Assembly (NCBI GenBank): GCA_011939005.1
Contig: GCA_011939005.1_4858.1
Source of the DNA: a phage
Direction: 5' to 3' (one strand)
DNA: 64,000 nucleotides
Shown here: positions 1 through 64,000 of the stretch, piece after piece
Numbering within the stretch: position 1 is the first letter of the stretch
Layout: each line of letters opens with the position of its first letter
The notes under the pieces: generated by a model
Seen by the model: the letters and a program-made list of their open reading frames with translations, nothing else
What the model was told of the DNA's origin: nothing
The model's database searches: none
Made by a program: the position numbers and the translations under genes

Positions 1-3000
1 GCCTGGAATAAACTGAATCAGTTCGGTGGCTGGGCGCGCGGTAAAATCGCGGGGATGGGCGGCGGAGAAGGTCCTGGTTTCTTAACCCGGATGCGTGGCC
101 TTATCAGCGGTAGTGTCCGTGGGGGCTTTGAAGCGGTAAGCTCTTTCGGTAAAGGATTGCTGGGTATCCGCGACGTTTACGATGACCACGGTAATGTTGT
201 ACTGCAAGGTGCACGTCTGGAAGCTGGAGAATACTATCAGGTCATTGATGGTAAAATGGTTCAGCTGAAAACGCTGGACGACATCAAACTGGGGAGTGAT
301 ATTGTTGACTCCGCAGGTAATCTGGTATTAGCAGCCGCTGACTTAGCCGCTGCGGGTAAACTCCGCTACTATAAAGGCGGGAAAATCCAAGCACTGACCC
401 AAGGTCTGGCCAGTAAGATTGGCTTAGGCTTTAATAAGGTGGCTAAGCTACCGAAACGGTTCCTGGATTTCCTGTCACCGAAAGCGGGCAGCATCGTTGG
501 TAAGATTAAGGACTGGCTGAACGAGATTCCGGAAGGCGAAGAAAAGACACGTCTCCAGAAAGCGTTCAACCGCGTAACGAGCTTACCGGGTAAAGTGCTC
601 GGTTTTGCGAAACGTGGTGTCGACCGTCTGAAAGACATGATTACCGACAACCCACTGACGCGTTGGTGGAAAGGCCGTAAAGATGGTGGGGGTGGTGGTT
701 TCAGTCTCTTCTCATCAACCGGCAAGAAAACCAACCACATCCTTATCCGTATCTATAAACTGTTGAACCAACGTTTACCGGGCGATCCGGAAGACGAAAG
801 TTGGACAGAAGAAATGGAGAAGGGTGTCGGTGGCGGTGGTAGTACGATCGGCCGTGCAGTTCGCGGGGCGTATAATCGTGCGAAATCGTCGTTGTCTGAA
901 CGTTTTGGTGGACGTTGGTCAAGAACAAAAGCGTTCTTTGGTCGTGGACGTGACCGCCTGCGTGGTTGGTTCAGTGGTTTCCGAGGCCGGGCTGGGGATA
1001 TGCTCGATGGATATCGTGGAGCACGACACGACATTGCTACACGTTACGAAGTTGAACGTCGGTTGGCTGGACGCGATGACGATGTTGCTGAGTTTTATCG
1101 CAGCCATTTGAACGCGAAAGGTGGTCTTTCTGGCCGTAAAGTCTACGGTGACGCGAAGGACGACCTTGAGACCGCGCGCGATGCAGCAGGTCGGGTTATC
1201 AACAAAGGGAAGAATGCTGCCAAGTCTGCAGGTGCAAGGTTATTCGAACGCTTGGACCGAATGATCGGCTTGCAAGAGATGTCATGGTTTAACACCATGC
1301 GCGAATCAGTATCCCGTGCAGGTGGTGACGATGGCATTATTCGTACCATGTTTGCGAAGTTCGGTAAACGTAACAAGCCACCTGAAAGTGATGAAAAACG
1401 CGACTACCTTAACTTCTTCAAACGTTGGCGTGAGAAACGTAAGGAGAAGAAAGAGAAAGCGCAGGGCTCCAAAGGGAAATCTGGCGGTCTGTGGGATATG
1501 GTGAAAGGCTTACCTATCATCGGTCCCATCGTCAGTATCTTGGGAACTGTGGGTAATATACTCGGTTCTATCACGAAATGGGGTGTGTTAAAACCAGTAG
1601 GTCTTTTAGGTAAGGCTGCGTGGAATGTCGGTAAGTTCGCAGTAACCCGTTTGGCGGCACCCGCGGTGTCCGCTGTGGCAACTGCGGCATCTGCCGTCGT
1701 GACAGCAGTGGGCTGGCCGGCAATTCTTATCGGTGGTGCGATCGCCGCGGCTGGTTACGCCGCGTACAGGATTGCAACGACTACCTATACCCAGTACCTG
1801 GATAAGATGCGTTTAGCTCAGTACGGTTTCCGTGATTACGATAAGTGGTCGTCGGACGACGGGGCGAAAGCGCGTTACTTAGAAGACGCATTGCGTGAGT
1901 ATGTGTCTTACGCGGAAGATGGCCAAGCCAGTCTCCGTGGGCTAAGTGGAAAAGACGTTCAGAAGTTAGCTGAAGGGTTCGGTATTAACGTTGAGGAAAA
2001 AGGCGAGATGTTGGCCTTCCAAGCGTTTATGCTTCAGCGCTTTATTCCGATTTATCTCCGCTGGATTACGGCACTGAAGTCAATGCCGAACAGTATCCAG
2101 TTGGCTGACGTCGGCGATGCGAAGAAAGTATCGAAAGAGGACATGCTGACTCTCTTCAACAAAATGAAGATGACTAAGGATGCAAAAGCGTTCTCTTCGT
2201 TAACAGACCCACGCAAAGTCAACCAAGGTTTCTTCTCGAAAGCTTGGGACGTTGTAACCTTTACACCGAAGGAGTTCTTGAGCGGTGAAGAGGTTATGGA
2301 AGTGCAGAATGAAGTCGAGCGTGCAATCAAGTCCAGAATGGACGATAAGAAAGCACGTAAGTACGGAATGGCACCGGCCGTGGAGGGGATTAAGTCCGCG
2401 GGCGTTGATGAAGCTATCAACAAACTTGGACAGTTGGATAACGAACGTAATAAAAATCTGGCGAAGGTAGAAGGTTGGGAAGACGGAACAGAGCAGGTTC
2501 AGATTCAGGTAGACTGGAATGCGGTGCTCGACCAGAAAGACATGAATGCGATGGAATCGGTGCGTTGGAAGACTTACGGCTTTACCACCATCGATAACGC
2601 CACCCGCACTTTGATCACGGTATTCGAGAAGAACGTCATCAAAGACATTGACGTGAAAACCGCAAGCTACAAAGGAGATTGGAAGAAAGCCATCGCCACG
2701 ATGGTTCCAGACGCTATCGGTACACCGAAAGAAGATCGTTTGAAACGGTGGTTCTTTGACCGTTTCTTACCGGTATTCATGACGTATTTGGTTGGGGTGA
2801 AGCGTTACCTGCCAACAGCCGATCCGCTGAACTTGAAACTGACCGGCGGCTACCTGTACGAAATCAGTCTGATGATGTCAACTGCCTACAGCCTGAAAGG
2901 TGGTATAAGACAGTCGGTGTGGGAAGTGAATATCAACCCATTAGGGGGTGAGGCTAACACGAACCCATCATCCATCAAAGCCGAACTGGAAACGCTGAAG

Positions 3001-4578
3001 CTGCTGTCAAAAGAAGCTGACCTTGCCGTGCGTAACATGATTAAAGCCATTAGAAATAATGGCAAGCGTGCGCGCTGGAAGGATCGTAACAAGAACCGCA
3101 GTTCTCTGGAAGTTACCGGTGAGGATGAAGAAGACTCGAACATCAGTTCGGGAGATTCTTTGTCATCTGACGGTGCTCGCGCCTCAGGCTACATTCCATC
3201 GGGTACGAGTGGTGGTGTGCCGGGTAACTTGGGTCAAGTCGTCGATGCGGTTGGTGGTGTGCGGAACTACGCTGCAATGACCACTGGTTCGTCTTCGATT
3301 AACCTGAGTGATGTGAAAGACGGTGATTATAAGTCACTGGCTGAAAAATACCCGATAGAAATGTTGGGTAGAAAGGGTGCGTTGAACGTTCCGAATATCA
3401 AAGCATTGATTACCGATGCGGCGAACATGATGGGCGTGCCACCTGCAGTGGCGTTAGCAATGGCTAAGGCGGAGTCCGGATTTAACTACACCGCTAAAAA
3501 CCCGTATGCTTCGGCGTCTGGGCTGTTCCAGTTCATTGACGGCACGTGGAACGGGATGATGAAGGGGTATTCGCGGAAGTTTGGTATTCCGCGTGTTAAC
3601 CAAATGGACCCGTGGGCGAATGCTATATTGGGTGTACAGTTCATTCGTGACAACATCCAACAAGCACAGCGTGACCTGGGTGGTAAAGCACCACCTCCAG
3701 CCGTGGCTTATCTGTACCACTTCTTGGGTGCAGGCGGCGGTAAGAAGTTCTTGGAAGCATGGAAGCGTAATCCGAATATGGCGGCATCGAGTGCTCCTGG
3801 GATTACATCTGCAATACTGAGAGGGAATGCCAACGTCTTCTACAGCAACGGTCGTATACGTAGCGTAGACGGGGTTATTCAGGAACTGAACCGCCGTATG
3901 GGCGCAATTTCCGCCAACGAAGTCGCTGCCGATCCGAGTAAGACGAAGGATATGGTTGCAGGCTTGTCGCCTAATTCACCAACCAACCCGGCAGCAGCAA
4001 TGGGTGCACCGGCCGCTAATGATCCGAGTCTGTCGCCAGCAGATAACCTGCCAGCAGATAATGCTAATCGTCGTGATGACGCATTGACGCAGAAAGGGGC
4101 CATGGCGGCACAAGATGCAATGGCTACCGCCGCAGGTAATGTAGGACCAGCAGCACCTACACCAACCACAGGCGGTACCGGAACATCCGATGCCTCAACA
4201 ACGGCCGAAACCGTAGCGTCGCAAGCTGCAGCAGAAGGATTGTCTGCGACGGATGTTGCTAAAGTGAAAGCAGGCGCGGAAGCGCAGGTTAACGCAGCAG
4301 CTCGTCCAGTTGCCGCTCCAACTTCTGATGCTACAGCATCGACGCCAACGCTGAATGGTGACCCGATGGATGTTCAGCAGCTCAAGGTACTGATTCAGTC
4401 TCGCGATTACTTGAAAGAGATTCGTGATATTTTGAAATCAAATCCGAGAGCAGCAAACGACACGCGTGGTGGTAGTATCCAGCAAGCGGCAAATGTGGCT
4501 CCTCCGGGCTCAGCTGCACGTAGGCAGGAAATAACCCAACCGACACCGTCGTTAAACGTAAGTCGGAAAGCAAGCTAA
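1..4578 (+). CDS. virion tape-measure-like / ejection protein with lytic transglycosylase (SLT) domain; 5' partial
   Basis: Frame 1 is open from base 1 (first in-window ATG at 55) to TAA at 4576-4578. Gly-rich linkers, hydrophobic helices (about nt 1510-1770), SLT motif ESGFN..AKNPYASASGLFQF..DGTW (about nt 3440-3560), Ala/Pro/Thr-rich linker near the C-terminus. Confidence 0.65.
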   Translation, partial: AWNKLNQFGGWARGKIAGMGGGEGPGFLTRMRGLISGSVRGGFEAVSSFGKGLLGIRDVYDDHGNVVLQGARLEAGEYYQVIDGKMVQLKTLDDIKLGSDIVDSAGNLVLAAADLAAAGKLRYYKGGKIQALTQGLASKIGLGFNKVAKLPKRFLDFLSPKAGSIVGKIKDWLNEIPEGEEKTRLQKAFNRVTSLPGKVLGFAKRGVDRLKDMITDNPLTRWWKGRKDGGGGGFSLFSSTGKKTNHILIRIYKLLNQRLPGDPEDESWTEEMEKGVGGGGSTIGRAVRGAYNRAKSSLSERFGGRWSRTKAFFGRGRDRLRGWFSGFRGRAGDMLDGYRGARHDIATRYEVERRLAGRDDDVAEFYRSHLNAKGGLSGRKVYGDAKDDLETARDAAGRVINKGKNAAKSAGARLFERLDRMIGLQEMSWFNTMRESVSRAGGDDGIIRTMFAKFGKRNKPPESDEKRDYLNFFKRWREKRKEKKEKAQGSKGKSGGLWDMVKGLPIIGPIVSILGTVGNILGSITKWGVLKPVGLLGKAAWNVGKFAVTRLAAPAVSAVATAASAVVTAVGWPAILIGGAIAAAGYAAYRIATTTYTQYLDKMRLAQYGFRDYDKWSSDDGAKARYLEDALREYVSYAEDGQASLRGLSGKDVQKLAEGFGINVEEKGEMLAFQAFMLQRFIPIYLRWITALKSMPNSIQLADVGDAKKVSKEDMLTLFNKMKMTKDAKAFSSLTDPRKVNQGFFSKAWDVVTFTPKEFLSGEEVMEVQNEVERAIKSRMDDKKARKYGMAPAVEGIKSAGVDEAINKLGQLDNERNKNLAKVEGWEDGTEQVQIQVDWNAVLDQKDMNAMESVRWKTYGFTTIDNATRTLITVFEKNVIKDIDVKTASYKGDWKKAIATMVPDAIGTPKEDRLKRWFFDRFLPVFMTYLVGVKRYLPTADPLNLKLTGGYLYEISLMMSTAYSLKGGIRQSVWEVNINPLGGEANTNPSSIKAELETLKLLSKEADLAVRNMIKAIRNNGKRARWKDRNKNRSSLEVTGEDEEDSNISSGDSLSSDGARASGYIPSGTSGGVPGNLGQVVDAVGGVRNYAAMTTGSSSINLSDVKDGDYKSLAEKYPIEMLGRKGALNVPNIKALITDAANMMGVPPAVALAMAKAESGFNYTAKNPYASASGLFQFIDGTWNGMMKGYSRKFGIPRVNQMDPWANAILGVQFIRDNIQQAQRDLGGKAPPPAVAYLYHFLGAGGGKKFLEAWKRNPNMAASSAPGITSAILRGNANVFYSNGRIRSVDGVIQELNRRMGAISANEVAADPSKTKDMVAGLSPNSPTNPAAAMGAPAANDPSLSPADNLPADNANRRDDALTQKGAMAAQDAMATAAGNVGPAAPTPTTGGTGTSDASTTAETVASQAAAEGLSATDVAKVKAGAEAQVNAAARPVAAPTSDATASTPTLNGDPMDVQQLKVLIQSRDYLKEIRDILKSNPRAANDTRGGSIQQAANVAPPGSAARRQEITQPTPSLNVSRKAS

Positions 4579-4582
4579 TCGT

Positions 4583-4602
4583 AGGGGGTGGCAACACCCC
4601 CT
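4583..4602 (+). promoter_or_regulatory. stem-loop in the junction between first and second virion genes
   Basis: agggggtg-gcaa-caccccct, perfect 8-bp stem immediately after the stop codon of the first gene; not followed by a U-run. Confidence 0.4.
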
Positions 4603-4626
4603 AATCATCTTACAGAGAGGTTTTAC

Positions 4627-6849
4627 GTGGAAGCAAGACAACTAAAAGATTCAGGATGGGTAACCGGCCTGTTTGGCGGTACAACCGCACAGCGCGATGA
4701 GCGCTTCCTGGGTTTGCGTCGTTACTCTAACGCGATGCTCTCGTTTGAAGATACCACGATGGGTGGTTCGCAAGCGTTAAATGCGCCGCCGCAGTTTACG
4801 ATGTTTGCTGATCCGAGTTCAACAGGTGCTTTTGCACAACCTGATGCAGGTCGTGGCTCGTACTCAAAGTACGTTAAAGGTCAAGACCAACGTGGTTCCT
4901 ATCGTTTAGGGACTTTCTATTACGAAGCTATTAACCAAAACAGTTTTTATCTTCATTGTCGTTTCGGTAAACCTCGATATATCGGGGTAGCTGCATTCTT
5001 CGCGAATATGTACGATTCCAACCTAGCGTATCTGGCACGCACAGGTGACTACCCAGGTATGTTACGTGCGATGGGGACGTATGTTGCCGCCGCAGCAATA
5101 TGGGCCGCAGTAGGTACGGTTGCCTTTGCGGTTATTCTAATTACACCACGTATGTTGAAGATGGTGCTGAACAAGCAGACTTCTCGCTACTACTACGTGA
5201 AACCGACAATGCACTTGTATCTGCGCGCTGTGCAGAATATGGTCAACACCCAGTTAGTTTATCGCCGATTGGTACCAACGGGTGTGTTAGGGACTTTCCA
5301 GCTTGCTAATGCTGTAGATGGGTCTGAGAAAGGCGGTACTGCTAATAAGTACAACGGCGACCGTAAAGAGTGGTACTCCATGCTGCCAGAAATCTGGACA
5401 GCTGATGGTGAGTTCGATATCTATCGAATGATTAACCGCTACCAAACATTAGCCAACTACCAGGCGAAAACCATCGATAAAATTCGTAAAGAGTCGAGTA
5501 ACGAAGAGGACATGGCTCGTCGTTTGCGAAACTTCTATCTGGAAGCGACGTACTCAACAACCCATTTGGAGAAAGCTGCGCAGTACGAGGTTTCTTTACG
5601 TAACCTTGAACATGTAGCCAAAGCTGGTAAAGGGTACGATGCTGGTTTTGAAAACGTCGACAACAAAGAAGACGAACTGGTAGCAGGGATGAACGGCAGC
5701 ATTCAGGATGCTCAGTCACAAGGGGGTAAGGCTGAAAACTTCGAAAACGAAGGTGATGCGCAACGTAAAGAGCTTGCCGAGCGTATGGCACAGGTTGAAA
5801 AGAACCAGGCACAGGTTGCTAAAAGTCAGACCGAAGCAAACTCAATGGATGAGAATAATCTCGACATTGGGAAGATTGAAAACTGGATGGACCAAGGCCA
5901 GAAAGAATCTGTCGGTAGCGTCTTCAAAGACTATATCGATATTTTAGAAGGCGCTATGGATGGGTTAACTTCGAACATCGCTTCGGAGATACGCAATGGT
6001 TCGCAGTGGATTACTTGGCGTGTTGATGGACGTGATACCGTAGGGCGTTCGTTCTCCAACACCACCAAAGAACCTGAAATCTCTGGCACGGTTAACTCCG
6101 CCACACAGAAAGCACGTTCTTTGGAAGTAAACCTCTCTGGTGGTAAGACTGGTTTCGACGCAGTCGATGGTCTCATTACTGGGTTGAAGTCCGCCTTTAC
6201 AGGCGCACTCGATTTCTTACATTTATCAGGGATTATGTCACTGTACAACTCGTCGGTGATTGACTTCCCGGAAGTGTGGGACTCCTCAGACACCTCAGGT
6301 GACGATATCTCGCTAAGTATTCCCCTTCGCTGTTGGTCGGGTAATGACTTAGATGTGTTTCAGGATCTGATTGTCCCGTTGTCGTTCTGGTTAGCGGCAG
6401 TTTGTCCGTTAGCAACCGGTAAACAATCGTTTACACACCCGTTCTATCTGGAGTGCTATTCTCGCGGTCGTTATTCCATGCGTAATGCCATGGTAACTAA
6501 CTTGAGTCTCCAGTTTGGTACAGGTGGGTTAGGGTGGCGTGCTGACGGTCTGCCGTTGTCGTGTGATATACAGGTAACTATTCGTGACCTGTCACGCGTT
6601 ATGTACATGCCGATTGTAACCGATATTGGTGTGTTTGATGATGATAACAAGTTCAGTGAATTTATGTCTGTGTTGGGTGCTGCCACGCTTTACGAGCGTA
6701 CCAACGGTATCGCGCAGGCTAAAATCAACGCGTCTATCTGGGCGCAGAACTGGGCAAGTGCCTGGTCACAGGGCAGCATCGTCAACGCCGCATTAGATAT
6801 CATACCGGCACGACAAATCGCGAACATTTTCCTACCACAAGCGCGATAG
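4627..6849 (+). CDS. hypothetical virion-associated protein with one predicted transmembrane helix
   Basis: ORF track gives a GTG start at 4588, but 4583-4602 is a stem-loop; in-frame GTG at 4627 is preceded by RBS agagagg. Hydrophobic segment GTYVAAAAIWAAVGTVAFAVILI. Start uncertain. Confidence 0.55.
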   Translation: MEARQLKDSGWVTGLFGGTTAQRDERFLGLRRYSNAMLSFEDTTMGGSQALNAPPQFTMFADPSSTGAFAQPDAGRGSYSKYVKGQDQRGSYRLGTFYYEAINQNSFYLHCRFGKPRYIGVAAFFANMYDSNLAYLARTGDYPGMLRAMGTYVAAAAIWAAVGTVAFAVILITPRMLKMVLNKQTSRYYYVKPTMHLYLRAVQNMVNTQLVYRRLVPTGVLGTFQLANAVDGSEKGGTANKYNGDRKEWYSMLPEIWTADGEFDIYRMINRYQTLANYQAKTIDKIRKESSNEEDMARRLRNFYLEATYSTTHLEKAAQYEVSLRNLEHVAKAGKGYDAGFENVDNKEDELVAGMNGSIQDAQSQGGKAENFENEGDAQRKELAERMAQVEKNQAQVAKSQTEANSMDENNLDIGKIENWMDQGQKESVGSVFKDYIDILEGAMDGLTSNIASEIRNGSQWITWRVDGRDTVGRSFSNTTKEPEISGTVNSATQKARSLEVNLSGGKTGFDAVDGLITGLKSAFTGALDFLHLSGIMSLYNSSVIDFPEVWDSSDTSGDDISLSIPLRCWSGNDLDVFQDLIVPLSFWLAAVCPLATGKQSFTHPFYLECYSRGRYSMRNAMVTNLSLQFGTGGLGWRADGLPLSCDIQVTIRDLSRVMYMPIVTDIGVFDDDNKFSEFMSVLGAATLYERTNGIAQAKINASIWAQNWASAWSQGSIVNAALDIIPARQIANIFLPQAR

Positions 6850-6871
6850 TACACCACAGAGGTAGCGCATT

Positions 6872-7411
6872 ATGAGTTTATTTGGAAAGACCGCAAAAGA
6901 GTTGGTTTACGATCTTATCGTGTCCCAGAATCCCGGACTGGCTGGTAAGGGCGTGACCATCGATAAATTGTCGTTCGGTAACCCGTCGCACATCACCGCA
7001 GCCGATCCTGACCCAGAACAGTACACCAGACTGAACACCAGTCTCGATGTTTCTGGTATCGTTGAGAAAGGTACGTTTGGTAAGATGGGTCTTACTTACC
7101 GTCGACTGGACGTAGCCCACCTGTTTGAAAACGTGGTGCTGTCTGTAGATGGTAGTAGCGCATCCACTGCTGCTGATCTTGTCCCGTTATTGCAGGCTAA
7201 GTATAACTGGATGATTGACACATCGGAGATCTATGCAAACGAGTCAATGACATCTTCCACGAAACACAATTTGCGTTTCAATGGCAAGTCTTTGGCTTGG
7301 ACTGGCACGGTTGAAGTTTATCTAACCGAAGTTCCAAGTGATGGCGTCGATATCAGTAAACTGATCACTGTTACTGAGCTGAATGGCTTGGTTTATGAAG
7401 TCTCGATATGA
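6872..7411 (+). CDS. hypothetical protein (last gene of structural operon)
   Basis: 179-aa ORF, ATG with RBS agagg upstream; followed by terminator. Confidence 0.6.
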   Translation: MSLFGKTAKELVYDLIVSQNPGLAGKGVTIDKLSFGNPSHITAADPDPEQYTRLNTSLDVSGIVEKGTFGKMGLTYRRLDVAHLFENVVLSVDGSSASTAADLVPLLQAKYNWMIDTSEIYANESMTSSTKHNLRFNGKSLAWTGTVEVYLTEVPSDGVDISKLITVTELNGLVYEVSI

Positions 7412-7420
7412 CGCAGGCGT

Positions 7421-7476
7421 AACAAAAAATAAGTATTACGAGTACCCCGTCGGGGTACTCGTTTGCTTTATTTTTT
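7421..7476. terminator. bidirectional rho-independent terminator
   Basis: Perfect 11-bp stem acgagtacccc/ggggtactcgt (7438-7462) flanked by A-run upstream and ttgctttatttttt downstream; sits between convergent genes. Confidence 0.75.
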
Positions 7477-7897
7477 AGCGTTCAATAATCACTCTTACGA
7501 TATCTTCTACCGGAGGGTAATACCACAGAACCACGCTGTTTCGTCCCAAGTCTTTTGGAAACGTTTGACAGTACGCAATGTCGGTGCCGAAGCGCTCAGA
7601 GAGCTTTAAAACGTTCTCTGGGAATTGACAGCCTCCTCGCCAATCATGCGTATAGAGTACCTGCTGTAGTAACTTCACATTAGCATCGAAGAAGTACAGA
7701 TTTTCCACTGGCGCAATATGTGGTACCGGAATTGGCGTGTCTGTAAGTACGAACTCCAAACCACCACATTGTTCTGAACGCTCCGCTAGGAGTTTCAGAT
7801 GCCATGGCATTAGACCGTGGTCTTCCCAGACGATATTGTTGACCAGTAAACGATCAACGTATTCATCGTAATCAACCGTGAACAGTTTCTTCGCCAT
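7475..7897 (-). CDS. hypothetical protein
   Basis: Minus-strand ORF; ATG at 7897 has RBS gagg, whereas track start 7912 lacks one. No motif recognised. Confidence 0.5.
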   Translation of the reverse strand: MAKKLFTVDYDEYVDRLLVNNIVWEDHGLMPWHLKLLAERSEQCGGLEFVLTDTPIPVPHIAPVENLYFFDANVKLLQQVLYTHDWRGGCQFPENVLKLSERFGTDIAYCQTFPKDLGRNSVVLWYYPPVEDIVRVIIER

Positions 7898-8813
7898 CGG
7901 TAAACGCCTCATCTTTTACAGTAAGGGAACCGTTTACTTCGATTTCAGCGGCGGTCATGTCTGCTTCTTTAACGAATATACCGTCCGCGTTCAGGAAACC
8001 CTTACGGTCTTTGATTTCATCCCACGCCAGAGAGAAACACTGTTCCAGAGTCATATCGTACGCATTAGCCAGCGCATTGGCGTATTCGACCATCTGCGCG
8101 AAGTGACATTCGATCATTACCGCGTCGCTGTTCTCGAAGTGTTTATATTCGAGTTGCTTAGCTGAGTCGATGCCGGCTTGATCCCAGATGTAATCAACAG
8201 CTGCTGTGAGATGGAAACGCATTTTGTGGAACAAGTAATGACTGTTCCCGGCGTGTGGTTTCTTTGAACGTGCGTCGTTGACGTATGTGCTGATATCGGT
8301 TGAGTCAAACTTAATGAGTTCCATCAAGTTAACCAACACGACCAGAGCATCACCGATACCGTCCATGATGTAACGACGTTTGTTTTTACTGATACCGGTT
8401 GCCGCTTCACCGTCTTCTTCGTAGAGTTTGGTGGCTTGGCTATACCAGACGCCGTTATCCAGAATACCACGCGCTTTAGACCAACCCATAACGTTAGTAA
8501 TACATTGTGGGATGGTGTACAAAGGTACGTAACGCGGACGATCAACCGTACCACGATACTCGACACCTTCCAACGTCCACGGCATTTCGAAATCATTTAT
8601 TTCCAAACGATGGTCGCCTGTGAAGACTTTACCTTCGACGTAAGTGTGACCGGTTTCACTGTTCACGCACAGGGTGTACAGTTTCTCAAAGGACCACGGT
8701 TTAACAAACTGACGTTGGCAGAATCCAGCCAGAAGCTCATTAATCTGTGCCAGGTACTGGTTAGGTTCAACAATAACGTTATACGGAATCTGGATAGTGA
8801 AACGATCGCCCAT
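7872..8813 (-). CDS. hypothetical protein; C-terminal half possibly MazG-like all-alpha NTP pyrophosphatase
   Basis: 313-aa ORF, ATG with RBS aaggag; MazG assignment rests only on an acidic helical segment (GIGDALVVLVNLMEL) and is weak. Confidence 0.55.
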   Translation of the reverse strand: MGDRFTIQIPYNVIVEPNQYLAQINELLAGFCQRQFVKPWSFEKLYTLCVNSETGHTYVEGKVFTGDHRLEINDFEMPWTLEGVEYRGTVDRPRYVPLYTIPQCITNVMGWSKARGILDNGVWYSQATKLYEEDGEAATGISKNKRRYIMDGIGDALVVLVNLMELIKFDSTDISTYVNDARSKKPHAGNSHYLFHKMRFHLTAAVDYIWDQAGIDSAKQLEYKHFENSDAVMIECHFAQMVEYANALANAYDMTLEQCFSLAWDEIKDRKGFLNADGIFVKEADMTAAEIEVNGSLTVKDEAFTDGEETVHG

Positions 8814-8830
8814 TTTGATAGCTCCTTAAA

Positions 8831-8864
8831 CAAAAAAATAACTAGGGTGTCCATATGGACACCC
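8831..8864 (-). terminator. rho-independent terminator
   Basis: Perfect palindrome agggtgtcca-ta-tggacaccct (8843-8864) with A-run 8831-8838 on plus strand (U-run on minus transcript). Confidence 0.55.
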
Positions 8865-8875
8865 TAATACGTATT

Positions 8876-9064
8876 TTAAATCTTGCACGCACCACCGGTG
8901 CAGTTGTCGTCGTCTTTCGACGGGTCAACGCCACCTTCCACACCTGCATCCGGGTCAAGTCCAGGGATAACCATCTCGTCATCCGGAGACATGTTTACAT
9001 CCGCACTTAACCCATCACGATACATGAACGTTGTGGCTTGCCCACGACCGAGTTCTCCAGCCAT
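8876..9064 (-). CDS. small acidic hypothetical protein
   Basis: 62-aa Asp-rich ORF, ATG with RBS gaggaaa, fits gap between neighbours. Confidence 0.35.
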   Translation of the reverse strand: MAGELGRGQATTFMYRDGLSADVNMSPDDEMVIPGLDPDAGVEGGVDPSKDDDNCTGGACKI

Positions 9065-9076
9065 ATTTTCCTCTAC

Positions 9077-9556
9077 TTAATTAATCAGGTGTATCACAAC
9101 GTCTGTCGTTACTACGTCGACCAGACTGCGATAGATTTTATCGTAACTGAACTTGTTGAAGAAGAAACCCGCTTCGTCGACAATAACCAAGCCGAATTTC
9201 TCGTAGCCGGATATACCAGCACCCGTCGCGCGTTTCCAACCCTCGGGCAAGTAGTTACAGTGTACGGTCAACCAACCGTTCCCGGCAGCCTTTTCATGGA
9301 ACTTCTCCACTACTTCGTTTCGTAACGATTCATTGTGGACCAGATACAGAACGCTGCCGTGGAACTTTGCTGACATATCAACGGCGTGTGTTGTAACGCC
9401 CTTCTGACGACCGGCACCGTAACGGATGGTACGGAACTCACTCAGTGCAATATGCGGTAAAAAGCCACAGCTGCGGGCTTCATCGGAGTCCAGTTCGATA
9501 AGACCTTTGGACAGTTCTTTTACCACGGCACGATAATCGATCCGAGTTATAGACAT
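9077..9556 (-). CDS. hypothetical protein with NTPase-like motifs
   Basis: 159 aa; Walker B-like GLVIVDEAGFF and degenerate P-loop-like GAGRQKGVTT; no canonical GKS/T. Confidence 0.5.
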   Translation of the reverse strand: MSITRIDYRAVVKELSKGLIELDSDEARSCGFLPHIALSEFRTIRYGAGRQKGVTTHAVDMSAKFHGSVLYLVHNESLRNEVVEKFHEKAAGNGWLTVHCNYLPEGWKRATGAGISGYEKFGLVIVDEAGFFFNKFSYDKIYRSLVDVVTTDVVIHLIN

Positions 9557-9567
9557 CTGTTTTCACC

Positions 9568-10335
9568 TTATTTGTAGTTAACCATATACGGCGCGCCCTG
9601 CTTAGTAAAGCCAACCGTCAGCTTGCTCGCCTCTTCTTTTACCCATGCGGGTAATTCTTCACGGAATGCCGGATTCAGGAACCAAATCTGCTCATAGCGC
9701 CCGTCAATCTTTTCAACAACACGTTCCCAACCTTCGACGTACGTCAACGAGAACCATTTAGAACGCGCCTGGCGTGCCCAGTAGTGGTATTCGATGGTTC
9801 GACCGACGTGAGTCAAGACATCAATCAGAACTTGGTAGAAGCTCGGCTTTCCGATGACATGGCTATACTCGAAGATAACAGACTCTTCGCCAGGGACGAA
9901 GTTATCTTCAAAATTCTTCTCCCCTGTTAACGGTACCATTATCGTGTCGTCGTTGATACATAACAACCAGTGCTTATTCGAAAATGTCGGCGTGTCGCCT
10001 GAGAAACGAGCCCAGCGATAATTTTCAATCGCGACGCCAATCTGTGGCCGTAGTGTATCGACCACCTTCGCTATCGCTGCAGGGTCTATCGGCTCATAAA
10101 CCAGACAAATCGCTTGCGCTTGCTCTCTTTCCTGCTCAGGTTCCGCAGGTCGTGGTCGCCGCCCCAGCATCAAAATACCACTAAGATTAGTTTCCCCAAT
10201 CTCAATGATTTCTATTTCGCTAGTGGGAAGCTGCCGTTTAGCGTCCTCCATGTCGACGGCCCCTAATAACCCGTATTCGTAGTCGTCAAATTCCACTGTG
10301 TAGAATTCATCGGAGAACGCAAAGAGTTTCATCAT
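9568..10335 (-). CDS. hypothetical protein
   Basis: 255-aa ORF in co-directional array, ATG start; no motif recognised. Confidence 0.55.
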   Translation of the reverse strand: MMKLFAFSDEFYTVEFDDYEYGLLGAVDMEDAKRQLPTSEIEIIEIGETNLSGILMLGRRPRPAEPEQEREQAQAICLVYEPIDPAAIAKVVDTLRPQIGVAIENYRWARFSGDTPTFSNKHWLLCINDDTIMVPLTGEKNFEDNFVPGEESVIFEYSHVIGKPSFYQVLIDVLTHVGRTIEYHYWARQARSKWFSLTYVEGWERVVEKIDGRYEQIWFLNPAFREELPAWVKEEASKLTVGFTKQGAPYMVNYK

Positions 10336-10336
10336 C

Positions 10337-10588
10337 TTATTTCTCCATTGTTTTAAAGAGAACGTCTACGCTGTTACGGAGCATATTCAATTCTTCTTCT
10401 TTCTTACGCAGCAGCATTTCAGGAGCGTTCTTTGCAAACTCTTTCAATGCCATTTGGACGACATGCGAATCGGTTTCGTCCGGGAACAGGGCCTTTAATG
10501 CAACCCATTCTTCCGCCGTGAAAACATCGCCTTTGCGAACATTACGCTGTTGTGGTAGTCGAATTGTTTTACTGAGTCGGTCAGTCAT
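10337..10588 (-). CDS. hypothetical protein
   Basis: Track start 10600 is TTG; first ATG at 10588 overlaps upstream stop (ATGA) and has RBS ggtggag. Confidence 0.45.
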   Translation of the reverse strand: MTDRLSKTIRLPQQRNVRKGDVFTAEEWVALKALFPDETDSHVVQMALKEFAKNAPEMLLRKKEEELNMLRNSVDVLFKTMEK

Positions 10589-11121
10589 AGCTCCACCCAA
10601 ATCAGTTTAAAGGTATCACCTTCTAAGCCAGTCGGATGAATAATCATCGCTTCGGTATAGATAGGCTCTTCTTCTGCAATGCGGTGTTCAGCTGCTAAGC
10701 CTGAAAGGTGCATGTAGAGGTCTTCATCCATATCCCCGTTAAAAGATGAGGTCAGGATGAAAGGTGTGGATTCTGCGATTTGCAAAAGCGTTTCTTTGCT
10801 AATCTGCATCTCCATTGTCCGACGTCGTTCCATCCAACTGCCTTGTTCGTGGATATACGGGTCGGTATTAATGCGAACGACAGGTTCCGTAGACACACCC
10901 AGACCACGCGACATCATCTGGATAGCCAGAAGCGTCCACCATTCTTGTTCAGCTATCGGGAAACCGATAGCTTTCATCGTCCCGTCCGGTTGTGGAACGT
11001 GCAGTTGTCCACGATGTTCGTCTGGAAATTCGATGATCTTCTGACCATTGACAGGAATAAACGGCGGTTCGTCCGTAGCAACCACCACTTTAGGTTTGAA
11101 TGGAACGACGTTGTCAACCAT
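10585..11121 (-). CDS. hypothetical protein
   Basis: 178-aa ORF, ATG start, coupled to downstream gene. Confidence 0.55.
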   Translation of the reverse strand: MVDNVVPFKPKVVVATDEPPFIPVNGQKIIEFPDEHRGQLHVPQPDGTMKAIGFPIAEQEWWTLLAIQMMSRGLGVSTEPVVRINTDPYIHEQGSWMERRRTMEMQISKETLLQIAESTPFILTSSFNGDMDEDLYMHLSGLAAEHRIAEEEPIYTEAMIIHPTGLEGDTFKLIWVEL

Positions 11122-11133
11122 AAACGCTCCTAA

Positions 11134-12171
11134 TTAGATAGCGACAGGCGCAGATATTTTTTCATGGGACTGATACCCGACGATTTCGAAATCTTCGAAC
11201 TTATAATCGAAGATAGAATCCGGTTTACGCTTGATGACCAGTTTCGGTAAAGGTAAAGGTTCGCGCGTCAGCTGCAATTTAGCCTGTTCCAGATGGTTGG
11301 AGTACAGATGTACGTCACCACCACTCCAAACGAAATCGCCTGGAACCATGTTAACTTGCTGAGCTACCATGTGTACGAGTAATGCGTAAGACGCGATGTT
11401 GAACGGTGTTCCCAGGAAGAAGTCTTGGGAACGTGCATACAGCTGACATGAAAGAATGCGGCGAGGTATTTCAAGTGCGTCCATCTCAACGTGGAACACT
11501 GCGTCGTCTGCAACAGCTTCATTACTAAAGCGGGAATCGTTAAATTGATCTGGAAGGTTCTTTTCAAACCAATCAAGACGCTCGTCGATAGACAGCTCAC
11601 GAGTGTAGAACTGAAAGAACGCATGACACGGAGCTAACGCCATTTGATCCAACTCACCCACATTCCATGCGCTGACAATAATACGGCGACTGTCAGGATC
11701 GTTACGCAGTTGGTCAATCACCTTAGAGATTTGGTCGTGTAGTTTCAGAAGTACACGCGCATCGAACATTTGTGAACCGTCGTCCGCGTCGCCATAATCC
11801 ACGTATCCTGCATCTTGCAGTTTCTCGAGTAAAGCTGCATTTTTCTTAGGCACCAGTTTCACATCTTTCCAACGTCTCCACTGTTCCCCATACAGGGGGC
11901 CAAGGTTCCCATTTTCATCTTGCCACTCCCGCCAAATGGTAACGCCGTTATCTTCCAGATATTTGGTGTTGGTATCGCCACTAAGGAACCACAGCAGTTC
12001 GTGAATAATAGAACGCAGGTGGAGTTTTTTAGTCGTGACTAGTGGGAAACCTTTGCGCAAATCAAAACGCATTTGGCGACCAAAGACGGAGAGCGTCCCT
12101 GTTCCAGTACGGTCGCCTTTAACATGCCCTTCATCCAGAATATTCTGCATCGTTTCAAGGTATTGCTTCAT
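11134..12171 (-). CDS. thyA: thymidylate synthase (ThyA family) with two insertions
   Basis: Near-complete ThyA signature: [94 protein letters not shown]-terminus APVAI; 345 aa versus about 264 in E. coli. Confidence 0.95.
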
Positions 12172-13031
12172 TAGATACTATCCCTCTTTAAGCTTTCAAA
12201 TAAGTAAAGTAGATCATCATTCATCACCACATTCACACCGCCATCTGTGTAGGCTGCGGTTATTTCAGGTACACGTTCGAACAGGATACGATTCCAGCGC
12301 ACTGAGTCACGAACATATTTGTCCAGCAGTTCGTTTAACGTAGTTGCGAGTGCAGCATTGATTGTCGGCAACTCGTCGCGTTTAAACGGCCGGTGGCAAT
12401 AGGGCGCAAGGTGCGTAGCGACACAACTGTCCAGGACAGTCTGGAACATCAGACAGATGGCTGGCCCAGCCATCTGTCTAGAACCAGGCAATTTATCGCC
12501 AGTAAAATCATCAGACGCGGGAACAAACAACCCGATGCCGTTCATTTCACCTTTCGTGTTGATTAGCACACGATGTCCGTTGTATATTACACGGCCGAAT
12601 TCCAGGCCGCAGATACGCGCCAACATTCGGTATTGTCGCGCCAAACTATGCAGCTCGGTAACGTAGCTGTGGGGCTCGTGCTCATCTTGCAATATGAGTC
12701 CAACCACTTCGGTGGCAACAACAAAAAGGTTATGAAGACGGAACTCTTTGGTGTTTCCCGTGGTGCGGTCTTTTATAGCTGCATCCAGTGGAATAACGAA
12801 ATCTCCCACGTTCGTGTGCTTGCCGAAGTGCAACAGACCAACGAACGCCCAAAGAGAGCGACCCATGGCCGCCGCCACTTTCAAGTTGTCCATCTTCTGC
12901 ACACCTTCAGCGACGTCGCCTAATGTGCGATAGAACTTGGCTAGCTGCTGCTCGCGTGTCCCGTATTGGTAAATCTTCGCTTGCCGGTACCAATCATCAA
13001 CCGCCTGAGTCTGCTGAATAATACTAAGCAT
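12171..13031 (-). CDS. hypothetical protein, translationally coupled to thyA
   Basis: Stop overlaps thyA start; ATG at 13031 has RBS aggagg (track start 13097 would overlap upstream gene by 74 nt). Possible MazG-like helix pattern, weak. Confidence 0.55.
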
Positions 13032-13443
13032 ACTCTTCCTCCTGATACGCGTAGCAGATTGCAAAGTTAAGCTGGCCGGTTGCGCGAGAAACGACAACGG
13101 CGATAGTCTGGTCTTCTACACCCGACATCGGTGTGCCCTGGTTAACCATTTGACCTGCGGCTTTACTTACCGGACCCAGCAAACGCCAGCTGTACAGACG
13201 GCTACGTAACGCGGCGTTTTGTAAGAAAGCGGAGCCGCAATCATAGTCGATGTTAAACGCCGCAAACATTGGACCACAGTTTGCCATCGTGCCGTTTAAC
13301 GGCAGCTCGCTCGTTACCACAATCTTCACAGGCTTGTCTTTGAGACGTTGTGCTAACGCTTCCCAGTTAGCGTTATTAGTGCCAGCGACGATGGTGTTGT
13401 TCAGAAGTAAGCCAACGCCTTTTTCAAACGCGATATTGTTCAT
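13024..13443 (-). CDS. hypothetical protein
   Basis: 139-aa ORF, ATG start; no motif recognised. Confidence 0.5.
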   Translation of the reverse strand: MNNIAFEKGVGLLLNNTIVAGTNNANWEALAQRLKDKPVKIVVTSELPLNGTMANCGPMFAAFNIDYDCGSAFLQNAALRSRLYSWRLLGPVSKAAGQMVNQGTPMSGVEDQTIAVVVSRATGQLNFAICYAYQEEEYA

Positions 13444-13491
13444 TATAGTTCTCCTTGAGGTCTTTTACATACGTACAGCCGTGGCCGTAAA

Positions 13492-13854
13492 TTATCGAAG
13501 AATAAGAATTTGACTACTGTCGTGCACATTGTACGTATTCATCCTGGGCTTGCTAGGCGGGTTGAATCCCATCAATAATTCGCACAATACACGACCAGGC
13601 TGCCCACTGAAGATAACCAGATGCGTGGTGTCTTCGCCGTCTCCAAGTCGGGAGAAAGCCACGCGTGGTGATGCAGCTTGCGTGTAGAGCTGCAGCAGTT
13701 GAAACTTACCTTCTGCGAAGGGAGCAAGTTTCTCTTTCCACTCGACCATAGATGATTCGTCGAGTTCTAACGTGCGTACACGTCTCCCGGCGCTATCCGC
13801 AACTCCACAAACAAACACGATTCCGTGACGATTAAAGAAGAAGCCGATTTGCAT
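13492..13854 (-). CDS. hypothetical protein
   Basis: 120-aa ORF, ATG start, RBS aaggag. Confidence 0.5.
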   Translation of the reverse strand: MQIGFFFNRHGIVFVCGVADSAGRRVRTLELDESSMVEWKEKLAPFAEGKFQLLQLYTQAASPRVAFSRLGDGEDTTHLVIFSGQPGRVLCELLMGFNPPSKPRMNTYNVHDSSQILILR

Positions 13855-13872
13855 TTACATACTCCTTAAGAT

Positions 13873-13908
13873 AAAAAATGAAGATACCCTCTCCCGAAGG
13901 AGAGGGTA
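13873..13908 (-). terminator. rho-independent terminator (UUCG-loop hairpin on minus transcript)
   Basis: Stem taccctctcc / ggagagggta with loop cgaa on plus strand (13885-13908), A-run 13873-13878. Confidence 0.6.
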
Positions 13909-13912
13909 CGAC

Positions 13913-14575
13913 TTAGATGCGGGTTTCATTATCCCAGTAGTTCCGAATGACTTCCTGGGCTTCAGCATCCGACGGGTTGCCTGGAATAGCGTCTTCTACT
14001 GCAAACGGCAATACGTCCTTGATAGACGTCAGCTCAAATCGCTCAACTTCCAGTTCGACTTTTACCCACTCGCCGAATGTCGTGGAGTCGCGCAGTTCGT
14101 TGACAAGGTCTTCGAAACCTGCCTGCGATTCGATAACTGGGTGACCTGCCAGTTTAAAGAACAAGTCGATATCCCAATGCTTCGCACCTTGCTCTGCCAG
14201 TTCACCTGGTTCGAGTTTGATACGACGCACGAGATGTGCAAGATTGCCATCTTCGTAGAAGGTCAGACCCGAAGCAAACCCGATATCCGAGTTCTCTTCG
14301 ATACGACCATCAGATGCTTGTCGTTTTAACGTTAAGACTGCGGTTTTATCGGTGGACAACCGCACGCGACGTTTGCCGTTAACGACCGGCATAATGACAT
14401 CCAGGAACGTTTCACCTGTCTGACCAAACAGCCATTGCCAACCTTCTTCAGTGGGTTTAACCCACATGCAATACTCACGTTCCTTCTCCGTAGAGATGGA
14501 CTCACGCGCAACAGTAATGACTTCTTTTTCCTGCTGCTCGTCTAAGTTTTTGAGAATATCAAATAGTCCCATCAT
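13913..14575 (-). CDS. hypothetical protein
   Basis: 220-aa ORF, ATG start. Confidence 0.55.
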   Translation of the reverse strand: MMGLFDILKNLDEQQEKEVITVARESISTEKEREYCMWVKPTEEGWQWLFGQTGETFLDVIMPVVNGKRRVRLSTDKTAVLTLKRQASDGRIEENSDIGFASGLTFYEDGNLAHLVRRIKLEPGELAEQGAKHWDIDLFFKLAGHPVIESQAGFEDLVNELRDSTTFGEWVKVELEVERFELTSIKDVLPFAVEDAIPGNPSDAEAQEVIRNYWDNETRI

Positions 14576-15410
14576 CGATTCCTAGTTTCTTCAAAAGTTC
14601 GGTTCGATCAAACGTACTGTCCTCAGGATCGATATGTTCAGCTATCATCTCAATCAGATTTGGTAGCCAGTCCCAGTGTGCTGGGAATATCTTACGCCCT
14701 TGCATCATGTAATAATGCTTAAGCGGGATACGTGCTCGCAGAATCTCTGCAAATACATTACCTAACGATGTCCCGTCGACCGACAGTATAAAGAGTTTAT
14801 TTACCAGCGCATGGATAAAACGGCTTTCTGTAACCGGGGTAAATGAACCGGGCTTATAGCTGGTTCCTCCGTAGATTTCCGCTTTCAGATTACGACCTAA
14901 CCGGATACAGTCGGTGCCATCCAGTGCACGCAACTTCTCAATATCAGGCCAGGTGTTCACTGCCTGTCGCATGATATCAAATTCCATCACCAAAGTGCGG
15001 TTATCAATTTCACGCATTAAGTAATCCAGAATACGCAGGTAATGATAATAACCTTCGAGCGTCCGGAAAGGTCCGTGGGGGGTAACAAAATACTCACCAG
15101 GGCGAGCATAGAAGTTACTCGCCATCCGACCTATCTCAGTTCGCCCCTGCGAATAGATGTTGAAGTGATTCAGACCGTCTGTAGACGGCGTGATATCCAC
15201 CAAGGTACTCTGGTAACCCATACGCAGTAAATAGCGTACAAAGGCTTCCTTTTCTTCTGGTGGTAGGATGGGACGTAAAACAGGATATGTGGCTTCTACC
15301 GAGGCGGGCAACGTAAACCCAAAAGCAGCCGCCAAAGCATCCACCGATGCACCATCGACACGTAGACGTTCCAACGCACTACGCAAAAACTTACCTTCAT
15401 CTTTCGACAT
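14559..15410 (-). CDS. hypothetical protein
   Basis: 283-aa ORF, ATG start, overlaps downstream gene by 17 nt. Confidence 0.55.
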   Translation of the reverse strand: MSKDEGKFLRSALERLRVDGASVDALAAAFGFTLPASVEATYPVLRPILPPEEKEAFVRYLLRMGYQSTLVDITPSTDGLNHFNIYSQGRTEIGRMASNFYARPGEYFVTPHGPFRTLEGYYHYLRILDYLMREIDNRTLVMEFDIMRQAVNTWPDIEKLRALDGTDCIRLGRNLKAEIYGGTSYKPGSFTPVTESRFIHALVNKLFILSVDGTSLGNVFAEILRARIPLKHYYMMQGRKIFPAHWDWLPNLIEMIAEHIDPEDSTFDRTELLKKLGIDDGTI

Positions 15411-15419
15411 AGAGGTACC

Positions 15420-16694
15420 TTACAAGGCGAAATAGCTCTGCACCAGCGTACTGGCAGACTGATATTGGACACTACCACCGGCGATAACGTACGGACGTTT
15501 CTCGGTGGTCAGGAGTGCTTGAATCGCATTACTGTTGGCGTAAGTGTAAAGTTTAAGCTCAACCATTCCAGGATTCGTTTTAGAGATATCCCAGTTTGGA
15601 TTAAGCGCATTAAACAACGTCAACAGTCGCTGACCGTAGGTGCTGTAACCCACACCCGGCTCAACGTTAAGGTTCATCAGAAGATTCTGAATAACAGTAT
15701 CTGCAATCTCAGCACCTTGACCTGGCTGTAGTTTAGGCAAGTAATACTCAACAGAATTGAGATTGCCCGCAGCCGCAGCCTGTATCATCAGTTCGCCGTA
15801 CAACGCTTGTTGTGCAATAGGATCGGTGATAGCCTGAATCATCGGATCGATGCGATTCGGCAGACCGTATTGATTGAGCTTCGTGGACATACCGTATATC
15901 AACGCGGACGAGGTGTTGATATCCAGCGAGGAGAAATTCCCACTCCCGCCCGTAAAGCTATCAATGATCCCGTCGATAGACAAGAAGTCGTCCAGGTCCT
16001 TAAAGCTATCAAACGTGTGCGTAACGTCGTCAATCAGTGCGGTGACTTGCCACTTGGCGCTATTGGCCATATCGACGTAGTTACCGATTTCACGCTGTAC
16101 CTCACCAGGCAGTTTGGCAAGCTGTCCCGCGATGTTCATCGTGGACTCCAGGCGAGCTTTCACTGACGCATAATCTGTCCCGACCGCGCTTAAAGCGCTA
16201 TCGCGAAGATCAGTCAGTGTATCCCATCCCTTACTTAACAGACTACCTGCGCCGCCCGGTGAGAGATAGCTCAGTGCAGTTTTCCCTTCCTGGTTTACCT
16301 TCTGAAAGGGTTCGGACACATCGCGCTTCTGTGGATCGATAACTGGCAGCGCTTCTTTCGTGTTGGAAGCAAAAGTAGGCACACGTTGTGGCGGCGATAC
16401 TCCGGAAGCCGCTGAACCTGCTGCCTTTTTACCACCTACCGTGACTTGGTCGCCACCCCCGAACACGTTACCAAATTTTTCACTTATCGTGTTGCCAATG
16501 TTGGAGATCTTGTCGAAAGTTTCCCCTGCTTTGGCGGTTACGTTATTGTACAAATTTTGAGCACTTTCAATACCGCGCTCGGCATTACCGATCGTTGACT
16601 GGACACGGTTTTGAACATCGTTAACTTTGTTCTCTATTGCGCCCGTTGTGTTGCTTATCTGGTTGGTAATCCCATCAAGGTTGTTCAGTTTCAT
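15420..16694 (-). CDS. hypothetical Ser/Gly/Asn-rich protein
   Basis: 424-aa ORF, ATG start; low-complexity Gly/Ser stretches; possibly structural or injected, unproven. Confidence 0.55.
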   Translation of the reverse strand: MKLNNLDGITNQISNTTGAIENKVNDVQNRVQSTIGNAERGIESAQNLYNNVTAKAGETFDKISNIGNTISEKFGNVFGGGDQVTVGGKKAAGSAASGVSPPQRVPTFASNTKEALPVIDPQKRDVSEPFQKVNQEGKTALSYLSPGGAGSLLSKGWDTLTDLRDSALSAVGTDYASVKARLESTMNIAGQLAKLPGEVQREIGNYVDMANSAKWQVTALIDDVTHTFDSFKDLDDFLSIDGIIDSFTGGSGNFSSLDINTSSALIYGMSTKLNQYGLPNRIDPMIQAITDPIAQQALYGELMIQAAAAGNLNSVEYYLPKLQPGQGAEIADTVIQNLLMNLNVEPGVGYSTYGQRLLTLFNALNPNWDISKTNPGMVELKLYTYANSNAIQALLTTEKRPYVIAGGSVQYQSASTLVQSYFAL

Positions 16695-17553
16695 TGGAAC
16701 TCCAGAATCTATACGTCGCTAACGGAACGTTGTCGCTGACCTCATATTCTCTACCACTACGATGGCGAACTTTGAAAGTGATTTCGAACTCACGTACGTC
16801 CAGCGCTTGTAAGATTATTAGAAACCAACGCCAGGTGATTGCCTCGGTGTGACGCATCGCCTGTTTCATGTTGTTTCGTCTGTCCCCACGTTTGGATGAT
16901 GTGCCTGGGCACAACTTAGGGTTGTTGACGTAGTTCGTCGTCCACCGTTCCAGTTTATCACCATCGATTTTATACCCACGAATAATTTTGTAGATTAAAC
17001 GCAGGAGAATATGCTTCATCACATGTTCGATGGTGTGATCGATGTTCGCGATATACTCGTTAACGTCGTGAGATGCAGGATGCTCGAAACGCTCTTTACG
17101 TTTCTTCCTGTTCTCATTACGTAAGTTCTTAATGAAGTCCTCACGCACAAACGTACTGTCGAATACAAAACACTTCGTGTCAAAGCTTCCCCGCTTAGTC
17201 AGCATGGTGACTGTTAGCGTTTGCATCTCCAGGATAACTAATCCCTCGATGAAACGTTTCCACGTAAAATCGACTGTCAGGTTACGTACCGAACCACCCG
17301 TAAGTGAGGTGTTCAGCCGGTTAACGCGGTCGGTCATCGTGGTCAGTTTGCTGTCACGAAACTGTTTCAGATACTCCGGGTCGTTGACATGTTGACGGAT
17401 AAGGTCTTTCCATATCCCGTCGCTAATACCCATCAACTTAACCAGATTCCAATAAGCATTCCTTAACGGGTAGCTGGAATCCGACGCTGGTGGCGTACCG
17501 TGCCAAATTTGCTCGCGTGTGCTATTCAGCGGCGGCTTTTTCTCATCATCCAT
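16675..17553 (-). CDS. hypothetical basic protein
   Basis: 292-aa ORF, ATG start. Confidence 0.55.
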   Translation of the reverse strand: MDDEKKPPLNSTREQIWHGTPPASDSSYPLRNAYWNLVKLMGISDGIWKDLIRQHVNDPEYLKQFRDSKLTTMTDRVNRLNTSLTGGSVRNLTVDFTWKRFIEGLVILEMQTLTVTMLTKRGSFDTKCFVFDSTFVREDFIKNLRNENRKKRKERFEHPASHDVNEYIANIDHTIEHVMKHILLRLIYKIIRGYKIDGDKLERWTTNYVNNPKLCPGTSSKRGDRRNNMKQAMRHTEAITWRWFLIILQALDVREFEITFKVRHRSGREYEVSDNVPLATYRFWSSNETEQP

Positions 17554-17586
17554 ACATCACCTTGTTACAAGGGAATAGATTAAAAG

Positions 17587-18117
17587 TTAGAGATAGTGTT
17601 CCACTATCACTTCTAACTCGCGGAAGATATGTGCGGTTTGATTAAACAGCGTATCCTGTTCGGGTGTTTGTTTATCAAATGCACGCTGATACAGTTCTAA
17701 CATAGCGAAGACTGTGCGCAGTTTATCACGCGCGACTTCAGGATCGGATGCACCGAAATAATGATCAAGCCATCGTGGTTCTGAACTCTCTCCTTTTCTA
17801 TCGATTGCCTCAGGCAACTCTAACCAACGCTGATTGGGAATGTTGCTACTGGATACACGGTTATACTCAGAAATGAAGAATTCCAATCGCTCCACCAACG
17901 TGTCAAAATCTCGAATACGTAATTCGAGTTGTCCACGCAATGAAAAAGGAAGGTATTCTTTCCCATTATATTCCAGAGGCTCTGTAATGAGTTCTAAGCC
18001 CACCATCACTCTGTGCAGGGTGTTATGGGTATTCTTATGAAACTCAGCCTCCAAAGAGCGTCTGCGAGCTTCTACAGCCTTACGACGCAGGAGTGTTGAA
18101 AGCCATTTAAAAAGCAT
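17587..18117 (-). CDS. hypothetical protein
   Basis: 176-aa ORF, ATG start; divergent from plus-strand gene at 18194. Confidence 0.5.
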   Translation of the reverse strand: MLFKWLSTLLRRKAVEARRRSLEAEFHKNTHNTLHRVMVGLELITEPLEYNGKEYLPFSLRGQLELRIRDFDTLVERLEFFISEYNRVSSSNIPNQRWLELPEAIDRKGESSEPRWLDHYFGASDPEVARDKLRTVFAMLELYQRAFDKQTPEQDTLFNQTAHIFRELEVIVEHYL

Positions 18118-18193
18118 AGGTGTTATCCTATTATGAGATGTTGTCTCGGATAGATAATATCTGTCTGAGTTCTTTTTGAGATGAGGTTATCCC
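18118..18193. promoter_or_regulatory. divergent intergenic region carrying motif TAGATAATATCTGTCTGAG
   Basis: 76-bp gap between divergently oriented genes; contains near-palindromic AT-rich motif (18151-18169) shared with two other intergenic sites. Confidence 0.4.
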
Positions 18194-18664
18194 ATGAGCG
18201 AAGAAGTGAAATACCAAGCGTTCGACGGAGATGTGGACAACGAAGATTCGCTTCTCCGCCAAACACAACAGCTACGCGTTAAGCTCGTCACAGATATGGT
18301 GAACGACGGTGAAGTACACAAAGACTTAAAAGCCGTCGACCGAATCGAACGCCTAATCAACGGCATCGACAAACAGGTCATGACGAAGCGGAAAATTAAA
18401 GCTGCTGAGAAAGGCGCTGAGGCGACTCAAGATTTGGCCAACAGTTTAAACGGCTTCTTAATGACCCGTGCTGGCGTTGGTATCAAACGTCACGACGATG
18501 AAGAAGATTTAAATAACGGATACCAACCCACCGTCCCACAGATTGCCGCAGTACGGCCTCCGAAAGAAGGTGAGTTGGCACCAGTAGGCGAAAAGATTGA
18601 CGTTGACCAGATCATGGCGTCTGCGTTTGCGAGTCGTCGTCCTGCTGATGACGACGAAGACTAA
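18194..18664 (+). CDS. hypothetical acidic protein (plus-strand island)
   Basis: 156-aa ORF, ATG with RBS gaggt; acidic C-terminus ending DDDED; 3' end overlaps convergent gene by 53 nt. Confidence 0.45.
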   Translation: MSEEVKYQAFDGDVDNEDSLLRQTQQLRVKLVTDMVNDGEVHKDLKAVDRIERLINGIDKQVMTKRKIKAAEKGAEATQDLANSLNGFLMTRAGVGIKRHDDEEDLNNGYQPTVPQIAAVRPPKEGELAPVGEKIDVDQIMASAFASRRPADDDED

Positions 18665-19340
18665 ACAGCGCAGTGTCCTTTACGTCAGTACCGACGTATT
18701 GAGCAAGAAAACGGGTGGACTCCTTAAAGGGGTTCACCTTATCTCTTTTTATTTGCGCGATTGCTTCTTCCGTTAATTCGCTGGTCAGCATACTCGGTCG
18801 GGTAATCGTAAAATCCGGAATCGGTTTCTGGAAATGGCTCGCGTGTTGTTCTATCCACGGATACCAATCGTACATTATCCAACCATCCCATGCAGAAGCA
18901 AGTCGTCCTGGTGTAAGATCGCTGTGAGGAATAACAACGACGTCTACTTGCACTTCGTTGTAGTAGTAGCGCAGTTCTTCCAAAAACGCATGACGTTCTT
19001 CATCATCGAGATCAGCGTATGGCCACAGGTTAAACGTTAAGACAGGTCGCTCGATAGGAGCGTGCATCTGTATCGTCATTAACATTGCCTGTACTTCGTT
19101 CTTTAGCGTAAGCAACATTTCTGTTGGCTGCGCGTTCTGCAACGCGCGTTTATCACGCTCCGCGAACTTTTTATTCCAGTCCTGAATTCCTACCACTTCG
19201 GCCCACGCATCCGTGAACCGCATCCGATACACTTCTAAATCAAGCTTCTCTAATACATCAGGCTGCAACACTTTCGCCCAACCAATTCGTGTATCGAAGA
19301 TTGTGTCGATATCGACTAAGAAACGGCGTCCTAATCTCAT
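18612..19340 (-). CDS. hypothetical protein
   Basis: 242-aa ORF, ATG start, ATGA-coupled to upstream gene. Confidence 0.55.
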   Translation of the reverse strand: MRLGRRFLVDIDTIFDTRIGWAKVLQPDVLEKLDLEVYRMRFTDAWAEVVGIQDWNKKFAERDKRALQNAQPTEMLLTLKNEVQAMLMTIQMHAPIERPVLTFNLWPYADLDDEERHAFLEELRYYYNEVQVDVVVIPHSDLTPGRLASAWDGWIMYDWYPWIEQHASHFQKPIPDFTITRPSMLTSELTEEAIAQIKRDKVNPFKESTRFLAQYVGTDVKDTALFSLRRHQQDDDSQTQTP

Positions 19341-20005
19341 TCCGGGCGTCCTAAGTTGTTACCGATGTGCATTGCTTTAAAGTACGAAGACCATGTACGC
19401 GGCGCTTTTGAACTGGTACGCTCAGCCCCTTCCAGGTTGATGCGACCTTTACCGGTTTGCCGTAGCGATTGATAGAACGCACGTTGTAACGTATCGTTAC
19501 CACCACGCGCCCACAGGAACTCCTGGAGCGTTGAGTCGTGTCCATCCGAGTACATGATGTACGCTTCTGGAAACGAAACACCCGAAGCTTTGGAAGGCCC
19601 TACTACCTGACCTGAGAGTTTATCGCGGACTTTATCGTTCTTCGCCACCGCCATTTTCTTCTCATGCATCTGCGTCTGGCGACGTGCAGGCAGGCGGAAG
19701 ACTAAATGGGGGTAACGGGTACGCTGTAGGATACCGGTTTTCGGTTCCGTGAGCCACAGGCGCTGACACAAGCTCAGTCCCATCGCTTCGCAAATTTTAA
19801 TATTGCGCATATGGTCAATTTTGACCTTGCCACCAGTTGGGTTGTAAACAGGCAACCCTTCGCGCAGACGATTGAACTCTTCGTCAGACATTCGCGAGAA
19901 AGCGCGCTTGGCAGCTTCCGCGTTAATCCCGGTCGGGTCAACTAAGTTCAGTAACTGTAAAGCATAAGCTTCTGCTTTTTTTCGCCGTGCCGGGTCTAAT
20001 CTCAT
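19337..20005 (-). CDS. hypothetical protein
   Basis: 222-aa ORF, ATG start, coupled on both sides. Confidence 0.55.
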   Translation of the reverse strand: MRLDPARRKKAEAYALQLLNLVDPTGINAEAAKRAFSRMSDEEFNRLREGLPVYNPTGGKVKIDHMRNIKICEAMGLSLCQRLWLTEPKTGILQRTRYPHLVFRLPARRQTQMHEKKMAVAKNDKVRDKLSGQVVGPSKASGVSFPEAYIMYSDGHDSTLQEFLWARGGNDTLQRAFYQSLRQTGKGRINLEGAERTSSKAPRTWSSYFKAMHIGNNLGRPE

Positions 20006-20277
20006 TTTTTCATCCTCTCGCGGAGCACTGGAAGAACCACACGTTCCAGGTCTTCAATCCAGTACGGGATATCTTCATTGTGTTCAGGCACACCGACCGC
20101 ATCAACCTTCGGTTTATCATTAATCAGGTTGCCGTAATGGGCATTTACCTGATGACTAAATTCAGACAGTGCATGTCGCGGTGCTGAGAACTCGTTATGG
20201 AACGCGGTGCTAAGTTCCTGGCTAATACCAGCGAGACCCAGACACAGACGCTCTACAATATCTTTCTGATAACGCAT
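20002..20277 (-). CDS. hypothetical protein
   Basis: 91-aa ORF, ATG start. Confidence 0.45.
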   Translation of the reverse strand: MRYQKDIVERLCLGLAGISQELSTAFHNEFSAPRHALSEFSHQVNAHYGNLINDKPKVDAVGVPEHNEDIPYWIEDLERVVLPVLRERMKK

Positions 20278-20322
20278 CGCTAATCCTCAGGGGGGAAAAC
20301 AGGCGGGTTGCCCCGCCCATGC

Positions 20323-21816
20323 TTATTTCTTCTTAGTCAAGAACTTAGGTTCCAGACCATCCACGGCCATCGCCAGTAATGACATTGCTGTTAAGCAACG
20401 CTTACCACCTTTGACTTCCTGATCCTTGAACATCCAGTATTCCACTGTATTGTCCAGAATTTCATTCCAGTCCCACTTTTCGTCGATAACTTTATAAAGC
20501 TCCGCCGGTGAGAGATGGTACTTCATTTCCAGTCGGTGGTAGTTATTCTGCATGTACGCTAATGCGGCGGTGATTTCCAACGCACGGCGCAAACGCGGGT
20601 TGCTGTCACACATGTCGCGAATCGTGGTACGCATGAAAGATGTACCAGGTAGCAAATCGAGGGTATAGTTAGCACCACTACGTTTGTAGCCCCATTCATC
20701 TTTCAGTGTGTCGCTCAGGTAATGCCACAGAGAGAGGTGATAAAGCAGACCCATCTCCTGCGAGAAGACCATTTTGAACTTAACGCCTGTGTGACCACCC
20801 TTCGCACGGTACTGCGTGAAAACAATTTCTTTCAGGTCGTTCACCGAAGCATTCATTGCTTTCGAACGCGCAGTCGGGTATTTCTCTTCGTTTACACCGG
20901 TCTTCGCGTTGTAAGTCTGATCCTGCTTCAACTCACCAGACTTGGTTGCAACCAGCAGGGAGTTAGTTAAGAACGACAACTGACGGCGCGGGATACCCGC
21001 AAACTTCAGATCATCGCCTGCATCGTCCAACAGTTTACCGTTCGCCTTCGGTCCACCACGGCCACCTGCCGCCATTGCTTTACCCGCATCGTCGGCCAAC
21101 TGAGCAACGAAGCCCATATAGAAACCACCACGCGCAAACGCAGACGGCCAACGGCTCATCATATTCGATTTCTGCAGGGCATCGTGGGCGTTCAGGATGT
21201 TCTGTTCAGAATCACCGACTTCCGATTTGGCATGTTTCTCTTCCAGAGAAGAGGTGTGCCATTCGGACAGGGAGTCAATCGAGTACAACCACGGGTCGAG
21301 AATCTTTTTCGCAGAGCGACGGATTGGGTCAGGGAATGGTGTTTCGCGTGCCTTACCAGCCATATACTCTTTGAAACGTTTTTCGACTTCGTCACGGATA
21401 TAAGCAGAGTAATACTCCTCACCCGCCATGATATCCGAGCCAACCATGTTGTAACGACCTTCGTGGATCAGGTCCAGCACGCCGCCCGTTGGTGATACTT
21501 CTAATCCGTTTGCTTTCGCTGCGGAAATGTACCCCGTTTCCAGACGACTTAATGCTGCCGTAACTTCGGTATCGTATTTCGATCCCCAGGCTGCATTATA
21601 ACGTTGCAGAATCATGAAAATGCAGAAGTCTAATAAGGTAGACTTAAAGGTGTTCCCACGACCTGCGAAGCCCATGATGTGGGCAAAACCACCGTTGAGG
21701 TAGTACAAACCATCTTCCCCGCGCTCGTAGTTACCGAGAGCGTGGTCCATGATGGTATATACGTTAAAACGAGGGCGAATTACTTCACCCATGACTTGTT
21801 TAGCTGGACCTGCCAT
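20323..21816 (-). CDS. putative RecA/UvsX-like recombinase-type ATPase
   Basis: 497 aa; motif GGFAHIMGFAGRGNTFKST resembles the UvsX P-loop region (...AGPSKSFKS as I recall it) and a downstream IDSL resembles the RecA/UvsX Walker B (IDSLGNL). Motif-level only. Confidence 0.5.
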   Translation of the reverse strand: MAGPAKQVMGEVIRPRFNVYTIMDHALGNYERGEDGLYYLNGGFAHIMGFAGRGNTFKSTLLDFCIFMILQRYNAAWGSKYDTEVTAALSRLETGYISAAKANGLEVSPTGGVLDLIHEGRYNMVGSDIMAGEEYYSAYIRDEVEKRFKEYMAGKARETPFPDPIRRSAKKILDPWLYSIDSLSEWHTSSLEEKHAKSEVGDSEQNILNAHDALQKSNMMSRWPSAFARGGFYMGFVAQLADDAGKAMAAGGRGGPKANGKLLDDAGDDLKFAGIPRRQLSFLTNSLLVATKSGELKQDQTYNAKTGVNEEKYPTARSKAMNASVNDLKEIVFTQYRAKGGHTGVKFKMVFSQEMGLLYHLSLWHYLSDTLKDEWGYKRSGANYTLDLLPGTSFMRTTIRDMCDSNPRLRRALEITAALAYMQNNYHRLEMKYHLSPAELYKVIDEKWDWNEILDNTVEYWMFKDQEVKGGKRCLTAMSLLAMAVDGLEPKFLTKKK

Positions 21817-21831
21817 TTAGCGCTCCGTCAA

Positions 21832-22131
21832 TTAGCGTTTTTTCAGTGGGAGTAACAGACGACGTTTATGCCAAACTTCGAAATGCATTTCTGCCCACTC
21901 GGTGACTTGACTGTCATCTTTAGGGTTGATATTAGAAATGCCCTTGAAGCGGTTACGGTTACGTTCGTCGATTTCGATTTCCAGAACGCGCTGACCATCA
22001 GCACGAGTGGTCACGTTCAGGATTTTACCAACCACGATCGGACTACCATCGGTATTCTTCTTCGTCGGGGTGGTGTAAATCTCAGGTTCGATACGAGAGG
22101 TTAAAGCGCGAGTCAGTAATTTGATTCTCAT
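21832..22131 (-). CDS. hypothetical protein
   Basis: 99-aa ORF, ATG start, immediately upstream of the recombinase-like gene. Confidence 0.45.
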   Translation of the reverse strand: MRIKLLTRALTSRIEPEIYTTPTKKNTDGSPIVVGKILNVTTRADGQRVLEIEIDERNRNRFKGISNINPKDDSQVTEWAEMHFEVWHKRRLLLPLKKR

Positions 22132-22229
22132 CAGGTGTTACCTTTTTGCAGTTCTCGTACATAAGGTTTGGGTGATACGTAAAAGACTTACTATGTAGCC
22201 CAATCCCTTATATATTCGAGGTTGATAGA
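22132..22229. promoter_or_regulatory. divergent promoter region
   Basis: 98-bp AT-rich gap between divergently transcribed genes. Confidence 0.35.
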
Positions 22230-22985
22230 ATGAATGTTAATCCACTTGCAGCGTTGTCGGGCTTTGTTGCCAAAGCATCCACGATTCTGCCTAAAGCCTT
22301 TAGCGGCTCTCAACAGGAACTCGCGCTGACCACCTATGACGACATGTCTGATGTGTCCAAGTGGATGCAGCAAGAGAAGTTTTTAAACTTTACCGGAATG
22401 CTTGTACCCGTACCTCCGGGCTTCAACACGTATGTGATGGACCACATAGAACGGTTGGAATCTGTATGGGCTGTGCTCCAGAAGATTCAGGAAGGGGTTT
22501 TAACACCCATCGACAAACGTTTCGGTGCGATGACCCACGACCTGGGCATGTTAACTCTGCCGATTGGGTTTAAGTTCAAAGACCTGAACTACCCACTGAA
22601 AAACATTAACCCGAAAGACCTGGTTGAGAAACTGGCGAAGTCGTACACCAACAATGTGATCGACCAGCGTGCGATTGAAAAGACCTACCACAGTGCAGGT
22701 GAGATTGACGTTGCGTTTAATCGTGCCAAAGCGCTGAACCTGGAAGTGACTAAGAAACTTCAGAAAGGTATTGATCGTACAGTTGAAAGCATCAATGTCT
22801 CTGTAGACATTATCTCTAATTCACAAGTCCATCCTAATGTGGCGGCAGAGTTAGTGAAAATGGCTGACATGGGTGCTGACTGGGTTGAGCTGTTCGGACT
22901 GTTTATGAAACAGATTAATGAACTGACAGAATGCCTGAACGTAACCGGTGATCGCCTCAAGACCCTGAAAGCAAACAAAAAATAA
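22230..22985 (+). CDS. hypothetical protein (plus-strand island)
   Basis: 251-aa ORF, ATG start with RBS gagg; bounded downstream by a bidirectional terminator. Confidence 0.55.
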   Translation: MNVNPLAALSGFVAKASTILPKAFSGSQQELALTTYDDMSDVSKWMQQEKFLNFTGMLVPVPPGFNTYVMDHIERLESVWAVLQKIQEGVLTPIDKRFGAMTHDLGMLTLPIGFKFKDLNYPLKNINPKDLVEKLAKSYTNNVIDQRAIEKTYHSAGEIDVAFNRAKALNLEVTKKLQKGIDRTVESINVSVDIISNSQVHPNVAAELVKMADMGADWVELFGLFMKQINELTECLNVTGDRLKTLKANKK

Positions 22986-23040
22986 AAAGTAAGCAGTACC
23001 CACTCCCCTTACGGGAGTGGGTAGGCTTTATTTTATTTGC
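22985..23040. terminator. bidirectional rho-independent terminator
   Basis: Stem tacccactccc / gggagtgggta (22997-23023) flanked by A-run and ggctttattttatttgc. Confidence 0.7.
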
Positions 23041-23956
23041 ATTTAGAACCGTTGACAAATGTCGGCGGTATCCATTTCAAAATCTTTGTCCGATTCCCGT
23101 CACGTGGACCGAGCCAGTAAGTACACCAGTGTGCACGACGCATATGCGCACATCTGCTACCTTGTGTTCTTTTCTCCGTATCAGTATCAAATTCTTCAAG
23201 ATACTCGCTTTGTGCTTTTACGGTGGAGAGGACAGTCGGTTTAGATTTTGGTTCAATGTGGTAATTGGCGATACGTTTCTTTCCAGTTAATTGTCTCAGT
23301 TTGACGGGTGTAGGGTTGTGCGGGATCAGTGAGAATGTAAACATGGTAGCGCCGACAATGCGTAACGTTTTCTCATTGGCCGGCGTACCAGTTTCCGCCA
23401 CACGCAAGGATACAAAGCCGTCACCCACGTCCACGATTTCAAAGGTTTCCCCCTCGATACGTTTTCCAAAAATCATCATTGTTAAACAATCTTTCCCTTT
23501 AAACATTCGCCGACCGAAAACGTAAGTCTTTTCTTGGATACCGATATCTTTAGCGCGATAGCACACTGAAAAGGAGACGGCCCAACCGGGAATCTTGTCT
23601 ATCCAGCTGCGTGGTATCTCAGTGAGAACGTCGCCAAGTAGAACTTGTTCAAAAATATTAAGATCAAATTCCATTTGGATACCCCCGTATCGCCAGCCGT
23701 AGGCAAGAGACAGGAAGTCTGCGGTGCATTCTTCGGCGAAGCAGTTCTTTAGGAACGCCTCAATCGGTATAAAGTGCTGGCCTATCTCGCCACAATGGGC
23801 TATTGCGTATTGCTCGATGATGGCGGGATCTCCACTTCTGGATTTCACACGTTCGTCGATTTTAGTAAGACCGTTTAAGAAATTACTCGGGGATTCGCGC
23901 ATACCGATTACATCTACATTTACCGATTCTGCCAAATCAAAAAGAAAGCTGTCCAT
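23033..23956 (-). CDS. hypothetical protein
   Basis: 307-aa ORF, ATG with RBS aaggag. Confidence 0.55.
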   Translation of the reverse strand: MDSFLFDLAESVNVDVIGMRESPSNFLNGLTKIDERVKSRSGDPAIIEQYAIAHCGEIGQHFIPIEAFLKNCFAEECTADFLSLAYGWRYGGIQMEFDLNIFEQVLLGDVLTEIPRSWIDKIPGWAVSFSVCYRAKDIGIQEKTYVFGRRMFKGKDCLTMMIFGKRIEGETFEIVDVGDGFVSLRVAETGTPANEKTLRIVGATMFTFSLIPHNPTPVKLRQLTGKKRIANYHIEPKSKPTVLSTVKAQSEYLEEFDTDTEKRTQGSRCAHMRRAHWCTYWLGPRDGNRTKILKWIPPTFVNGSKCK

Positions 23957-23985
23957 TTAATACTCCTTTAGATTAATGGTCGATT

Positions 23986-24020
23986 AAAATAAAACTACGG
24001 ACACCCCGAAGAGTGTCCGT
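23986..24020 (-). terminator. rho-independent terminator
   Basis: Stem acggacac / gtgtccgt (23997-24020) with A-run 23986-23995. Confidence 0.55.
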
Positions 24021-24024
24021 TTAA

Positions 24025-24567
24025 CTAGAAATTGCCAATAGTGATGGGCTGCGTTGGCTCGACCACAATCAGTATTTCTTTCAGACGTGAAACGATATGC
24101 TCCCAGATCTGTGCTTCGAGGTGACGTAGCATAGTGGTGAACTCCTCCATATACATCTTTTTATACTCGTCGCGGTTGAGATGTTCCCACGCTTCTTTCA
24201 ATGGGCCTGCTTCCGGTCCAGACATCTTAATCATCATTTCGATGTCCTTCATTTCATCAAACGCTTTACCGACCTTATCAATAACCTCATCGGTCTTGAG
24301 TTCGAGTGAGAAGCGACCCATCTTAGACTGCAGGAAGCCGTCTTCAATGTCTTCGTCGTTGTATTCGAAACACGCAATACGTTGCGCGAGTTGATGAACT
24401 TCATTTACCGCGATATTGACGTACGCCGCAGAGATAAGTCCAGCGAGGTGTTGACGATCGATATTCTTCGGTATCAGATAGTCTTCACACTTACGCTTAA
24501 ACTCGAACAACGCCGCTGGAAATATTTCACGAAATTCGTCATCGAGTAAATCAATGAATATTTTCAT
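24025..24567 (-). CDS. hypothetical protein
   Basis: 180-aa ORF, ATG start. Confidence 0.55.
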   Translation of the reverse strand: MKIFIDLLDDEFREIFPAALFEFKRKCEDYLIPKNIDRQHLAGLISAAYVNIAVNEVHQLAQRIACFEYNDEDIEDGFLQSKMGRFSLELKTDEVIDKVGKAFDEMKDIEMMIKMSGPEAGPLKEAWEHLNRDEYKKMYMEEFTTMLRHLEAQIWEHIVSRLKEILIVVEPTQPITIGNF

Positions 24568-25103
24568 TCAACAGGTTTCCCATATTTCTCGCCGAGATAC
24601 AGCAGTTCGCGACGACAGATAGCCAGCACCTTCATCTCCGCCTCACGATACAGCTTGGTGATTTTGTCAATGATTGGCTGGTCAACGATATCGGACCATG
24701 TTACCGTATCCGTAACGTTCGACGTTTGCCCGTTAATGACCACAGCAACATATGTCTCGCCCAGGTTCTCTTGATGTAACCCCGCCAGAGATTCACCAAC
24801 CTTATCAAAGGCTTCACTCAATAAGTCGGTGATTTGGTCCGTCCCTTCTACCAGTTCAAAACGATGGGGATAGTTCAGAATGTTACGCAGCCGCGTGAAC
24901 ATACGCTCAATAAGCTGATTTACCATATCCCCAGTGTCACAGATAGTCACATCTACACCCGAACCTATTTCGTCAGACAAACGATTTTCGTGGACGGCCA
25001 ACGCATCGTGAAGTTCAAATTCCACGTCACGTTTTAATCCTAACAGAATTTCATCTAGCTGACGTCTCGACTCCGACAGAGCGAAGTCAATTACGATTTG
25101 CAT
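24564..25103 (-). CDS. hypothetical protein
   Basis: 179-aa ORF, ATG with RBS aaggag, ATGA-coupled to downstream gene. Confidence 0.55.
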   Translation of the reverse strand: MQIVIDFALSESRRQLDEILLGLKRDVEFELHDALAVHENRLSDEIGSGVDVTICDTGDMVNQLIERMFTRLRNILNYPHRFELVEGTDQITDLLSEAFDKVGESLAGLHQENLGETYVAVVINGQTSNVTDTVTWSDIVDQPIIDKITKLYREAEMKVLAICRRELLYLGEKYGKPVE

Positions 25104-25113
25104 CTAATGCTCC

Positions 25114-25521
25114 TTAAAAGTTACTTAACTCGGGCTGCGTATACCAGTATCTGCACGCTACGAGATCCACAACGTTATATTTCAGTTGTCCACCGTGCTG
25201 TGACGTGTCTGCCAATTCATGCGCAAGCTTGTACGCCAAGTCTTCACGGTTGTCGAGGATAAGCAACACAACACGCTGCACCTCATTAAAGATATCCGGT
25301 TCACGTAAACAACTGTAGCGCTCGCTAAGATGCTTAATAACGCCTTTATAAACATCTTCTGGTACAGCAGTGCCATTTTCTGCTACGTGGAATGAAACAA
25401 GCACGATTTTAATTAAAATCTCGACAACCATGGAGTATATCATTCCACGGTTGCCGTTAATTTCCACATGCTTTAGATACTCTTGCAAGTCCATCAATGA
25501 CTCGCTATACACCTTTAACAT
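25114..25521 (-). CDS. hypothetical protein
   Basis: ATG at 25521 has RBS aggtgg; track start 25587 would overlap the upstream gene by 55 nt. Confidence 0.5.
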   Translation of the reverse strand: MLKVYSESLMDLQEYLKHVEINGNRGMIYSMVVEILIKIVLVSFHVAENGTAVPEDVYKGVIKHLSERYSCLREPDIFNEVQRVVLLILDNREDLAYKLAHELADTSQHGGQLKYNVVDLVACRYWYTQPELSNF

Positions 25522-25532
25522 AGCGACCACCT

Positions 25533-25904
25533 CTAGTTGGTTGCCGGCCACACCCCTGGCGATGGGATTGCATCGTATCCACGCCATTTCTTAATGGCAA
25601 CAAGGCTAGTGCCTGGGGAGCCGTCTAAATCGAAACCGACGGTTGCAACCACATCAACTTCGGTTTCTAAGTTAGAGTGGCCGATCGGAGAGAGGTGGGA
25701 GAAGCTGACGACTTTACCGCCCTGGATGGCGGTATCTCGAACTATACGAGCCATCTGTCTTATTTCTTGAGAAACTGGGCCGCGTAGGGTGGTTACCCGC
25801 GACGATAACGTCAACCAGTTTTCGCTCTCGGGTGCGACTATGTACAGAATAGTCCCTTCTTTAAAGTATTGTTTAACCAGTGTTTCAAATTCGTCTTGCG
25901 TCAT
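25533..25904 (-). CDS. hypothetical protein
   Basis: 123-aa ORF, ATG with RBS aaggag. Confidence 0.5.
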   Translation of the reverse strand: MTQDEFETLVKQYFKEGTILYIVAPESENWLTLSSRVTTLRGPVSQEIRQMARIVRDTAIQGGKVVSFSHLSPIGHSNLETEVDVVATVGFDLDGSPGTSLVAIKKWRGYDAIPSPGVWPATN

Positions 25905-25917
25905 GTTAAATACTCCT

Positions 25918-26652
25918 TCAGTAGTTTAGTTTCTCAGCGACTTCTTTACGGATGCGACACATCACCACCATCGCACCATTCGGAATTTGGCTCACGCAGT
26001 TATCCGTGTAAAACTTACCTTCACAGAGATAAAAGTCCAGACACATGGCATCGGTCAGTTCGTGCCACAGTGTGCCGAAACCATACTGCCAAGGGCCGGA
26101 ATGAACGACATCGTAATCGCCATCAGTTATGCCAAATGCGGCAGTAGCGGAAGACCACAGTGTTGAGGAGGTGGTATAAGTGTCATACCAGTAACCGAGC
26201 AGTCGATGGTTACGACGTATCTCAGCTAACCGCTCGTACATTGGGATGAATACGTCCTCCACTTGCGTGACAAAATCAGCCAGCATCAACTTTTCCGTGA
26301 ACCACTCGATCCACGCAAAGATTTGTTCTTCAACGTCTTGTTGGCTTAACCCCGTGGCAGTAATGCCTTCTTCGTAGGTGTAACCTTCGTAGACGTCAAC
26401 AACATTAATCTCTACATGCTCTAGCGTGAACAACCGTTCGGTGTTGATGCAGTCGTACATCTCTTGTAACCACGCAGTGAAGACTTCTATACAGACGTTG
26501 ATGGCTGTATACTTGAATTCATCGCGCAGAGGATACCACTGTGGGTTATCCTTTAGTTCGTTCTTCGCGAACGCGGGCCAATGCTTTTCGAACAACGCTT
26601 CAAAGAACTGGGGCGTGAGGTTTAAAAGCACCGGCACTTCGACTTTAAGCAT
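25918..26652 (-). CDS. hypothetical protein
   Basis: 244-aa ORF, ATG with RBS aaggaga; preceded by motif TAGATAATATCTATCTCAG. Confidence 0.55.
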   Translation of the reverse strand: MLKVEVPVLLNLTPQFFEALFEKHWPAFAKNELKDNPQWYPLRDEFKYTAINVCIEVFTAWLQEMYDCINTERLFTLEHVEINVVDVYEGYTYEEGITATGLSQQDVEEQIFAWIEWFTEKLMLADFVTQVEDVFIPMYERLAEIRRNHRLLGYWYDTYTTSSTLWSSATAAFGITDGDYDVVHSGPWQYGFGTLWHELTDAMCLDFYLCEGKFYTDNCVSQIPNGAMVVMCRIRKEVAEKLNY

Positions 26653-26685
26653 CGTGAATAAATTCTCCTTAAGGTTACGTCCCTG

Positions 26686-26704
26686 TAGATAATATCTATC
26701 TCAG
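26686..26704. promoter_or_regulatory. conserved AT-rich near-palindromic motif (candidate promoter element)
   Basis: TAGATAATATCTATCTCAG; 13-bp core TAGATA-A-TATCTA is palindromic around its centre; lies between a stop codon and the next RBS. Confidence 0.4.
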
Positions 26705-26705
26705 A

Positions 26706-27446
26706 TTACTTTAAGAGATGCAAGAAGCGTGCTGCCTGTTCTGTAAAGTGAAAATACTCGATGGTATCAGGTTCGTCCGAGTGAATGTCGTCCGGGTCCA
26801 GCAGGTAGCCCGAGATATCATCCGTTAAAACCCAAGCGTCCCCTTGCAGGAAAATACCCATCGGTTTTTCTACCACGGGCATCACTAAGTCCGAATAAGA
26901 GTTACCTTCTGCTACCCTTACAATGTCTTCGCACGGGTCAACAATATACAGGTTGCAGAGACTGCGATCTTTAAGACTGCGATGAAACATCGCTCGATCG
27001 TACCAAATAACCTGAGAACAATTATCTTCGTCACCCGCCACATCGACCAACTCTGTCCAGAAACGATGTAAGAACCAGTTCAACGCACCGGTTATTAGCT
27101 CGTTCGGTTTCAGCATTCTAACGTGTTCGTCGTACAACTCTTCCATTGTCCAGATTCGACATTGCTCACGATCGATTGTCGGTAGCGGAGGTATTTGCGG
27201 CGGGACTTGTTTAGGCATCGGCTCATCACATCTTGCATTGTAACGCGCAATTGTTTCGGTAACCAGCTCTGCCACAACATCACAAGCCGCTTCAAATCCC
27301 CACTTGTACAACACGTCGTAATCTTCCATGGGCGCAGCACCGAACTCACGGTTCGTTGCCATCCACGACATCCATCCGTATTGCTCCACACAGTTAATCA
27401 GACTTTGTGTGTGGAGCGTGAGCGATTCACTCACGACTCGCAACAT
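26706..27446 (-). CDS. hypothetical protein
   Basis: ATG at 27446 has RBS gaagaagaggtg and sits just after the upstream stop; track start 27506 overlaps by 59 nt. Confidence 0.55.
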   Translation of the reverse strand: MLRVVSESLTLHTQSLINCVEQYGWMSWMATNREFGAAPMEDYDVLYKWGFEAACDVVAELVTETIARYNARCDEPMPKQVPPQIPPLPTIDREQCRIWTMEELYDEHVRMLKPNELITGALNWFLHRFWTELVDVAGDEDNCSQVIWYDRAMFHRSLKDRSLCNLYIVDPCEDIVRVAEGNSYSDLVMPVVEKPMGIFLQGDAWVLTDDISGYLLDPDDIHSDEPDTIEYFHFTEQAARFLHLLK

Positions 27447-27447
27447 G

Positions 27448-28962
27448 TTACACCTCTTCTTCTCGCAGTATGCGACGGTTTGCGTAATACGCACACCACA
27501 ACCCATGATACTCTTTACCGATATAGATTAAGAAGTAACGGATGTAGTATTTTTCAGGACGACACACCGCGATGTAATAACGGCCTTCCGGTTCTTTAAT
27601 ACGGTTGATTTCCGTACGCGATGGAATATCGATACCGCGAGTCAAAATAACCGAGACAGGTCGTTTACCCATCGGAAAGTCGATCTTTAACGTTATTGAC
27701 TTATCGACGCTACGGTAGTATTCCTTGACAGGTTTACCTTTGTCGTCGAATAGCAAGTCGGTAATGTCGTTTAAGACATAACCCTTTTCCTGATGCAGAA
27801 CATCTCTCAACGTTGTAGCGAGTTCGTCACGAATATCCAGCGCACGGTACGACAATAAGGGCGGGCGAAGCATTCTGGAGATGGCCAGGTCTTCAAAGAA
27901 CCAGACATTAGAATCCTCCCCACTGAAATGCATCTTGTCTGCCGGCAATCCGTCGCCTGCCACATCAACGAATTTCTTACGCTTAACGAACTCATTGTTA
28001 ACAACGCCAATTGGATCATACTGCCGCATCTTCGGTGTATCTTTCCATGCCAGGGCGGCGTGGTTGTTTACAATCGTGTAGATGTTATCCCACGGTTGTT
28101 TAGTGAACATTACGGAAAAGTGTGCATCGGGAATCATTTTCCCAATAAACACCAAGTCGTCCTTGTTCTTTGCATGGTTGCCACCAAACATGTAATAGAA
28201 AGTTTCATCTTTCACTTTTACAGTAGGATGGTCTTCGTTCACCAACGGATAGCAATATTTAACCGTACAAATCGGCGGATATGCCGCAAGGTTCATCCCA
28301 GCGGCGATGGGCTCGGGTTCCGCGGATGCAGGCAACTCATCCTTCGACCAGTACGGCTGATATGGAACACCGTCGTTGGTCGCGGTGATAGCTGAACCTT
28401 TTCTAGCCAATTCGTCCGCCCGGTCGTTACCGTAGTGGCCGGAGTGTCCTTTGATTTTGATAACCTTAACACCCCGTCCTTCTTTTTTCATCTGCTGTTT
28501 GATTTCCCAGATACGAACAATAAGTTCTTTGTTCGCCAGCGGAGTACCATCAGCACGAACCCAACCACGTTTATGCCAGCCGTCTATCCACTCGTTAAAA
28601 GTGTTTACAACGTAACTGGCATCCACGTAGATGATATAGTTCTTCGCACGGAATGGCGCATTCTCAAACAACGTGATGAAGGCGATTAACTCGCCCACAT
28701 CTGAGTAGAACTCTTTCGGAACGGGAATAACGGCGTCGACAAATTGAACGGTGTCCGGCAACTCCGGACACTTCACATCCTGCGGCACTTTTTTGTATCC
28801 AACAGTGGTAATCCGTTCTGAAACACCCGGATGGCTATAAGCCTGACTGTCTTCCAAATCTCCGTTGTTGAATAAATAACCATGAATACCAGCCCCCGAA
28901 CCTTTCGGGGACTCAGTATGACTACCATCGGTATAAATAACCGCTACGTCGACGTCTTTCAT
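27448..28962 (-). CDS. RNase HI-domain protein with long C-terminal extension of unknown function
   Basis: N-terminal ~190 aa: VIYTDGS, ELIAFI, YVDASYV, WHKRGW, KGHSGHYGNDRADELARKG (RNase HI signature); total 504 aa. Confidence 0.8.
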   Translation of the reverse strand: MKDVDVAVIYTDGSHTESPKGSGAGIHGYLFNNGDLEDSQAYSHPGVSERITTVGYKKVPQDVKCPELPDTVQFVDAVIPVPKEFYSDVGELIAFITLFENAPFRAKNYIIYVDASYVVNTFNEWIDGWHKRGWVRADGTPLANKELIVRIWEIKQQMKKEGRGVKVIKIKGHSGHYGNDRADELARKGSAITATNDGVPYQPYWSKDELPASAEPEPIAAGMNLAAYPPICTVKYCYPLVNEDHPTVKVKDETFYYMFGGNHAKNKDDLVFIGKMIPDAHFSVMFTKQPWDNIYTIVNNHAALAWKDTPKMRQYDPIGVVNNEFVKRKKFVDVAGDGLPADKMHFSGEDSNVWFFEDLAISRMLRPPLLSYRALDIRDELATTLRDVLHQEKGYVLNDITDLLFDDKGKPVKEYYRSVDKSITLKIDFPMGKRPVSVILTRGIDIPSRTEINRIKEPEGRYYIAVCRPEKYYIRYFLIYIGKEYHGLWCAYYANRRILREEEV

Positions 28963-29681
28963 TATTCTCCTCGCAACTGCGGTGGAATGTATTCACCTGT
29001 GCACATTTCGCGGTGAGCTTCTAACATGCGTTCGAAGCCGTACGTACGCGCGACCAGGGCCAAATGATAGATGCGTGCCGTAGAATACGCTTCCTTCGCA
29101 GCATCAAAGTTAGCGTTATGCTCGTACGCTTCTTTGCCGCGGGTCCAATGGTGCGCTTCTGCGTGCCAGTTCGGTTCCAGGCCAAACGCATATGCAATAC
29201 GTTCTGCAGTCCGGTCAGAGTCCAATATAGAAAACTTGCGGTACTTGCCCGGCGGGATATCGCACTGCGCGAATGCGTTCATCAGAATTGGAGCATCGAA
29301 ATCGGGACCACGCATGGTGATAACCATTTTCACGTTGCCCAGATCATCCAACCATTTTTTGGCCGCCCACAGCGCTTCTGGCAGTGGAGTGGTCCCAGAA
29401 AACGCTTCAATACGTGCTTTCTCGCTCGGTGCGTATTCGGGGTCGCCTTTACCTTCCCAATAACCGACCGTTTGTGGATCGATGTAGAAGATTTCTTTTG
29501 CTTTTGCATCATTGGGGTCGATTTTGTGGTAACATGAACCGATCATTTTCATTGTCGGAACATCGAATGCCACGTTTGCCAACGTTAAGATGTAGGCATC
29601 TGGACGTAAAGCCAGGGTCTCTAAGTCCGTCCCAACAACAACGGTGGGCGTTAAAACAGGCAGAATTTTAGGATATGTCAT
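28962..29681 (-). CDS. putative DnaQ-like 3'-5' exonuclease (T4 DexA-like)
   Basis: 239 aa; Exo I-like motif VVGTDLETLAL and further blocks (DFDAPILMNAF, AHHW) aligning by eye to T4 exonuclease A; stop overlaps RNase H start by 1 nt. Confidence 0.6.
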   Translation of the reverse strand: MTYPKILPVLTPTVVVGTDLETLALRPDAYILTLANVAFDVPTMKMIGSCYHKIDPNDAKAKEIFYIDPQTVGYWEGKGDPEYAPSEKARIEAFSGTTPLPEALWAAKKWLDDLGNVKMVITMRGPDFDAPILMNAFAQCDIPPGKYRKFSILDSDRTAERIAYAFGLEPNWHAEAHHWTRGKEAYEHNANFDAAKEAYSTARIYHLALVARTYGFERMLEAHREMCTGEYIPPQLRGE

Positions 29682-29726
29682 TTCAACTCTCCACGAGATT
29701 ATATATCACACTATTGACTATTAACG

Positions 29727-29765
29727 TAAAAAAGGAAATCCCCTCTTACCCGAAGGTAAGAGGGA
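29727..29765 (-). terminator. rho-independent terminator (UUCG loop on minus transcript)
   Basis: Stem ccctcttacc / ggtaagaggg with loop cgaa (29741-29764), A-run 29728-29733. Confidence 0.55.
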
Positions 29766-29769
29766 GTTT

Positions 29770-30249
29770 TCATTGCACAAGGCAACTACTTTTGTGCCGT
29801 TCGTAGGCACGATTAAAAGACTCTCTGTCTTCGCGATAGCCGCGAATGAGAGACTTAATCTGTCGTGACAAATCACGACTAATGTCTTGAGGGCTACGAG
29901 AACCAGGGTCGAGATATATCCCGGAGGGTATACCATGAAGAGTGGGGCGAATAAACTCTTCACAAAGCGGTGCGGTCATCGGGGTGTGCCACCCTTTAGC
30001 TTCTGCATAGTTGTTTACTGACTTAGCGTACAGATAAACGTAATAAGCATAAGCGTTCACATCCGCAACAAACATTTTCCCTGCCAGCTTTTTCGCCTCA
30101 GGACTGTTCCCACCGTTATATACTGGTGGGTGTTCTAAAGGACGAAAAGGCCAATCTCCGGTTGAGGAGTAATCTGGGTCTACGTGACGGATGACCCCAG
30201 GGCATCCTGTCAACAATAGCACCAGTATCGCCACCAAAAATAACTTCAT
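29770..30249 (-). CDS. putative lipoprotein
   Basis: 159 aa; N-terminus MKLFLVAILVLLLTGC has signal peptide with lipobox LTGC; ATG with RBS gaggag overlapping end of upstream gene. Confidence 0.55.
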   Translation of the reverse strand: MKLFLVAILVLLLTGCPGVIRHVDPDYSSTGDWPFRPLEHPPVYNGGNSPEAKKLAGKMFVADVNAYAYYVYLYAKSVNNYAEAKGWHTPMTAPLCEEFIRPTLHGIPSGIYLDPGSRSPQDISRDLSRQIKSLIRGYREDRESFNRAYERHKSSCLVQ

Positions 30250-30258
30250 GTATGCTCC

Positions 30259-30768
30259 TCATGGATTATTAAGCGTCTTGATAATCTCCTGTCGGAAATC
30301 GTTTGCCGCCTGCGACCCCACTGGGCGAGAAGCCGCCTGGTGTTTCTTGGCAGGCGGGCTAGACGGATTTAACGGTGCCTGTGGTGTTACCGGCTTGAGT
30401 TCTTCAGGCGGAACCGCGGCCCCAGTGCCTGTCCCTGTTGGAGATTTGGTACCATCATATGGCGATCGAGAACCCAGGCATGTGAAGAGACGATCGTACA
30501 GCTTATTGTTCTCCACTTCGCCATGATCGGACTTCTCTTTTAGCTCCTTATAGGATATCTCCAGATACTGAGTACGCGATTGGACGCTAACCAGTGTGTG
30601 GTATTGAACAATATAGGCATATGAGACAAATGCAGAGAACGCGACCAGTGCCACTATCACTAGTGTCACTATCTTCCCGGCTCGTGTTACTTTCTCCCCC
30701 TCGCCCGGTTTAAATGCTTCCCACAGCATCTGTAAGAATGGAAGCAGTTTGAAAACTGATGCTATCAT
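30259..30768 (-). CDS. membrane protein with Pro-rich C-terminal region
   Basis: Track start 30774 is GTG; ATG at 30768 has RBS gaggtg. Transmembrane segment IVTLVIVALVAFSAFVSYAYIV, then Pro-rich tail. Confidence 0.5.
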   Translation of the reverse strand: MIASVFKLLPFLQMLWEAFKPGEGEKVTRAGKIVTLVIVALVAFSAFVSYAYIVQYHTLVSVQSRTQYLEISYKELKEKSDHGEVENNKLYDRLFTCLGSRSPYDGTKSPTGTGTGAAVPPEELKPVTPQAPLNPSSPPAKKHQAASRPVGSQAANDFRQEIIKTLNNP

Positions 30769-30792
30769 GCTCACCTCGGAGAGTTTTTAATT

Positions 30793-32172
30793 ATGTATGA
30801 TTTACAAGGCTTTATTCAAATAGCGGCTCTGATTGATAATGGCCCTGGCAACACCGCTCCGGTAGGTGAGTTGTCTGAGCTGTCATATTCGTTCGCTAAA
30901 AGCAAGCAGTATTTTACTAAAGAAAATCTGCAGGTGGAACTGGTTGCTTTTACTTCTAAACGTGACGAGTTGCCTATTAAGACCCCGGCCGTCTTTAGCG
31001 ACCACGTTCTTACTGTTTCCCAATGGATCTACCAACAGTCTATCCTGGGCAACTTAAGAAACGACGAAGTTGAATTCCAGCGTTTGCTGTTGGGGCAATT
31101 TAATAGTGTCATCAGCGGTGTTCAGTCTGGCGCGATGATTCAGACTAACAGTAACTGGTTCCCACGTTGGGTCAGTTGGAAACTTGAAACCACAGCAGAT
31201 AAAGTCGAAGACCCATCTGATGTGAATAACCAGATTATTCTCTGGTTTGCTGATGAAGATTTCAATCAGGACTATACCGGATTTGAAATTGAAGTCCAAA
31301 TGCCGATATTACCGGTTGATACTTTCTTGGCTGTGAAATCTGTAGTCGAAAAGGCAATGGAAGGGTTCAACCTTCCGGATCACCATAATAAGATTAACGA
31401 ATTAGCTGACGGTTATCCGTACACTAGCCTGATTACTAACATCTATACTTGGCACGACCAGGAAGACTTTGATTCCACCTTACCGATACCGATGTCGGTT
31501 ATCATCTACGGCCGCGCAGGTCGTAACCCGAGCAGGATTAAACAAGCGTTACGTGATTACATTTTGGCAAACTCCAGTTTTACTGTGGCGTTGGGTGTCA
31601 AGGTGTTCCCAGAAATCTTTACGACCACCAAGTTCACAATTGTTCCCGGTTGGTCAATTCGTGGGATTCCAAATGAGGAAGATGTTGCGGCATTATACTC
31701 GCCGATTCTCCCATATGATTTCTGGGTCAAAGCAATCTCCCGATTTGGGGAGTGGACTGTTCAAACCATTACGGAAAAAAATAGTGGAGCGATCTCGATT
31801 CCAACTACCGATGTAACGGATTTACCGTCCATCTATAAATCGTTGAACGCCGTGGTTATCGCTGGCCCTGAAAACGATTCACGCAAAACGACCCTGCATG
31901 ACACAATTCCTGACTACGCATTAATCGGCACTAATAATGCGGATATTGCGAGAATGTCGAAGAAAACCACCGAGTGGTTGGATCTGTTCTTCCAGGCGTT
32001 AATTGCAGCCGAAGAGTACCATCCGCACTCCACCCCGTTGGATATCGTGAAGCTCGTAGACGACGTTGATCCTAACGTTTACTTCTACGTCTTCGAATTC
32101 GATAACGTGGAATATCGTGTCTTGGCCCGTAAGGCCATTTGGGATGTTCCTGCGGTAGAGCCAAAAGCCTAA
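30793..32172 (+). CDS. hypothetical protein (plus-strand island)
   Basis: 459-aa ORF, ATG with RBS ggagag; only 24 nt from the divergent minus-strand start. Confidence 0.55.
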   Translation: MYDLQGFIQIAALIDNGPGNTAPVGELSELSYSFAKSKQYFTKENLQVELVAFTSKRDELPIKTPAVFSDHVLTVSQWIYQQSILGNLRNDEVEFQRLLLGQFNSVISGVQSGAMIQTNSNWFPRWVSWKLETTADKVEDPSDVNNQIILWFADEDFNQDYTGFEIEVQMPILPVDTFLAVKSVVEKAMEGFNLPDHHNKINELADGYPYTSLITNIYTWHDQEDFDSTLPIPMSVIIYGRAGRNPSRIKQALRDYILANSSFTVALGVKVFPEIFTTTKFTIVPGWSIRGIPNEEDVAALYSPILPYDFWVKAISRFGEWTVQTITEKNSGAISIPTTDVTDLPSIYKSLNAVVIAGPENDSRKTTLHDTIPDYALIGTNNADIARMSKKTTEWLDLFFQALIAAEEYHPHSTPLDIVKLVDDVDPNVYFYVFEFDNVEYRVLARKAIWDVPAVEPKA

Positions 32173-32182
32173 GGAGGGTTAA

Positions 32183-32806
32183 ATGGCACAACTGTTGCCT
32201 AACACGCCTCAGGTTAACCTTGAGGGGTTGTTCAAGGTTAAGGCACCTTATACGTTGCCAGATAAAGTGATTTACCGTGTTGACGCGGTACAGAACTTTC
32301 CGAAACTCCAACGTAATAATATTGACGTTTATAACAAGTATTATAAACCTGTCGGCCTAACTCGTGACGACTATATCAGCGACGCTAATGTCGAAGCCTC
32401 GATTGTAACATTAAAGTCGAGGGACGGTCAAGTCTACGAGTTGCCTGATACGTACATTGAGACGTATCCTGGACTGAACGGGTTAAATTATAGACGCAAT
32501 GTGGTGGTTATTGACCTGGCATTAATACCCGAATACGTCGATGTCACACTGCTAACGAACGACCTGAAAAGCATTTTAGAACGCGGTTTAGGAATCGAAG
32601 CACGTGTGGACATCACGTCGATGGATTACGAAGGGACGGTGACGGAAGAAGAACACTTGCAAATGGAAGCGGTGCGTAAAGCCAAAATCCGTGAGCAGGT
32701 TCCTCTGACAGAACAAGTTGCAACACTCACTAAGCAGAATCAAGAACTGCAGGCGTTGAATGATGCGATGTTGAAAATCCTGAAAGATAACGGGTTAACA
32801 AATTAA
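32183..32806 (+). CDS. hypothetical protein with C-terminal coiled-coil-like segment
   Basis: 207-aa ORF, ATG with RBS aaggaggg; followed by bidirectional terminator. Confidence 0.55.
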   Translation: MAQLLPNTPQVNLEGLFKVKAPYTLPDKVIYRVDAVQNFPKLQRNNIDVYNKYYKPVGLTRDDYISDANVEASIVTLKSRDGQVYELPDTYIETYPGLNGLNYRRNVVVIDLALIPEYVDVTLLTNDLKSILERGLGIEARVDITSMDYEGTVTEEEHLQMEAVRKAKIREQVPLTEQVATLTKQNQELQALNDAMLKILKDNGLTN

Positions 32807-32860
32807 AGAAAAAAAGAACTACCTACTCCCTTGGGAGTAGGTAGGCTTTTATTTTTTATC
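32805..32860. terminator. bidirectional rho-independent terminator
   Basis: Stem ctacctactccc / gggagtaggtag (32819-32844) flanked by A-run and gcttttattttttatc. Confidence 0.7.
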
Positions 32861-32863
32861 GCA

Positions 32864-33997
32864 TTATTTACCGATGATATCACGGACCATTGCTTTGATT
32901 GTGGCAGCAGTACGTTTCTTTTTCGGCAGCTTGCGGATTTCTGCGTACAGTTTATCCAGGTTCAGCGTTTTCTGTACCTGCGCAACAATCTGCATTTGCT
33001 CTTCGTCGATCTTCACTTCGACGGTTTGTTCCTGCATTTTGCCCAGTTCCTGAATCACACTGGCAACCGACACCGGATAAGCTGTTGATTTTGGACGTTC
33101 GATACCGAGGGTAACAAAGATTTCGTCGTCAATAAACACATTTTCGATATCAGCCAAGTTTTCCAGAATGATTTCATCGTGGTCTTCATCTTCTGACGCA
33201 TTCGGGTATGGACGTTTGTAGGTGTAATCCCACACGTCATAACCGAGTTTATCTGCGAGTTGTACGAAACCTTCCCAGGTTACTTCGCCGGGGTTGATAG
33301 TCTGACCACGGAAACCAGGGTTGGCCGTAAAGACTTTCACCCAGTCGATGTTCGCGATGGTGCGACACTCTTCCAGCGGCGCGTAGCGATCTCCCACTTC
33401 GTCATTGTCAGGCTCTTCAACATGCACTGCTTCGCAACGCTCGAAAGTGACTGAGTGTGGTTTACCGTCACCGAAGATAACGGAGGCAGCACGCCAGTCT
33501 TCGATAGTCCACTGAACATGAGTCAATTCAATGTAACAATGCCCAACTTTAACACGACCATGTGGGGCACTTACTGGTTTAATCAGCTCACCTGGTTCGA
33601 AGAAGAATTCGTCAGAATGTGCAATGGCATACCAGACACCATCAACACCTTCAACGAGAATAGACCAGTTATAAGGCGCGTGGCAATTTTGGAAAGCTAC
33701 GCCCAGCATACTTCCCCAACGGTCATCTGGCGAATATTTCAGTGGCGGCAGGTTATCAAACTGAAGAGTTTGAGAAGAAAGGCACAACTTATTACGCAGG
33801 TGCGGCAGCGGCAGATAAGCCTCCACATTGTTATCGACCAGCGCATTGTAAAGATCCGGGTTGATAACACCGGTGCCAGTGACGTGTTGTGCAATCAGAG
33901 CTTCTGAATATGCACGAATACCTTCGTAGCTAAGCACATACGCACGGTCACGTACTACACGAGCCATATCTTCGATTACGGAAATTGGAAATTTCAT
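32864..33997 (-). CDS. hypothetical protein
   Basis: Track start 34021 is TTG; first ATG at 33997 has RBS aagga. No motif recognised. Confidence 0.55.
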   Translation of the reverse strand: MKFPISVIEDMARVVRDRAYVLSYEGIRAYSEALIAQHVTGTGVINPDLYNALVDNNVEAYLPLPHLRNKLCLSSQTLQFDNLPPLKYSPDDRWGSMLGVAFQNCHAPYNWSILVEGVDGVWYAIAHSDEFFFEPGELIKPVSAPHGRVKVGHCYIELTHVQWTIEDWRAASVIFGDGKPHSVTFERCEAVHVEEPDNDEVGDRYAPLEECRTIANIDWVKVFTANPGFRGQTINPGEVTWEGFVQLADKLGYDVWDYTYKRPYPNASEDEDHDEIILENLADIENVFIDDEIFVTLGIERPKSTAYPVSVASVIQELGKMQEQTVEVKIDEEQMQIVAQVQKTLNLDKLYAEIRKLPKKKRTAATIKAMVRDIIGK

Positions 33998-34057
33998 GTT
34001 AATAGTCCTTATAAAAGTCAATGGTATTTTCAGATGATTAGTTACTGCTGTAAAAAA

Positions 34058-34288
34058 CTAGTTACGGTCGGAATTAAAGACGTGCCAGGTACTACGCCAG
34101 CGAAAGAATCGGGTCATGAAACCACGCACGTGGTAGCCTGAGAACAACATCCAGATGGCAAGAAAGAGTTGCGCCCATGGGGACGTGAGTTCCATCAGAT
34201 GTGCGACAATCGCACCGATTACCAACATTACCGTGGAGAATAGCAAACCGTACATCATCGGAATGTTGTGGCTATAGCGTTTCTCCAT
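34058..34288 (-). CDS. small two-helix membrane protein (holin-like topology)
   Basis: Two hydrophobic helices (GLLFSTVMLVIGAIVAHL; WAQLFLAIWMLFSGY) and basic C-terminus. Track start 34324 is GTG; first ATG at 34288; start uncertain. Confidence 0.4.
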   Translation of the reverse strand: MEKRYSHNIPMMYGLLFSTVMLVIGAIVAHLMELTSPWAQLFLAIWMLFSGYHVRGFMTRFFRWRSTWHVFNSDRN

Positions 34289-34334
34289 CCAGTAGAGAAA
34301 ATTTATTAAACGTTTCACGAGCACACATCCAAGA

Positions 34335-34371
34335 ATTAAATAAAAGGCGGTCAGACCCGAAGGTCTGACCG
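34335..34371 (-). terminator. rho-independent terminator (UUCG loop on minus transcript)
   Basis: Stem cggtcagacc / ggtctgaccg with loop cgaa (34348-34371), A-rich run upstream on plus strand. Confidence 0.6.
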
Positions 34372-34375
34372 TTAA

Positions 34376-34969
34376 TTACGCTTCGGCCTCAAAGAACGGC
34401 TGGTTCGGTACCACTGCATATTCGAGCACGAAAAGATGTTCTGGGGCATCTTCTGCTCGCCACAGTTTGTGACACGTTGCCAGTTTTTCCAGGATGGTCA
34501 ACCAGCTGAGCTGGCAGAAAGCACGGTCGCCGAAGAACAGTTTCTGCAGTGCAATCGACACATCCATATACGCCTGTTTGAAGTCGAGTTCTTTATCGTA
34601 ACCCGCCGACTGTCGCCACGTCAGCACGAAACCTGCTTCGGTTTCGTTAATTGCTGGACGTAAACCACAAATCCACATCAGCGCCAGATTAACGTTCCAG
34701 TCGAATTCGATACCTTCGTCTTCGTCATCACCAAACGCCGCGTTTAACGCATCGTAGAAACCGTGGTTCTCTGCGAACCATTCGCCATACTCAACGTATA
34801 CCGGTGCTTCGACAGCTTCCCCATCGACTTCACCGATAGGACGCTCTACATAGTTCGGGTTGGTTTGAACGTGTTCCGCACCCGCGCGAATTAATTCGTA
34901 GACATCTTTGGCGGTGATTTGTGCGGCTGTTTTAAGACCTGGATACCAGGGGCGTGTTACGAGTGTCAA
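34376..34969 (-). CDS. hypothetical protein (apparent TTG start)
   Basis: 197 aa; no in-frame ATG/GTG near the 5' end; TTG at 34969 has strong RBS aaggag and overlaps upstream stop by 4 nt. Confidence 0.5.
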   Translation of the reverse strand: MTLVTRPWYPGLKTAAQITAKDVYELIRAGAEHVQTNPNYVERPIGEVDGEAVEAPVYVEYGEWFAENHGFYDALNAAFGDDEDEGIEFDWNVNLALMWICGLRPAINETEAGFVLTWRQSAGYDKELDFKQAYMDVSIALQKLFFGDRAFCQLSWLTILEKLATCHKLWRAEDAPEHLFVLEYAVVPNQPFFEAEA

Positions 34970-35688
34970 AGCAATGCTCCTTTCATGATAGTGTTATTTG
35001 CCAGTAGTGTACCGGCCGCAGGTGATATTTTGGTGTACAGCGTATCCCAGATTTTCTGAAGCTCAGCGACGCGTTGGTCGCGGTCTTCCTTCGCAAAAGC
35101 AAGCTGACGTGTTTCAGCTTTCGGTGGCGTCATTTTCGCACCGTAGAATGCTGCGTCTTTTCGGTAGCTGGCCATCCAGCGTTTCCCGACCGATGATTTC
35201 TTTTTAATCATCGCAACAGCAGCGCTCTCACCGAAGCGGTAGCCTAATGCGATTTCGGCTGTGCTCGGCTTGCGTTTGAGTTGTTTTGTCAGATGATCCT
35301 CGATGTGTTTCATGTAAACAGCAGCAAGCTGTACAGCATATTTCGGTTTATTAAGGTCTGCGTTCTTTGGGATGTTAAGTTGTTTCCCATACAGACGTAT
35401 CATGGAGCGTTTAGTGCCTGTCGTCATTTGGACAACACTACTAGCACTGCTCGATTTATTCTTACCCACGTTTTTATTAAAACGGGATTCGCGGTAAATG
35501 GTGGTCGCAAGCATCCCGGCATGTACACCTTGCTTTTGAGATGCAGAGACGATGAGAGGTTTAATCTCATTGAACTGGTCCTGGATAAGGACGAATTCTT
35601 TTTGGTGTTTGTTACTGGTGGTCTGGTAAGAAGCGTTGCTGTTGAATGTGGTCACTGCTACCAGAAGAAATAAAATGGTGCGAAACAT
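34966..35688 (-). CDS. secreted lytic transglycosylase-like protein (candidate endolysin)
   Basis: 240 aa; N-terminal signal peptide MFRTILFLLVAVTTFNSNA; ESRFNKNVGKNKSSSASSVVQMTTGT aligns with the SLT motif of the large virion protein at 1-4578. Confidence 0.55.
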   Translation of the reverse strand: MFRTILFLLVAVTTFNSNASYQTTSNKHQKEFVLIQDQFNEIKPLIVSASQKQGVHAGMLATTIYRESRFNKNVGKNKSSSASSVVQMTTGTKRSMIRLYGKQLNIPKNADLNKPKYAVQLAAVYMKHIEDHLTKQLKRKPSTAEIALGYRFGESAAVAMIKKKSSVGKRWMASYRKDAAFYGAKMTPPKAETRQLAFAKEDRDQRVAELQKIWDTLYTKISPAAGTLLANNTIMKGALL

Positions 35689-35779
35689 GGATGTATCTCC
35701 AAACGGATTTATACTTTTCCGTTCCCAATCCGGGAAGACGGCGCGGACGGCATTGTGCTCCTTTGTAATGTGCCCTGAT

Positions 35780-35791
35780 GATAATATCTAT
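35780..35791. promoter_or_regulatory. conserved motif GATAATATCTAT (third copy)
   Basis: Exact 12-mer also at 26688-26699; overlaps the stop codon of the gene at 35788-36288 and lies upstream of the secreted SLT gene. Confidence 0.35.
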
Positions 35792-36288
35792 TTGAAACTT
35801 TTTGGGATGATTTTCTCTGCTTCCCTCAGCAGGGTGTCCGGTAAATAGAATCGATAAGTCTGCTCCGTGTGCTGTAGTCTTTTCTGTAAGTGTATAAAGA
35901 TTTCCAATCGCTCATGGTAACGTAACCAACCGTTAGCCATCCCTAGGGGCGGTATCGCAATCCCTCCTTCTAAGTCTTCCCCTAGTCGCGCCAGCGCATC
36001 AATGCCGGACGTGACATAGTAAATCTGCGATTTATAGCGAAAATGGGTTTTAGTAGGAAGGAGTATTACCCCTTCCTCAGGATAACAATAGACCTCACCG
36101 ATAACGATTTGCTCTTTACGACATTTCTGGCGATAGTCATTATAAAGCGATGGGAAGCGTTCTCGGCACGCCAAAGCAATGCCCCTTCCCATTGCACCAA
36201 CACAGTTAACTGTAACGACCTTGAAGCGCTCAGGCGCGTTAAACAGGTCGTGGGAGATAATAGCCTCGTCGATCAGTTCTAGTGACAT
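35788..36288 (-). CDS. putative macro-domain (ADP-ribose-binding/processing) protein
   Basis: 166 aa; VVTVNCVGAMGRGIALACRER resembles the macro N-terminal Gly-rich motif and IAIPPLGMANGWL resembles the C-terminal phosphate-binding loop. Motif-level only. Confidence 0.45.
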   Translation of the reverse strand: MSLELIDEAIISHDLFNAPERFKVVTVNCVGAMGRGIALACRERFPSLYNDYRQKCRKEQIVIGEVYCYPEEGVILLPTKTHFRYKSQIYYVTSGIDALARLGEDLEGGIAIPPLGMANGWLRYHERLEIFIHLQKRLQHTEQTYRFYLPDTLLREAEKIIPKSFK

Positions 36289-36487
36289 CTATTGCCATAC
36301 CCCATTGTGAAATAACCGGAGACTGAAGCAACGATTCCAGCTCAGTAAGAACTCTGGCTTTTGCTTCTTCGCGCAACTTACGGACTTCCGGATCGGGTTT
36401 ACCTGCGCCTAAATATTGGGGTTCTGTTTGTGGGGTAGGGAAACCACAGAAAGAACTAACCATTATTCCGATGATTGTTTTTTGCAT
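36239..36487 (-). CDS. small hypothetical protein
   Basis: 82-aa ORF, ATG with RBS aaaggaa; 3' end overlaps the next gene by 50 nt. Confidence 0.35.
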   Translation of the reverse strand: MQKTIIGIMVSSFCGFPTPQTEPQYLGAGKPDPEVRKLREEAKARVLTELESLLQSPVISQWGMAIDVTRTDRRGYYLPRPV

Positions 36488-36910
36488 TTAGCTATTCCTT
36501 TTCACCCAGGTTTGTACCGCTGACTCGAAACCTTCGTGTTCGATACCGAGTCGTTTCATTGCCAACATAGTGTTGAGGCTATTCGTAATTTCTTCACGGT
36601 AGCAATGGTCGTCCATCTTACGCCAACACTTCTCCGGGTCAACACCTAAGCGTTGGAGTAGATACGCCTCACGCACCATACCAGGCCGCCAGAATTTAGG
36701 GCGGGTAATCGCGATTTCAATCATGGGTGTCATGTCCAACGTGTGCGCGAGAATACTAACCGGCGTTTCCCCAACTTTATCACGTAACGCTAAACGTAAC
36801 CACCACTGAACGTTTGCTTTGGTTTCAGGTAACAGATCGTAGAATAAGGCTGTTTCTTCTTCTGATAAATGATCGTATAGTGATTTTGTTTCGCGAATAG
36901 CGGTAACCAT
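36488..36910 (-). CDS. hypothetical protein
   Basis: 140-aa ORF, ATG start. Confidence 0.5.
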   Translation of the reverse strand: MVTAIRETKSLYDHLSEEETALFYDLLPETKANVQWWLRLALRDKVGETPVSILAHTLDMTPMIEIAITRPKFWRPGMVREAYLLQRLGVDPEKCWRKMDDHCYREEITNSLNTMLAMKRLGIEHEGFESAVQTWVKRNS

Positions 36911-36928
36911 TTTAATGCTCCTTTAGAT

Positions 36929-37447
36929 TTAATCAATCTCGCGTTTAGGGCTCCTGTGAAACTTCACTTCAGGATTATCCTTAAATGTTTCCCAGATAAG
37001 GGACGCACCACCAAGCTCTTTGGTTTTCGTGGTGCGCAAGTGTGAGTCGCCGAGCATAACAGCACAACGTCCTTTTGCCATATACTTTTTAATTTTTTCA
37101 ACCATTTTAGCTTCACGAATATAAAAAGAACGGCTAAAGTTTACAGCCATTCCCTTTTTATCCTTGATATCTTTAGCGTAGGTTGCATCGCTCCAGTCAT
37201 CGATCCCAATAGCAGGGATGCCGAGTTTCTTAGCCAACTCCAGCCCCATGGGCCCAATAGAGTACATCTTCTCCTTTAATGCCTTATCTTGCGCTTTTGC
37301 AGTGTGATATTCATACGGCCCCAGTTCTTCACACAGTAAAAAATCGTATGGTTTTTTCCGATGGTTATCGATGATCGCCCATTCAACACGATTACGATCG
37401 GCCGTGGTATGAATTTCCCCATATATGTCAACACGAATGTCCGTCAT
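36929..37447 (-). CDS. hypothetical protein
   Basis: 172-aa ORF, ATG start. Confidence 0.5.
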   Translation of the reverse strand: MTDIRVDIYGEIHTTADRNRVEWAIIDNHRKKPYDFLLCEELGPYEYHTAKAQDKALKEKMYSIGPMGLELAKKLGIPAIGIDDWSDATYAKDIKDKKGMAVNFSRSFYIREAKMVEKIKKYMAKGRCAVMLGDSHLRTTKTKELGGASLIWETFKDNPEVKFHRSPKREID

Positions 37448-37698
37448 TTTAATTCCTCAAAAACTATAGGCACCGGCAGCGTACCAAGCGCTGCTTTAAT
37501 ACACGTACTCAGCGGAGTATCATCGAACGCAACACGACCGATAGTACCCACGTTGATGTGTTTTGGATTTACGGGTAAGAACTCCTTCGCCCGTTCGTAC
37601 TCAGCCCAACAGACATCGGTGTTTAAAGCTGAAAACCCAGGACGGTGAAACATAAATAGCACTCCTCGCGTAAAAATACCCCACTCATAGTGAGGCAT
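37444..37698 (-). CDS. hypothetical protein
   Basis: 84-aa ORF, ATG start, ATGA-coupled to downstream gene. Confidence 0.45.
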   Translation of the reverse strand: MPHYEWGIFTRGVLFMFHRPGFSALNTDVCWAEYERAKEFLPVNPKHINVGTIGRVAFDDTPLSTCIKAALGTLPVPIVFEELK

Positions 37699-37723
37699 AA
37701 TCGTAAGGAGTGCTAAAACAGGA

Positions 37724-38212
37724 CTATGCTACCGCAGTCCTTAAAGGTTCATCTGCTTCCGCAGGAACCTGCTTCGTAAATTCAAGCCATTGTCCGTCGG
37801 TAGAGACTGTCTTGTCAAAACCGCGAGCGGTAAAGAACGCAATACCAGCTTCCTGGCAAGCGTATATTCCCCCATGCGCATTGGTGAACTGTTCGTTCAC
37901 TTCAAGCGCATCAAAAATCTGCGTCATCGTTTTACGACGGCGTGCCATTTCAGACACGAACATCGTACGAATCTTCAGAACCCCAGCGATTACGCGATAC
38001 AAACAGTAACCAACAGGGGTACCCCCTTCCAGAGCAACACAAGCACGGTTCCCCGCCAACAGTTTCTCCAGAGTGAGGTTCGGAATCTCACCTTTTTCGA
38101 TATGGAGTATGGTACGTTGGTGGTTCAGAAATTTATAATGCAGCCCCAACAGCTGTTTATTTTGTGCTTCCGTTAAATCTGAAGATGAGGAAAGAATGAC
38201 AATTTCGGCCAT
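37724..38212 (-). CDS. hypothetical protein
   Basis: Track start 38239 is GTG without RBS; ATG at 38212 has RBS agga. Confidence 0.5.
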   Translation of the reverse strand: MAEIVILSSSSDLTEAQNKQLLGLHYKFLNHQRTILHIEKGEIPNLTLEKLLAGNRACVALEGGTPVGYCLYRVIAGVLKIRTMFVSEMARRRKTMTQIFDALEVNEQFTNAHGGIYACQEAGIAFFTARGFDKTVSTDGQWLEFTKQVPAEADEPLRTAVA

Positions 38213-38655
38213 GAGCTGAATTCCTAAGTGAGCTTTCACCTGCGATGAAAGCGAGTAACGAAGAATTGCGTTTGTGTTTTCTTAAGTTTACCGGTAAAGC
38301 TTAGCGGTGTATACCGCTGCAGGTAAAGACCAGTTCTCTATCGGAACCGTGTCTTTGATCAACAACGTCGTTGAAAACGCTGCGATGCTGAGGTAACCTT
38401 CCGTCGCCACATTCGCTCATGGCGCTTCTGATTACCACGCCAGTCTTCCCCGACTGTACGTGAAACTGCAAAATCATCCGGCCCGCAGACTTCCGCGATG
38501 TCTGCTAGAAGGTTCTTTGAAGACCCTATAGCCATCCCCGCGCTCGAAAGAACGATACGCCGGGTTGACACGGCCGCCCCTGAACCCACGACCACGGGAT
38601 CAGAGACTGTTTCACTGTTACATGATACTTCTCCCACTTCGTAATTACCCTCCTG

Positions 38656-38763
38656 TTAAAACCAACCTTGCATCAATGCAAGGATTGCGCCTAGGGCGTA
38701 TGCGCCCGCTCCTAGTATCAGGCTACAGACGATACACCCAACCCTTTTCACTAAAATAACCAT
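38656..38763 (-). CDS. tiny hydrophobic peptide (35 aa)
   Basis: Hand-translated MVILVKRVGCIVCSLILGAGAYALGAILALMQGWF; below ORF-track size cutoff; overlaps next tiny ORF (ATG inside the upstream stop region). Confidence 0.3.
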   Translation of the reverse strand: MVILVKRVGCIVCSLILGAGAYALGAILALMQGWF

Positions 38764-38882
38764 GTTGCTACAAACGCTCCGATTGCGCAAATGATAAGCG
38801 TGATACCAACATCTGTCCATGTGGCACCGTCATACGCACCTGTTGCAATCATGGCTGCGTTGACACTATTCACGACTGTCAT
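38751..38882 (-). CDS. tiny hydrophobic peptide (43 aa)
   Basis: Hand-translated MTVVNSVNAAMIATGAYDGATWTDVGITLIICAIGAFVATWLF; below ORF-track size cutoff. Confidence 0.3.
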   Translation of the reverse strand: MTVVNSVNAAMIATGAYDGATWTDVGITLIICAIGAFVATWLF

Positions 38883-39069
38883 AAGCCGGGTCCCTTAAAC
38901 GCGGGGGCTTGCTCCACAGATTACCGAAGTAAACCCCTTCTAAGAACACCAAAACAACTAAGCCCCAAAAGGCAGGCGTAGCGCGAGACATGAAAATACC
39001 GAGTAGCACCACAGTGTGCATTACCACAACTGCCCAAAACTTTAAACGACCAGGTTTACGTCTTGCCAT
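38866..39069 (-). CDS. small membrane protein
   Basis: Track start 39114 is GTG; ATG at 39069 has RBS aaggatgg. Two hydrophobic helices. Confidence 0.4.
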   Translation of the reverse strand: MARRKPGRLKFWAVVVMHTVVLLGIFMSRATPAFWGLVVLVFLEGVYFGNLWSKPPRLRDPAYDSRE

Positions 39070-39156
39070 GGAATGCCCATCCTTTCGTGCGGATAATCCA
39101 ACCCCAGGCACCACGAATCAACCACAGTGCAATACCGGTTAATACGATACCTTCAA

Positions 39157-39348
39157 TCATGTCCGTTCTCCTATATCTCGCCACTCACAACGCGTGTCGA
39201 ACAGACGTTCTTTAAGAGCAGCAGCTAAATAAACGACCGCAGCGATAACCACTACGGTTGCACAAAAGGAGAGGTACAGTACCATCACAACAAACTGAAG
39301 GAACTGAAAACCCCACCAAGCCCATAAGCGCCAACCTTTATGATGCAT
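39157..39348 (-). CDS. small membrane protein
   Basis: 63 aa, Trp-rich N-terminus and one hydrophobic helix (VVMVLYLSFCATVVVIAAVVYLAAAL); start overlaps the stop of the Rad50-like gene. Confidence 0.45.
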   Translation of the reverse strand: MHHKGWRLWAWWGFQFLQFVVMVLYLSFCATVVVIAAVVYLAAALKERLFDTRCEWRDIGERT

Positions 39349-41848
39349 ATTTGATTATTACCCCTTCGTTATACACCGGTGGAAGCGTTACACCTTCTGG
39401 TTCCACGACACAGTAGGTGGCTTCGTTAAGTTTAGAATGAACTTCCGCTTCATGCGAAACGACCAGCAATTGAGAAAACTCTCCCGACAACGCCAACGAT
39501 TTAATGAAGTTAACTAATCGGTTTTTGTGTTCTTCATCCATGCCTTCAGATGGTTCATCCAATAACAAAGGATAATTTTGTAAACCAAGTGCTTTATACG
39601 CCGTTAAACGAAACATCATGTTGAAAATGATACGCTGTGCTTTTGAACCTTTCTTCACGTCAGGCACCAGTTCTTCATGGTCTTTTAATCGCACTGGGAA
39701 TGTATAATCCAAATCCCCGTCGGTTAGATCGCATGGAATAACCTGCATCGGATATGCCCACACCATTTCGATATACCGATTCATTAAATCCATGATGCGG
39801 GTAATCGCAGCATAAAAGTAACGACGCAATAATCCTTTTTCGGGTGAGACGGCATTGATAATCAATCTGGCATGATGGTGTTCTTTGAGCAACTCAGCTT
39901 GCTCTTTTTCCAGTTCCGCTAAACGTGCAATAGCCCCTTCCATTTGACGAAACCGTTCACGAGCTGAAGTATACGCATCGAGCTTCGCTTCGCGTCGGTT
40001 TAACAACTCGCGAACCACGACGTTGTTAACGGAGATGTTCATTTCCGATACCAGATGTTCGTAGCCCTTTTGGAAACGTTCGATTGCTTCTTTGGTTTGT
40101 TGCAGTTGGGTGGTTTCGCGTTCCAGCTCATTGGCTTGTCTGCGGTATTCTATCAGTCGTCGGTTAGCCCCGTCCAGTTGTGAACGGATATGTTCAATTT
40201 TCTGGCTCAGCGCACCATCAACGTTACCTACTGCAGCAACAGCCTCTTGCCATTCCCGTTCCGCTGTTGCAAGCTTCGCCGATTGACGCAGATACATCAT
40301 GGCCGAATCTAACTCTTCAGTAAAGGCACGTGCAATGGCACCGTAACGATCCCGCGCCGTGGTGAAGATATCCAGCTCCTGCAGTTTACGGAAAAACAAA
40401 CCGATAACGGGATGATTGGAATACGACATGACGATTTCGCGAATCGTACGTAAGCTACGGACGTCCTCTTCAATCTCTTTGCGGTCACGCAAAAGACTAT
40501 CCATTTCGTCTTTCAGCTGTTTTTTCCAACCTTCATTATCGTTGATGGCCTTTTCAATTTCAGGTAACGACTTACGAATCCCAGGACGGAAACGGTGGTT
40601 ACACTGTGGACAATCAACTTCTGCAGTTTCTAAGAAGTGTTGACGGTCGTGGTATAAACCGTGTAGCACATTCTCACAACGTTGCAACTTTTCAGATAGA
40701 CCCGCAGAGGTTAAATCCATACCCTGTAAACGCTTCTCTAACGCTCCCAGGCGCTCTGTTGTCTTTAACTGGTCCAGATGCATGGACAACGGTAAATTCC
40801 AGTTACAGGCGTCGTTTAACGCGTTCTGAATGCTATCCACGTCGATGCGGGTACCTTCAAACAGAGCCGGGAACATCCAGTTCTGTTGGAATGTTGCCAG
40901 TTCCTGTTTTAAGCTGTCGATTGTTTGTTTTAGACCGGTATGGTTGCGCATCAGATACGCTTGACGCGACTCCTCATCCAGTAGCTGTGACAACTCTTTA
41001 TTGTACATGTTGCATTCAGTTTCAGCAGAGGCAGCTTGCTCGCGCCAGGCAACCACACGACTTTGAAACTCGTTAATCAGTTCGTCAGAAGGCAGAACGC
41101 CATAACGTTCCATAATGAGTTTTACAGCCGGTTGCAACGAAGCAATGCGTTTCCGGATACTATCAACCGAAACGGCGTTATCTAAACCGGGTCTCGCTTC
41201 AATGGTGCGGTTTAGTTCCTGAAGCTCAACGTCCAGTTCTTTCAAACGAACTTCCAAACGTGCACGATCTTCTTCATCGTCAACGACGCGCATTTTTGCT
41301 TCGCCGATTTTTCGTCCGGTGTGCTCAATGGCCCCACTTAAACTGGAAGCGAGTTTACGCAGACGACGATAACAACCAACAACGTACGTCAGATCAGATT
41401 CTGACATTAACGTAAACCATTTACGACGAACTTCAGTGGTGGCGTCTGTTAATAAGGTCTCACCATTAATTAACTCTTTGATTTCTTTGGTGATTCCGGT
41501 TAATTGCTCCACCATGGAGTTGTAAACTTTAGCGTTTACTGAATCTACGATGGAAACACCTTTAGTGATGTTGAAGATACTACAAGACAAAGAAGACCCA
41601 CGTCGCAGGACTTCAAACTTAAGACGGTCGTCCCCAACTAACGCGTAGTTAGTGTAGGAACCACCTTCACGGAATTCTGATTTTGCTGGAGCTAAGGGGA
41701 GAAAAACAGATAGGAGGCTTGTTTTACCGCAGCCGTTGCCACCGAGGATGATGGTAACGGTTGACTTAAGGGTGAAATCAAACGTTTCGATTTCATGTAA
41801 CCCCATGCCGGTAAATCCTTTCAAAATGATACGTTCGACCTTGAGCAT
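39338..41848 (-). CDS. Rad50/SbcC-family ABC-type ATPase with coiled coil and zinc hook
   Basis: 836 aa; Walker A ILGGNGCGKTS; long Glu/Leu/Arg-rich central region; CxxC hook DCPQC; C-terminal Walker B LLLDEPSEGMD and H-loop VVSHEAE. Confidence 0.8.
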   Translation of the reverse strand: MLKVERIILKGFTGMGLHEIETFDFTLKSTVTIILGGNGCGKTSLLSVFLPLAPAKSEFREGGSYTNYALVGDDRLKFEVLRRGSSLSCSIFNITKGVSIVDSVNAKVYNSMVEQLTGITKEIKELINGETLLTDATTEVRRKWFTLMSESDLTYVVGCYRRLRKLASSLSGAIEHTGRKIGEAKMRVVDDEEDRARLEVRLKELDVELQELNRTIEARPGLDNAVSVDSIRKRIASLQPAVKLIMERYGVLPSDELINEFQSRVVAWREQAASAETECNMYNKELSQLLDEESRQAYLMRNHTGLKQTIDSLKQELATFQQNWMFPALFEGTRIDVDSIQNALNDACNWNLPLSMHLDQLKTTERLGALEKRLQGMDLTSAGLSEKLQRCENVLHGLYHDRQHFLETAEVDCPQCNHRFRPGIRKSLPEIEKAINDNEGWKKQLKDEMDSLLRDRKEIEEDVRSLRTIREIVMSYSNHPVIGLFFRKLQELDIFTTARDRYGAIARAFTEELDSAMMYLRQSAKLATAEREWQEAVAAVGNVDGALSQKIEHIRSQLDGANRRLIEYRRQANELERETTQLQQTKEAIERFQKGYEHLVSEMNISVNNVVVRELLNRREAKLDAYTSARERFRQMEGAIARLAELEKEQAELLKEHHHARLIINAVSPEKGLLRRYFYAAITRIMDLMNRYIEMVWAYPMQVIPCDLTDGDLDYTFPVRLKDHEELVPDVKKGSKAQRIIFNMMFRLTAYKALGLQNYPLLLDEPSEGMDEEHKNRLVNFIKSLALSGEFSQLLVVSHEAEVHSKLNEATYCVVEPEGVTLPPVYNEGVIIKYAS

Positions 41849-41901
41849 GTTTGCCTTCTAATGAGAAAGTATTAGTCGTTCATATCCAAAAGGTCATGCG
41901 T

Positions 41902-41934
41902 AAAAAAGAAGAAATGGAACCCCGAAGGGTTCCA
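41902..41934 (-). terminator. rho-independent terminator
   Basis: Stem tggaaccc / gggttcca with loop cgaa; A-rich run 41901-41914. Confidence 0.55.
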
Positions 41935-41944
41935 GAGAGGAGAG

Positions 41945-42571
41945 TTACTGCGGAATAAACTTACGGTGTCCGAGCGATTCCCAAAAACTGTCGGTGCGCT
42001 CTTTGGTTAATTCATACCACGCACGCCCGGCATCAGAATCGACAACCTTTAACGTTTCAGTAAGCAGGAATTTGAACAGTTCAGCGCTACGACCGGGTGC
42101 CACGCCGTCGAGATATATCGGGATTAAATAACCGGTTTTGATTTCTTCGTACGGTTGCGATTGGTGCTGGCCAACAACCCAGGCATCAGCAGCGCTACCG
42201 ACCAATGTGGTGTTTACAGTTAACTCATCAGAAATCCAGTTAACTGTATCAGCCATTATTGAATCGCCATTGACGTAGAAGAAAACTAAACGTTTAGGTT
42301 GCTCCACCGAACCAGCCAAATCTAATGCAGTAGTTCCGGTGAAGATCGTATTATTGGGATTACGTTCTGCAATAGGTAGAGCAAACCACGCTTCGAGCTG
42401 CCCCCAGCTACGCGGCAGTGCTTCTTTAAACCACTTCACCAATCGCGGGTATTCCAGAAACCCTTCTACCTCTTCTTCCATCAGATTGATACGCAGTTTG
42501 GTATCCTGACGATTCGCTTTCTGACACGTCACCATGTCGTCGATGAAACGAATCAGGGTAATCTCGTTCAT
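41945..42571 (-). CDS. hypothetical protein
   Basis: 208-aa ORF, ATG with RBS gaagga; no metallophosphatase motifs (not an obvious Mre11/SbcD). Confidence 0.55.
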   Translation of the reverse strand: MNEITLIRFIDDMVTCQKANRQDTKLRINLMEEEVEGFLEYPRLVKWFKEALPRSWGQLEAWFALPIAERNPNNTIFTGTTALDLAGSVEQPKRLVFFYVNGDSIMADTVNWISDELTVNTTLVGSAADAWVVGQHQSQPYEEIKTGYLIPIYLDGVAPGRSAELFKFLLTETLKVVDSDAGRAWYELTKERTDSFWESLGHRKFIPQ

Positions 42572-42589
42572 GTTTAATCCTTCTTCAAC

Positions 42590-42618
42590 AAAAAAAGAAG
42601 GTAGCCCGTAGGCTACCT
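42590..42618 (-). terminator. rho-independent terminator
   Basis: Stem aggtagcc / ggctacct with loop cgta; A-run 42590-42596. Confidence 0.55.
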
Positions 42619-42625
42619 CTCGTAT

Positions 42626-43126
42626 TTACAGCCCCATATGCATAAGGGAAATGATTGGGACCTTACGGCCACGAATCATTGCATACGGTTCGTACATTTG
42701 TGCGTTAGTTTCGAATAACTCACAGGCCGGAATACGGTCACCGGTAGAGAGTTGTAAGACCTCAATTTGGTCGCCCCAGAAGTTATTCACTAATACGTGG
42801 TCGACAGTGTTGTCTTCACGACCTTCAGGGGTTTTGCAATAAGTGGCTGCATCGTACCAACCTTTGCGGTATACTTCATATCCCGCATGAAGCATCCGGT
42901 AGTACGGACGTAGCTGTGGGGCATTCAACGCAGCATCTAACCATTCGCTGTGGATGCTGTTAATCAGTACGGTTGCTTCTGCTGGCCAGTCGGTGCGATT
43001 GAGGGTTAACTCGCCTAACAACTTCAACTTCCAACCAGTAGAAAGAATAGCACGGGTACGTTCAGGGTTAACGTTCATCTGAGTAAAGAAAGAAGAACGG
43101 GTATCGTCGAGAATGTTCATGTTCAT
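42626..43126 (-). CDS. hypothetical protein
   Basis: Track start 43192 is GTG; ATG at 43126 has RBS aagga. Confidence 0.5.
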   Translation of the reverse strand: MNMNILDDTRSSFFTQMNVNPERTRAILSTGWKLKLLGELTLNRTDWPAEATVLINSIHSEWLDAALNAPQLRPYYRMLHAGYEVYRKGWYDAATYCKTPEGREDNTVDHVLVNNFWGDQIEVLQLSTGDRIPACELFETNAQMYEPYAMIRGRKVPIISLMHMGL

Positions 43127-43255
43127 TTGCTTAATCCTTACGGGTAATAGTCGATTAAAAAGGACCCTGCGGCTAAGTGTTGGGGAGATCACCGCAGGGC
43201 CAAAGTGAGATGGGTCGTCATCTCACGTTATAACATCTGTCTGAAAACTTTTCGG

Positions 43256-43639
43256 TTACTGGTCGAGCGCTATTGAACCACGCACTTCGCCTTGTTGTTC
43301 AATAACCAGGAGGCGCTGTTTGGTTTTCGTATTGTAAGCGAGCGACGCGCGAAGCGTCGGGTCGCACGTTATTGTCTCTACCGGCACAATCTCTTGTGCC
43401 TTTGAGTTCAACAGAAAGTAGTAACCTGCCGGACAAGTTTCCTCGCCCTTTGCGTGGACTAGGATGTACTCGTCGTGCCGGCTGACTTCTTCACATCTAC
43501 CATCGTCGCCAGTACAGACTTCGAATGAAGGCGGGTTGTACTGATACGGTGTGCCCGGCAGTAAATCTTCTACGCTGGTTGTAGCTGAAGCGGAAGCGGT
43601 CAAGAACACCGCCGCGATAATACCCATAAATCCACGCAT
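43256..43639 (-). CDS. secreted Cys-containing protein (paralog family member 1)
   Basis: 127 aa; signal peptide MRGFMGIIAAVFLTASASA; motif ETCPAGYY; ATG with RBS aaggaaa. Confidence 0.5.
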   Translation of the reverse strand: MRGFMGIIAAVFLTASASATTSVEDLLPGTPYQYNPPSFEVCTGDDGRCEEVSRHDEYILVHAKGEETCPAGYYFLLNSKAQEIVPVETITCDPTLRASLAYNTKTKQRLLVIEQQGEVRGSIALDQ

Positions 43640-43652
43640 GTTGTTTCCTTAC

Positions 43653-44063
43653 TTAAAAGTCGAGTTTATTGATGCCTACGTTTTTCTTAATCGTAGGGTC
43701 GTACATGATAACCGTCAGGGCATTGTCGCCTGGGTCGCGAGTAAACTCGGCAACGGCTTCACCACTGCAGGCTTGGTTATCATTATAGTTCATGGATTCG
43801 GCTTGCCCGGTTGCCATGTTAATAACCCCGTATTCAGGGTCGCCACATGCGACACCGCCCATCGTTTTCACTAACAGGTAACGGTTGTTATCGGACATCG
43901 CAACGATCTGGCAGCTACCGCCTTGTACGTCAGAGTTCTGGCACCAGAACTGTCCGCCGTATTCGTGATCGTTAACAACTTTTGGTAACTCGATACTTCC
44001 AGCGCGAGCGAAGAAGCTAATGGCCAGAGTAGCAAGTAAAACTGGTAATAAAAAATGTTTCAT
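43653..44063 (-). CDS. secreted Cys-containing protein (paralog family member 2)
   Basis: 136 aa; signal peptide MKHFLLPVLLATLAISFFARA; motif VACGDPEY; RBS gaggtg. Confidence 0.5.
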   Translation of the reverse strand: MKHFLLPVLLATLAISFFARAGSIELPKVVNDHEYGGQFWCQNSDVQGGSCQIVAMSDNNRYLLVKTMGGVACGDPEYGVINMATGQAESMNYNDNQACSGEAVAEFTRDPGDNALTVIMYDPTIKKNVGINKLDF

Positions 44064-44085
44064 AATAGCACCTCAATTTTTTGAG

Positions 44086-44577
44086 TTATTCTGAATAGTC
44101 GATTGTTTTGATGGTTTCCATACCGTAGTACATAGCGATGGAGGCCAGAGTTTTGGTATCAGGTCGCTGTACAAAACCGGCCCTGAAATCTTTGCTGCAA
44201 ATTTTCTCCACTGATAGTTCATCACGATTAGGGATAAGCCATAACGCGTCACCGTTGTGACGGTCGACTGCACCCCACCAACCACCTGGGCAATCTTTAT
44301 CGCCCGGACGGTGTACGATAGCGACACGTCCGTTGAAGGATATGTCAACTACACGACACTGTTTCTTAAGCAGCTTACGCGCATTGCACCAGAACGGCTT
44401 ATCATTAAGATTGATGGTGCGGGTATATGCTGGAATGCTGCCGTTAATACTGCCCTGGAACCCGCTGAATTCGTCAGCGCGTGCCTTAGAAATCCGTAGC
44501 CCAACAACAACTGCCATCAACAGCACAGTAAAAAGCACCACCTTAATCAGGTGGTGATTAACGTTATTGCATTTCAT
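44086..44577 (-). CDS. secreted Cys-containing protein (paralog family member 3)
   Basis: ATG at 44577 (RBS ggaga) gives N-terminus MKCNNVNHHLIKVVLFTVLLMAVVVGL; motif KDCPGGWW. Confidence 0.5.
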   Translation of the reverse strand: MKCNNVNHHLIKVVLFTVLLMAVVVGLRISKARADEFSGFQGSINGSIPAYTRTINLNDKPFWCNARKLLKKQCRVVDISFNGRVAIVHRPGDKDCPGGWWGAVDRHNGDALWLIPNRDELSVEKICSKDFRAGFVQRPDTKTLASIAMYYGMETIKTIDYSE

Positions 44578-44965
44578 TTTTGATATCTCCACGAATGAGG
44601 GTGATGCGACCAACGAGCACATCGTTGTGATAAAAACTCACAGCAACCAGATCTGGCAATTCCAACGGCGATACGCTGACCGAAGTGACTTTTGGTTGAT
44701 CGCACGATATGTCGATTAATCGCTGATACATTTTCAGTTTCTTATCAGCGATAACCAGCCCTGTGCAGTTCTTACCATCCGTCAGTTTGTAGATTTGTAA
44801 CTGTTCGACCTCACGCATCAGTTCCGGTTTTTCATTCGGTGCAATGCCATAATCCGAATCAGCTGATGTGTATTCAGTCACGTCTGGCTTATCGAAAGCA
44901 TAAGTTGCTGCGATACCACATGCGGCCAGAACTACTACTGCTTGTAAGAACTTCTTGATAGTCAT
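44564..44965 (-). CDS. putative lipoprotein (paralog family member 4)
   Basis: 133 aa; signal peptide with lipobox VVLAACG; motif KNCTGLVI. Confidence 0.5.
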   Translation of the reverse strand: MTIKKFLQAVVVLAACGIAATYAFDKPDVTEYTSADSDYGIAPNEKPELMREVEQLQIYKLTDGKNCTGLVIADKKLKMYQRLIDISCDQPKVTSVSVSPLELPDLVAVSFYHNDVLVGRITLIRGDIKNEMQ

Positions 44966-44990
44966 GTTTTACTCTATAGTCGATTGGTTT

Positions 44991-45020
44991 AAAAAAGAAT
45001 AGGCTACCCGGAGGTAGCCA
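44991..45020 (-). terminator. rho-independent terminator
   Basis: Stem taggctacc / ggtagcc(a) with loop cgga; A-run 44991-44996. Confidence 0.5.
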
Positions 45021-45069
45021 TTGAGTTAATCTCTTAACTCTCACCTAAGTAATATATATCTGAGATATT

Positions 45070-45657
45070 TTACAATGTGAACGTTGTGTTAAGAATACGA
45101 AAACCCAATGCTCGCTTAGCGATTTGCATATTTGCAGGCGTGAAGTCCACCAGTTTGATTTGAACGATCGATAAATCGTAAAGCTTGTGAAGCACTTCGA
45201 TTTTGTGTCGCCAATCTGTTTTTTGGTGCAGCTCTATCGTCGTTGGTATCTCGCCTAGTCTCGGCAACTGTGCTCCAAGTAAACGATGATGGACTTTACC
45301 GTTTATAGTTGGGGTGCCTTCCGTGACCATCAGTCGCGCATCGATGTAGTTATTTCGCTTAGCGTACTCCATAAAAGTTTTGACATTTATCTTTTCCTCG
45401 TATAGAATGCTGCGAAAGTATTCGTAAATGATGTGTCCTGCCTCCCTACCGCTTTCCGAGTCCGGAATAACCTTATCGATGAAAATCGCAGAGACCACTT
45501 CGTTCCCACGCGAATGCATTGTAATGACCCTGTCCCCGTGCTGCGCAGAAGTTATTAACCCACTTACATCAAGCCCCACTGGGAACAAGCCGCGACTACG
45601 CATTACGTGCAGGTCTTCTAACCTGTTCTCTTGCAGTCGTAAAATACGTTCTGTCAT
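45070..45657 (-). CDS. hypothetical protein
   Basis: Track start 45666 is GTG; ATG at 45657 has RBS gaggtg. Confidence 0.55.
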   Translation of the reverse strand: MTERILRLQENRLEDLHVMRSRGLFPVGLDVSGLITSAQHGDRVITMHSRGNEVVSAIFIDKVIPDSESGREAGHIIYEYFRSILYEEKINVKTFMEYAKRNNYIDARLMVTEGTPTINGKVHHRLLGAQLPRLGEIPTTIELHQKTDWRHKIEVLHKLYDLSIVQIKLVDFTPANMQIAKRALGFRILNTTFTL

Positions 45658-45690
45658 ATACCACACCTCAAATTAATTTGAGTTAAGTGT

Positions 45691-45731
45691 AAAAAATAAG
45701 AGGACTCCAGTAACCCTCGTGGTTACTGGAG
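45691..45731 (-). terminator. rho-independent terminator
   Basis: Stem ctccagtaacc / ggttactggag (45705-45731); A-run 45691-45696. Confidence 0.55.
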
Positions 45732-45736
45732 ATAAA

Positions 45737-46267
45737 CTACACACTCAACGTTTCGATGAAAGTGATGCGCGCTGGGTGAAATGTGTGATAAGCAGTCACC
45801 GGCGTGTGCGGGCCTTCGGCTGCGTGTATTGCGCCATCGTATCCGCTCAACAACAGATGGTCATATATCCCACTGCAGTTATACGCCACCGATGCCCACA
45901 GAGGTAACTTGTCAAACTCTTTAGGGTGTTGGTGATAAATTTCCATTAAACCCTTTTCAGGATGACGCTCTTGGATACGCACCCACTCATTCGTTTTAGT
46001 GAGCAGCCTCCCTTTCTTCTGTGCCACTGTCTGGTATTGATGCGGGGAAAGAATATCGCGGAAATTACCCATGTCGACAAATGGGTCGGTTGGATCGTTG
46101 ATAAACGGATTGGTGATTTCCAAAGAAACGTGGTTGATTAGCCAGCTGGGATTCGCTTTAACGATTTCGGCAGGCACATCGATGTCTTTATAAACAACCT
46201 GTGAACGCGACAGGTTGGCTTCAGCAAAAGGTTTATCAGTAACAACGTAGCCTTCGAGTTTCATCAT
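45737..46267 (-). CDS. hypothetical protein
   Basis: 176-aa ORF, ATG-ATG start, coupled to upstream gene. Confidence 0.55.
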   Translation of the reverse strand: MMKLEGYVVTDKPFAEANLSRSQVVYKDIDVPAEIVKANPSWLINHVSLEITNPFINDPTDPFVDMGNFRDILSPHQYQTVAQKKGRLLTKTNEWVRIQERHPEKGLMEIYHQHPKEFDKLPLWASVAYNCSGIYDHLLLSGYDGAIHAAEGPHTPVTAYHTFHPARITFIETLSV

Positions 46268-46827
46268 AAAGCTCCTTTAAAGTGGTATGTTAAGCTTTCT
46301 ACGAGATGGCAGGTTTGGCTTTCAAAGAAGTGTAAAATGGGCTCAATGGGCACACCGCCGAGATTATAGACGATTACGTCCTGCTTTAATCCGGCATCGA
46401 CTTCGCTAAGAAACGATTCGGTTGCGAGTTCACTCTCTGACGAGGAAAGGGTAATCGTTGTTTCCCCATCGTCGCTACTACCAGACGCATCCTGTAAACG
46501 CAAAACGGTCGGTACGGTTTTACTGATACGAATATCTGGCGGGAGTGTAACCTCCAGTAGCGGTGTACGGACTTTACGCGCAAGATAGTTGGTGAATAGA
46601 TTGGGATCAAGCTCACTGACGCCACAGCAAATGCAGTTCAGTAAGGTCGACAAGCTTGTCGTTTTGCGTTCAAATATCCCCTTGATCTGTTTGGCCTTAT
46701 CGCTATAAAGGAACACCAACAGCTGGTCGGGGTTATCCGGTAAATCACTTTCAACTCCTTCCCACTCCGGATCGTTGCGGATGTGCTCTTGCCAGATATC
46801 GTTTCGAATTTCTAGTAAACGGAACAT
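46264..46827 (-). CDS. hypothetical protein
   Basis: 187-aa ORF, ATG start. Confidence 0.55.
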   Translation of the reverse strand: MFRLLEIRNDIWQEHIRNDPEWEGVESDLPDNPDQLLVFLYSDKAKQIKGIFERKTTSLSTLLNCICCGVSELDPNLFTNYLARKVRTPLLEVTLPPDIRISKTVPTVLRLQDASGSSDDGETTITLSSSESELATESFLSEVDAGLKQDVIVYNLGGVPIEPILHFFESQTCHLVESLTYHFKGAL

Positions 46828-46836
46828 ACACTCACC

Positions 46837-47418
46837 TTACGCAATGTAAATACCACGGTGGTTACGGAAACCGTGTTCTTCGGTAAGGTAGCGCGCATAG
46901 GTGTGCTCGACGGATGGGGTGTAGCAAACCAGATGCAATTCCTGACCTTCAGCTAGGCCCGGTAACATGACGTTTAGCCAATCCATCCCGCCGTTCTGCT
47001 GTAACGTATCTTGCGACAGCGTTAGTGGCTGAACAATATGCGCTGGGTTACTGTCGTCTTCGCTTTTCGTAAAACGAAGAATAGCCGGACGGGAACCATC
47101 TACTAGTACCGTGCGTGGTAAGTCAAAAGCAACCACCTTCGCTTTCTGTTCGTAGGATGATTTATAACGACGTAACAGTCCAATATCGGTATCTAGTACG
47201 GTAGCCATCACGTTATACAACATCACTAGACGGGCGTCGTTATCGATGGTGACGTGTTTTACGAACACCATCATCGGAATACCTTCGCGTTGGAATACCA
47301 CGAAGTCTGCTTCTTTGTATTTCTCGCAACCTTCTACTACCCGTGGGGCTTTCACGCGATAGCGGCGGGTCAGTTCTTCGTAGTTCATTTCATGTTGTTC
47401 AATAATTGGTTGTGGCAT
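46837..47418 (-). CDS. hypothetical protein
   Basis: 193-aa ORF, ATG start. Confidence 0.55.
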   Translation of the reverse strand: MPQPIIEQHEMNYEELTRRYRVKAPRVVEGCEKYKEADFVVFQREGIPMMVFVKHVTIDNDARLVMLYNVMATVLDTDIGLLRRYKSSYEQKAKVVAFDLPRTVLVDGSRPAILRFTKSEDDSNPAHIVQPLTLSQDTLQQNGGMDWLNVMLPGLAEGQELHLVCYTPSVEHTYARYLTEEHGFRNHRGIYIA

Positions 47419-47438
47419 GGTTAAATACTCTTTACGGT

Positions 47439-47468
47439 TAAAAAATAAGAAGGGGGTACAAGACCCCC
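47439..47468 (-). terminator. rho-independent terminator
   Basis: Stem gggggt / accccc with loop acaag; A-run upstream on plus strand. Confidence 0.5.
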
Positions 47469-47478
47469 GATGGCGAGA

Positions 47479-48717
47479 TTACAGTAAACGCAAATCTGCG
47501 ACAAACAACAGTTGACGGCCGTACTTAGTCACTTCTTTCCAGCCATTGTTAACACCCCATTTGATGATAGCGTCGTAATGCCACTGTTTCAGTTCGTTGG
47601 TACCCCACGCATCCCGTACCGCCTTCGCCGACATCAAATAAGCAGGTTCGGCAACGGAGCGCATTTCAGAATCTGGCAGGCGAGAAACAACGGAACTGTT
47701 CACGCGCTGCAGTGTACCGGACACCTGTATCCAGAACGCAGGCGATATTGTATTTGTCGGTCGACAGTCAAATACCCAGGCCGTGTCATTTTCACTGGCC
47801 GGGGTCTTGCGTTTATAGATGCTTAACAGTATTTCTGACTGGATAACTTCGCGGAAAACAGCAAGAAGTGCGATGACTTTCTCATTAACCACCTCATCCT
47901 TTTCGACCTTATAGTAATCTTTAAGGTTTCCGGGCTCTGCTATCGGCATTACTGACCAAACATCGGCGTCTAACATCTCACCGAAATAATGGTTAGCGTT
48001 TTCATCAGATGTCCAGAACATCGTATTACCGTCATTGGCAGTGGTGGCTAGATCACGCAGTGCTTCCTTGGTGTCTTCGTCAATTTCCACAGGTTTGGCT
48101 GCTTCACGCGGTGCGTTTTTCGTGTAGAATCTGCGCTTGCTTACCGCTCTATTCCATACGGTAGTAATTTGGTACGCAGTGAATTCGGGGAACTGCTGCA
48201 CCAACACTTCCGCATCAACATCAAGCCGCTCTGAATTAAAGTTTTGTAATTTCTCATTAAACCCTGTATTCAGCTCTCCGCCAGTCCACCAGTTGCTGTC
48301 GCTTAGTGCAGGCATGTCAGGTGTTAACTCGAACACCGGTTTACCGGTCAGCAGAGTAAGAATGTAGTGCACCCACATTGTGTTACCCTCAGCAATGGCG
48401 CGTCCGATGTTTTGATTACCCGATAGGTAAGCTACACGCGAATCCCCTTCGAATGTCATGGTTAACTCAACCCACGGCGCTAAGTCAGAGACGTGGTGGC
48501 CTAAACGGCACTTTACTTCCCCTTTGTCAAGCAGCCGCTTTTCGACAACGGTTGAGAGCTTTTGTGGCAGGCACGCACAATCCTGCCACGTTACGTCGCT
48601 GTAAGCCATACTCCGAATATTGAACTGCATTCCCAACAGTACAATTGTGTTAGTAATTACTGCATTAAAGAATGCTTCTTTCGGTGTCTGGTAAACTAAT
48701 TCGTATTCGTTATACAT
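47479..48717 (-). CDS. hypothetical protein
   Basis: Track start 48753 is TTG without RBS; ATG at 48717 has RBS aaggaaa; about 412 aa. Confidence 0.55.
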   Translation of the reverse strand: MYNEYELVYQTPKEAFFNAVITNTIVLLGMQFNIRSMAYSDVTWQDCACLPQKLSTVVEKRLLDKGEVKCRLGHHVSDLAPWVELTMTFEGDSRVAYLSGNQNIGRAIAEGNTMWVHYILTLLTGKPVFELTPDMPALSDSNWWTGGELNTGFNEKLQNFNSERLDVDAEVLVQQFPEFTAYQITTVWNRAVSKRRFYTKNAPREAAKPVEIDEDTKEALRDLATTANDGNTMFWTSDENANHYFGEMLDADVWSVMPIAEPGNLKDYYKVEKDEVVNEKVIALLAVFREVIQSEILLSIYKRKTPASENDTAWVFDCRPTNTISPAFWIQVSGTLQRVNSSVVSRLPDSEMRSVAEPAYLMSAKAVRDAWGTNELKQWHYDAIIKWGVNNGWKEVTKYGRQLLFVADLRLL

Positions 48718-48838
48718 TTGGTATTTCCTTTTAAAGTACACTAAAGTGACCAAAAAATGTTACTAAAGAACAGTTGGTGTTTAAGCGACTGTGGGTTTAT
48801 ACACAATGCTCACTAAGATGACATCTATCTGTAAAAAC

Positions 48839-49156
48839 TTAGTATACGACCAGTACGATGCAGTCATCGATAGCCAGATTCAGTAATGAGTAGTCGTTAC
48901 TTAACCGCTGGTAACGCATCCCTTTTTCAAACCGACTTAGTTGTTCAGTCGGCATGACGTATACCGCGCTTTGCACTACTCCCGTAAACAGTTCGTCGTA
49001 GAACTGGTCTACTTCCCCGACTTTGTAAAAGCGCATTCTTTGATTGTTAGCAAAGACGCTATCTAGCTTCCCGTTACTGGCTTTCTGTAACGCAGTAAAG
49101 GCACTGTCTGCATCATTACGCTCTAATGCACTTTTAATGGTTTGAAATAAAGACAT
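48839..49156 (-). CDS. hypothetical protein
   Basis: 105-aa ORF, ATG start. Confidence 0.45.
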   Translation of the reverse strand: MSLFQTIKSALERNDADSAFTALQKASNGKLDSVFANNQRMRFYKVGEVDQFYDELFTGVVQSAVYVMPTEQLSRFEKGMRYQRLSNDYSLLNLAIDDCIVLVVY

Positions 49157-49340
49157 GGTACTGCACTCCTCGTTAGGTTAAAAGTCAAGGTCAACTACAA
49201 AACAAAAGGATGTCGGTATCCTACGGATACCTCCGTTTATGTTCGCATCCAATACATAAACCCCCTTACCCCCGTACTCTCCTCGATTGTCAAACGATGA
49301 GATCGAAACGTAAAAAAGTGTAGTATGAGAGGAGGGTGGT

Positions 49341-50273
49341 ATGAACAAATCTAAGTCAGGGTTGCACATCTTCTCGATAGGTATCGTCGCGGAAGATAAA
49401 CCTCGTGGTGCCACTCGAGTTAAAGTCATCCCTATCGAAGTTAACTTTATTAATCCAACAGCTGTCGATGCAACAGAGACGCCTGTAGAGAAGCAACACA
49501 ACAGTTTAAGTGGTACTGACAACCTTACTGTAAAGCAAGGTAATGCCATCACTGCAAAATGGATGAAGTCCAACAGCAACCGGGTTAACCCTCCGGATGT
49601 GAAAAAAGAAGACTACGTAAGAATCTGGCGTATCGGTGAAACCGATATGTACTTCTGGGAAGATTTAAACAACAGTAACGTTAAGCGACTGGAAGATGGG
49701 GTATACGCCTGGTCTGCTGACCCAGTAAACCAGATGGCCGATGACCTCTCTAACGCCTACGTACTGAATATCTCCCCGATGGATGGTCACGTTACTTTAC
49801 GTACCAGTATGACTAACGGCGAGAAAAATGCGTATTTGCTCCAGCTGAATACCCGTGACGGGTTTTGCCAGTTAGTGGATGACGAAGGGCGTAAGTTCTA
49901 CCTCAACTCTCCAGAGGATGACTTAGGGTTTGAAAACGCCTGCCGGTCGAAGATTAATATCAATAAAGAGGACGCTTTCATTTATGCTAAACGTTCTATT
50001 AATCTCGAGACAAAGACGATTAACGAGAAGTGCGAAACTCGCAACTCTACAGCGTCGAAAAACATGGCATGGAAGACTGAAGACTGGAAGACCACATGCC
50101 CAACGAATCTATTTACCGGTAACCTGGAAGTAGGTAAAGATTTCCTCTATAACGGCAAAGGTGAAGGTAAGGGCACATTCACAGTTACCGAATCGGTTAT
50201 CGGCGGCATCACCTTTACTCTTCACGTACATACTGGCCATGGTCCGGGCAACGACACCAGTACACCACACTAA
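49341..50273 (+). CDS. hypothetical protein (plus-strand island)
   Basis: 310-aa ORF, ATG with RBS gagaggaggg; preceded by a 184-bp intergenic region. Confidence 0.55.
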   Translation: MNKSKSGLHIFSIGIVAEDKPRGATRVKVIPIEVNFINPTAVDATETPVEKQHNSLSGTDNLTVKQGNAITAKWMKSNSNRVNPPDVKKEDYVRIWRIGETDMYFWEDLNNSNVKRLEDGVYAWSADPVNQMADDLSNAYVLNISPMDGHVTLRTSMTNGEKNAYLLQLNTRDGFCQLVDDEGRKFYLNSPEDDLGFENACRSKININKEDAFIYAKRSINLETKTINEKCETRNSTASKNMAWKTEDWKTTCPTNLFTGNLEVGKDFLYNGKGEGKGTFTVTESVIGGITFTLHVHTGHGPGNDTSTPH

Positions 50274-50480
50274 GTTATTTACGTGTGTGGGGTATAATGT
50301 GACAATAAACCCCTAACTGTAACGATAACCCGAATCGCTTGTGCACAGTTAGCCACTTTTTTCGCACAAAAGCCGGTTTATTGTCAACTAATTTACGAGT
50401 CGGGGCAGTTAATATGCCTTGAAGTACAAGTAGTTGAACATAGGGTTCTTCTGCTATCATTTGTTAATGGAGATAAGTAA

Positions 50481-50690
50481 ATGAGCATTCGTGAAATCAC
50501 CGCAGGCAGCGACGTTTCTGGTCTGGTAGAAGCAGGCACCGTTCAGGTTTCTGGACTGAGCACCGTTACCGAAGTTACCGAAGCGCTGGCTAAGAAAGCC
50601 GAAGCTGAAGGCGGCGTAGCATTTAAAGTTACCGCTTGCGGCGGCAACAACAAAATGTTCGGCAACGCCATCTATTACGTAAACGCGTAA
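50481..50690 (+). CDS. DUF1471 (YdgH/BhsA/YjfY)-like small protein without signal peptide
   Basis: 69 aa; VSGLSTVTEVTEALAKKAEAEGGVAFKVTACGGNNKMFGNAIYY fits the enterobacterial DUF1471 pattern; an in-frame stop lies immediately upstream of the ATG; RBS ggagataag. Confidence 0.6.
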   Translation: MSIREITAGSDVSGLVEAGTVQVSGLSTVTEVTEALAKKAEAEGGVAFKVTACGGNNKMFGNAIYYVNA

Positions 50691-50703
50691 TCGGCCTGCA
50701 GGC

Positions 50704-50762
50704 AAAAAAAGATATAGGTACCCTACTCCCGTTGGGAGTAGGGTTTACCTTTTATTTTTTTC
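50704..50762. terminator. bidirectional rho-independent terminator
   Basis: Stem accctactccc / gggagtagggt (50720-50744) flanked by A-run and ttaccttttatttttttcg. Confidence 0.7.
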
Positions 50763-52014
50763 GTGCTTTGTAGCGATGCATTTCAACAAATGGCTTACCC
50801 CAAGCCCCGAAAGGCCCGACGATTGCCTGCGCGTCGTTTACCAAATTCTGGTTATACCAACGCGCGTTCCCCAACAAAAAGTTTTCCCGGTCGAAGAATG
50901 TGGTATTAAAGACCCACTCCCCTTCTTCCCAGGTCGGCCAGTACCCTACACATTTACCAATACGGTTAAAGATAGGACCTAGCGTCTTCTTCCCATCTGG
51001 GTCAGTCGGGTCTTTTAAATAGAACCGGCCCCAGATAGCGTTGTGGCTTATTCCGTGAATCTCTTTTTCGAGATACGGGTTGTCTATCGTAAAGATAAAC
51101 GAGGATTCGTGCGTCAGCAACGCTTTTAACGTTTCTGAGTTACGAATACGTTGAACGGACGTAGGCGTACTTAAATCACCTACACCGATGGCGTCCCAAT
51201 CGTAATAGCGACGGGTTTCCAATACAATCTTCGCCACGCTAAGGTTTGGCAGACTCAGCATAATCGCACGGTCGCTGAAATAGCCCTGCGGTGGCAACCA
51301 ATGCAGAATACCCCCGATGACGAACCCAACGGTTTTCCCTGTAATGGAATCGGGTAAGGTCAACATTAACGAAGAATAGTAATCTCGCGTAGTATCGAGT
51401 TTGTTCATCGTTAAACCGGATATGGGGTAAGTCTTCACTTTACCAATATTCGCCATCACTAGACAGCCGATGTCGGGTGTGTTGGCTCTCCGCACGATGT
51501 TACCAGCACCGGTTAAGCGAACGCCCACAGGGTCAGATTGGTGCGGTACCCACTGACCGTTGATGTTGTACAGTACCCCGGTACGGTATTTTTCTTTCCA
51601 CTCATCGTCGCAGACTACAACAACGTCGTGCGCATCATCAGGGTTGAAGTCCTGAGTGTAATGGTACCCAGGAGGGCACAGGTGCGTTTCTACGGGCACA
51701 TCTGCATTAATAGACTGGTAATGTGCCTCAGCGAATTCTAACTTCGGTAGGCCTTTCCCAAGCGTTGGAATTGCGATTCCTGACTTGGTGTTTAACCAAT
51801 CTTGCAACGTGTCCGTACGGTTTTGTAAATCAGCCAGGTGATACTGGCTATAGAAGGTATATTCGGCACCTAGTGCTTCTAGTCCTACTTCGAAAAAGTG
51901 GTAGTTAGCACAAAGGGTATTTAAGGGCTGCGTGACATCGATGGTTCCCCAAGTTCGGGTGTCTCGAGAGAAGCCAAAAGCGCTGTCGGCCCGCACTTGA
52001 TAAGCAGTAGTCAC
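50752..52014 (-). CDS. hypothetical protein, divergent from tail-fibre operon
   Basis: 420-aa ORF with GTG start at 52014 and RBS gagga; no motif recognised. Confidence 0.55.
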   Translation of the reverse strand: MTTAYQVRADSAFGFSRDTRTWGTIDVTQPLNTLCANYHFFEVGLEALGAEYTFYSQYHLADLQNRTDTLQDWLNTKSGIAIPTLGKGLPKLEFAEAHYQSINADVPVETHLCPPGYHYTQDFNPDDAHDVVVVCDDEWKEKYRTGVLYNINGQWVPHQSDPVGVRLTGAGNIVRRANTPDIGCLVMANIGKVKTYPISGLTMNKLDTTRDYYSSLMLTLPDSITGKTVGFVIGGILHWLPPQGYFSDRAIMLSLPNLSVAKIVLETRRYYDWDAIGVGDLSTPTSVQRIRNSETLKALLTHESSFIFTIDNPYLEKEIHGISHNAIWGRFYLKDPTDPDGKKTLGPIFNRIGKCVGYWPTWEEGEWVFNTTFFDRENFLLGNARWYNQNLVNDAQAIVGPFGAWGKPFVEMHRYKARKK

Positions 52015-52081
52015 TGGCTGTTTCCTCTAAGGATTCGGGTCATAGTATGAACTCGACGCCCTCAGAGAAAAGGAGTGTAAA
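52015..52081. promoter_or_regulatory. divergent promoter region of the tail-fibre operon
   Basis: 67-bp gap between divergently oriented genes; contains TAGTATGA, also present upstream of the plus-strand gene at 49341. Confidence 0.35.
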
Positions 52082-55000
52082 ATGGCTGTCGTCCCTGACC
52101 CGCACTATCAAGAACCGGGGAATATGCAGACCGGTGAAGCGGTAACGCCGATCGGTACTAAGTACCGGATGCTGTTCCCCGCACACGCCCCCTTTTATAC
52201 CACATCCCTGGTGGTCAAGAGTGGCGGCAAGAAATTAACATTAGGTGATGATTACGTCATCACCCATGCGTACGTTACGGGCATGGCACGCACTGGCCAT
52301 GTTTGTCACGGCGGCGTGTGGATTACCAACCCGAAATATCAGAGTGGCTTTACACTCGATTACCACGCAATTGGCATCGGTGAAGCCACTGCAGAAATGA
52401 TCGCCGCAGAACGAGAAGCGAATAAAGATCGCTATCCCGTGGACTGCCAATGGGATAACGTCATTGGGGATTTATATTTCCCACCGGTCGATATTAAGTT
52501 CGATTGGGAAAACTGGCGTGGCGAATCTGAGTTGATGGAAGCCATTGTTGCGGTTGGTGCTAAGCTCGGTGAAGCGATCAGTCGCGTTGACCCGATTGCT
52601 CGTAACACGTTAGACCTTCAATATCGCGCCGGCGTCACGCTTATCACGTCCGAGCAGTATGCGACGTACGACGGTACTGGCGGCTACACGTATAACGCGT
52701 CACGTCGTCGTTATTCGTTATCTTACCAGAACACGACATTCGATGCGTATTCGTTAGCGGTAAAATACCGTTTACCGAGCATTCCACCGGAAACAACGTT
52801 GAACCCAGGCGAGTTGATCGATTGGATGCTCTGTTACGCAAACGGTGGGACAAGTATCCTGCGTCTTCAGTTGAAGCAACGCGCGATTTATCTTACCTTA
52901 ACGACAGCGATTGGTTCCGGTTCGTCCAATTACAGCTATACGTTGACGACTGGCCTGACTGATACCGAGTTGGCGGGTGAGGTTGAGTTTAGCGTGGTCA
53001 GACGCGAAGGTAACGGCGTTTACGACATCACCGTTAAAACAAGCAAGCAAACCGTTAACTACAGCTTTAACGTTGACAACCCACCGAGCGAATTTGCACC
53101 AGGGTATCAGAAAACTGATGTCGCAAAATGGTTGAAGTTTAAATCGGGCGTCAACCTAAACTGGTGGGCAGGTGAGAACGATTACGTCCAGATTCGTTCA
53201 TTACCAGGCGCACCGGCACCTGACGTTAACAATGACGTGTACCAGCTGCTGGTAAAATATCACCAGATTGTCGATAAACTGTACCGTGATGCACCGGCAC
53301 ACACACACGTGCCGCGCAAGGATAACCCGCATCGCGATTCGTGGGGCGCAATCCGTGCTTTGGAGAATAACGGTATTGCTTCGGACGCGACACTGGTATA
53401 CGGAAAAACGCAACCGCAGCTGACAGATTACGTTAACAATCTGTTGCCGAAACTGTCAACGCTGGCGAATAAGCTTTTACGTTTACCGGCGGCTGCACAG
53501 TCTATCATCGGCACGTTCGGCATGAAGCCTGGCCTGACTTCAATAACGTCAGCAGTGGGTACCGATGAGTCTGAAGGCGTGGGTGCACAATTCACGGTTG
53601 ACCCGAGGGTTATCCGTTTTATTGGCCGCGATTCGCAAACCGTTAACGCCGGGAACAATCCGATTACATGGCAAGGTGGGGCTAACCAACTCATCCTTTA
53701 TCCGGATTCCCGTGGATTGGAGTTCAACGGTAAGAAACTGTTGGACCCTACTACGGTCGGGCCGTACCTGCCGGGTAACGAATCAGGTGGTGATGGACTG
53801 TTTTACGGAACATCCACAGCTACTGTAACCATTAACGGTAACGGTATTCAGTCTGTTCCGTTCATTTGTACCTTTGTTCCACCGGAGTCCGATGACCTTG
53901 GCCTGATGGCTGTCCGTTTGTTGGCTACTGAATTCGGCGATCGTGAGGACTTGGCCGCAACGCCGGCACTCATCAAGAAATTGGATCAGCAGTTTACGGG
54001 CAAGTTGGTTGCCGTTAAATCGTACATCAACGACATGCCACTGACGAGTTCTATTTACATCGATAAAACTAACTTCGGCTTATCGAACGTACAGAACATC
54101 CCAGATGTACAATTGCCGATTTCCCCGCTCCAACAAGCTGAGCTGGACAAGTATGCAGTCGTCGGTCACAAACACACTTCTGCCGCGTTCGGGATTAAGC
54201 GTGCAACAACGACGGAGTTCGGTTTAGTACAGTTCGGCACCGCGGTTGACGATGCCACTCTGGCATTAGACGGTGGTGAGGTCATCCGACAGGCGGACGC
54301 CATCACAGAGATAGAGAAGGTTGCGAAGACAGTCGACTCTGGTGCTTCAATCAACATTATTCGTTACGGTTTACCCGGCACGGATATCATTGAAAACGGC
54401 ATCACTTACACCGACTGGATGGTTACTATTAAAGCGAACGATTATTTCGTTGGTCGCGAGTACAAAGTACCTCTCTCCACATTTAACTTGGCGGAGCTAT
54501 TCCCAGCGACGCACGAAGATGCTGAGTTTGGCGTGTATGTTGACGCGGCGGGCGATGACGGCAAGTACATTATCTACGAAAATCCAAACACGGCAGAAAC
54601 TGAGACGATGACCAAAATAGGTTCCATCATCACCAGTGAAACCGGTGTGGTTTTTGTAGAAATCCGCAACGTGACGCGTTTAGGTGAGTTCCGTGAATTA
54701 GGCGAGCATATCGAGGATGATAACGCCCATATTCGTCGGGGCATGACGCAAGCTGAATTCGGATTTACTTACGGTACGGGCGGGCCTGTGTGGTCCACGG
54801 GCGCACCGGGTACAAAACGTATAGATGCTGATTGGCGTTACGCGCAGGCTAGCGGCTATACGCCTATGTTGAAAGCGGACTACGATCCGGCTGCTGATAA
54901 ATGGACGTTTAAAACAACCAGTTTATCTGTAACCGATTATCGTTTTGTCCACAACACGTTCCCGATGTTCCAGAATAACGGCATTACCGCAACGTGGACA

Positions 55001-55795
55001 CCTTTAACCGCAACAGCGGACAGTGTGCTAGAAACGGTAATTGGGTGTTGTCATCACTCGGCCACGTTCATGCACCGTATTTCTGTACTCGTCGCACGCA
55101 CCGCAGGACGTATTACCACTCCAGGCGGTGTGAGCACGTATGCGGGAATCGCGGTTAACTACGGACGTGCTGCGCAGGTTGTTATTGGCTTGAACGGCGT
55201 TACTGGTTCCGGCCATGACTGGACGGCACTTAATCCATCGGTGCGTTTCAGCCACGCGCGAACAGCGGACGGTATTTCGTTCGTGGGAACGATTAACATC
55301 GATTCCAAAACGATTAACTTTGAGCTGACGCTAACCGCGACAACAAAGACGCTGAAATACACCTTGCAGTCGACCGGCGAGTCGTGGACTGAGGATTTGT
55401 CTACCCGTCTCCGTCCTGACTATATCGACTTGACGAAACTGATTACCGATCCGAGTACGCCGATTTATCACGGCGTGGGTGGTTTGTTTAGTTCCGACAC
55501 AGAAGCGCGTTTGACCTACGCTAACCTGAACACGATGCCGACAAAGAATCGTTATTACGCCACGTTCCTTGACTATGCGATTAACTATTCCGGCTTAAAC
55601 CGCGCAAGATTCTTTACTGGCGTGGTGGATGCAGGTTCAACGATTAATGAGATGAACAGCGCGATGAGCAACTATTCATACAGTTCGTTCCGACCAGTGG
55701 ATACAGGTAAAATTCCACTGGTGGCACACCCATCCAAGATGATGACGTTCAATCCGAAAAACACGTCAGCTCGAACACTTATTATTCGTGATTAA
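52082..55795 (+). CDS. long tail-fibre protein (1237 aa)
   Basis: ATG with RBS aaggag; fibre-repeat motif HTSAAFGIKRATTTEFGLVQFGTA of the T4 gp34/gp37 type; Thr/Gly/Asn-rich beta-type composition. Confidence 0.75.
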   Translation: MAVVPDPHYQEPGNMQTGEAVTPIGTKYRMLFPAHAPFYTTSLVVKSGGKKLTLGDDYVITHAYVTGMARTGHVCHGGVWITNPKYQSGFTLDYHAIGIGEATAEMIAAEREANKDRYPVDCQWDNVIGDLYFPPVDIKFDWENWRGESELMEAIVAVGAKLGEAISRVDPIARNTLDLQYRAGVTLITSEQYATYDGTGGYTYNASRRRYSLSYQNTTFDAYSLAVKYRLPSIPPETTLNPGELIDWMLCYANGGTSILRLQLKQRAIYLTLTTAIGSGSSNYSYTLTTGLTDTELAGEVEFSVVRREGNGVYDITVKTSKQTVNYSFNVDNPPSEFAPGYQKTDVAKWLKFKSGVNLNWWAGENDYVQIRSLPGAPAPDVNNDVYQLLVKYHQIVDKLYRDAPAHTHVPRKDNPHRDSWGAIRALENNGIASDATLVYGKTQPQLTDYVNNLLPKLSTLANKLLRLPAAAQSIIGTFGMKPGLTSITSAVGTDESEGVGAQFTVDPRVIRFIGRDSQTVNAGNNPITWQGGANQLILYPDSRGLEFNGKKLLDPTTVGPYLPGNESGGDGLFYGTSTATVTINGNGIQSVPFICTFVPPESDDLGLMAVRLLATEFGDREDLAATPALIKKLDQQFTGKLVAVKSYINDMPLTSSIYIDKTNFGLSNVQNIPDVQLPISPLQQAELDKYAVVGHKHTSAAFGIKRATTTEFGLVQFGTAVDDATLALDGGEVIRQADAITEIEKVAKTVDSGASINIIRYGLPGTDIIENGITYTDWMVTIKANDYFVGREYKVPLSTFNLAELFPATHEDAEFGVYVDAAGDDGKYIIYENPNTAETETMTKIGSIITSETGVVFVEIRNVTRLGEFRELGEHIEDDNAHIRRGMTQAEFGFTYGTGGPVWSTGAPGTKRIDADWRYAQASGYTPMLKADYDPAADKWTFKTTSLSVTDYRFVHNTFPMFQNNGITATWTPLTATADSVLETVIGCCHHSATFMHRISVLVARTAGRITTPGGVSTYAGIAVNYGRAAQVVIGLNGVTGSGHDWTALNPSVRFSHARTADGISFVGTINIDSKTINFELTLTATTKTLKYTLQSTGESWTEDLSTRLRPDYIDLTKLITDPSTPIYHGVGGLFSSDTEARLTYANLNTMPTKNRYYATFLDYAINYSGLNRARFFTGVVDAGSTINEMNSAMSNYSYSSFRPVDTGKIPLVAHPSKMMTFNPKNTSARTLIIRD

Positions 55796-55807
55796 GGAGA
55801 TTTTTGA

Positions 55808-58800
55808 ATGAAAACGTATCCTTACGATCCTCGGGGTGTAAATCCTGAGTGTCACTTCATCGAGGAACGTATCATCGACTCCGACAATCCTAACGATCGG
55901 GTGGTGATGCTAGATCATCGCCCGTTTTTCGAAGGATTGGTGGTAAGGCTCGCCGGCTCGTCCATACCGCTTACCCGCGGGACGGACTATGAGCTGGAGT
56001 ATGCTTTAACACCGTTGGACGACTCGGTGACGACCCCGGTGTTTTGCGGGGTGCATCTTATTAACCCTAAACTGCGTGGTGCGGTGGTCTTTGAAGGCCA
56101 GATGCTCGGGGGTACGTTTTACAGTGGTTTGATTGAGATGTTGGATGAGCTAGTTAAGGCACTCAACAATCCAACGGCTGCAGATTGGCTGCTTTTAGGT
56201 AATCGACCTTCCCTGTACCCAGCCACCCCTGCAGCGGTGGCTTGGTCAGACATGCTGAATAAAAAGTATGTTGCCTCTGCAGTGCATGATGTGGAGTTAG
56301 ATGCCGGGGCGGCCAACGAGCAGATTCGTGAAAAGCTTACTGAGCTGAAAGATGCGGTTTTGGGCTTAGGAACTGAAATCGCCGCATTTAACTACCCCGG
56401 ACACATTGCGTCGACTAACCCTCATGGGACTACCGCGGCGCAGGCCGGTGCGCATCCTGTCAACCTGAAAACGCCAGATACTTTCCTGGCGTATGGAAAG
56501 ACGTTGCGTCAGTTAACCAGCGAGGTCCGTGCACTGGGTCTGCAACAATCGGATATCGACAAGTACATTTCTAAATGGGTATCGAAAGAATCCAAAGGGG
56601 TGTTTAATGCGACGATATCCGGTACTCGTGCCCTGTTCCGTTCTCCTGCTGGTGAATCCGAAATTGTGTTCTCTGCTGAGGCATTCACTCTTAAATCTAA
56701 TGGCTCTGTTGTGTTGGCGTGTGGGTATGCCGACACTACTGGAACCGTCCGGTTTATGGAGTGGAAAGCAGGCATCAATACATTACGTATTGAGTCGACT
56801 GGCAGTGCCTTGGGGATGGATAAGCTGACGCTTAATGGTACGACGTTACTGACCACAACTGCTCTCATGGGCTATCAACAAGACCCTGGTACCGGCGGTG
56901 GTACCGTTGACCCGGATGACAACAAACTGTACATTAGCGGGGTGAACGGCATCACTTTCACGGGTAAAGGGTCAAAAGCCGATCCCGTCACCGGGAAGGT
57001 CACAGCCAAACCCGCGACGACCTCTGAACCAGGCGTTGTGACGCTGACTGATAAGCCGAGCGATGTAGTCAAAGGGCAAGCAGCCACCCCGTCGGCGCTT
57101 TTGCCGTATGAGGGCGACCTGTCTTCGTACGTCAGGAAGACAACGCTGCTGAATAACCAGCCGATGAACACTGGTAGTCGAACGCTGACGAAAAAGGATT
57201 TAGGTTTAGACTTGGCTGATAACACAGCTGACGTCGATAAACCACTTTCTGATGCGTTGGCAGAAGCAGTTACCGGTCTTAGTGATAAAGGTCACCATCA
57301 CAACTTCGCTGATTTACAGATTCCAACAGCCTCTCAAACTGTGCCAGGTATCGCACGATACTCTACCAACTTAAACGGCTTGGCGGATAATCGCGGCGTT
57401 ACCCCGAATGTTCTGAACGATCTGTCAAAACGTTTAGACGTAGTTGCAGCTGCGCTAGCAAACGCGAAAGAGGATTCCGTGACCGATTTTGCCGCTGTGC
57501 GTGGTAAGACTTGGACTGTGGGATCTACACGTACCACCCTCGCCGTAACGGATTTGAATTATTTCTATCTGTTAAATGGTGCACGTAAAGAGGGGACGGT
57601 ATCTGGTTCGATAGACCTGCAAACCACCCCGATGTTCCAGTGGTTCTCTCCAGATAACCGTATGGAAAGAACGTGGCAGAACGCGGTAATTAATATCGGT
57701 GACGGTATTGATTTTAGTGGGTTTGAGGTTGCCGTCCCGGAAACGAACTACGGTGCGCAGATTGGGTTAACGGCAACCGGCATGGGTGACTTATCGGTTG
57801 TTAACCTTTTAGCAAAAACGTGGGTTCGTTGCGATACAGGTAAACTACGTATTTGGGTTCGTGGCGGTGGTGCTGTTTCTGTTTATCTGGACGGTGTAAT
57901 TATCGGTGCGGGTATTACAGAAGCGGGGTATCTGGAGGCGACTGTCAAAGAGGGGTGGAAGCAACATTGCCTGGCGTTTCGTGCGGAATGTAACAATAGC
58001 GCGAAAGCAGCTGCTATACGCTTCACCATTTACGATGGTGATTACCCGGTTGCGGTGTCGGACAAAAACACCAAAGTTGCCCGCCTGCAGGAGTTTGTTA
58101 AGACCGCGAACGGTTTACGACATTATCTTTACGTGAACATGATAACCAACGCATTGTATTCACGTGCGGAACCCATTGTGGACACGGAAGGTATTAACCT
58201 GGAGCGTGGGTACATTGGTTACATTGATGTACCCGAGACGGGATTGGTTGCAGGTACGACTTACGAGTTTGAAACGACGTTTGATTTTGGCATGGCGTCC
58301 GAACTTAAACGGCACTTCGAAACACGTCTGGCGCACGGAGTGAGTAATGCCGACTGGTCGTTGACGGATAACCCAAAAATGTTACCGCTAAACAAAGTCG
58401 ATCCGTTGCCTAAACAGTGGCTTTATGCGTACCCTAATAGTCCAGTTTCTGGTAACCACTATATTCGATTAGACCGAGGGTTATTCGATTATAAATTTGA
58501 TAGTACCATTTCAAGCCTAGTGTTTGTTGGAGCGGTTGTCTCCACAGAAAGCGCATCACCGTACTGCTGGTTTACACCAAGCAACCCGAAAGAAAAAGGG
58601 ATGGCGACGTTTGAAGGTTCTGTGGTGGTCGATGTTGATTTGTCGGAAGCACAAACAGTTCGCGTTCGCGATATCACATTAAACTTCATGGCCCCGTCTG
58701 CAGATGATAAAAGCAAGACCAGGGTACTGAGATGGAGTGGCAATCGTCCAGAATTGAATTGTGGCTTCATCACGTCTCCTTATAACCAAGCAACTGGAGG

Positions 58801-59938
58801 CATCATCTCGACCACGCAGGGCAGTGTTACAAATAAGGTGCTTGAAAATCCGAGGGTAATTAAAAACCTGACGAGCCAATCTACCGAGTGTTTAGATTTT
58901 CTTTCGGTTCATACCGATAGTGAGCTTGCGCCGCTTGGAGATCGTTGGCTTGTACGTTATCGATACATTGTTGATACGCAGGTACTGCGCATCTCAATGG
59001 TTTCTAAGTTGATAGCCAATCCGCTGGTGCAGGTTTACGAAATGGAATACGACATTCCGTTTGATGCGATCGATTACTTTAAAGGTGGGGCGCTAGCCAT
59101 CCACGTTTCCGGTATTGAAACTGGAGACAACGTGACTATTAACCACGGTTTGATGCAGCCGATCATCTCAGATGTGGATATAAATCGTTTCCATTATTTA
59201 CGTTCACTGTTTGAGTCGTATATTGAAAGGACACCAGATAGACAGTCTTCCGGCCACGAGGAGATGACAGTAACAACGGTACCTTTTGCGTCATTTGGAG
59301 ATAACGTTGATCACCCGGTTACGGAATACATCACGATGTCTGCTGCAAGTGAGGGTTATCCGGAACTTGCACCGAACGGTAAACTCCCAGCGCCGTTTTA
59401 TAAAGGGCTGCAGAAACGTGGTGCTCCGCTACTTGAGTCGGCTCCTGCCGACTATACGTCTAACGGTGGTGAATGGAAGTACGGCTTTATGCGGACTTAT
59501 CGCCCGACTCAAACTGAGCGTTTTGTGTCGGTAAATGGGACAATGCTCTCTAACTACCCCGGATATATCGTCGTGGGTAGTGAGAAAATTCCGGGTAATG
59601 TTATACCTTTCAGTGCGTCGACAACAGCTGTTCGGATATCCAGGACTCTTGCCCGCACGAAACCGATGCAGCCAATTCACATCGTGTTCGTGCCTCCGGA
59701 AGGTTCTGTGCCGCCGCTGCAAGCGAAGTTCACTATTAATGGTGTGGGTAGTAGTGGTAATCCGATGTTCGTGATTACTGAAACGACACCGGTGGAACTT
59801 CGCACGGGTGGCGAGACGATTCTCATTGAGAAGCGTAATCCATTCCACATCCCCACCAGGACATGGGATTGGATTTTACAAACGTTGGATACTGAACGTA
59901 GAAACGAAGGCAACAACTCGGGTGAGTGGGCCTCTTAG
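55808..59938 (+). CDS. long tail-fibre protein (1376 aa)
   Basis: RBS aaggaga; fibre repeats KPATTSEPGVVTLTD and TASQTVPGIARYSTNLNGLADNRGVTPNVLND; His cluster GHHHNF. Confidence 0.75.
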   Translation: MKTYPYDPRGVNPECHFIEERIIDSDNPNDRVVMLDHRPFFEGLVVRLAGSSIPLTRGTDYELEYALTPLDDSVTTPVFCGVHLINPKLRGAVVFEGQMLGGTFYSGLIEMLDELVKALNNPTAADWLLLGNRPSLYPATPAAVAWSDMLNKKYVASAVHDVELDAGAANEQIREKLTELKDAVLGLGTEIAAFNYPGHIASTNPHGTTAAQAGAHPVNLKTPDTFLAYGKTLRQLTSEVRALGLQQSDIDKYISKWVSKESKGVFNATISGTRALFRSPAGESEIVFSAEAFTLKSNGSVVLACGYADTTGTVRFMEWKAGINTLRIESTGSALGMDKLTLNGTTLLTTTALMGYQQDPGTGGGTVDPDDNKLYISGVNGITFTGKGSKADPVTGKVTAKPATTSEPGVVTLTDKPSDVVKGQAATPSALLPYEGDLSSYVRKTTLLNNQPMNTGSRTLTKKDLGLDLADNTADVDKPLSDALAEAVTGLSDKGHHHNFADLQIPTASQTVPGIARYSTNLNGLADNRGVTPNVLNDLSKRLDVVAAALANAKEDSVTDFAAVRGKTWTVGSTRTTLAVTDLNYFYLLNGARKEGTVSGSIDLQTTPMFQWFSPDNRMERTWQNAVINIGDGIDFSGFEVAVPETNYGAQIGLTATGMGDLSVVNLLAKTWVRCDTGKLRIWVRGGGAVSVYLDGVIIGAGITEAGYLEATVKEGWKQHCLAFRAECNNSAKAAAIRFTIYDGDYPVAVSDKNTKVARLQEFVKTANGLRHYLYVNMITNALYSRAEPIVDTEGINLERGYIGYIDVPETGLVAGTTYEFETTFDFGMASELKRHFETRLAHGVSNADWSLTDNPKMLPLNKVDPLPKQWLYAYPNSPVSGNHYIRLDRGLFDYKFDSTISSLVFVGAVVSTESASPYCWFTPSNPKEKGMATFEGSVVVDVDLSEAQTVRVRDITLNFMAPSADDKSKTRVLRWSGNRPELNCGFITSPYNQATGGIISTTQGSVTNKVLENPRVIKNLTSQSTECLDFLSVHTDSELAPLGDRWLVRYRYIVDTQVLRISMVSKLIANPLVQVYEMEYDIPFDAIDYFKGGALAIHVSGIETGDNVTINHGLMQPIISDVDINRFHYLRSLFESYIERTPDRQSSGHEEMTVTTVPFASFGDNVDHPVTEYITMSAASEGYPELAPNGKLPAPFYKGLQKRGAPLLESAPADYTSNGGEWKYGFMRTYRPTQTERFVSVNGTMLSNYPGYIVVGSEKIPGNVIPFSASTTAVRISRTLARTKPMQPIHIVFVPPEGSVPPLQAKFTINGVGSSGNPMFVITETTPVELRTGGETILIEKRNPFHIPTRTWDWILQTLDTERRNEGNNSGEWAS

Positions 59939-59940
59939 GA

Positions 59941-60013
59941 CGGACTGCCTACGGGCGGGTAGTCCGTAGGTAAACCGCCCTTCCGTTATTGGGAGGGCGG
60001 TCTCCGTTTTATT
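59941..60013 (+). terminator. tandem hairpins / partial terminator between fibre genes
   Basis: Stem accgccct / agggcggt (59974-60001) followed by ctccgttttatt; a second imperfect hairpin at 59942-59970. Confidence 0.45.
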
Positions 60014-60033
60014 ACAGATTAGGAGTGTTTGCA

Positions 60034-63000
60034 ATGCCGAGAGAAGATGCGGCGCAGTTTAACGGTACCCTCAGTACCGCTACTTACCCGAACCGTTATT
60101 CGACGGTCATTCCCGTCGAAGCACCGTTCTATCGCATCGGGTTAACGTTAACCGTTACCGATAAAACAACCGGAACCAAACGCAAGTTAATAGAAGGTCT
60201 TGATTATTTCTTAGGACATTACTTCCAGGAATTAGCCGAGGCTGAGAACGATGCAATATACGGCAGCATAATGCTGCTGAACGCCACAGAGGTAGAATAC
60301 GAGTTATTGTCGGTTGGTCGACAGTATCGCATCCCTGCTTCTGAAATCGGCAAGTATCTGGTTAAGACGGATATGAAAGACCCGCGCAACTGCGATTGGT
60401 CTGAGCTGATGAAATATCCGCCGATTATCTCGCCAATCGACCCGCCAAAAGATCTCGAAGAAGCCATCCTTCGCGATGAAATCGTAAAGGCGTTGGAAGA
60501 TATCCGTCTGGGTATTTTAGAACGTGCCCACGAACTGGATGAGGCTTTTGCGGAAGTTACTGATTTGATTTATCAGAACGGTAAAAAGGTGTTTGATGAC
60601 GAAATGTATCAACACCACCTGATTAAAAATGCACATGGTTACACCTGCGGTGACATTGGCGCTCTCCCGGTACTCGGCAAAGCCGTAGATGCGACTAAGG
60701 CATTCGGACGTACCCTGGCAGAGCTAGTGACGTTAATGTCTACCAGTGGCATCCAACAGAAACACGTTGACATGCTTCTGGATAATACCCTGGGTGATTT
60801 ACTGGGCCGTATGCGTGTTCTGAATAACGACGCGATTACGTTCCAAACAACGTCTGGTCACGTTATCAGCATGAAGGGTGAGAAGTTCATCATCACCTCG
60901 ACAAAACCGCTGGTATTAAAAGCTGACCAGGATAACAACGAACCGGGTATCGCTACGGAGTTCAGTGCTGGTCTGAACACGCTTTGGGTTCACTCGGGTA
61001 AAGCAGGTGACAAGTGGGGCGCTTATGATGCAGGTGTGCTTGCACCTGTGTATAACAGCGTGTATCTCGTTACGCCGGATATGGTTAAGATGTACTTGAC
61101 CTCGGTGAAGATACTTCCAGCAAACGCCTACTTCAAGTCCAGCGACACGTTGAAGATTTACGGCTCTGGTAAAGAAACAAACAAACTTTACATGAATGCG
61201 GAGCTGCCTGCAGCAACCACAACTGTGCAGGGTTTGTTTGCGATTACTAACCTTTCGGCGTCCGCTGCAGCATCCACAGCGATTTCCCAAAAAGCTGTTA
61301 CTGACTTGAAGAACAAACTCGACGGATATGTGGACGACACGTATACAGTCAACGGTAAAGGGTTTGTATTAGATTCAAACGGGCAGATGCATCTGACCTT
61401 AACCGCGGCAGATTTCGGTATTGAGAAGATGAACAATACCGGGCCGCTGGAGAAACCGGTTACTAATGCGTTGCGCACCGTGCTATCTGGCAAAGCGCTT
61501 ACAACGCACACCCACACCATTGCCGATCTCGATAACGTGCCGTACGCATCCACGTCTGTTACAGGTTTGGCTAAACTGTGGGATGCTATTGACACCACAA
61601 CAGATAAGATGGTTACTTCGCGTCAAGGCTTCTTGCTTGAACAGAAGATTGACACGCTGAATGACAAGATTGCTACGTTATTACCGGCGTGGACTGTCGG
61701 CGGATCATCGTACGGCAACAATAACTTCTTGCCTATACCTGTCCAGGGGAACTACGAAGGGTATACCAAAAACCAAACCTGGCAGAAAGGTTTGGCGCGT
61801 TACGAGTCTGGTAAGGTTTACTCGCTCCGTAACGGTTCTAACGGGAACCCACCAGGTGACTGGGCTATCTATTACGCCTATGCTGATGTGTCGCCAAGCA
61901 ATACGCTGGAAAATATGCAGCAGACGTCCGTACGCTATCGACCCGCTGGAATGTCGGCGTATCCTGGGGTGAATCTGGTTGCTATTGTGATTACCGGTAC
62001 CGATGCAATGATCTGCTTAGGCAGTGACGGTGCGTACTACCTGGTCATCTTCGATGGGACGATTGACCATGCAAAACATCATCGTGTTGTTAAAGTGGTG
62101 TTGGGTGATTACAAGAACGGTAATGGTGCGGGCACAGTAACGACAGCACCGTGGGCTCCAAACGCTTCTACAGACGATTTGATTGTTTGTAATGAACGTG
62201 TCTACCTGTTGCGTACGGTGCTTACCTCCGGTAACTATTTCGTGAGTATGCGTAGCATCGCACTCAACGAACTTAATCTGGGTGGCAGCAACACGTTTGT
62301 GGCGGATGCGTTAACAGGCGGGATATTAACGTCGGGTGAAAACGTTTATCTGCGACAGGGACAGAAACGTGCACCTTCCGATGCGCTCCCAGCACCAGTT
62401 ACACAGATCTACGCAGACGCGTTAGCGAAGTGGAACAATGCAACCAACTTTGTACATGGTCCTGAGTGTAATCACGCGATTGGTGTTGATGGGCTGAGCT
62501 TTCGTGTTGGTTTAACTCCAACGGTTTGGTTTGCTTCTACTACAGGGCAAACTATTAACTTTAAACAATGGGTGTCAAGCTTTGTTGTCGACTGTAGCGC
62601 ATTAACGGTAACGCTGGAAGGGGCTGATCGATTCCCTATTGTGGCTGATCTTACCACGGTTCGTTATAACGGTGGTACTGAGATTGGGATTCCAAGCCGG
62701 AAGTGGGGCGAAGGTCAAGCTAATAACCGAACCTTTGCAACATCGCAAGACAAGTATATCGTTTCGCAGGGACATGCAGGCGATCGCGACCTAATGCCAA
62801 TTGTCACGATTACCACGTTAGACGACGGTGTGAGTTGGTACGAGTACCTGTCGTGCGACTACAACTTCACTGCCAGAAGTTTTAGTGCGGTAATGTTAAA
62901 CCAAGGTCGTGGTTCTATCTACGAGCTAGGTATGGCGTATCCACTGACTCTGGGAGCGAATTCCAGACTTATCTGGTTGTCACAGCCACGTTCCCGTTTG

Positions 63001-64000
63001 GCAATTGAAGTTGAGTTTGATCCGAACACCACTTACTCAGGTAAGGTGGGGTATGGCCCAACTAACAATCGTCGTGTAGTAGATTCTATCACGTATGAGA
63101 ATCTGTCGCAGATGTGCCACATTGTTACACCGGCGTCGCCTGGTACAGAGTTAAACGGCTGGTATTGCACAGGGCCAGAAACATTCCCTTACCACAACGT
63201 TTCTGGCACTTTCACGATTCATGCCGATCGGTTGACGCTGTCACAGGCCGAATGGGATAAGATGAAGCAGATGATCATCGACGGTGCACCGGCAGGCGCT
63301 GCGAATGGTTATGCTTCGGAATTTATCCTTGCCGCAAATAACGCAGGAAAGGCATTGTTCTCCGTTTGGTTCATCGGCATTGGTACGGCCACACCGCTCA
63401 CGTTAGCACAAGTAGCATGTACGCGTACTGTGAACAACGTTAACGTGTTGGATATCTACTACTTTACACTGAAACCAACAATCAGCAACGGGCAGGTAAC
63501 ATTCCCCGCAGCGATATTGGCTTTGTTTGACTTCTATAACAACCTCGACTATAGCTTGAACTATGCTACGTTGGGTGAGATAACGGGAGGAAAAACACGC
63601 CGGCCGGGACAACCTACCTTGGTGTCAGTAGATGGTACTCAGTTCGGGTTGTATCTTCCACACACGTTAACCTTGCGCCAAATTGGCGACTTGGGTGCGC
63701 TTAACTACGCTGTTGGTCTTACGCTGTCTAATGGTACTTGGACGCGTTCTTCTGCTCCACACGGCGTTGGACGTATGGCACCGTCACACACTCCAGTCAG
63801 TCCAGCTTATCTGGCACATCGCGATCAAGTGATGTTACACAACTCATCTCTCGACTACGTCTATTGTGGTGGTATCGCAACGCCGTCGAGAGATTTTGTC
63901 GCGGCTCCTAATTTTAGTGGCCCGACTGAATCGGTTGTCATTGCTGGTGTGGAAACAGCTGAAGGTTGGCTGGTATATGTGACTGAGGAAGTTGACCTGC
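60034..64000 (+). CDS. long tail-fibre protein (>1322 aa), 3' partial
   Basis: ATG at 60034 with RBS aggag; frame open to window end; fibre repeats AATTTVQGLFAITNLSASAAASTAISQKAVTD and His motif LTTHTHTIADLD. Confidence 0.7.
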   Translation, partial: MPREDAAQFNGTLSTATYPNRYSTVIPVEAPFYRIGLTLTVTDKTTGTKRKLIEGLDYFLGHYFQELAEAENDAIYGSIMLLNATEVEYELLSVGRQYRIPASEIGKYLVKTDMKDPRNCDWSELMKYPPIISPIDPPKDLEEAILRDEIVKALEDIRLGILERAHELDEAFAEVTDLIYQNGKKVFDDEMYQHHLIKNAHGYTCGDIGALPVLGKAVDATKAFGRTLAELVTLMSTSGIQQKHVDMLLDNTLGDLLGRMRVLNNDAITFQTTSGHVISMKGEKFIITSTKPLVLKADQDNNEPGIATEFSAGLNTLWVHSGKAGDKWGAYDAGVLAPVYNSVYLVTPDMVKMYLTSVKILPANAYFKSSDTLKIYGSGKETNKLYMNAELPAATTTVQGLFAITNLSASAAASTAISQKAVTDLKNKLDGYVDDTYTVNGKGFVLDSNGQMHLTLTAADFGIEKMNNTGPLEKPVTNALRTVLSGKALTTHTHTIADLDNVPYASTSVTGLAKLWDAIDTTTDKMVTSRQGFLLEQKIDTLNDKIATLLPAWTVGGSSYGNNNFLPIPVQGNYEGYTKNQTWQKGLARYESGKVYSLRNGSNGNPPGDWAIYYAYADVSPSNTLENMQQTSVRYRPAGMSAYPGVNLVAIVITGTDAMICLGSDGAYYLVIFDGTIDHAKHHRVVKVVLGDYKNGNGAGTVTTAPWAPNASTDDLIVCNERVYLLRTVLTSGNYFVSMRSIALNELNLGGSNTFVADALTGGILTSGENVYLRQGQKRAPSDALPAPVTQIYADALAKWNNATNFVHGPECNHAIGVDGLSFRVGLTPTVWFASTTGQTINFKQWVSSFVVDCSALTVTLEGADRFPIVADLTTVRYNGGTEIGIPSRKWGEGQANNRTFATSQDKYIVSQGHAGDRDLMPIVTITTLDDGVSWYEYLSCDYNFTARSFSAVMLNQGRGSIYELGMAYPLTLGANSRLIWLSQPRSRLAIEVEFDPNTTYSGKVGYGPTNNRRVVDSITYENLSQMCHIVTPASPGTELNGWYCTGPETFPYHNVSGTFTIHADRLTLSQAEWDKMKQMIIDGAPAGAANGYASEFILAANNAGKALFSVWFIGIGTATPLTLAQVACTRTVNNVNVLDIYYFTLKPTISNGQVTFPAAILALFDFYNNLDYSLNYATLGEITGGKTRRPGQPTLVSVDGTQFGLYLPHTLTLRQIGDLGALNYAVGLTLSNGTWTRSSAPHGVGRMAPSHTPVSPAYLAHRDQVMLHNSSLDYVYCGGIATPSRDFVAAPNFSGPTESVVIAGVETAEGWLVYVTEEVDL

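Follow-up and report, generated by a model that had tools for sequence, protein, structure and literature searches.

The window (the whole 64,000-nt stretch of DNA that was analyzed) shares about 97% nucleotide identity with the Salmonella jumbo phage SPN3US over positions 1–7500 and represents an SPN3US-like jumbo phage. The following features were identified in its first part:

1–4578, plus strand: ORF1, the C-terminal 1525 codons plus stop of a giant tail protein, gp239 orthologue (open frame, SPN3US alignment, PHROG 3201)
601–1491, plus strand: basic, Gly-rich, low-complexity region, ORF1 residues 201–497 (composition table, translation)
1492–1776, plus strand: hydrophobic Gly/Ala-rich block of 95 residues, ORF1 residues 498–592 (Kyte-Doolittle scan, positional conservation)
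1810–2226, plus strand: helical module A, opening with RLAQYG, ORF1 residues about 604–742 (hhalign, AlphaFold2)
2557–2955, plus strand: helical module B, a second copy, opening with SVRWKTYG, ORF1 residues about 853–985 (hhalign, AlphaFold2)
3406–3873, plus strand: SLT-type lytic transglycosylase domain, ORF1 residues 1136–1291 (Pfam PF01464, PDB 3bkh / 9xps_S)
3472–3474, plus strand: predicted catalytic glutamate codon GAG, ORF1 residue 1158, within AKAESGF (alignment to gp144 residue 115)
3901–4350, plus strand: Ala/Pro/Thr-rich linker, ORF1 residues 1301–1450 (composition)
4363–4575, plus strand: C-terminal helix and basic tail ending in PTPSLNVSRKAS (family motif)
4584–4601, plus strand: perfect hairpin GGGGGTG-GCAA-CACCCCC in the ORF1–ORF2 gap (read from the sequence)
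4627–6849, plus strand: ORF2, SPN3US gp238 orthologue, 740 aa from GTG 4627 (PDB matches, SPN3US annotation)
5068–5160, plus strand: hydrophobic stretch of ORF2, AMGTYVAAAAIWAAVGTVAFAVILITPRMLK (Kyte-Doolittle up to 2.37)
6872–7411, plus strand: ORF3, SPN3US gp237 orthologue, 179 aa, DUF7941, tail protein (Pfam PF25613, mass spectrometry)
7438–7462, readable on both strands: terminator-like hairpin with an 11-bp stem, T-rich on both sides (sequence scan)

Reading frame 1 stays open from the first base of the window through the stop codon at 4576–4578 (1525 codons), and its first in-window ATG is at position 55, from which 1507 aa are counted. The gene is truncated at its 5′ end by the window start, with its first 847 codons lying outside: the gp239 gene of SPN3US comprises 7119 nt (2372 aa), and the ORF1 product is 99.1% identical to residues 848–2372 of its protein (1525 aa residues). 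ORF1 matches PHROG 3201 (E = 0), and the N-terminal, middle and C-terminal homology blocks that its family shares with phiKZ-type gp181 are collinear. ORF1 is thus the distal two thirds of a gp239 orthologue of the phiKZ gp181 family. In public records proteins of this type are labeled either “tail fiber” or “lytic transglycosylase”. Since gp239 of SPN3US has already been described, the finding of this giant tail protein is a real and an ordinary one; the details that we regard as new are the conserved position of a hydrophobic segment, the tandem helical modules and the alternative lysin present in some family members.

The basic region of ORF1 contains GGGGG and GGGG runs (17 Lys or Arg were counted in residues 451–500) and is closed by a Lys/Arg/Glu-rich stretch located directly before the hydrophobic block. 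The latter has the appearance of about 3–4 transmembrane-like segments (maximum Kyte-Doolittle 19-mer score of 1.91), and about 100 residues are entirely free of Asp and Glu. A hydrophobicity survey of 127 near-full-length family representatives, 86 of which carry the R-L-A-Q-Y-G motif, revealed that the most hydrophobic 19-mer scores at least 1.6 in 119 proteins and lies 30–52 residues upstream of this motif in 81 of the motif-bearing ones; the position of the segment is also kept in the orthologues. Because both position and score recur across the 127 representatives, the hydrophobic block reflects more than chance. At the other end of the protein, the Ala/Pro/Thr-rich linker, which is probably disordered, is followed by a C-terminus with a loose hydrophobic-x-hydrophobic-S/G-R/K motif that recurs throughout the family (the strict pattern in 69 of the 127 representatives, with related forms visible in most others).

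Two helical modules in tandem make up the region that separates the hydrophobic segment from the lysin. Comparison of the two halves of alignment A2 using hhalign matched module A with module B at a probability of 99.3% (E 2.5e-20), and the AlphaFold2 model had pLDDT values of about 85–95 in module A and 80–90 in module B. No fold relative of these modules was found in the PDB, and the only matches in BFVD came from their own family.

The adjoining lysin domain was recognized by Pfam PF01464 over residues 1136–1224 (E 3.4e-10; 39.9 bits, with the cut-off at 21.3) and, in a phmmer search of the PDB, by phiKZ gp144 (3bkh / 9xps_S; E 2.5e-15). The Glu of AKAESGF aligns with Glu115 of gp144, which in 2008 Fokine and co-workers reportedly identified as the catalytic residue, and the active-site motif of ORF1 is intact. 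The lysin of the phiKZ homologue, gp181, is muralytic (60,000 U/mg) (PMC5380687). In some family members a GH19-like motif occupies the place of the SLT motif (a BFVD match from phage RSL2 is named GH19 catalytic domain protein), which is what one would expect if the lysin module is exchangeable. A preliminary description of this DNA had proposed a truncated giant ORF with Arg/Lys-rich and Gly-rich segments, several membrane helices, a family-1 lytic transglycosylase motif and an Ala/Pro/Thr-rich linker; each of these elements was recovered, the profile match of the lysin is significant, and the full-length architecture is consistent with the proposal.

The hairpin in the gap behind ORF1 overlaps a mechanically called GTG at position 4588, and ORF2 is placed to start at GTG 4627, which is preceded by AGAGAGG and agrees with the SPN3US annotation. 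PDB entries 9xqs_K (E 3.4e-62) and 11lx_H (E 4.7e-57) were matched by ORF2, which is accordingly a homologue of phiKZ gp182 and Goslar gp203. The former is the “spacer” ring of the baseplate and the latter part of the tail tube initiator complex (PMC13250141; Goslar preprint). The ring position of gp182 is that of T4 gp48. In SPN3US, gp238 is an essential protein associated with the tail. Six genera share a gene order in which a divergent virion RNA polymerase beta gene is followed by the giant protein and then by a gp182-like gene.

ORF3 matches PF25613 (E 3.6e-26), and each Seoulvirus genome has three matching places. Among the genomes examined, it adjoins the giant gene only in Seoulvirus and Erskinevirus; it is not adjacent in EarlPhillipIV, RP12 or the phiKZ-type phage KTN4. 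No strongly hydrophobic stretch was found in ORF3. The hairpin at 7438–7462 separates the three-gene plus-strand unit from a convergent gene (7475–7912), but since terminator-like sites are no more numerous in this region than in shuffled sequence, its position as the end of the unit is suggestive only.

These results bear on the earlier proposal that the two downstream genes, one with a transmembrane helix, complete a DNA-delivery module. ORF2 holds up as a conserved neighbor and a tube/hub-junction partner, whereas ORF3 encodes a tail protein that is no conserved neighbor of the giant gene. The hydrophobic stretch of ORF2 is present (30 residues, aligned with a less hydrophobic part of phiKZ gp182), but as the homologous protein has been solved as a soluble baseplate ring, the membrane helix is only putative.

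Mass spectrometry of SPN3US (Table S2) scored gp237, gp238 and gp239 all as “Tail”; gp239 averaged 570 PSMs in wild-type virions as against 2.7 in tailless particles. The authors of these studies refer to gp239 as the tape measure protein (PMC5105663, PMC10052503). We consider it likely (a probability of roughly 75%) that the gp239 orthologue is a tail tape-measure protein with a lysin and a membrane-associated delivery role. In the mechanism that we infer, several gp239 copies would lie inside the tail tube, with the conserved C-terminal end probably held at the hub end, the site of the gp238 (gp182-like) ring, while the N-terminal 1300–1400 or so residues, mostly encoded outside the window, would run up the tube and serve as a length ruler during assembly. 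Upon sheath contraction the hub and spike would leave and the C-terminal part of gp239 would exit first; the SLT domain could then cut peptidoglycan locally, and the conserved hydrophobic segment and the two adjoining helical modules may insert into or associate with the inner membrane, thereby extending the tube as a DNA conduit.

Several observations argue for the ruler. Family length is narrow (median 2308 aa, 5–95% range 2147–2627), and the phiKZ and Goslar tails each have 44 sheath layers and measure about 2000 Å (PMC13250141; Goslar preprint). The median number of residues N-terminal to the RLAQYG motif is 1402, which at 1.5 Å per residue corresponds to about 2100 Å. In addition, the next gene encodes a ring at the T4 gp48 position, and in T4 the tape measure gene 29 is likewise followed by 48. 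[quoted passage not shown] A channel as envisaged in the preliminary description may be formed, as T4 gp29 and the tape measure proteins of siphophages suggest by analogy. What counts against this step is that the hydrophobic segment of phiKZ itself is weak and has charged residues inside.

Other observations count against this reading, and some of them would better suit a tail lysin or cargo that resides in the baseplate or distal tube and is ejected upon contraction, with tail length set by something else. The phiKZ atlas, in which 40 proteins were assigned, makes no mention of gp181 or of a tape measure (PMC13250141), the text of the Goslar preprint contains no tape measure either, and neither set of structures places the protein in the tube lumen. 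Full-length SPN3US gp239 matched no tape-measure family of Pfam even at E values up to 1, and no similarity of the helical modules to T4 gp29 was detected. Moreover, its 2372 residues exceed by about 1000 the number that a simple helical ruler for a 2000-Å tail needs, and the tube lumen would have to accommodate some 900 C-terminal residues of every chain, a folded SLT domain among them. This cargo role is nevertheless unlikely, given the tightly constrained family length, the location of the gene directly before the ring gene as in T4, the matching domain order of T4 gp29 and the designation chosen by the SPN3US authors. A part in the baseplate was also proposed for phiKZ gp181 in 2008, and in a review it figures as a “needle-like cell-puncturing device, putative trimer” (after Briers et al. 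2008 and Fokine et al. 2008). Such a central needle is quite improbable for gp239 and has been largely refuted by the solved baseplates: in the phiKZ atlas the central complex consists of spike gp164, tip gp163.1, hub gp101, pin gp174, spacer gp182 and tube initiator gp88, the Goslar preprint likewise gives the spike and hub to other proteins, and Pfam searches detected no beta-helix or OB-fold spike domain.

The preliminary description had left the choice between a tape-measure and an ejection protein. The tape-measure and tail part of this claim agrees with the data, whereas a capsid-internal protein, packed in the head like T7 gp16 and building a trans-envelope channel, is refuted by head-versus-virion proteomics, since tailless head particles contain hardly any gp239, which is depleted in them more than 100-fold and missing from a second tailless mutant. 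Tblastn did reveal 32–36% identity of the SLT domain to “internal virion protein D” of T7-like phages, and SPN3US is known for ejecting many of its head proteins, but the podophage similarity is limited to this domain, and we regard head packaging as very improbable. Least credible is the annotation found in most GenBank records, a tail fiber. The label “tail fiber protein” is attached to many entries and to PHROG 3201, yet it appears to have been copied between records, and no supporting evidence was found in the literature examined; no receptor-binding or fiber-type domain was detected, a lysin and a hydrophobic block are present, and the phiKZ fibers are gp131-family proteins (PMC13250141).

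As a tape-measure protein with a lysin, the ORF1 product may be compared with several known systems. SPN3US gp239, a 259-kDa “tail tape measure protein” with the same neighbors (gp238 and gp237), is essentially the same protein and differs by strain-level substitutions only. [quoted passage not shown] Outside the SLT domain, however, identity is about 21–24%, in alignable blocks only, the hydrophobic segment is much weaker than in ORF1, and the Ala/Pro/Thr-rich linker and basic Gly-rich region of ORF1 are lineage-specific in sequence.

The tape measure and baseplate hub protein of T4, gp29 (590 aa), shows the same domain order, in which the long N-terminal part is followed by a transmembrane-like segment, then a helical domain, then a C-terminus at the hub-side tube ring, and its gene is directly followed by that of the tube-capping ring (gp48 in T4, the gp182 homologue here). 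Nonetheless, gp239 is four times longer, sequence or profile similarity between them is not detectable, and the T4 lysozyme is located on the spike protein gp5 and not on the tape measure, whereas gp239 carries its own lysin. In T7 gp16 (“internal virion protein D”), membrane-spanning segments and a role in genome delivery go together with an SLT domain from the same subfamily, but gp16 resides in the head core and is ejected by way of the tail, unlike the tail protein gp239. T5 Pb2 and mycobacteriophage TM4 Tmp belong to non-contractile tails, contain a peptidase (Pb2) or Rpf-like motifs (TM4) and lack homology to gp239 outside the lysin; in each of them, nevertheless, a single protein of the tail lumen serves as a ruler, acts as a peptidoglycan hydrolase and contains membrane-active segments, as proposed here for gp239.

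Frame 1 of the plus strand contains no stop codon from base 1 of the window until position 4576–4578, an open frame of 1525 codons (the 1507 aa recorded in the ORF list are counted from the first ATG, at position 55). The DNA region 1–7500 is ~97% identical to the genomes of Salmonella phage SPN3US and closely related phages. These belong to the genus Seoulvirus and are jumbo myoviruses related to phiKZ. This frame (ORF1) corresponds to SPN3US gene 239 in the original numbering, which is 7119 nt long (2372 aa) and divergent from two genes encoding virion RNA polymerase beta subunits. Since the ORF1 product aligns with residues 848–2372 of the 2372-aa gp239 (99.1% identity), the 5′ end of the ORF is truly cut, as proposed in the preliminary description, with 847 codons missing relative to the SPN3US gene. 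The elements of this region are as follows.

1–4578, plus strand: ORF1, 5′-cut, encoding the orthologue of SPN3US gp239
4584–4601: perfect GC-rich hairpin with a 7-bp stem (GGGGGTG GCAA CACCCCC), 6 nt past the ORF1 stop codon, read from the sequence
4627–6849, plus strand: ORF2, encoding the orthologue of SPN3US gp238
6872–7411, plus strand: ORF3, encoding the orthologue of SPN3US gp237
7438–7462, both strands: terminator-like hairpin with an 11-bp stem and T-rich flanks, between ORF3 and a convergent gene (7475–7912)

The hairpin at 4584–4601 covers the first possible GTG codon of ORF2 (4588), is not followed by a T-run, and might serve in RNA stability or processing between ORF1 and ORF2. 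The most likely start of ORF2 is the GTG at 4627, which is preceded by AGAGAGG and agrees with the 740-aa annotation in SPN3US. The hairpin at 7438–7462 looks like a bidirectional terminator closing a three-gene unit. Across the whole window, neither a tRNA nor an Rfam family was detected.

A composition scan of ORF1 (residues counted from base 1 of the window) located Arg/Lys-basic and Gly-rich stretches at residues ~201–497, a Gly/Ala-rich hydrophobic block lacking acidic residues at 498–592 (maximum Kyte-Doolittle 19-mer score of 1.91), and a region rich in Ala, Pro and Thr at 1301–1450. All of the compositional features previously ascribed to the protein are therefore present.

ORF1 matches protein family PHROG 3201 with E = 0. 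In full-length pairwise comparison, SPN3US gp239 and gp181 of phiKZ-type phages align in four ordered blocks, with N-terminal, middle and C-terminal homology in addition to the SLT domain, which has 35.6% identity in the phiKZ-type phages (tblastn). Because this ordered homology spans the full length and extends beyond the lysin domain, ORF1 belongs to the phiKZ gp181/SPN3US gp239 family (PHROG 3201). Two word-indexed searches of a large protein database retrieved only SPN3US-like fragments, probably due to low-complexity words crowding the candidate list, and were replaced by an exhaustive HMMER search that took the middle region outside the lysin (residues 596–1130) as query. This yielded 210 clusters, almost all of 2100–2650 aa and with the match at a constant relative position, from which 127 near-full-length representatives were analyzed for family-wide features. 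Most members have an acidic N-terminus; at the C-terminus the protein ends in a loosely conserved basic motif. A common gene order, i.e. divergent virion RNA polymerase beta genes, the giant SLT protein and a gp182-like gene, was identified in SPN3US, Asesino, EarlPhillipIV, Serratia phage 2050HW, Ralstonia phage RP12 and the phiKZ-type phage KTN4; the upstream polymerase context, which lies outside the window, was read from near-identical genomes and five other genera.

The SLT domain was recognized by Pfam (PF01464) at residues 1136–1224, with E 3.4e-10 and 39.9 bits against a curated cut-off of 21.3. SLT (GH23) enzymes carry a catalytic Glu in an E-S motif, followed by G-L-x-Q and, classically, by a third motif A-Y-N-x-G. 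ORF1 contains AKAE-S-GF followed by SGLFQF, with the predicted catalytic Glu present in the E-S motif. A sequence search of the PDB matched the phiKZ lytic transglycosylase gp144 (E 2.5e-15), whose Glu115 aligns with the Glu of AKAESGF (residue 1158, codon 3472–3474). The third motif, AYLYHFLGAGG, resembles LYLAHFFGPG of gp144 and not the classical form; thus, of the “family-1 lytic transglycosylase motif” reported earlier, the SLT assignment stands, and the “family 1” label is only approximate. According to the phiKZ atlas (PMC13250141; PDB 9xps chain S), the endolysin gp144 is also a structural protein, six copies of which are lodged between the whiskers of the neck and the sheath, so the closest solved relative of the ORF1 SLT domain sits in the virion neck. 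The window also encodes a second SLT protein of 239 aa (34966–35688, minus strand; Pfam SLT E 1.4e-6). The SPN3US annotation calls it “transglycosylase”, and it probably represents the endolysin, in which case the pair would mirror phiKZ gp144 and gp181.

In six family representatives (P0016, P0040, P0080, P0132, P0142 and P0149) the SLT motif is absent and HETGGF, which we read as a GH19-like motif, is found instead. A Ralstonia phage RSL2 protein, retrieved as a structural match, bears the name GH19 catalytic-domain protein. These cases suggest that the lysin is an exchangeable module that has been swapped at a fixed position in the giant protein.

The best-supported reading is that ORF1 encodes the putative tail tape measure and ejection protein of the phage. 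The main proposal of the preliminary description was correct in this respect, as two papers from the SPN3US genetics group (PMC5105663, PMC10052503) call gp239 (259.1 kDa) the tail tape measure protein and report that it is missing from particles of a tailless mutant. In SPN3US Table S2, the mean number of spectrum matches for gp239 is 570 in wild-type virions vs 2.7 in tailless heads, and gp237, gp238 and gp239 are all scored as “Tail”.

That the length of the ORF1 product sets the length of the tail is a proposal, and the arguments for it are all indirect. One is the narrow length range of the family (median 2308 aa, 5–95% range 2147–2627, n = 127). Another is the constancy of the tail in phiKZ (PMC13250141) and Goslar (preprint), which both have 44 sheath layers and a tail of ~2000 Å; these dimensions were used in place of the SPN3US tail length, for which the paper searched gave no value. 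The N-terminal part of the giant protein (median 1402 residues) would extend over ~2100 Å at 1.5 Å per residue, which also argues for a ruler, as does the position of the giant gene directly before the gp182/gp203 homologue, an order like that of T4, where gene 29 (tape measure) is followed by 48. A point against is that ~900 residues of each chain would lie beyond the ruler and must find a place. Pfam was scanned with the fragment encoded in the window (E up to 0.01) and with the complete SPN3US gp239 (E up to 1); no curated tape-measure family was matched, the returns being SLT families and, for complete gp239, one sub-threshold ComX match. Since tape measure proteins are very diverse, this result lowers the case for family membership, not for functional analogy. 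The phiKZ atlas (PMC13250141) mentions neither gp181 nor a tape measure, and the 2026 Goslar preprint mentions no tape measure; the ruler and channel roles are hence proposals. Tape measure proteins occupy the lumen of the tail tube with the C-terminus at the hub, a placement that neither publication reports for the giant protein, although its C-terminal motif is conserved.

Other roles were weighed against the same evidence. The lysin domain of phiKZ gp181 is reported to be muralytic (60,000 U/mg; review PMC5380687, citing Briers et al. 2008). The giant protein might be a released lysin and not a ruler; given the family-wide length and gene order, we consider this improbable. According to the same review (PMC5380687, citing Briers et al. 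2008), gp181 was earlier thought to form a needle-like puncturing device, but the solved phiKZ and Goslar baseplates assign spike, tip and hub to other proteins, and a central spike or needle was rejected. A capsid-core ejection protein like T7 gp16 shares with ORF1 an SLT domain, to which the similarity of such internal virion proteins is confined, and gp239 is depleted more than 100-fold in tailless heads according to the published proteomics, which contradict this role; it was rejected. As for a tail fibre, PHROG 3201 is annotated “tail fiber protein”, a label for which no supporting evidence was found in GenBank records, PHROG 3201 or the phiKZ atlas, and this role was likewise rejected.

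The most hydrophobic 19-mer scores at least 1.6 in 119 of the 127 representatives. Of the 86 proteins bearing the conserved R-L-A-Q-Y-G motif, 81 have this 19-mer 30–52 residues upstream of it, which indicates that a transmembrane-like segment is a conserved feature of the family (phiKZ is a weak outlier). Hydrophobic, transmembrane-like segments are common among tape measure proteins (T4 preprint, 10.64898/2026.03.06.709160).

The ~440 residues separating this segment from the lysin hold two tandem homologous helical modules, seen only in this family, at residues ~604–742 and ~853–985 (hhalign probability 99.3%, E 2.5e-20; 17-sequence alignment). An R-x-A/K-x-Y-G motif opens each module and a W-F-x-x-R-F-x-P motif closes it. 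Self-BLAST of full-length gp239 detected no internal repeat, the duplication being visible at profile level only. The middle-region profile had no sequence relative in the PDB (best E 0.96), and no fold relative of the modules was found there. An AlphaFold2 model of residues 596–1300 from a 4-sequence alignment (mean pLDDT 41.8) was discarded; residues 601–1043 modeled with 17 diverse sequences reached a pLDDT of 74.1. We tentatively suggest, as a possibility rather than an expectation, that in jumbo-phage tails the modules and the hydrophobic segment might together form a conduit domain not described before, inserting into the membrane or spanning the periplasm, a counterpart of the T4 gp29 helical bundle with an independent origin.

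The two downstream genes had been proposed as partners of ORF1. The ORF2 product matches the phiKZ gp182 chain (E 3.4e-62) and the Goslar gp203 chain (E 4.7e-57) in the PDB. In the phiKZ atlas (2026, PMC13250141), gp182 is a hexamer, the “spacer” ring that separates the ring of the tube initiator from the trimeric hub. The Goslar preprint describes a tube initiator complex of two layers, with gp203 as the one on the hub side, and its authors compare this complex to T4 gp48 and gp54. BLASTP of ORF2 gave no significant match to T4 gp48. In SPN3US, gene 238 is essential and encodes a tail-associated protein (SPN3US genetics and proteomics papers). ORF2 has a strongly hydrophobic stretch of ~30 residues, whose counterpart in gp182 is less hydrophobic; because the homologue was solved within a soluble ring, the transmembrane helix previously assigned to this protein is not justified at present. 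ORF2 also matches, at E 5.9e-56, the PDB chain 36za_rp, which bears the name “Capsid decorator gp77”; this name is wrong, or else a gp182-like protein is placed differently in that phage.

ORF3 encodes a 179-aa protein with DUF7941 (E 3.6e-26), for which no sequence relative in the PDB and no paralogue within the window was found. Its orthologue gp237 is a tail protein by mass spectrometry (SPN3US Table S2). In EarlPhillipIV, RP12 and KTN4, ORF3 homologues are located elsewhere in the genome or undetected beside the giant gene. The proposed partnership thus holds for ORF2, the gp182/gp203 homologue, and not for ORF3 as a conserved partner, tail protein though it is. ORF3 matches three places per Seoulvirus genome, and Erwinia phages that are more distant have its homologues ~80–90 kb from the giant gene, so the adjacency seen here is lineage-specific. 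Elsewhere in the window, two very large virion structural proteins of 1237 and 1376 aa, encoded on the plus strand (52082–55795 and 55808–59938), have no Pfam match.

The ORF1 protein, its tail location and its lysin domain are already in the literature on SPN3US and phiKZ, so that the finding adds nothing new in itself. Its residual value is that of a pointer to the proposed structural role of the giant protein, together with the newly noted duplicated helical module. The conserved hydrophobic segment, the duplicated module and the exchangeable lysin are concrete targets for mutagenesis, for which SPN3US offers a working amber-mutant genetic system. Such targets could show how a contractile jumbo tail moves 240 kb of DNA and many ejected proteins across the inner membrane.

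[quoted passage not shown] By analogy, detachment of the hub would allow the C-terminal part of the giant protein to exit the tube first, with the SLT domain cutting peptidoglycan and the hydrophobic segment passing into the inner membrane. A point against is that comparison of the middle region with T4 gp29 revealed no similarity (hhalign probability 0.1%). The order of the parts is the same in both proteins, to which the giant protein adds a lysin and a linker.

What the first reader, a model, noticed from the sequence alone, without database searches (positions are those of the whole stretch)
11134..12171. Host-like thymidylate synthase carrying two in-frame insertions
The core is very close to enterobacterial ThyA (identical N- and C-terminal blocks as far as I can recall the E. 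coli sequence), yet it has a ~35-aa insertion after QWRRW and a ~46-aa insertion directly after the catalytic-Cys block PCHAFFQFY. The second insertion is next to the active site and could alter substrate specificity or partner binding; ThyA homologues in phages are sometimes repurposed as pyrimidine hydroxymethylases.
Basis: partly seen in the sequence, partly recalled or inferred. Interest (0 to 1): 0.45.

Follow-up and report, generated by a model that had tools for sequence, protein, structure and literature searches.

The report
Jumbo-phage thymidylate synthase with add-on modules
This is the thymidylate synthase gene of an SPN3US-like jumbo Salmonella phage: its catalytic core is ordinary, but it carries two folded extra modules, one also present in a solved bacterial enzyme and one found almost only in viral (mostly jumbo-phage) enzymes, whose role is still unknown.

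Summary
ORF 11134-12171 (minus strand, 345 aa) is a ThyA whose core is 77% identical to E. coli ThyA. It has two in-frame insertions, net +36 aa after QWRRW and net +45 aa after PCHAFFQFY. The window is an SPN3US-like chimallivirus.

The hydroxymethylase or altered-specificity reading is not supported:
- Every catalytic, dUMP-binding and folate-binding residue checked is kept, including Asn at the dUMP/dCMP discriminator position.
- The protein passes NCBI's thymidylate synthase equivalog cut-off.
- Hydroxymethylases are far more distant.
- A 10-residue beta strand separates insertion 2 from the catalytic Cys, so it is not in the active site.

Both insertions are confidently predicted folded modules (AlphaFold2 pLDDT 89-98).
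- Insertion 1 (strand-helix-strand-strand) is homologous to an insertion in a solved bacterial ThyA (Burkholderia thailandensis, PDB 3V8H), so it is not new.
- Insertion 2 (four short helices; motif ELSxxER...VPxRxLSC) is in no solved structure.
- A strict motif scan found it in 6 MAG contigs among 185,579 species genomes, but in about a quarter of sampled viral ThyA genes, enriched on contigs of 150 kb or more.
- Its centre is swapped as a cassette between near-identical phages.

Verdict: an annotated canonical enzyme with an apparently undescribed, virus-restricted accessory module. Moderate interest.

The parts
11134..12171 (-). thyA coding sequence, 345 aa (equivalent to SPN3US gp229, annotated thymidylate synthase)
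   Evidence: ORF listed. Pfam PF00303 4e-112. NCBIfam equivalog NF002499 434.5 bits against a cut-off of 405. The region is 98% identical in DNA to Salmonella phage JN03 and 93% to SPN3US, where the gene is annotated as thymidylate synthase.
11737..11868 (-). Insertion 1 (aa 102-145): strand-helix-strand-strand module, net +36 aa at E. coli site 102-109
11455..11604 (-). Insertion 2 (aa 190-239): four short helices on the tip of the beta hairpin that starts at the catalytic Cys, net +45 aa at E. coli site 154-158
   Evidence: Alignment. AlphaFold2 helices H195-205, H207-212, H217-221, H223-232 between strands E183-192 and E238-250, pLDDT 89-98. Conserved L193, E197, R198, L230, D231, P236, R238; variable centre 199-229. 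No solved TS contains it.
11450..11578 (-). Recombination cassette inside insertion 2 (about 130 nt)
   Evidence: The window and Escherichia phage EC001 thyA genes are nearly identical for the first 593 nt. They are unrelated over this block and nearly identical again from TGTCAGCTG onward. The EC001 version resembles the insertion 2 of Cronobacter phage CR5.
11626..11628 (-). Codon of the catalytic cysteine Cys182 (= E. coli Cys146)
   Evidence: Residue mapping. The position is 100% conserved in 208 insertion-2-bearing relatives.
12171..13097 (-). Upstream gene (308 aa), translationally coupled to thyA (stop TAA overlaps the ATG: TAATG); weak MazG-like signal
   Evidence: ORF and sequence. 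PHROG 10269 (unknown function) 2.6e-77; PHROG 7855 'mazG nucleotide pyrophosphohydrolase' 8.4e-6 over residues 14-139. No Pfam, NCBIfam or PDB match.

Best explanation
The gene encodes a catalytically canonical thymidylate synthase (dUMP + methylene-tetrahydrofolate to dTMP + dihydrofolate). It supplies dTMP for replication of a nucleus-forming jumbo phage (Seoulvirus, Chimalliviridae). The two insertions are folded accessory modules grafted onto surface loops far from the catalytic centre, and they do not change the chemistry. Insertion 1 is the same small alpha/beta module that a bacterial ThyA subfamily (Burkholderia type, PDB 3V8H) carries at the same loop. Insertion 2 is a four-helix module at the distal tip of the beta hairpin of the central sheet. 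That sheet forms the TS dimer interface (established knowledge). Its two ends (ELSxxER and VPxRxLSC) are conserved and probably anchor it to the core, while its outer centre is variable and is exchanged between phages by recombination. Inferred, not shown: insertion 2 acts as a structural or protein-protein interaction surface at the edge of the dimer. It could add homodimer contacts or dock a viral or host partner.
For: Identity as TS: (above curated cut-offs). R21, K48, E58, W80, W83, Y94, R126/R127, C146, H147, R166, S167, D169, N177, H207, Y209 and the C-terminal APVAI are all kept, and these positions are 95-100% conserved in 208 insertion-2 relatives. Hydroxymethylases are far more distant. 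SPN3US-like genomes also encode DHFR and thymidylate kinase (PMC6614189), as expected for a DHF-producing TS. Folded modules: AlphaFold2 with a 97-sequence alignment gives mean pLDDT 96.8 and pTM 0.93, with 89-98 in both insertions. The shallow-alignment model gives the same secondary structure. The predicted 201phi2-1 TS matches across the insertions (TMq 0.83 against 0.65 for E. coli TS). Distal position: strand 183-192 separates Cys182 from the insertion, and the only co-varying core positions are Ec192-195 (L194 to M in 81%, N at 193 in 70%). Selection: insertion 2 is kept in 105 of 149 50%-identity representatives, with R198 at 86% and P236 at 91%. It co-occurs with insertion 1 (odds ratio 7.7, p = 2e-7). 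Virus restriction. Cassette exchange.
Against: No activity, oligomer or partner was measured. No dimer model or coordinates were available, so the position relative to the dimer axis rests on strand geometry, covariation and textbook knowledge of TS. The variable, exchangeable centre of insertion 2 is equally compatible with weak constraint. TS-GFP in PhiPA3 infection is diffusely cytoplasmic (PMC9067925), and phiKZ TS knock-down has only a weak phenotype (PMC12571901). This gives no hint of a special localisation or an essential new role. One near-active-site position differs in this allele (E. coli Q165 is Ala246 here). Q is the majority in the family, and SPN3US itself has Q.
Confidence: 0.75

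Rival explanations
1. The insertions are functionless passengers. They are tolerated decorations at loops known to accept insertions, kept only because excising them precisely is unlikely.
For: TS has three insertion hot spots in this family (E. coli sites 83-94, 102-109, 154-158) with sizes from 0 to about 270 aa and no Pfam domain in the large ones. The centre of insertion 2 is poorly conserved and is swapped wholesale between near-identical genes.
Against: The ends of insertion 2 are conserved about as well as core positions (R198 86%, P236 91%) across relatives whose whole-protein identity to this protein falls to 43-60%. Both modules are predicted to fold with pLDDT 89-98. A core loop co-varies with insertion 2. 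The two insertions co-occur non-randomly. Insertion 2 is strongly biased to viruses.
Confidence: 0.15
2. Insertion 2 is an arms-race or specificity surface. It might keep the very host-like phage subunit from forming mixed dimers with host ThyA, or it might be a surface recognised (or evaded) by a host defence or a competing phage. That would explain the cassette turnover.
For: The core is 77% identical to host-type ThyA and groups next to E. coli ThyA in a rough tree. The insertion sits on the sheet that forms the dimer interface (plus established TS structure). The centre is replaced by a CR5-like cassette in EC001, whose gene is otherwise nearly identical apart from a second mosaic block at the 3' end. 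TS sites were reported under positive selection in SPFM phages (PMC6614189).
Against: Insertion 2 is also present in viral ThyAs that are not close to their hosts' enzymes. No TS-directed defence is known to me. The positively selected sites reported (89, 92) lie outside insertion 2. No experiment bears on heterodimers.
Confidence: 0.07
3. The enzyme is repurposed, for example as a dUMP or dCMP hydroxymethylase feeding a DNA hypermodification pathway.
For: TS homologues are repurposed in some phages (PMC7824862). The upstream, translationally coupled gene has a weak MazG-like signal, and such enzymes also occur in modification pathways.
Confidence: 0.03

Closest known systems
E. coli ThyA (264 aa; PDB 1AOB, 2TSC and many others)
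   Same: The core is 77% identical, with all catalytic and ligand-binding residues and the N- and C-termini conserved. The fold is the same.
   Different: E. coli ThyA lacks both insertions. DNA identity is only ~69-70%, so there has been no recent exchange with the host gene.
Burkholderia thailandensis ThyA, PDB 3V8H (NCBIfam NF010393 / PRK13821 type, about 323 aa)
Thymidylate synthases of phiKZ-like phages (phiKZ gp235; 201phi2-1 B3FJL1, 457 aa; phage 30-1, 488 aa) and Serratia phage PCH45 (390 aa)
   Same: They have a homologous insertion 2 (TRELTVDER...APKRAISCQ; EDLTVTER...IPSQGLS), and in the phiKZ type a homologous insertion 1. The best structural match in the viral library is the 201phi2-1 TS, TMq 0.83.
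   Different: They also carry a third insertion of 58-118 aa after IWxEW, and their insertion 2 is longer (55-70 aa). Their cores are less E. coli-like.
Phage T4 Td, L. casei TS and human TS insertions (from my own knowledge, not tested here)
   Same: These are precedents for TS enzymes with surface insertions. The L. casei 'small domain' insert and eukaryotic insert 1 lie at E. coli site 83-94. Eukaryotic insert 2 lies at the insertion 1 loop. The T4 Td inserts were proposed as docking surfaces for the dNTP-synthesising complex.
   Different: None of these, to my knowledge or in the PDB profile search, has an insertion at the beta-hairpin tip (E. coli 154-158).

Membership tests
Thymidylate synthase ThyA (PF00303; EC 2.1.1.45) | Sequence scores above curated family cut-offs | tested here: met
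   PF00303 374 bits against a cut-off of 24.3. NCBIfam equivalogs NF002499 434.5/405, NF002497 407/327, TIGR03284 355/108.
Thymidylate synthase ThyA (PF00303; EC 2.1.1.45) | Catalytic Cys and the four phosphate-binding Arg residues (E. coli C146, R21, R126, R127, R166) | tested here: met
   C182, R21, R162, R163 and R247 are present. These positions are 98-100% conserved in 208 insertion-2 relatives.
Thymidylate synthase ThyA (PF00303; EC 2.1.1.45) | Asn at E. coli position 177 (dUMP rather than dCMP specificity); folate and hydride-transfer residues E58, W80, W83, Y94, H147, D169, H207, Y209; closing C-terminal tail | tested here: met
   N258 and all listed residues are present, and the C-terminus is ...SAPVAI. 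One neighbouring position differs in this allele (Q165 is A246).
Thymidylate synthase ThyA (PF00303; EC 2.1.1.45) | TS fold | tested here: met
Thymidylate synthase ThyA (PF00303; EC 2.1.1.45) | Makes dTMP and dihydrofolate; obligate homodimer | not testable with these tools
   This needs an enzyme assay, complementation or a dimer structure.
dCMP / dUMP hydroxymethylases of the TS superfamily | Asp in place of Asn177 (dCMP enzymes); closer similarity to hydroxymethylase families than to TS | tested here: not met
dCMP / dUMP hydroxymethylases of the TS superfamily | Hydroxymethylated or hypermodified pyrimidine in virion DNA | not testable with these tools
   No nucleoside analysis of SPN3US-like DNA was found in the searchable literature.
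Burkholderia-type bacterial ThyA (NCBIfam NF010393 / PRK13821; PDB 3V8H) | Alpha/beta insertion between QWRxW and IDQ | tested here: met
Burkholderia-type bacterial ThyA (NCBIfam NF010393 / PRK13821; PDB 3V8H) | Whole-protein score above the family cut-off | tested here: not met
   216.1 bits against a cut-off of 576. Identity to 3V8H is 38%. The protein shares the module but is not a member.
Insertion-2-bearing viral ThyA (group defined in this work) | Insertion of 25-90 aa at E. coli 154-158 that starts x-E/P-L/M-T/S-x-x-E-R and ends V/I-P-x-R-x-L-S-C | tested here: met
   The window sequence is TRELSIDER...EIPRRILSC. The same signature is seen in 105 of 149 representatives and in 96 viral loci with a callable ThyA.
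Intein, or translated intron / mobile insertion | Intein splicing blocks or size; group I/II intron RNA structure; foreign base composition | tested here: not met
   The insertions are 44 and 50 aa with no Pfam domain other than TS. There is no Rfam match at E <= 1 in 10500-13200 apart from a chance miRNA hit. Insertion GC is 46.5-47.3% against 47.0% for the gene.

The most novel reading that the evidence does not exclude
Insertion 2 is a virus-specific functional domain of thymidylate synthase. It would be a hallmark of chimallivirus and jumbo-phage ThyA that forms a new surface at the dimer edge and binds a partner. Candidates are another enzyme of a viral dNTP-synthesising assembly, or a host factor or defence that drives its cassette-like turnover. 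One of the most conserved enzymes known would then have acquired a viral regulatory or interaction module with no cellular counterpart.
Probability: 0.25. Interest if true: 0.6.

Novelty: new variant of a known kind. Interest (0 to 1): 0.38.

Why it matters
Thymidylate synthase is among the most conserved and best-studied enzymes, and its dimer-interface sheet is regarded as nearly invariant. I found a 30-90 aa helical module at the tip of that sheet. It has a conserved signature, occurs in roughly a quarter of sampled viral ThyA genes, is essentially absent from 185,579 bacterial and archaeal species genomes, and is in no solved structure. This gives three things: a simple sequence marker for viral (largely jumbo-phage) thyA in metagenomes, a defined deletion target for asking how nucleus-forming phages organise cytoplasmic nucleotide supply, and a clean natural example of cassette exchange inside an essential enzyme. 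It also corrects the more exciting reading: nothing here points to modified DNA bases.

Tried and rejected
- **Hydroxymethylase or altered chemistry.** Rejected on residue conservation, family cut-offs and structural distance.
- **Intron, intein or foreign DNA.** Rejected.
- **Recent capture of the host gene.** Rejected: DNA identity to E. coli thyA is ~69-70% in all 5,426 genomes.
- **A second TS in the phage.** A paper calls SPN3US gp100 a thymidylate synthase, but the record shows gp100 is thymidylate kinase.
- **Insertion 2 in ordinary bacteria.**
  - The strict motif scan of species genomes gave 11 loci. Only 6 have a long or apparent insertion 2 (one runs off its contig), and all are MAG contigs. 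The two I examined have phage-family neighbours.
  - One Ectothiorhodospira protein (WP_238617030) has a divergent insertion at this site. Its context could not be retrieved.
- **Single-sequence PDB search with insertion 1.** It found nothing. A profile was needed to see 3V8H.
- **Known domains in the much larger insertions of relatives.** None in Pfam.
- **DHFR in the window.** None.
- **The upstream gene.** No Pfam, NCBIfam or PDB assignment, only a weak MazG PHROG hit.
- **Technical limits.** The AFDB fold library was unavailable. Model coordinates are not exposed, so contacts between the two insertions and across the dimer could not be measured. A dN/dS analysis by region was abandoned because too few comparable alleles had been fetched.
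- **The NJ tree.** It is star-like at depth and was built from a list ranked with an insertion-containing profile. I use it only for the E. coli / SPN3US-group sister relationship.

Full report
**What is there**

ORF 11134..12171 on the minus strand encodes a 345-aa protein. It matches Pfam Thymidylat_synt at 4e-112 and E. coli ThyA structures at about 1e-122. The match falls in three separate blocks: residues 1-102, 146-191 and 240-345 correspond to E. coli 1-102, 110-155 and 159-264.

Counting exactly:
- 44 residues (102-145) replace the 8-residue E. coli loop PTPDGRHI, net +36.
- 50 residues (190-239) replace the 5-residue turn VADGK, net +45.

The flanking blocks are not identical to E. 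coli. They are 75%, 86% and 75% identical, 77% over the core.

The gene is tightly packed in a minus-strand gene run. The stop codon of the upstream 308-aa ORF overlaps the thyA start (TAATG), and the next gene starts 12 nt after the thyA stop.

**Where the window comes from**

The region is 98% identical to Salmonella phage JN03 and 93-97% identical to SPN3US, EC001, SEGD1 and the SPFM phages. All are genomes of about 240 kb in which this gene is annotated as thymidylate synthase (SPN3US gp229). Seoulvirus belongs to Chimalliviridae, the nucleus-forming jumbo phages.

**Is it a thymidylate synthase or something repurposed?**

- Every residue I know to define TS chemistry is present: R21, K48, E58, W80, W83, Y94, R126/R127, C146, H147, R166, S167, D169, N177, H207, Y209 and the C-terminal tail APVAI (E. 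coli numbering).
- The protein exceeds the curated cut-offs of three NCBIfam thymidylate synthase equivalog models.
- No hydroxymethylase family in PHROGs matched.
- In 208 relatives that carry insertion 2, the catalytic positions are 95-100% conserved, including Asn at the dUMP/dCMP discriminator (99%).
- A published survey reports that SPN3US-like genomes also encode DHFR and thymidylate kinase (PMC6614189). That fits an enzyme that oxidises its folate. DHFR is not in this window.

I conclude with high confidence that the chemistry is canonical. One nearby residue differs in this allele: E. coli Q165 is Ala246 here. SPN3US has Q, and Q is the family majority.

**The insertions are real protein modules**

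Their base composition equals the rest of the gene, and no intron-like RNA family is found.

AlphaFold2 with a 15-sequence alignment already predicted regular structure in both. With a 97-sequence alignment the model reaches mean pLDDT 96.8 and pTM 0.93, with 89-98 throughout the insertions.
- Insertion 1 is strand 101-108, helix 112-120, strand 124-130, strand 137-145.
- Insertion 2 is four short helices (195-205, 207-212, 217-221, 223-232). They are carried on the tip of a long beta hairpin formed by strands 183-192 and 238-250.

Cys182 sits at the start of strand 183-192, so ten residues of extended strand (about 30 A) separate the catalytic residue from the insertion. 'Directly after the catalytic block' is true in sequence but not in space.

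Independent support comes from covariation. Apart from the hairpin-turn columns themselves, the only core positions that differ systematically between 208 insertion-2-bearing and 94 insertion-free ThyAs are E. coli 192-195 (L194 becomes M in 81%, position 193 becomes N in 70%). That loop starts the neighbouring strand, whose far end carries H207 and Y209. It is therefore at the same distal end of the sheet.

By established knowledge this sheet forms the TS dimer interface. That the two insertion 2 modules lie near the dimer edge is my inference. Coordinates and dimer models were not available.

**Insertion 1 is not new**

So a homologous module exists in an ordinary bacterial ThyA subfamily. 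The window protein is not a member of that subfamily (216 bits against a cut-off of 576).

**Insertion 2 is the unusual part**

*Conservation across the family.* In an HMM search of 1.84 billion representatives, 105 of the best 149 carry an insertion of at least 25 aa here with the same signature. The signature starts x-E/P-L/M-T/S-x-x-E-R and ends V/I-P-x-R-x-L-S-C. This list is ranked with a profile that contains the insertion, so the fraction is biased upward. Across 97 sequences, E197 (77%), R198 (86%), P236 (91%) and R238 (66%) are conserved, while residues 199-229 are not.

*Bacterial genomes against viral contigs.*
- A strict DNA motif for PCH..FQFY....[ST]..ER found 11 loci in one genome each of 185,579 bacterial and archaeal species.
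- Only 6 of those have a long or apparent insertion 2 (one runs off its contig), and all are on MAG contigs. The two I examined are surrounded by phage protein families.
- The same motif found 110 loci in the viral contig collection.
- In a sample of viral ThyA genes taken with the insertion-independent motif PCH..FQFY, 19 of 72 carry insertion 2.
- Those are enriched on contigs of at least 150 kb: 11 of 19 against 7 of 53, p = 3e-4.

*Isolated phages.* A tblastn with the insertion 2 peptide hits 58 records, all 197-322 kb jumbo phages: Seoulvirus, phiKZ-like, CR5, Erwinia phages Asesino, Caitlin, RisingSun and Joad, and Viktualia. Seoulvirus, Phikzvirus, Derbicusvirus and Risingsunvirus are Chimalliviridae genera. 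An unrelated insertion-2-only metagenomic ThyA again finds these phages first. The phiKZ-type (488 aa) and PCH45 (390 aa) enzymes carry a homologous insertion 2 plus a further large insertion after IWxEW. The predicted 201phi2-1 TS is the best structural match in the viral library.

*Exception.* One bacterial protein with a divergent insertion at this site (Ectothiorhodospira, WP_238617030) was seen, but its context could not be retrieved.

**Evolutionary pattern**

The core of the SPN3US group is closer to E. coli ThyA (77-83%) than to other insertion-2-bearing ThyAs (70% or less). E. coli ThyA is its sister in a rough tree. DNA identity to E. coli thyA is only ~69-70%, so there has been no recent transfer.

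Insertions 1 and 2 co-occur far more often than chance (63 of 208 against 5 of 94, odds ratio 7.7, p = 2e-7).

Most strikingly, the window and Escherichia phage EC001 genes are virtually identical for 593 nt. They are unrelated for about 130 nt covering the centre and end of insertion 2, and virtually identical again until a second short mosaic block close to the 3' end. The EC001 version resembles that of Cronobacter phage CR5, a different genus. The outer part of insertion 2 is therefore exchanged as a cassette by recombination, using the conserved ends as arms.

**How it most likely works**

Shown: it is a complete TS with two folded add-on modules that lie away from the catalytic residues. 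Insertion 1 has a bacterial, structurally solved counterpart. Insertion 2 is conserved at its ends, variable in its centre, virus-restricted and recombinationally mobile.

Inferred: the conserved ends anchor a helical module on the distal edge of the dimer-interface sheet, and the exposed centre forms a surface for protein contacts. These could be extra homodimer contacts or docking of a viral or host partner. I put about 0.75 on 'canonical TS with accessory, non-catalytic modules'. Within that, I put less than half on a specific interaction role.

The literature gives little help. TS-GFP is excluded from the phage nucleus and is diffusely cytoplasmic (PMC9067925). Knock-down of phiKZ gp235 has weak effects (PMC12571901). 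I found no paper describing these insertions.

Rival readings are a functionless passenger (0.15), an arms-race or dimer-specificity surface (0.07) and repurposed chemistry (0.03).

**Novelty and verdict**

The gene is already annotated as thymidylate synthase, and insertion 1 is already present in a solved structure. The recognition of insertion 2 as a conserved, virus-restricted, cassette-exchanging module of ThyA appears undescribed. I file it as a new variant of a known kind. Interest is moderate (0.38), because the function is unknown and the exciting reading (modified bases) is not supported.

Noticed in passing
L002 (LR535912.1, Salmonella phage SPFM14) 2162-3295; also SPFM1, 5-10, 12, 15, 20: The deposited thyA 'CDS' translates to the ThyA sequence cut into 20-aa (60-nt) blocks in reverse order. 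These ENA records appear to have been reverse-ordered line by line. This is a database artefact that breaks every gene in the affected stretch.
   Followed up: partly
window 12171-13097 (-): The 308-aa gene upstream of thyA is translationally coupled to it (TAATG overlap). Its only functional hint is a weak MazG-like nucleotide pyrophosphohydrolase match in PHROGs (8.4e-6, residues 14-139). A pyrophosphohydrolase gene also lies near an insertion-2 thyA in a Saccharibacteria-binned phage contig, L011. It may supply dUMP.
   Followed up: partly
L228 (NZ_CP134650.1, Enterobacter ludwigii 'plasmid unnamed1', 222,441 bp circular); L226/L227 (~225 kb metagenome contigs): A record deposited as a non-mobilizable plasmid is syntenic with the ~225 kb metagenome contigs L226/L227 around thyA. 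The same thyA cluster appears on 220-226 kb contigs in many Salmonella and Shigella assemblies. This suggests jumbo phages carried by isolates and filed as plasmids or bacterial proteins.
   Followed up: partly
window 11134-11190 (3' end of thyA) compared with L225 (EC001): There is a second small mosaic block at the 3' end of thyA. EC001 reads IQDYVSHDPIK where the window reads [11 protein letters not shown], matching the allele of other relatives (P0029/P0031). This is further evidence of patchwork recombination within the gene.
   Followed up: no
relatives P0127, P0131, P0156, P0162, P0192, P0222 (site 1) and P0123, P0206, P0237, L004 (site A): Many viral ThyA homologues carry much larger insertions (118-270 aa) at the insertion 1 loop or after IWxEW, with no Pfam domain other than TS. 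Some lack insertion 2. Their nature is unknown.
   Followed up: partly
window 13884-13909 (-): A strong terminator-like hairpin (11-bp stem, 6 GC pairs, T-run) lies between the gene ending at 13913 and the run of genes that includes thyA. It may mark a transcription unit boundary.
   Followed up: no
L005 (SPN3US 93524-94147, gp100): A paper on SPN3US head assembly calls gp100 a thymidylate synthase, but the GenBank record annotates gp100 as thymidylate kinase. The phage has one ThyA, gp229.
   Followed up: yes

Follow-up and report, generated by a model that had tools for sequence, protein, structure and literature searches.

The DNA analysed here is a phage stretch of 64,000 nucleotides, referred to below as the window, and its minus strand carries an ORF (20323..21816) whose translation has 497 aa. 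The protein contains a UvsX-like P-loop, GFAGRGNTFKST, beginning at residue 49, and an IDSL motif beginning at residue 180. A sequence-only reading had placed the two motifs some 130 residues apart, which agrees with the actual distance of 131, and had taken them as signs of a RecA/UvsX-type ATPase enlarged by large insertions. The small protein encoded immediately upstream had been proposed as a possible mediator or partner. This raises the question of whether the protein is a recombinase or some other P-loop ATPase, where its extra length sits, and what its neighbour contributes.

The identity of the gene follows to a large extent from comparison with related phages. At the nucleotide level, the surrounding region is ~98% identical to SPN3US-like jumbo phages (genus Seoulvirus) of Salmonella/Escherichia, and the protein agrees in every residue (100% identity) with SPN3US gp216 (ACQ60_gp050), whose RefSeq entry reads 'hypothetical protein'. 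It is 88% identical to gp238 of the Erwinia phage Asesino, and its residues 13-497 align to phiKZ gp152, also called Nlp1, with 30% identity (E=2e-54). The PHROGs assignment is phrog_97, 'UvsX-like recombinase' (E=2.8e-55). Matches were found by tblastn in 287 phage records, essentially all of them large phiKZ-like genomes, many of which label the homolog 'putative UvsX protein' or 'UvsX-like recombinase'. Judged by its sequence, the protein is a full-length member of the Chimalliviridae Nlp1/gp152 'UvsX-like' family (phrog_97), and it shares end-to-end homology and size class with phiKZ gp152/Nlp1, PhiPA3 gp175, Asesino gp238 and PCH45 gp72. We consider it very likely that the gene product is the UvsX/RecA-type recombinase of a nucleus-forming, SPN3US-like jumbo phage.

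It is important to note that the gene is already known as a highly diverged RecA/UvsX-type recombinase of SPN3US-like nucleus-forming jumbo phages. SPN3US gp216 has explicitly been called a diverged T4 UvsX homolog (PMC5694885), and phiKZ gp152 (Nlp1), described as a 'UvsX/RecA homolog', is regularly used as a cargo for nuclear import (bioRxiv 10.1101/2024.03.27.586873; PMC11087766). PhiPA3 gp175 ('RecA') has been used in proximity labelling within the phage nucleus (PMC10643120), localisation to the phage nucleus has been shown for Asesino gp238 ('UvsX') (PMC11724907), and PCH45 UvsX (gp72) is nuclear and non-essential (bioRxiv 10.64898/2025.12.19.695335). The phiKZ delta-nlp1 mutant replicates more slowly and forms small plaques; its competitive index is 0.05, and it becomes sensitive to the CBASS nuclease NucC (PMC12676376). 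In the literature searched, neither in vitro biochemistry nor a solved structure was found for the gp152/Nlp1 family. With orthologs already annotated as UvsX/RecA-like and serving as routine nucleus cargo, and with the phiKZ deletion phenotype published, the assignment carries little weight as a discovery.

The gene order agrees with this identity. The sequence of recombinase, one or two small ORFs and virion RNA polymerase beta is common to the window, phiKZ (gp152-gp149) and Asesino (gp238-gp240). The window has an RNase H-like gene at 27448-28962, and phiKZ carries gp149 (RNAP beta fragment) and gp155 (RNase H-like) at the equivalent places. The 91-aa ORF downstream of the recombinase has no significant similarity to phiKZ gp150 or gp151.

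On the upstream side, the 99-aa ORF is indeed present on the same strand, separated by 15 nt, and is probably co-transcribed with the recombinase, whose ATG is preceded by a GGAG ribosome-binding site. This arrangement, which is kept in Asesino (gp237-gp238), speaks for a dedicated mediator or partner acting as a functional analogue of UvsY, and so does the fact that UvsY has been reported as restricted to T4-like jumbo phages and absent from the phage group in question, for which, unlike for T4 UvsX, no UvsY partner is known (PMC7824862). However, only 59 phage records contain the ORF, every one of them in the SPN3US/Erwinia clade, compared to the 287 of the recombinase, and phiKZ has no such gene beside gp152, an opposite-strand head protein being found at the equivalent position. 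For the 99-aa protein itself, 8 relatives were found in a set of 1.8 billion cluster representatives, and it shows no Pfam, NCBIfam or UvsY/DprA/SSB similarity; a Pfam comparison of this ORF and 16 others between 15.4 and 27.5 kb gave no match to UvsY, DprA or SSB near the recombinase either. The mediator proposal thus did not find support in this analysis, and we regard it as improbable.

We now consider the evidence for membership in the RecA/UvsX group, beginning with sequence profiles. At E<=1 the protein matches no Pfam model, RecA PF00154 included, and no NCBIfam model, whereas T4 UvsX, used as control for the latter, matches the RecA model TIGR02012 at 3e-15. Canonical UvsX proteins (T4 UvsX homologs) have precomputed PF00154 and PF21134 domains; curated RecA/UvsX models of this type are not matched by the 497-aa protein. 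The curated RecA models of Pfam and NCBIfam overlook in fact the whole gp152/Nlp1 family, so that the practical value of the present result lies in annotation. A single-sequence search of the PDB gave no match. With the profile of a family alignment of 83 homologs (A1), T4 UvsX (3IO5) ranked first among PDB sequences (E=0.021), the other 11 matches all being RadA. Comparison by hhalign of the family profile with an 18-member UvsX alignment gave E=7.9e-5 over the stretch from Walker A to YD[ST]E. The significant profile similarity to UvsX is confined to ~55 residues, the confident local alignment covering residues 40-95. A low-stringency extension, unreliable past about residue 290, was used for motif order only, and the global mode returned a meaningless alignment of 7 columns.

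The structural comparison extends over much more of the protein. The AlphaFold2 model has a mean pLDDT of 90 and a pTM of 0.91, and the top 50 Foldseek matches in the PDB are all bacterial RecA, with E-values down to 7e-12 and target-normalised TM-scores of 0.6-0.7. Ranked by Z units (residues aligned in brackets), the proteins compared are headed by E. coli RecA (3CMU) with 25.0 (300) and S. pneumoniae RecA with 22.1 (297 residues out of a chain of 333, core and C-terminal domain), followed by RAD51C with 19.2 (233), a putative phage UvsX (9GBG) with 19.0 (264) and T4 UvsX (3IO5) with 18.2 (240); DnaB and KaiC come after these with 17.3 (231) and 16.8 (197). The ATPase core has thus the RecA fold, and the structures nearest to it are those of recombinases; the sequence identity to bacterial RecA (E. 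coli; 3CMU, 2REB) is 13-15%. Compared to Rad51 paralogs and archaeal RadA, for which the core alone aligns (206-233 residues), it has a C-terminal domain of the RecA/UvsX type and not an N-terminal helix-hairpin-helix domain. The RecA/UvsX-type ATPase of the sequence-only reading is in this way borne out by both approaches: the profile finds only T4 UvsX and RadA, the model places RecA above DnaB and KaiC, and no best match falls to a non-recombinase P-loop family.

Next we consider the catalytic residues, which are located in Table 1 and set beside those of UvsX and RecA in Table 2. The Walker A lysine, the catalytic glutamate after strand 2 and the Walker B aspartate are all conserved in the family and aligned to their UvsX equivalents. 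Among the 83 homologs, D82, E84, D181, N206, K216, R337, K339 and G341 are invariant, while G52, N55, K58, S182, S184 and G201 are nearly so. The family P-loop has the form GxGN[TS][FY]K[ST], GRGNTFKST, GKGNTFKST and similar variants being the commonest, with an aromatic residue at the position of the second glycine of RecA. The same replacement is common to the T4 UvsX family (GPSKxFKS, with F64 invariant in the UvsX alignment; the GxxxxFKS type) and is absent from RecA (GPESSGKT) and RadA. At position 239, 72 of the 83 homologs have histidine, as UvsX does, and the remaining 11 have glutamine, as do RecA and the 497-aa protein. The glutamine sets the SPN3US clade apart from the Nlp1 family at large, as does an L2-like loop that is longer by ~8 residues. 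The motif VGDSEQN resembles the EIGDSHM with which loop L1 of RecA begins, and may be its equivalent at the residue level. By motif order, R337 and K339 would be the counterparts of the RecA residues K248 and K250, which contact ATP in trans.

Table 1. Features of the recombinase gene and its surroundings (residues refer to the 497-aa protein, coordinates to the window)
Feature	Residues	Coordinates	Strand	Remarks
99-aa upstream ORF		21832..22131	(-)	phrog_10750, unknown function; 15-nt gap to recombinase
Short N-terminal arm	1-20	21757..21816	(-)	Without helix
Added hairpin	about 22-36			Between N-terminus and Walker A
Walker A / P-loop GRGNTFKS	52-59 (K58, S59)	21640..21663	(-)	Aligned to UvsX GPSKSFKS; coordinates confirmed by translating the DNA
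YDTE	81-84	21565..21576	(-)	D82 and E84 invariant; aligned to UvsX YDSE
Insertion 1a	103-121	21454..21510	(-)	Loop with short helix, added after helix 89-102 and before strand 122-126; gap opposite UvsX
Insertion 1b	153-175	21292..21360	(-)	Extra beta-hairpin before Walker B strand; gap opposite UvsX
Walker B strand/motif WLYSIDSLSE	176-185	21262..21291	(-)	D181 invariant; aligned to UvsX FIDSLG
L1-like VGDSEQN	200-206	21199..21219	(-)	G201 nearly invariant, N206 invariant; placed by motif order versus RecA
Q239	239, end of strand 232-240	21100..21102	(-)	hhalign aligns VAQL to INHT
Enlarged L2-like loop	241-276 (36 residues)	20989..21096	(-)	Disordered in model
Insertion 2	296-327	20836..20931	(-)	Between strands 286-295 and 328-338; placed by secondary-structure order
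Basic pair R337-A-K339	337-339	20800..20808	(-)	Invariant; placed by motif order
C-terminal domain	372-497	20326..20703	(-)	RecA-like small beta/alpha domain and ~60 extra helical residues (437-485)
GC-rich hairpin GGCGGGG-CAA-CCCGCC, then TGTTTT		20302..20317	(-)	5 nt past recombinase stop codon
Downstream syntenic genes		19337..20277	(-)	91-aa ORF (phrog_6181) and virion RNA polymerase beta-subunit fragment (phrog_3233; 19337-20005)

Table 2. Corresponding residues by motif anchoring (RecA numbering counts the initiator Met, numbers without it in brackets; the RecA sequence is identical to PDB 2rec_A)
Position	497-aa protein	T4 UvsX	E. coli RecA
Walker A Lys	K58	K66	K73
Catalytic Glu	E84	E92	E97 (E96)
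Walker B Asp	D181	D143	D145
L1-region Asp	D202 (putative)	D165	D162
Gamma-phosphate sensor	Q239	H195	Q195 (Q194)
Trans-acting pair	R337/K339 (putative)	K246/R248	K249/K251 (K248/K250)

The protein is 106 residues longer than T4 UvsX (391 aa) and 144 residues longer than E. coli RecA, and the residues of Table 2 allow the additional length to be localised. From K58 to D181 there are 123 residues, compared to 77 in T4 UvsX and 72 in E. coli RecA. This excess lies between the catalytic glutamate and Walker B, a segment that is longer by 46 residues than in UvsX and by 49 than in RecA. A second one of similar size separates the Q/H position from the trans-acting lysine (47 residues more than UvsX, 44 more than RecA), and from this lysine to the C-terminus the protein gains a further 15 and 56 residues, respectively. 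The segment from the N-terminus to the Walker A lysine is, on the other hand, shorter by 8 residues than in UvsX and by 15 than in RecA. The large insertions that had been postulated thus map to specific places and to a longer C-terminal domain. Their boundaries, which are approximate, were drawn from secondary-structure order, hhalign gaps and motif anchors. Insertion 1b is modelled as strands 156-163 and 168-173 and carries a conserved TPF motif, of which P160 and F161 are nearly invariant. The L2-like loop lies between strand 5 and the next helix, as L2 does in RecA, and has pLDDT values below 50 at residues 251-254 and 256-267, with K261 and L263 nearly invariant. The sequences of the L1-like and L2-like segments are not alignable to RecA L1 and L2; their topological positions agree.

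It is important to point out that this enlargement is the norm for the family, whose members have 404-526 aa (median 481), with 108-135 residues (median 115) between the Walker A lysine and the Walker B aspartate. Since the extra length is normal for this SPN3US-like phage family, the sequence-only reading was correct, but what it had found is ordinary. Four relatives carry a ~140-aa N-terminal module fused to the recombinase. For the 635-aa relatives, an intein or internal insertion was considered and rejected, as their extra ~140 residues form such a module ahead of the normal Met. Nothing in the window corresponds to the module, and it belongs to no Pfam or PHROG family. A 'Rosetta stone' link between the module and the 99-aa ORF was also rejected, the hhalign probability being 0.3% and blastp giving no similarity.

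In RecA and UvsX, the chain starts with an alpha-helix; by docking on the adjacent protomer, this helix drives the assembly of the filament. In the AlphaFold2 model of the 497-aa protein, DSSP assigns no helix before residue 21. In the hhalign alignment, residue 3 stands opposite UvsX residue 24, and the conserved P15xxN18 opposite the invariant P36xxN39 of UvsX, so that ~14 residues precede the PxxN motif in place of 35; the family median is 13 (before the R14 column). The shortening of the N-terminal segment noted above occurs despite a ~13-aa insert that it contains. A Rad51-type FxxA motif is not evident in the protein either. On the basis of the model, the polymerisation helix of RecA and UvsX appears to have no counterpart here, and with this helix apparently absent the formation of a canonical filament is not assured. 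Before its import, phiKZ RecA-sfGFP does form foci in the cytoplasm (PMC11087766), an observation suggestive of self-association.

On the reading as a recombinase, the protein would be made in the cytoplasm and then, by analogy with the Asesino, phiKZ, PhiPA3 and PCH45 orthologs, imported into the phage nucleus. ATP would be bound by the UvsX-like P-loop through K58 and S59 and hydrolysed with the help of E84 and D181, probably together with R337 and K339 acting in trans from a neighbouring subunit. Single-stranded DNA would be held by the L1-like loop (about residues 200-206) and the enlarged L2-like loop (241-276), and the resulting filament could then carry out homology search and strand exchange, in support of recombination-dependent replication and of the repair of broken phage DNA.

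A different possibility is that the protein has the RecA fold and works as an accessory factor, comparable to Rad51 paralogs, RadB or Sak4, in which case it would aid annealing or modulate another recombinase and would not itself build a classical presynaptic filament. We keep this scenario, as an unlikely one, because the N-terminal helix, the canonical filament element, was not found. However, several observations argue against it. The best structural match is a RecA, with core and C-terminal domain alike aligned, the catalytic glutamate, the Walker motifs and the presumed trans-acting basic pair are conserved, and a disordered L2-like loop is present. Furthermore, when 23 ORFs of the window were run through PHROGs, phrog_97 was the sole recombinase family to be matched, and the deletion phenotype in phiKZ is like that of T4 uvsX mutants (PMC12676376). 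Hardly credible, finally, is a non-recombinase ATPase of the RecA superfamily, such as a DnaB-like helicase, a KaiC-like protein or a packaging or translocase ATPase, considering that the recombinases lead by 2-8 Z units with more residues aligned, that every sequence-profile match is a recombinase, that the P-loop variant is UvsX-specific and that a RecA-type C-terminal domain is present.

With the assignment as a recombinase retained, one can speculate that the family forms a structurally distinct RecA subclass, characterised by loss of the N-terminal helix, two core insertions of ~46 residues each, an enlarged L2 and the ~60 additional helical residues at the C-terminus, features that set the 497-aa protein apart from bacterial RecA together with the phenylalanine in its P-loop. 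We put this forward tentatively, as somewhat doubtful. If it were true, filaments might assemble through a different interface, and the added surfaces might serve mediator-independent loading onto ssDNA or recognition for import into the nucleus. The residual interest of this enlarged family is structural and biochemical, and concerns its polymerisation, ssDNA loading without UvsY and nuclear-import recognition.

Concerning the remaining surroundings of the gene, further products encoded in the window are an RNase H-like nuclease, an exonuclease, an SbcC-like protein and a thymidylate synthase, a set that fits a phage-encoded toolkit for replication and recombination. The GC-rich hairpin downstream of the recombinase appears terminator-like from its sequence. 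Its predicted fold has an energy of -17.3 kcal/mol, but a z of only -0.88, and it is conserved in SPN3US and also, amid diverged flanking sequence, in Asesino.

The recombinase ORF is in frame with the 99-aa ORF before it, and all that separates the two (window 21817-21834) is TAA TTG ACG GAG CGC TAA, which holds two in-frame stops. The common frame is probably coincidental, and an in-frame fusion could arise from a layout of this kind. Among the recombinase homologs from metagenomes and NCBI, four distinct ones (P0023, P0024, P0026 and P0027; 51-54% identical to the window protein) are 635 aa long, and all of them carry a conserved N-terminal module of ca 140 aa directly before a Met that matches the usual start position in the alignment. 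Nothing in the window corresponds to this module, and no family was found for it in either Pfam or PHROG. Judging from the sequences, it could be either a genuine fusion of domains or the product of read-through from an upstream gene.

At the other end of the recombinase, a GC-rich hairpin is located between the stop codon (20323-20325) and the start of the next gene (20277). Its folding energy is by itself not unusual (z = -0.88). In a sequence comparison, the hairpin was found to be kept in both SPN3US and Erwinia phage Asesino, in the latter of which the neighbouring bases have diverged. The hairpin, with TGTTTT after it and conserved in this way, suggests an intrinsic terminator or an RNA-stability element, which would end the transcript of the 99-aa ORF and the recombinase.

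In the public LR5359xx records (Salmonella phages SPFM1, 5-8, 10, 12, 14, 15 and 20), the recombinase and the 99-aa gene both appear in pieces whose matches are spread over several frames. No more than 5-29% of the query is covered by the proteins deposited there. Frameshifts from sequencing errors, rather than biology, typically leave such a pattern.

Three nucleic-acid enzymes are encoded within 20 kb of the recombinase, namely an SbcC/Rad50-like protein, an RNase H-like protein and an exonuclease (see the table). For the SbcC-like gene, no SbcD/Mre11-like partner was recognised in a scan that, of its two flanks, covered the upstream one; the two nearest ORFs there have no assigned function. 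Elsewhere in the window, two MazG-like paralogs, whose families cross-match each other, flank a block that contains the thymidylate synthase gene.

Features in the window discussed in the text
Feature	Position	Strand	Family or sequence
MazG-like pyrophosphohydrolase paralog	7872-8813	-	phrog_7855
Thymidylate synthase gene	11134-12171		
MazG-like pyrophosphohydrolase paralog	12171-13097	-	phrog_10269
GC-rich hairpin	20302-20317	-	GGCGGGG-CAA-CCCGCC, then TGTTTT
RNase H-like 'ribonuclease', counterpart of phiKZ gp155/Nlp2	27448-28962	-	phrog_3265
Exonuclease	28962-29681	-	phrog_255
SbcC/Rad50-like protein	39338-41848	-	phrog_77
First ORF upstream of the SbcC-like gene	41945-42571		phrog_9964
Second ORF upstream of the SbcC-like gene	42626-43192		phrog_8115

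Follow-up and report, generated by a model that had tools for sequence, protein, structure and literature searches.

A strand-specific 37-bp element at gene junctions of an SPN3US-like jumbo phage is a probable early promoter of the phiKZ type

The early operons of jumbo phages that encode their own RNA polymerases are preceded by a highly conserved, AT-rich motif of about 10 nt centred near -10 and, according to a review, bioinformatic searches can find such a motif in every RNAP-encoding jumbo phage (PMC7598289). For Pseudomonas phage phiKZ, early promoters were mapped experimentally and their number is given as 28-32 (PMC8244752, PMC10914365): 28 by Ceyssens et al. 2014, as that study is cited in PMC8244752 and PMC13282480, and 32 by Wicke et al. 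2020 (PMC8244752). A primary start with the early motif was reported before phiKZ gp54 (PMC8244752). In Bacillus phage AR9, 41 early sites with the consensus AAATATATATTAT-(6N)-G(+1) were identified by dRNA-seq, and phiKZ and phiR1-37 also start 6 nt after an extended AT-rich element; in AR9 a predicted early promoter can be inactive when a single base departs from the consensus (PMC5312081). SPN3US-type phages have a split multisubunit virion RNA polymerase (vRNAP) and encode a second, non-virion enzyme (nvRNAP) (PMC5694885, PMC7598289). The vRNAP subunits of SPN3US have been described (PMC5694885, PMC5312081).

The stretch of DNA analysed here, referred to as the window, is 64,000 nt long and 97.7-99.1% identical to Salmonella phage SPN3US, a Seoulvirus, by megablast, with its orientation reversed with respect to the RefSeq record. 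Judged by its sequence, the window phage is an SPN3US-like, phiKZ-related jumbo phage. One of its genes, as identified by homology, shows that the phage has its own polymerase system:

19337..20005, minus strand: RNA polymerase beta-type subunit fragment gene (phrog_3233 'RNA polymerase beta subunit', E = 5e-93)

The SPN3US homologue of this gene is the virion RNAP subunit gp218, likewise annotated as an RNA polymerase beta subunit in RefSeq, and beta-type fragments are annotated across the SPN3US genome in RefSeq. The product of SPN3US 23886-25493 matches the nvRNAP subunit PHIKZ068 (PDB 7OGP chain B).

An earlier note on this DNA had pointed to a 10-mer, GATAATATCT, with three copies that were all at gene boundaries and with an expectation far below one per window. 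Both statements were borne out by the sequence and the map of open reading frames. There are exactly three copies, at 18153-18162, 26688-26697 and 35780-35789, all on the plus strand; the expected count is 0.07 by dinucleotide shuffling, and at least three copies were found in none of 100 dinucleotide shuffles. The copy at 18153 is inside a divergent intergenic region. The copy at 26688 follows the stop of ORF 27506..26706 and precedes the RBS and start codon (ATG) of ORF 26652..25918. The third copy, at 35780, overlaps the stop codon (TAG) that ends the macro-domain ORF 36288..35788, and the SLT gene 35688..34966 is located downstream of it (these four genes are on the minus strand). Other parts of the description had to be modified. 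The inverted repeat TAGATA-N-TATCTA, on which the emphasis had been placed, is exact at 26686-26698 and matches at 5/6 positions at the two other copies, but variants of the same family carrying TATATATTAC lack it. The 10-mer had been read on the plus strand. All copies are flanked by minus-strand genes, and the element has a strong asymmetry; its functional form is therefore AGATATTATC, read on that strand. Finally, the conserved unit is not limited to the 10-mer; it extends over 37 bp, with one block near -30, another near -20 and an invariant G six bases after the core.

The extent of the element became apparent in the SPN3US genome, which was put together from five annotated pieces and scanned with an iterated position weight matrix (PWM). 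The coding strand of SPN3US contains AGATATTATC nine times and the opposite strand does not contain it at all; copies with one mismatch are embedded in a long common context. The PWM identified 23 sites, all on the coding strand. The distribution of scores is bimodal, with these sites at 30-47 bits followed by a gap down to the next best match at 10 bits. The consensus in SPN3US is TCnAAAnnATTTCAGATA[G/T]ATATTA[T/C]CTnnGTGAGA, where the G of GTGAGA that comes after GT is the predicted +1. It consists of the blocks TCnAAA (about -32 to -27), ATTTCAGATA (about -24 to -15) and [G/T]ATATTA[T/C] (-14 to -7), followed by six bases and the G. The columns with the highest information in the matrix are those of [G/T]ATATTA[T/C], at -14 to -7 from the invariant G, and AGATATTATC is the -16 to -7 core of this strand-specific element. 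It is replaced by TATATATTAC at six of the SPN3US sites. A G located exactly six bases 3' of ATATTA[T/C] is present in 23/23 SPN3US sites and in 5/5 window sites, its role as +1 being a prediction.

The same words emerged from an unbiased k-mer scan. Maximal-order Markov statistics are too conservative for a long motif with enriched sub-words, and an order-2 background was used. ATAGATATTAT, AGATATTATCT and GATATATATTAC were among the most over-represented strand-specific words, and their neighbours in the ranking were Shine-Dalgarno/RBS words and terminator T-runs. A scan of IMG/VR for AGATAGATATTATCT produced mostly chance matches in unrelated contigs, a 15-mer not being long enough for this collection; contigs of about 224-243 kb accounted for a few of the matches.

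A held-out PWM, trained on the 18 SPN3US sites that are outside the window's region, detected exactly five sites in the window, all on the minus strand, at 23-44 bits. The maximum over 200 simulated 64-kb windows had a mean of 4.0 bits and never exceeded 14.8. The sites, the genes downstream of them and one degenerate copy are as follows:

18143..18179, minus strand: site P1, TCAAAAAGAACTCAGACAGATATTATCTATCCGAGAC; predicted +1 G 18147; 37.0 bits with the held-out and 39.7 with the full PWM
18117..17587, minus strand: ORF downstream of P1, 176 aa, phrog_8650; ATG 18117; 30-nt leader with RBS
26678..26714, minus strand: site P2, which includes the copy singled out by the earlier note, TTAAAGTAATCTGAGATAGATATTATCTACAGGGACG; predicted +1 G 26682; 31.3 bits held-out, 37.5 full PWM
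26652..25918, minus strand: ORF downstream of P2, 244 aa, phrog_8219; ATG 26652; 30-nt leader with RBS AAGGAG
35770..35806, minus strand: site P3, CCCAAAAAGTTTCAAATAGATATTATCATCAGGGCAC; predicted +1 G 35774; 23.0 bits held-out, 31.5 full PWM
35688..34966, minus strand: SLT transglycosylase gene downstream of P3; ATG 35688; 86-nt leader
45038..45074, minus strand: site P4, a TATATATTAC variant, TGTAAAATATCTCAGATATATATTACTTAGGTGAGAG; predicted +1 G 45042; 44.4 bits held-out, 45.2 full PWM
44965..44564, minus strand: ORF downstream of P4, 133 aa, phrog_9424; ATG 44965; 77-nt leader
48807..48843, minus strand: site P5, ACTAAGTTTTTACAGATAGATGTCATCTTAGTGAGCA; predicted +1 G 48811; 31.6 bits held-out, 36.3 full PWM
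48717..47479, minus strand: ORF downstream of P5, 412 aa, phrog_33648; ATG 48717; 94-nt leader
43219..43255, minus strand: degenerate copy, CCGAAAAGTTTTCAGACAGATGTTATAACGTGAGATG, one base short between core and G; 7.8-10.3 bits, within the null range

P1 is in the divergent intergenic region that ORF 18117..17587 has in common with ORF 18194..18664 on the plus strand, and the 5' end of P2 overlaps the stop codon of the upstream gene (26706-26708). The weakest site, P3, overlaps the TAG codon that ends the macro-domain gene; Pfam recognises a Macro domain in 36288..35788 and an SLT domain (1.4e-6) in 35688..34966. P5 has its SPN3US counterpart in site 161923. The predicted +1 positions of P1 to P5 correspond to SPN3US positions 191621, 184063, 174973, 165706 and 161938, respectively. 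Degenerate relatives of the 10-mer had been suspected near 45040, 48795 and 29700. The first two correspond to P4 (45038-45074, 44 bits) and P5 (48807-48843, 32 bits), but the third (29687-29723) scored 1 bit with the held-out PWM, has no match at the orthologous place in related phages and was discarded.

P4 is the best-scoring site of the window. Its leader consists of a 5' hairpin (45040-45023), a terminator-like hairpin with a T-run (45019-44991), AATCGACTAT and the ATG at 44965, and folds with -23 kcal/mol (z = -4.5). The presence of a hairpin resembling an intrinsic terminator so close to the predicted start is an observation in its own right; an RNA of about 52 nt, from 45042 to about 44991, would be predicted, and may be a small RNA or the product of an attenuator. 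Downstream of the degenerate copy at 43219-43255 there are likewise a 5' hairpin and then a long hairpin with its T-run, before AATCGACTATTA and the next gene.

In SPN3US, too, the sites are mostly at gene boundaries. According to the RefSeq annotation 22/23 sites are intergenic or reach no further than the final codons of the preceding gene, the other one, 25230, being within a coding region. With an ORF finder that deliberately over-calls, 19/23 predicted starts are intergenic, in a genome in which intergenic DNA is 4.7% (P = 4e-22). When the G is taken as +1, the predicted leaders across SPN3US are mostly 26-57 nt long.

Comparison with related phages was done using SPAsTU, pEa_SNUABM_29, Asesino and phiEaH2, whose coding DNA is about 67-73% identical here. 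The element was found at the orthologous junctions for 4/5 window sites, and the fifth site is outside the compared stretch. SPAsTU and pEa_SNUABM_29 have exactly the P1 37-mer of the window, and the Asesino and phiEaH2 sites score 39-41 bits. At P2 neither the A.ATAGAT.TTATCT core nor the RBS varies in the alignment with the four relatives, while the upstream coding sequence is scrambled. The P4 sites of the relatives score 41-46 bits and those of P3 15-21 bits. In SPAsTU and pEa_SNUABM_29 the orthologue of the degenerate copy has the spacing intact and reaches 29 and 37 bits, respectively. A core that is kept while its flanks diverge argues for a function.

These data bear on whether the element is an RNA processing or cleavage site located between cistrons or a functionless repeat that originated by chance or recombination. 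Some copies overlap stop codons, and would hence be present in a read-through polycistronic RNA, which speaks for a processing site. Six of the 23 SPN3US copies, however, are in divergent intergenic regions, where an upstream transcript on that strand is not expected and a new transcription unit must start. A scan of the window against Rfam gave no match, and no RNA structure was found for the element. Chance is ruled out by the shuffles, the k-mer scan and the held-out PWM, and the conservation of the core amid diverging flanks is not what a functionless repeat would display. We consider both forms of this explanation extremely improbable.

The near-palindrome AGATA-T-TATCT could also be the operator of a dimeric phage regulator that times or shuts off operons, instead of a site for a polymerase. 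There is indeed partial dyad symmetry about the central T, with a mean of 7.5/13 pairs per site compared to 3.25 +/- 1.6 genome-wide, and in three divergent regions of SPN3US the core is followed after six bases by a G in the mirror orientation as well, with a divergent start codon 22-60 nt away. Nevertheless, the family is asymmetric. In the reverse orientation scores reach at most 15-17 bits versus 37-40 (30-47 across the SPN3US family), and the plus-strand mirror of P1 is itself at 15-17 bits; 23/23 copies are oriented alike with respect to the gene that follows; nothing mirrors the conserved blocks at -20 and -30; and the six TATATATTAC variants do not have the 6-bp repeat. In phiKZ the counterpart is similarly symmetric (6.4/13) simply through alternating A and T. 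The three options in the earlier note were a phage promoter containing a -10 element, an operator and an RNA processing site. The first fits the results, but the other two account poorly for orientation and position: they leave unexplained the strict orientation, the fixed distance to the start codon and the match to the phiKZ early promoters described below. An operator is, for these reasons, very unlikely.

If the element is a promoter, the host enzyme has to be considered. The core hexamers TATTAT or GATAAT differ from TATAAT at one or two positions in an AT-rich region, as would be the case if one of them were the -10 box of a sigma-70 promoter used by the Salmonella RNA polymerase. This candidate was rejected on a sigma-70 consensus scan of positions 17000-36900, which did not report the sites 18143-18179, 26678-26714 or 35770-35806 on the minus strand and in which sigma-70-like sites were not enriched (22 versus 27 +/- 5 in shuffled sequence). 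No TTGACA-like block is found at -35, and the information sits where sigma-70 is indifferent, i.e., in CAGATAG and in the G six bases past the core. Besides, phiKZ-type phages develop without need of the host RNAP (PMC7598289, PMC13282480). There is hardly any probability left for recognition by the host polymerase.

Coliphage N4 offers a precedent for promoters used by a polymerase that is injected from the virion, and its vRNAP promoters also have some dyad symmetry (PMC4496689). Unlike the enzyme of SPN3US-type phages, the N4 polymerase has a single subunit, and its promoters are extruded as DNA hairpins in which a stem of 5-7 bp carries a loop of 3 nt (PMC4496689), whereas the symmetry of the window sites has a 1-nt centre. 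Single-strand DNA folding of the five window 37-mers gave 0 to -3.1 kcal/mol, with z values of -1.8 to +0.9 and without a common structure. A hairpin promoter of the N4 type was ruled out by these results.

The phiKZ genome was scanned for comparison. TATATTAC occurs 33 times on the plus strand and nine times on the minus strand of the phiKZ genome, and a matrix iterated in the same register finds 33 sites in that genome, all on the plus strand, including one before gp54; the number is close to that of the 28-32 early promoters known from mapping. Their consensus, T.AAA...ATTTAAGATCTATATTAC......G, aligns column for column with the SPN3US element, and the phiKZ TATATTAC sites have the same register, TcAAA..ATTTaAGATcTATATTAC-6N-G. 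The correlation between the phiKZ and SPN3US frequency matrices is r = 0.675 at offset 0 and does not exceed 0.32 at other offsets. The matrices also find each other's sites: the seven best matches of a PWM built from seven phiKZ sites in the 240-kb SPN3US genome are all members of the family, and the best match of the SPN3US PWM in phiKZ is the site before gp54. Both phages share T(C)nAAA near -30, ATTT..AGAT near -20 and TATATTAC/ATATTAT at -14 to -7, followed by six bases and G. In both, all sites are on the main coding strand (33/33 in phiKZ, 23/23 in SPN3US), and the leaders are comparable, about 30-55 nt in SPN3US-type sites and typically 31-40 nt in phiKZ (PMC8244752). There are also differences. 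Most SPN3US-type copies have GATATTATCT rather than TATATTAC, their CAGATAG block is stronger, and GAGA from +1 is conserved in them. The phiKZ sites were mapped by experiment, whereas those of SPN3US-type phages are predicted from sequence.

AR9 has an identical ATATTAT core, the same 6-base spacer to a conserved G start, and an extended AT-rich conserved element before early operons that was located by motif over-representation. It differs in that its DNA contains uracil and the upstream part of the element is made of A/T only, where SPN3US-type sites have CAGATAG; the hosts and the phages are only distant kin. In Pseudomonas phage 201phi2-1, when compared at the level of the description given in PMC11512511, early promoters likewise show conservation at -10, -20 and -30 and an AT-rich motif about 10 bp before the start.

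Taking together the likeness to phiKZ and AR9 and the placement of the sites, we propose that the element is probably (a probability of roughly 0.85) an early promoter of this SPN3US-like, phiKZ-related jumbo phage, recognised by the virion RNA polymerase. The defining features of phiKZ-type early promoters are present at the level of sequence, and the reading at the level of expression is by analogy: in this way we infer that the G would be the real start, the virion polymerase the enzyme and the timing early. In the proposed mechanism, the split multisubunit polymerase, carried in the virion and entering the cell along with the DNA, would recognise the 37-bp element and transcribe rightwards, i.e., on the minus strand of the window, from the invariant G. 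Short leaders, mostly 26-57 nt, would then bring the RBS of the first gene in each early operon.

The genes that follow the sites in SPN3US are consistent with this proposal. By tblastn, the homologues of phiKZ gp55, gp68, gp71-74 and gp123, i.e., the nvRNAP genes, are directly preceded by SPN3US sites or belong to operons that begin with one. The PDB match to PHIKZ068 confirms the homology for gp68. This placement follows an expected logic, since the injected polymerase must make the second polymerase (PMC13282480). None of the 23 SPN3US sites precedes a block of virion structural genes. Other sites directly follow the gene of the major capsid protein and that of the macro-domain protein, at exactly the places where early sites are found in phiKZ; as with P3, phiKZ has an early-type site directly 3' of its macro-domain gene gp104. 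The positions of the promoters are only partly conserved between the two phages, given that the phiKZ RNase H region, orthologous to the neighbourhood of 26688, is on the strand without early sites. The 617-aa gene after SPN3US sites 15618 and 15711 adjoins the gp55 homologue. Its position would suit the nuclear-shell protein, the counterpart of gp54, but this identity is not claimed, since neither a PDB hit nor a significant BLASTP match to gp54 was obtained.

The same neighbourhoods raise another possibility, namely that the promoter serves the non-virion polymerase, or a middle class of genes, and not the injected virion enzyme. The window copies precede neighbourhoods of the nucleic-acid-metabolism type (RNase H, exonuclease, SLT), which may be middle genes, and in 201phi2-1 some nvRNAP genes are transcribed from middle promoters (PMC11512511). 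Among the genes directly downstream of the window copies, the one with an assigned function is the SLT transglycosylase gene after 35770-35806. The middle and late promoters of phiKZ, however, are weak, with TACT at -22 and TATG at the start, and are bioinformatically unpredictable (PMC7598289, PMC8244752). The element is instead long, highly conserved and in register with the phiKZ early matrix, and it precedes nvRNAP genes, which need to be transcribed before nvRNAP exists. We therefore regard a middle promoter as unlikely and favour the early promoter of the virion polymerase.

Individual copies may differ in activity. Considering that single-base deviations can inactivate predicted early promoters of AR9, the weaker copies at 35770-35806 and 43219-43255 may, by analogy, be inactive.

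AATCGACTATTA is a second conserved word of the leaders, found also directly after terminators without the early element. In the window it has this placement at 23983, 43154 and 44983(-), a further position being 44102, and it is conserved in the Seoulvirus and Erskinevirus relatives. A tentative and rather doubtful extension of the early-promoter reading is a family with two architectures. Class A, which includes AGATATTATCT, could be characterised by leaders that are short (about 26-30 nt) and unstructured, and by a place at the start of operons for nvRNAP and other core machinery. In class B (CAGATATATATTACYTAGGTGAGAG) a 5' stem-loop could start the transcript and be followed, 12-20 nt before the RBS, by AATCGACTATTA as an extra element, possibly an nvRNAP promoter or a site of post-transcriptional control. 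Class A sites that are near-palindromic could fire both ways at divergent junctions, such as that of 18143-18179. If true, AATCGACTATTA would be the first bioinformatically visible nvRNAP promoter of a jumbo phage and, as such, would provide dual early and later expression, as in AR9.

No new kind of element was revealed by this analysis. Comparable motifs are reported from all jumbo phages that encode RNAPs (PMC7598289), and the element is most probably the Seoulvirus version of the already known phiKZ/AR9-type early promoter. What is gained for annotation is five operon starts with a predicted +1 in the window and 23 in an SPN3US-type genome. The sites mark the genes that are likely to be the first expressed from the injected DNA, those of the second polymerase included. 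The promoter grammar, ATATTA[C/T] followed by six bases and G, together with the blocks at -20 and -30, is common to jumbo phages of Salmonella, Erwinia, Pseudomonas and Bacillus, and is useful for phage engineering and for understanding how a multisubunit polymerase that lacks a sigma factor finds its promoters.

The early sites, 37-bp strand-specific elements read as promoters of the virion RNA polymerase, occur in two subtypes. Significant 5'-terminal stem-loops (z -2.1 to -4.3) open the predicted transcripts of six sites with the variant core TATATATTAC and of one hybrid site with the core AGATATTACC, and the leaders at these sites are 50-77 nt long. Leaders at most sites of the main type, AGATATTATC, measure 26-30 nt and are without structure. 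phiKZ likewise has two sequence subtypes of early site, AAACAGTATATTAC and AAGATCTATATTAC, and the latter precedes genes of the second, non-virion phage RNA polymerase.

Early sites with the variant core, and the hybrid site, in the reference genome SPN3US
4431, hybrid site
56298, variant core
65417, variant core
94243, variant core
113990, variant core
165691, variant core, orthologue of window 45038-45074
223281, variant core

The predicted transcript of the promoter at 45038-45074 (window 45042-44991, minus strand) begins with the 5' hairpin, which is directly followed, ahead of the coding gene, by an intrinsic-terminator-like hairpin, GGCUACCuccgGGUAGCC, and a U-run. The folding energy of this leader is -23 kcal/mol (z = -4.5). 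The terminator is kept in SPAsTU and pEa_SNUABM_29 and not in Asesino or phiEaH2, and an Rfam scan of the window gave no match for the hairpin region. This arrangement would yield an RNA roughly 52 nt long, or it would serve as an attenuator.

At window 43255-43110 (minus strand) an early element has decayed, and the spacing between its core and the G at the predicted start is short by one base. This copy scores 8-10 bits, versus 29-37 bits for its counterparts in SPAsTU and pEa_SNUABM_29. Downstream of it, a 5' hairpin comes first, then a second hairpin that is long, rich in GC and provided with a T-run, then AATCGACTATTA and the next gene. The region may encode a small RNA, or it may be a leader subject to attenuation.

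At the divergent junction, the early element is an extended palindrome with an 11-pair stem and a 3-nt loop (window 18145-18169, + strand; 18135-18171). Since the palindrome is followed on the + strand by TTCTTTTT, 18145-18169 was flagged as terminator-like. Read in the mirror orientation, the element scores 15-17 bits, the top reverse-strand score in the genome, and a G lies six bases past the core and 26 nt ahead of the ATG of the ORF at 18194-18664 (+ strand). The mirror geometry at SPN3US 15618 and 28973 is comparable.

Within the 86 nt that lead into the SLT gene is an upstream ORF of 14 codons with a strong RBS, AAAGGAGCACAATG (window 35753-35709, minus strand). Its ATG is not kept in SPAsTU, pEa_SNUABM_29, Asesino or phiEaH2; GTCCGCGCCG, located just after this ATG, is conserved in these four phages.

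We infer from sequence comparison that about 1 kb of the window is extra relative to SPN3US, because the coordinate offsets of the sites at 18162 and 26697 differ and because the SPN3US match begins only at query base 48. The extra DNA includes one ORF, for which no Pfam match was found.

23033-23956, minus strand, ORF of 307 amino acids
24020-23960, minus strand, strong terminator and AATCGACCATTAATCTAAAGGAGTATTAAATG upstream of this ORF

The leader of this ORF is almost the same as those at SPN3US 65456 and 94281.

A second conserved word, (A)ATCGAC[T/C]AT(TA), is also strand-specific.

Copies of the second word
Window 44983-44976, minus strand
Window 44102-44095, minus strand
Window 43154-43147, minus strand
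Window 23983-23976, minus strand
SPN3US 4479
SPN3US 23832
SPN3US 65456
SPN3US 94281
SPN3US 114031
SPN3US 166645
SPN3US 167593
SPN3US 223319
SPN3US 224198

It is one of the 10-11-mers most strongly over-represented in the genome, and its 10- and 11-mer forms, AATCGACTAT and AATCGACTATT, have 0 copies on the opposite strand. Leaders of early sites with the TATATATTAC core carry it at about +26 to +35; it is also present without an early element, immediately 3' of terminator T-runs. An RBS lies 12-20 nt downstream of the copies, and one copy is kept in all four relatives examined. The word may define promoters of a second class, or it may exert control within leaders.
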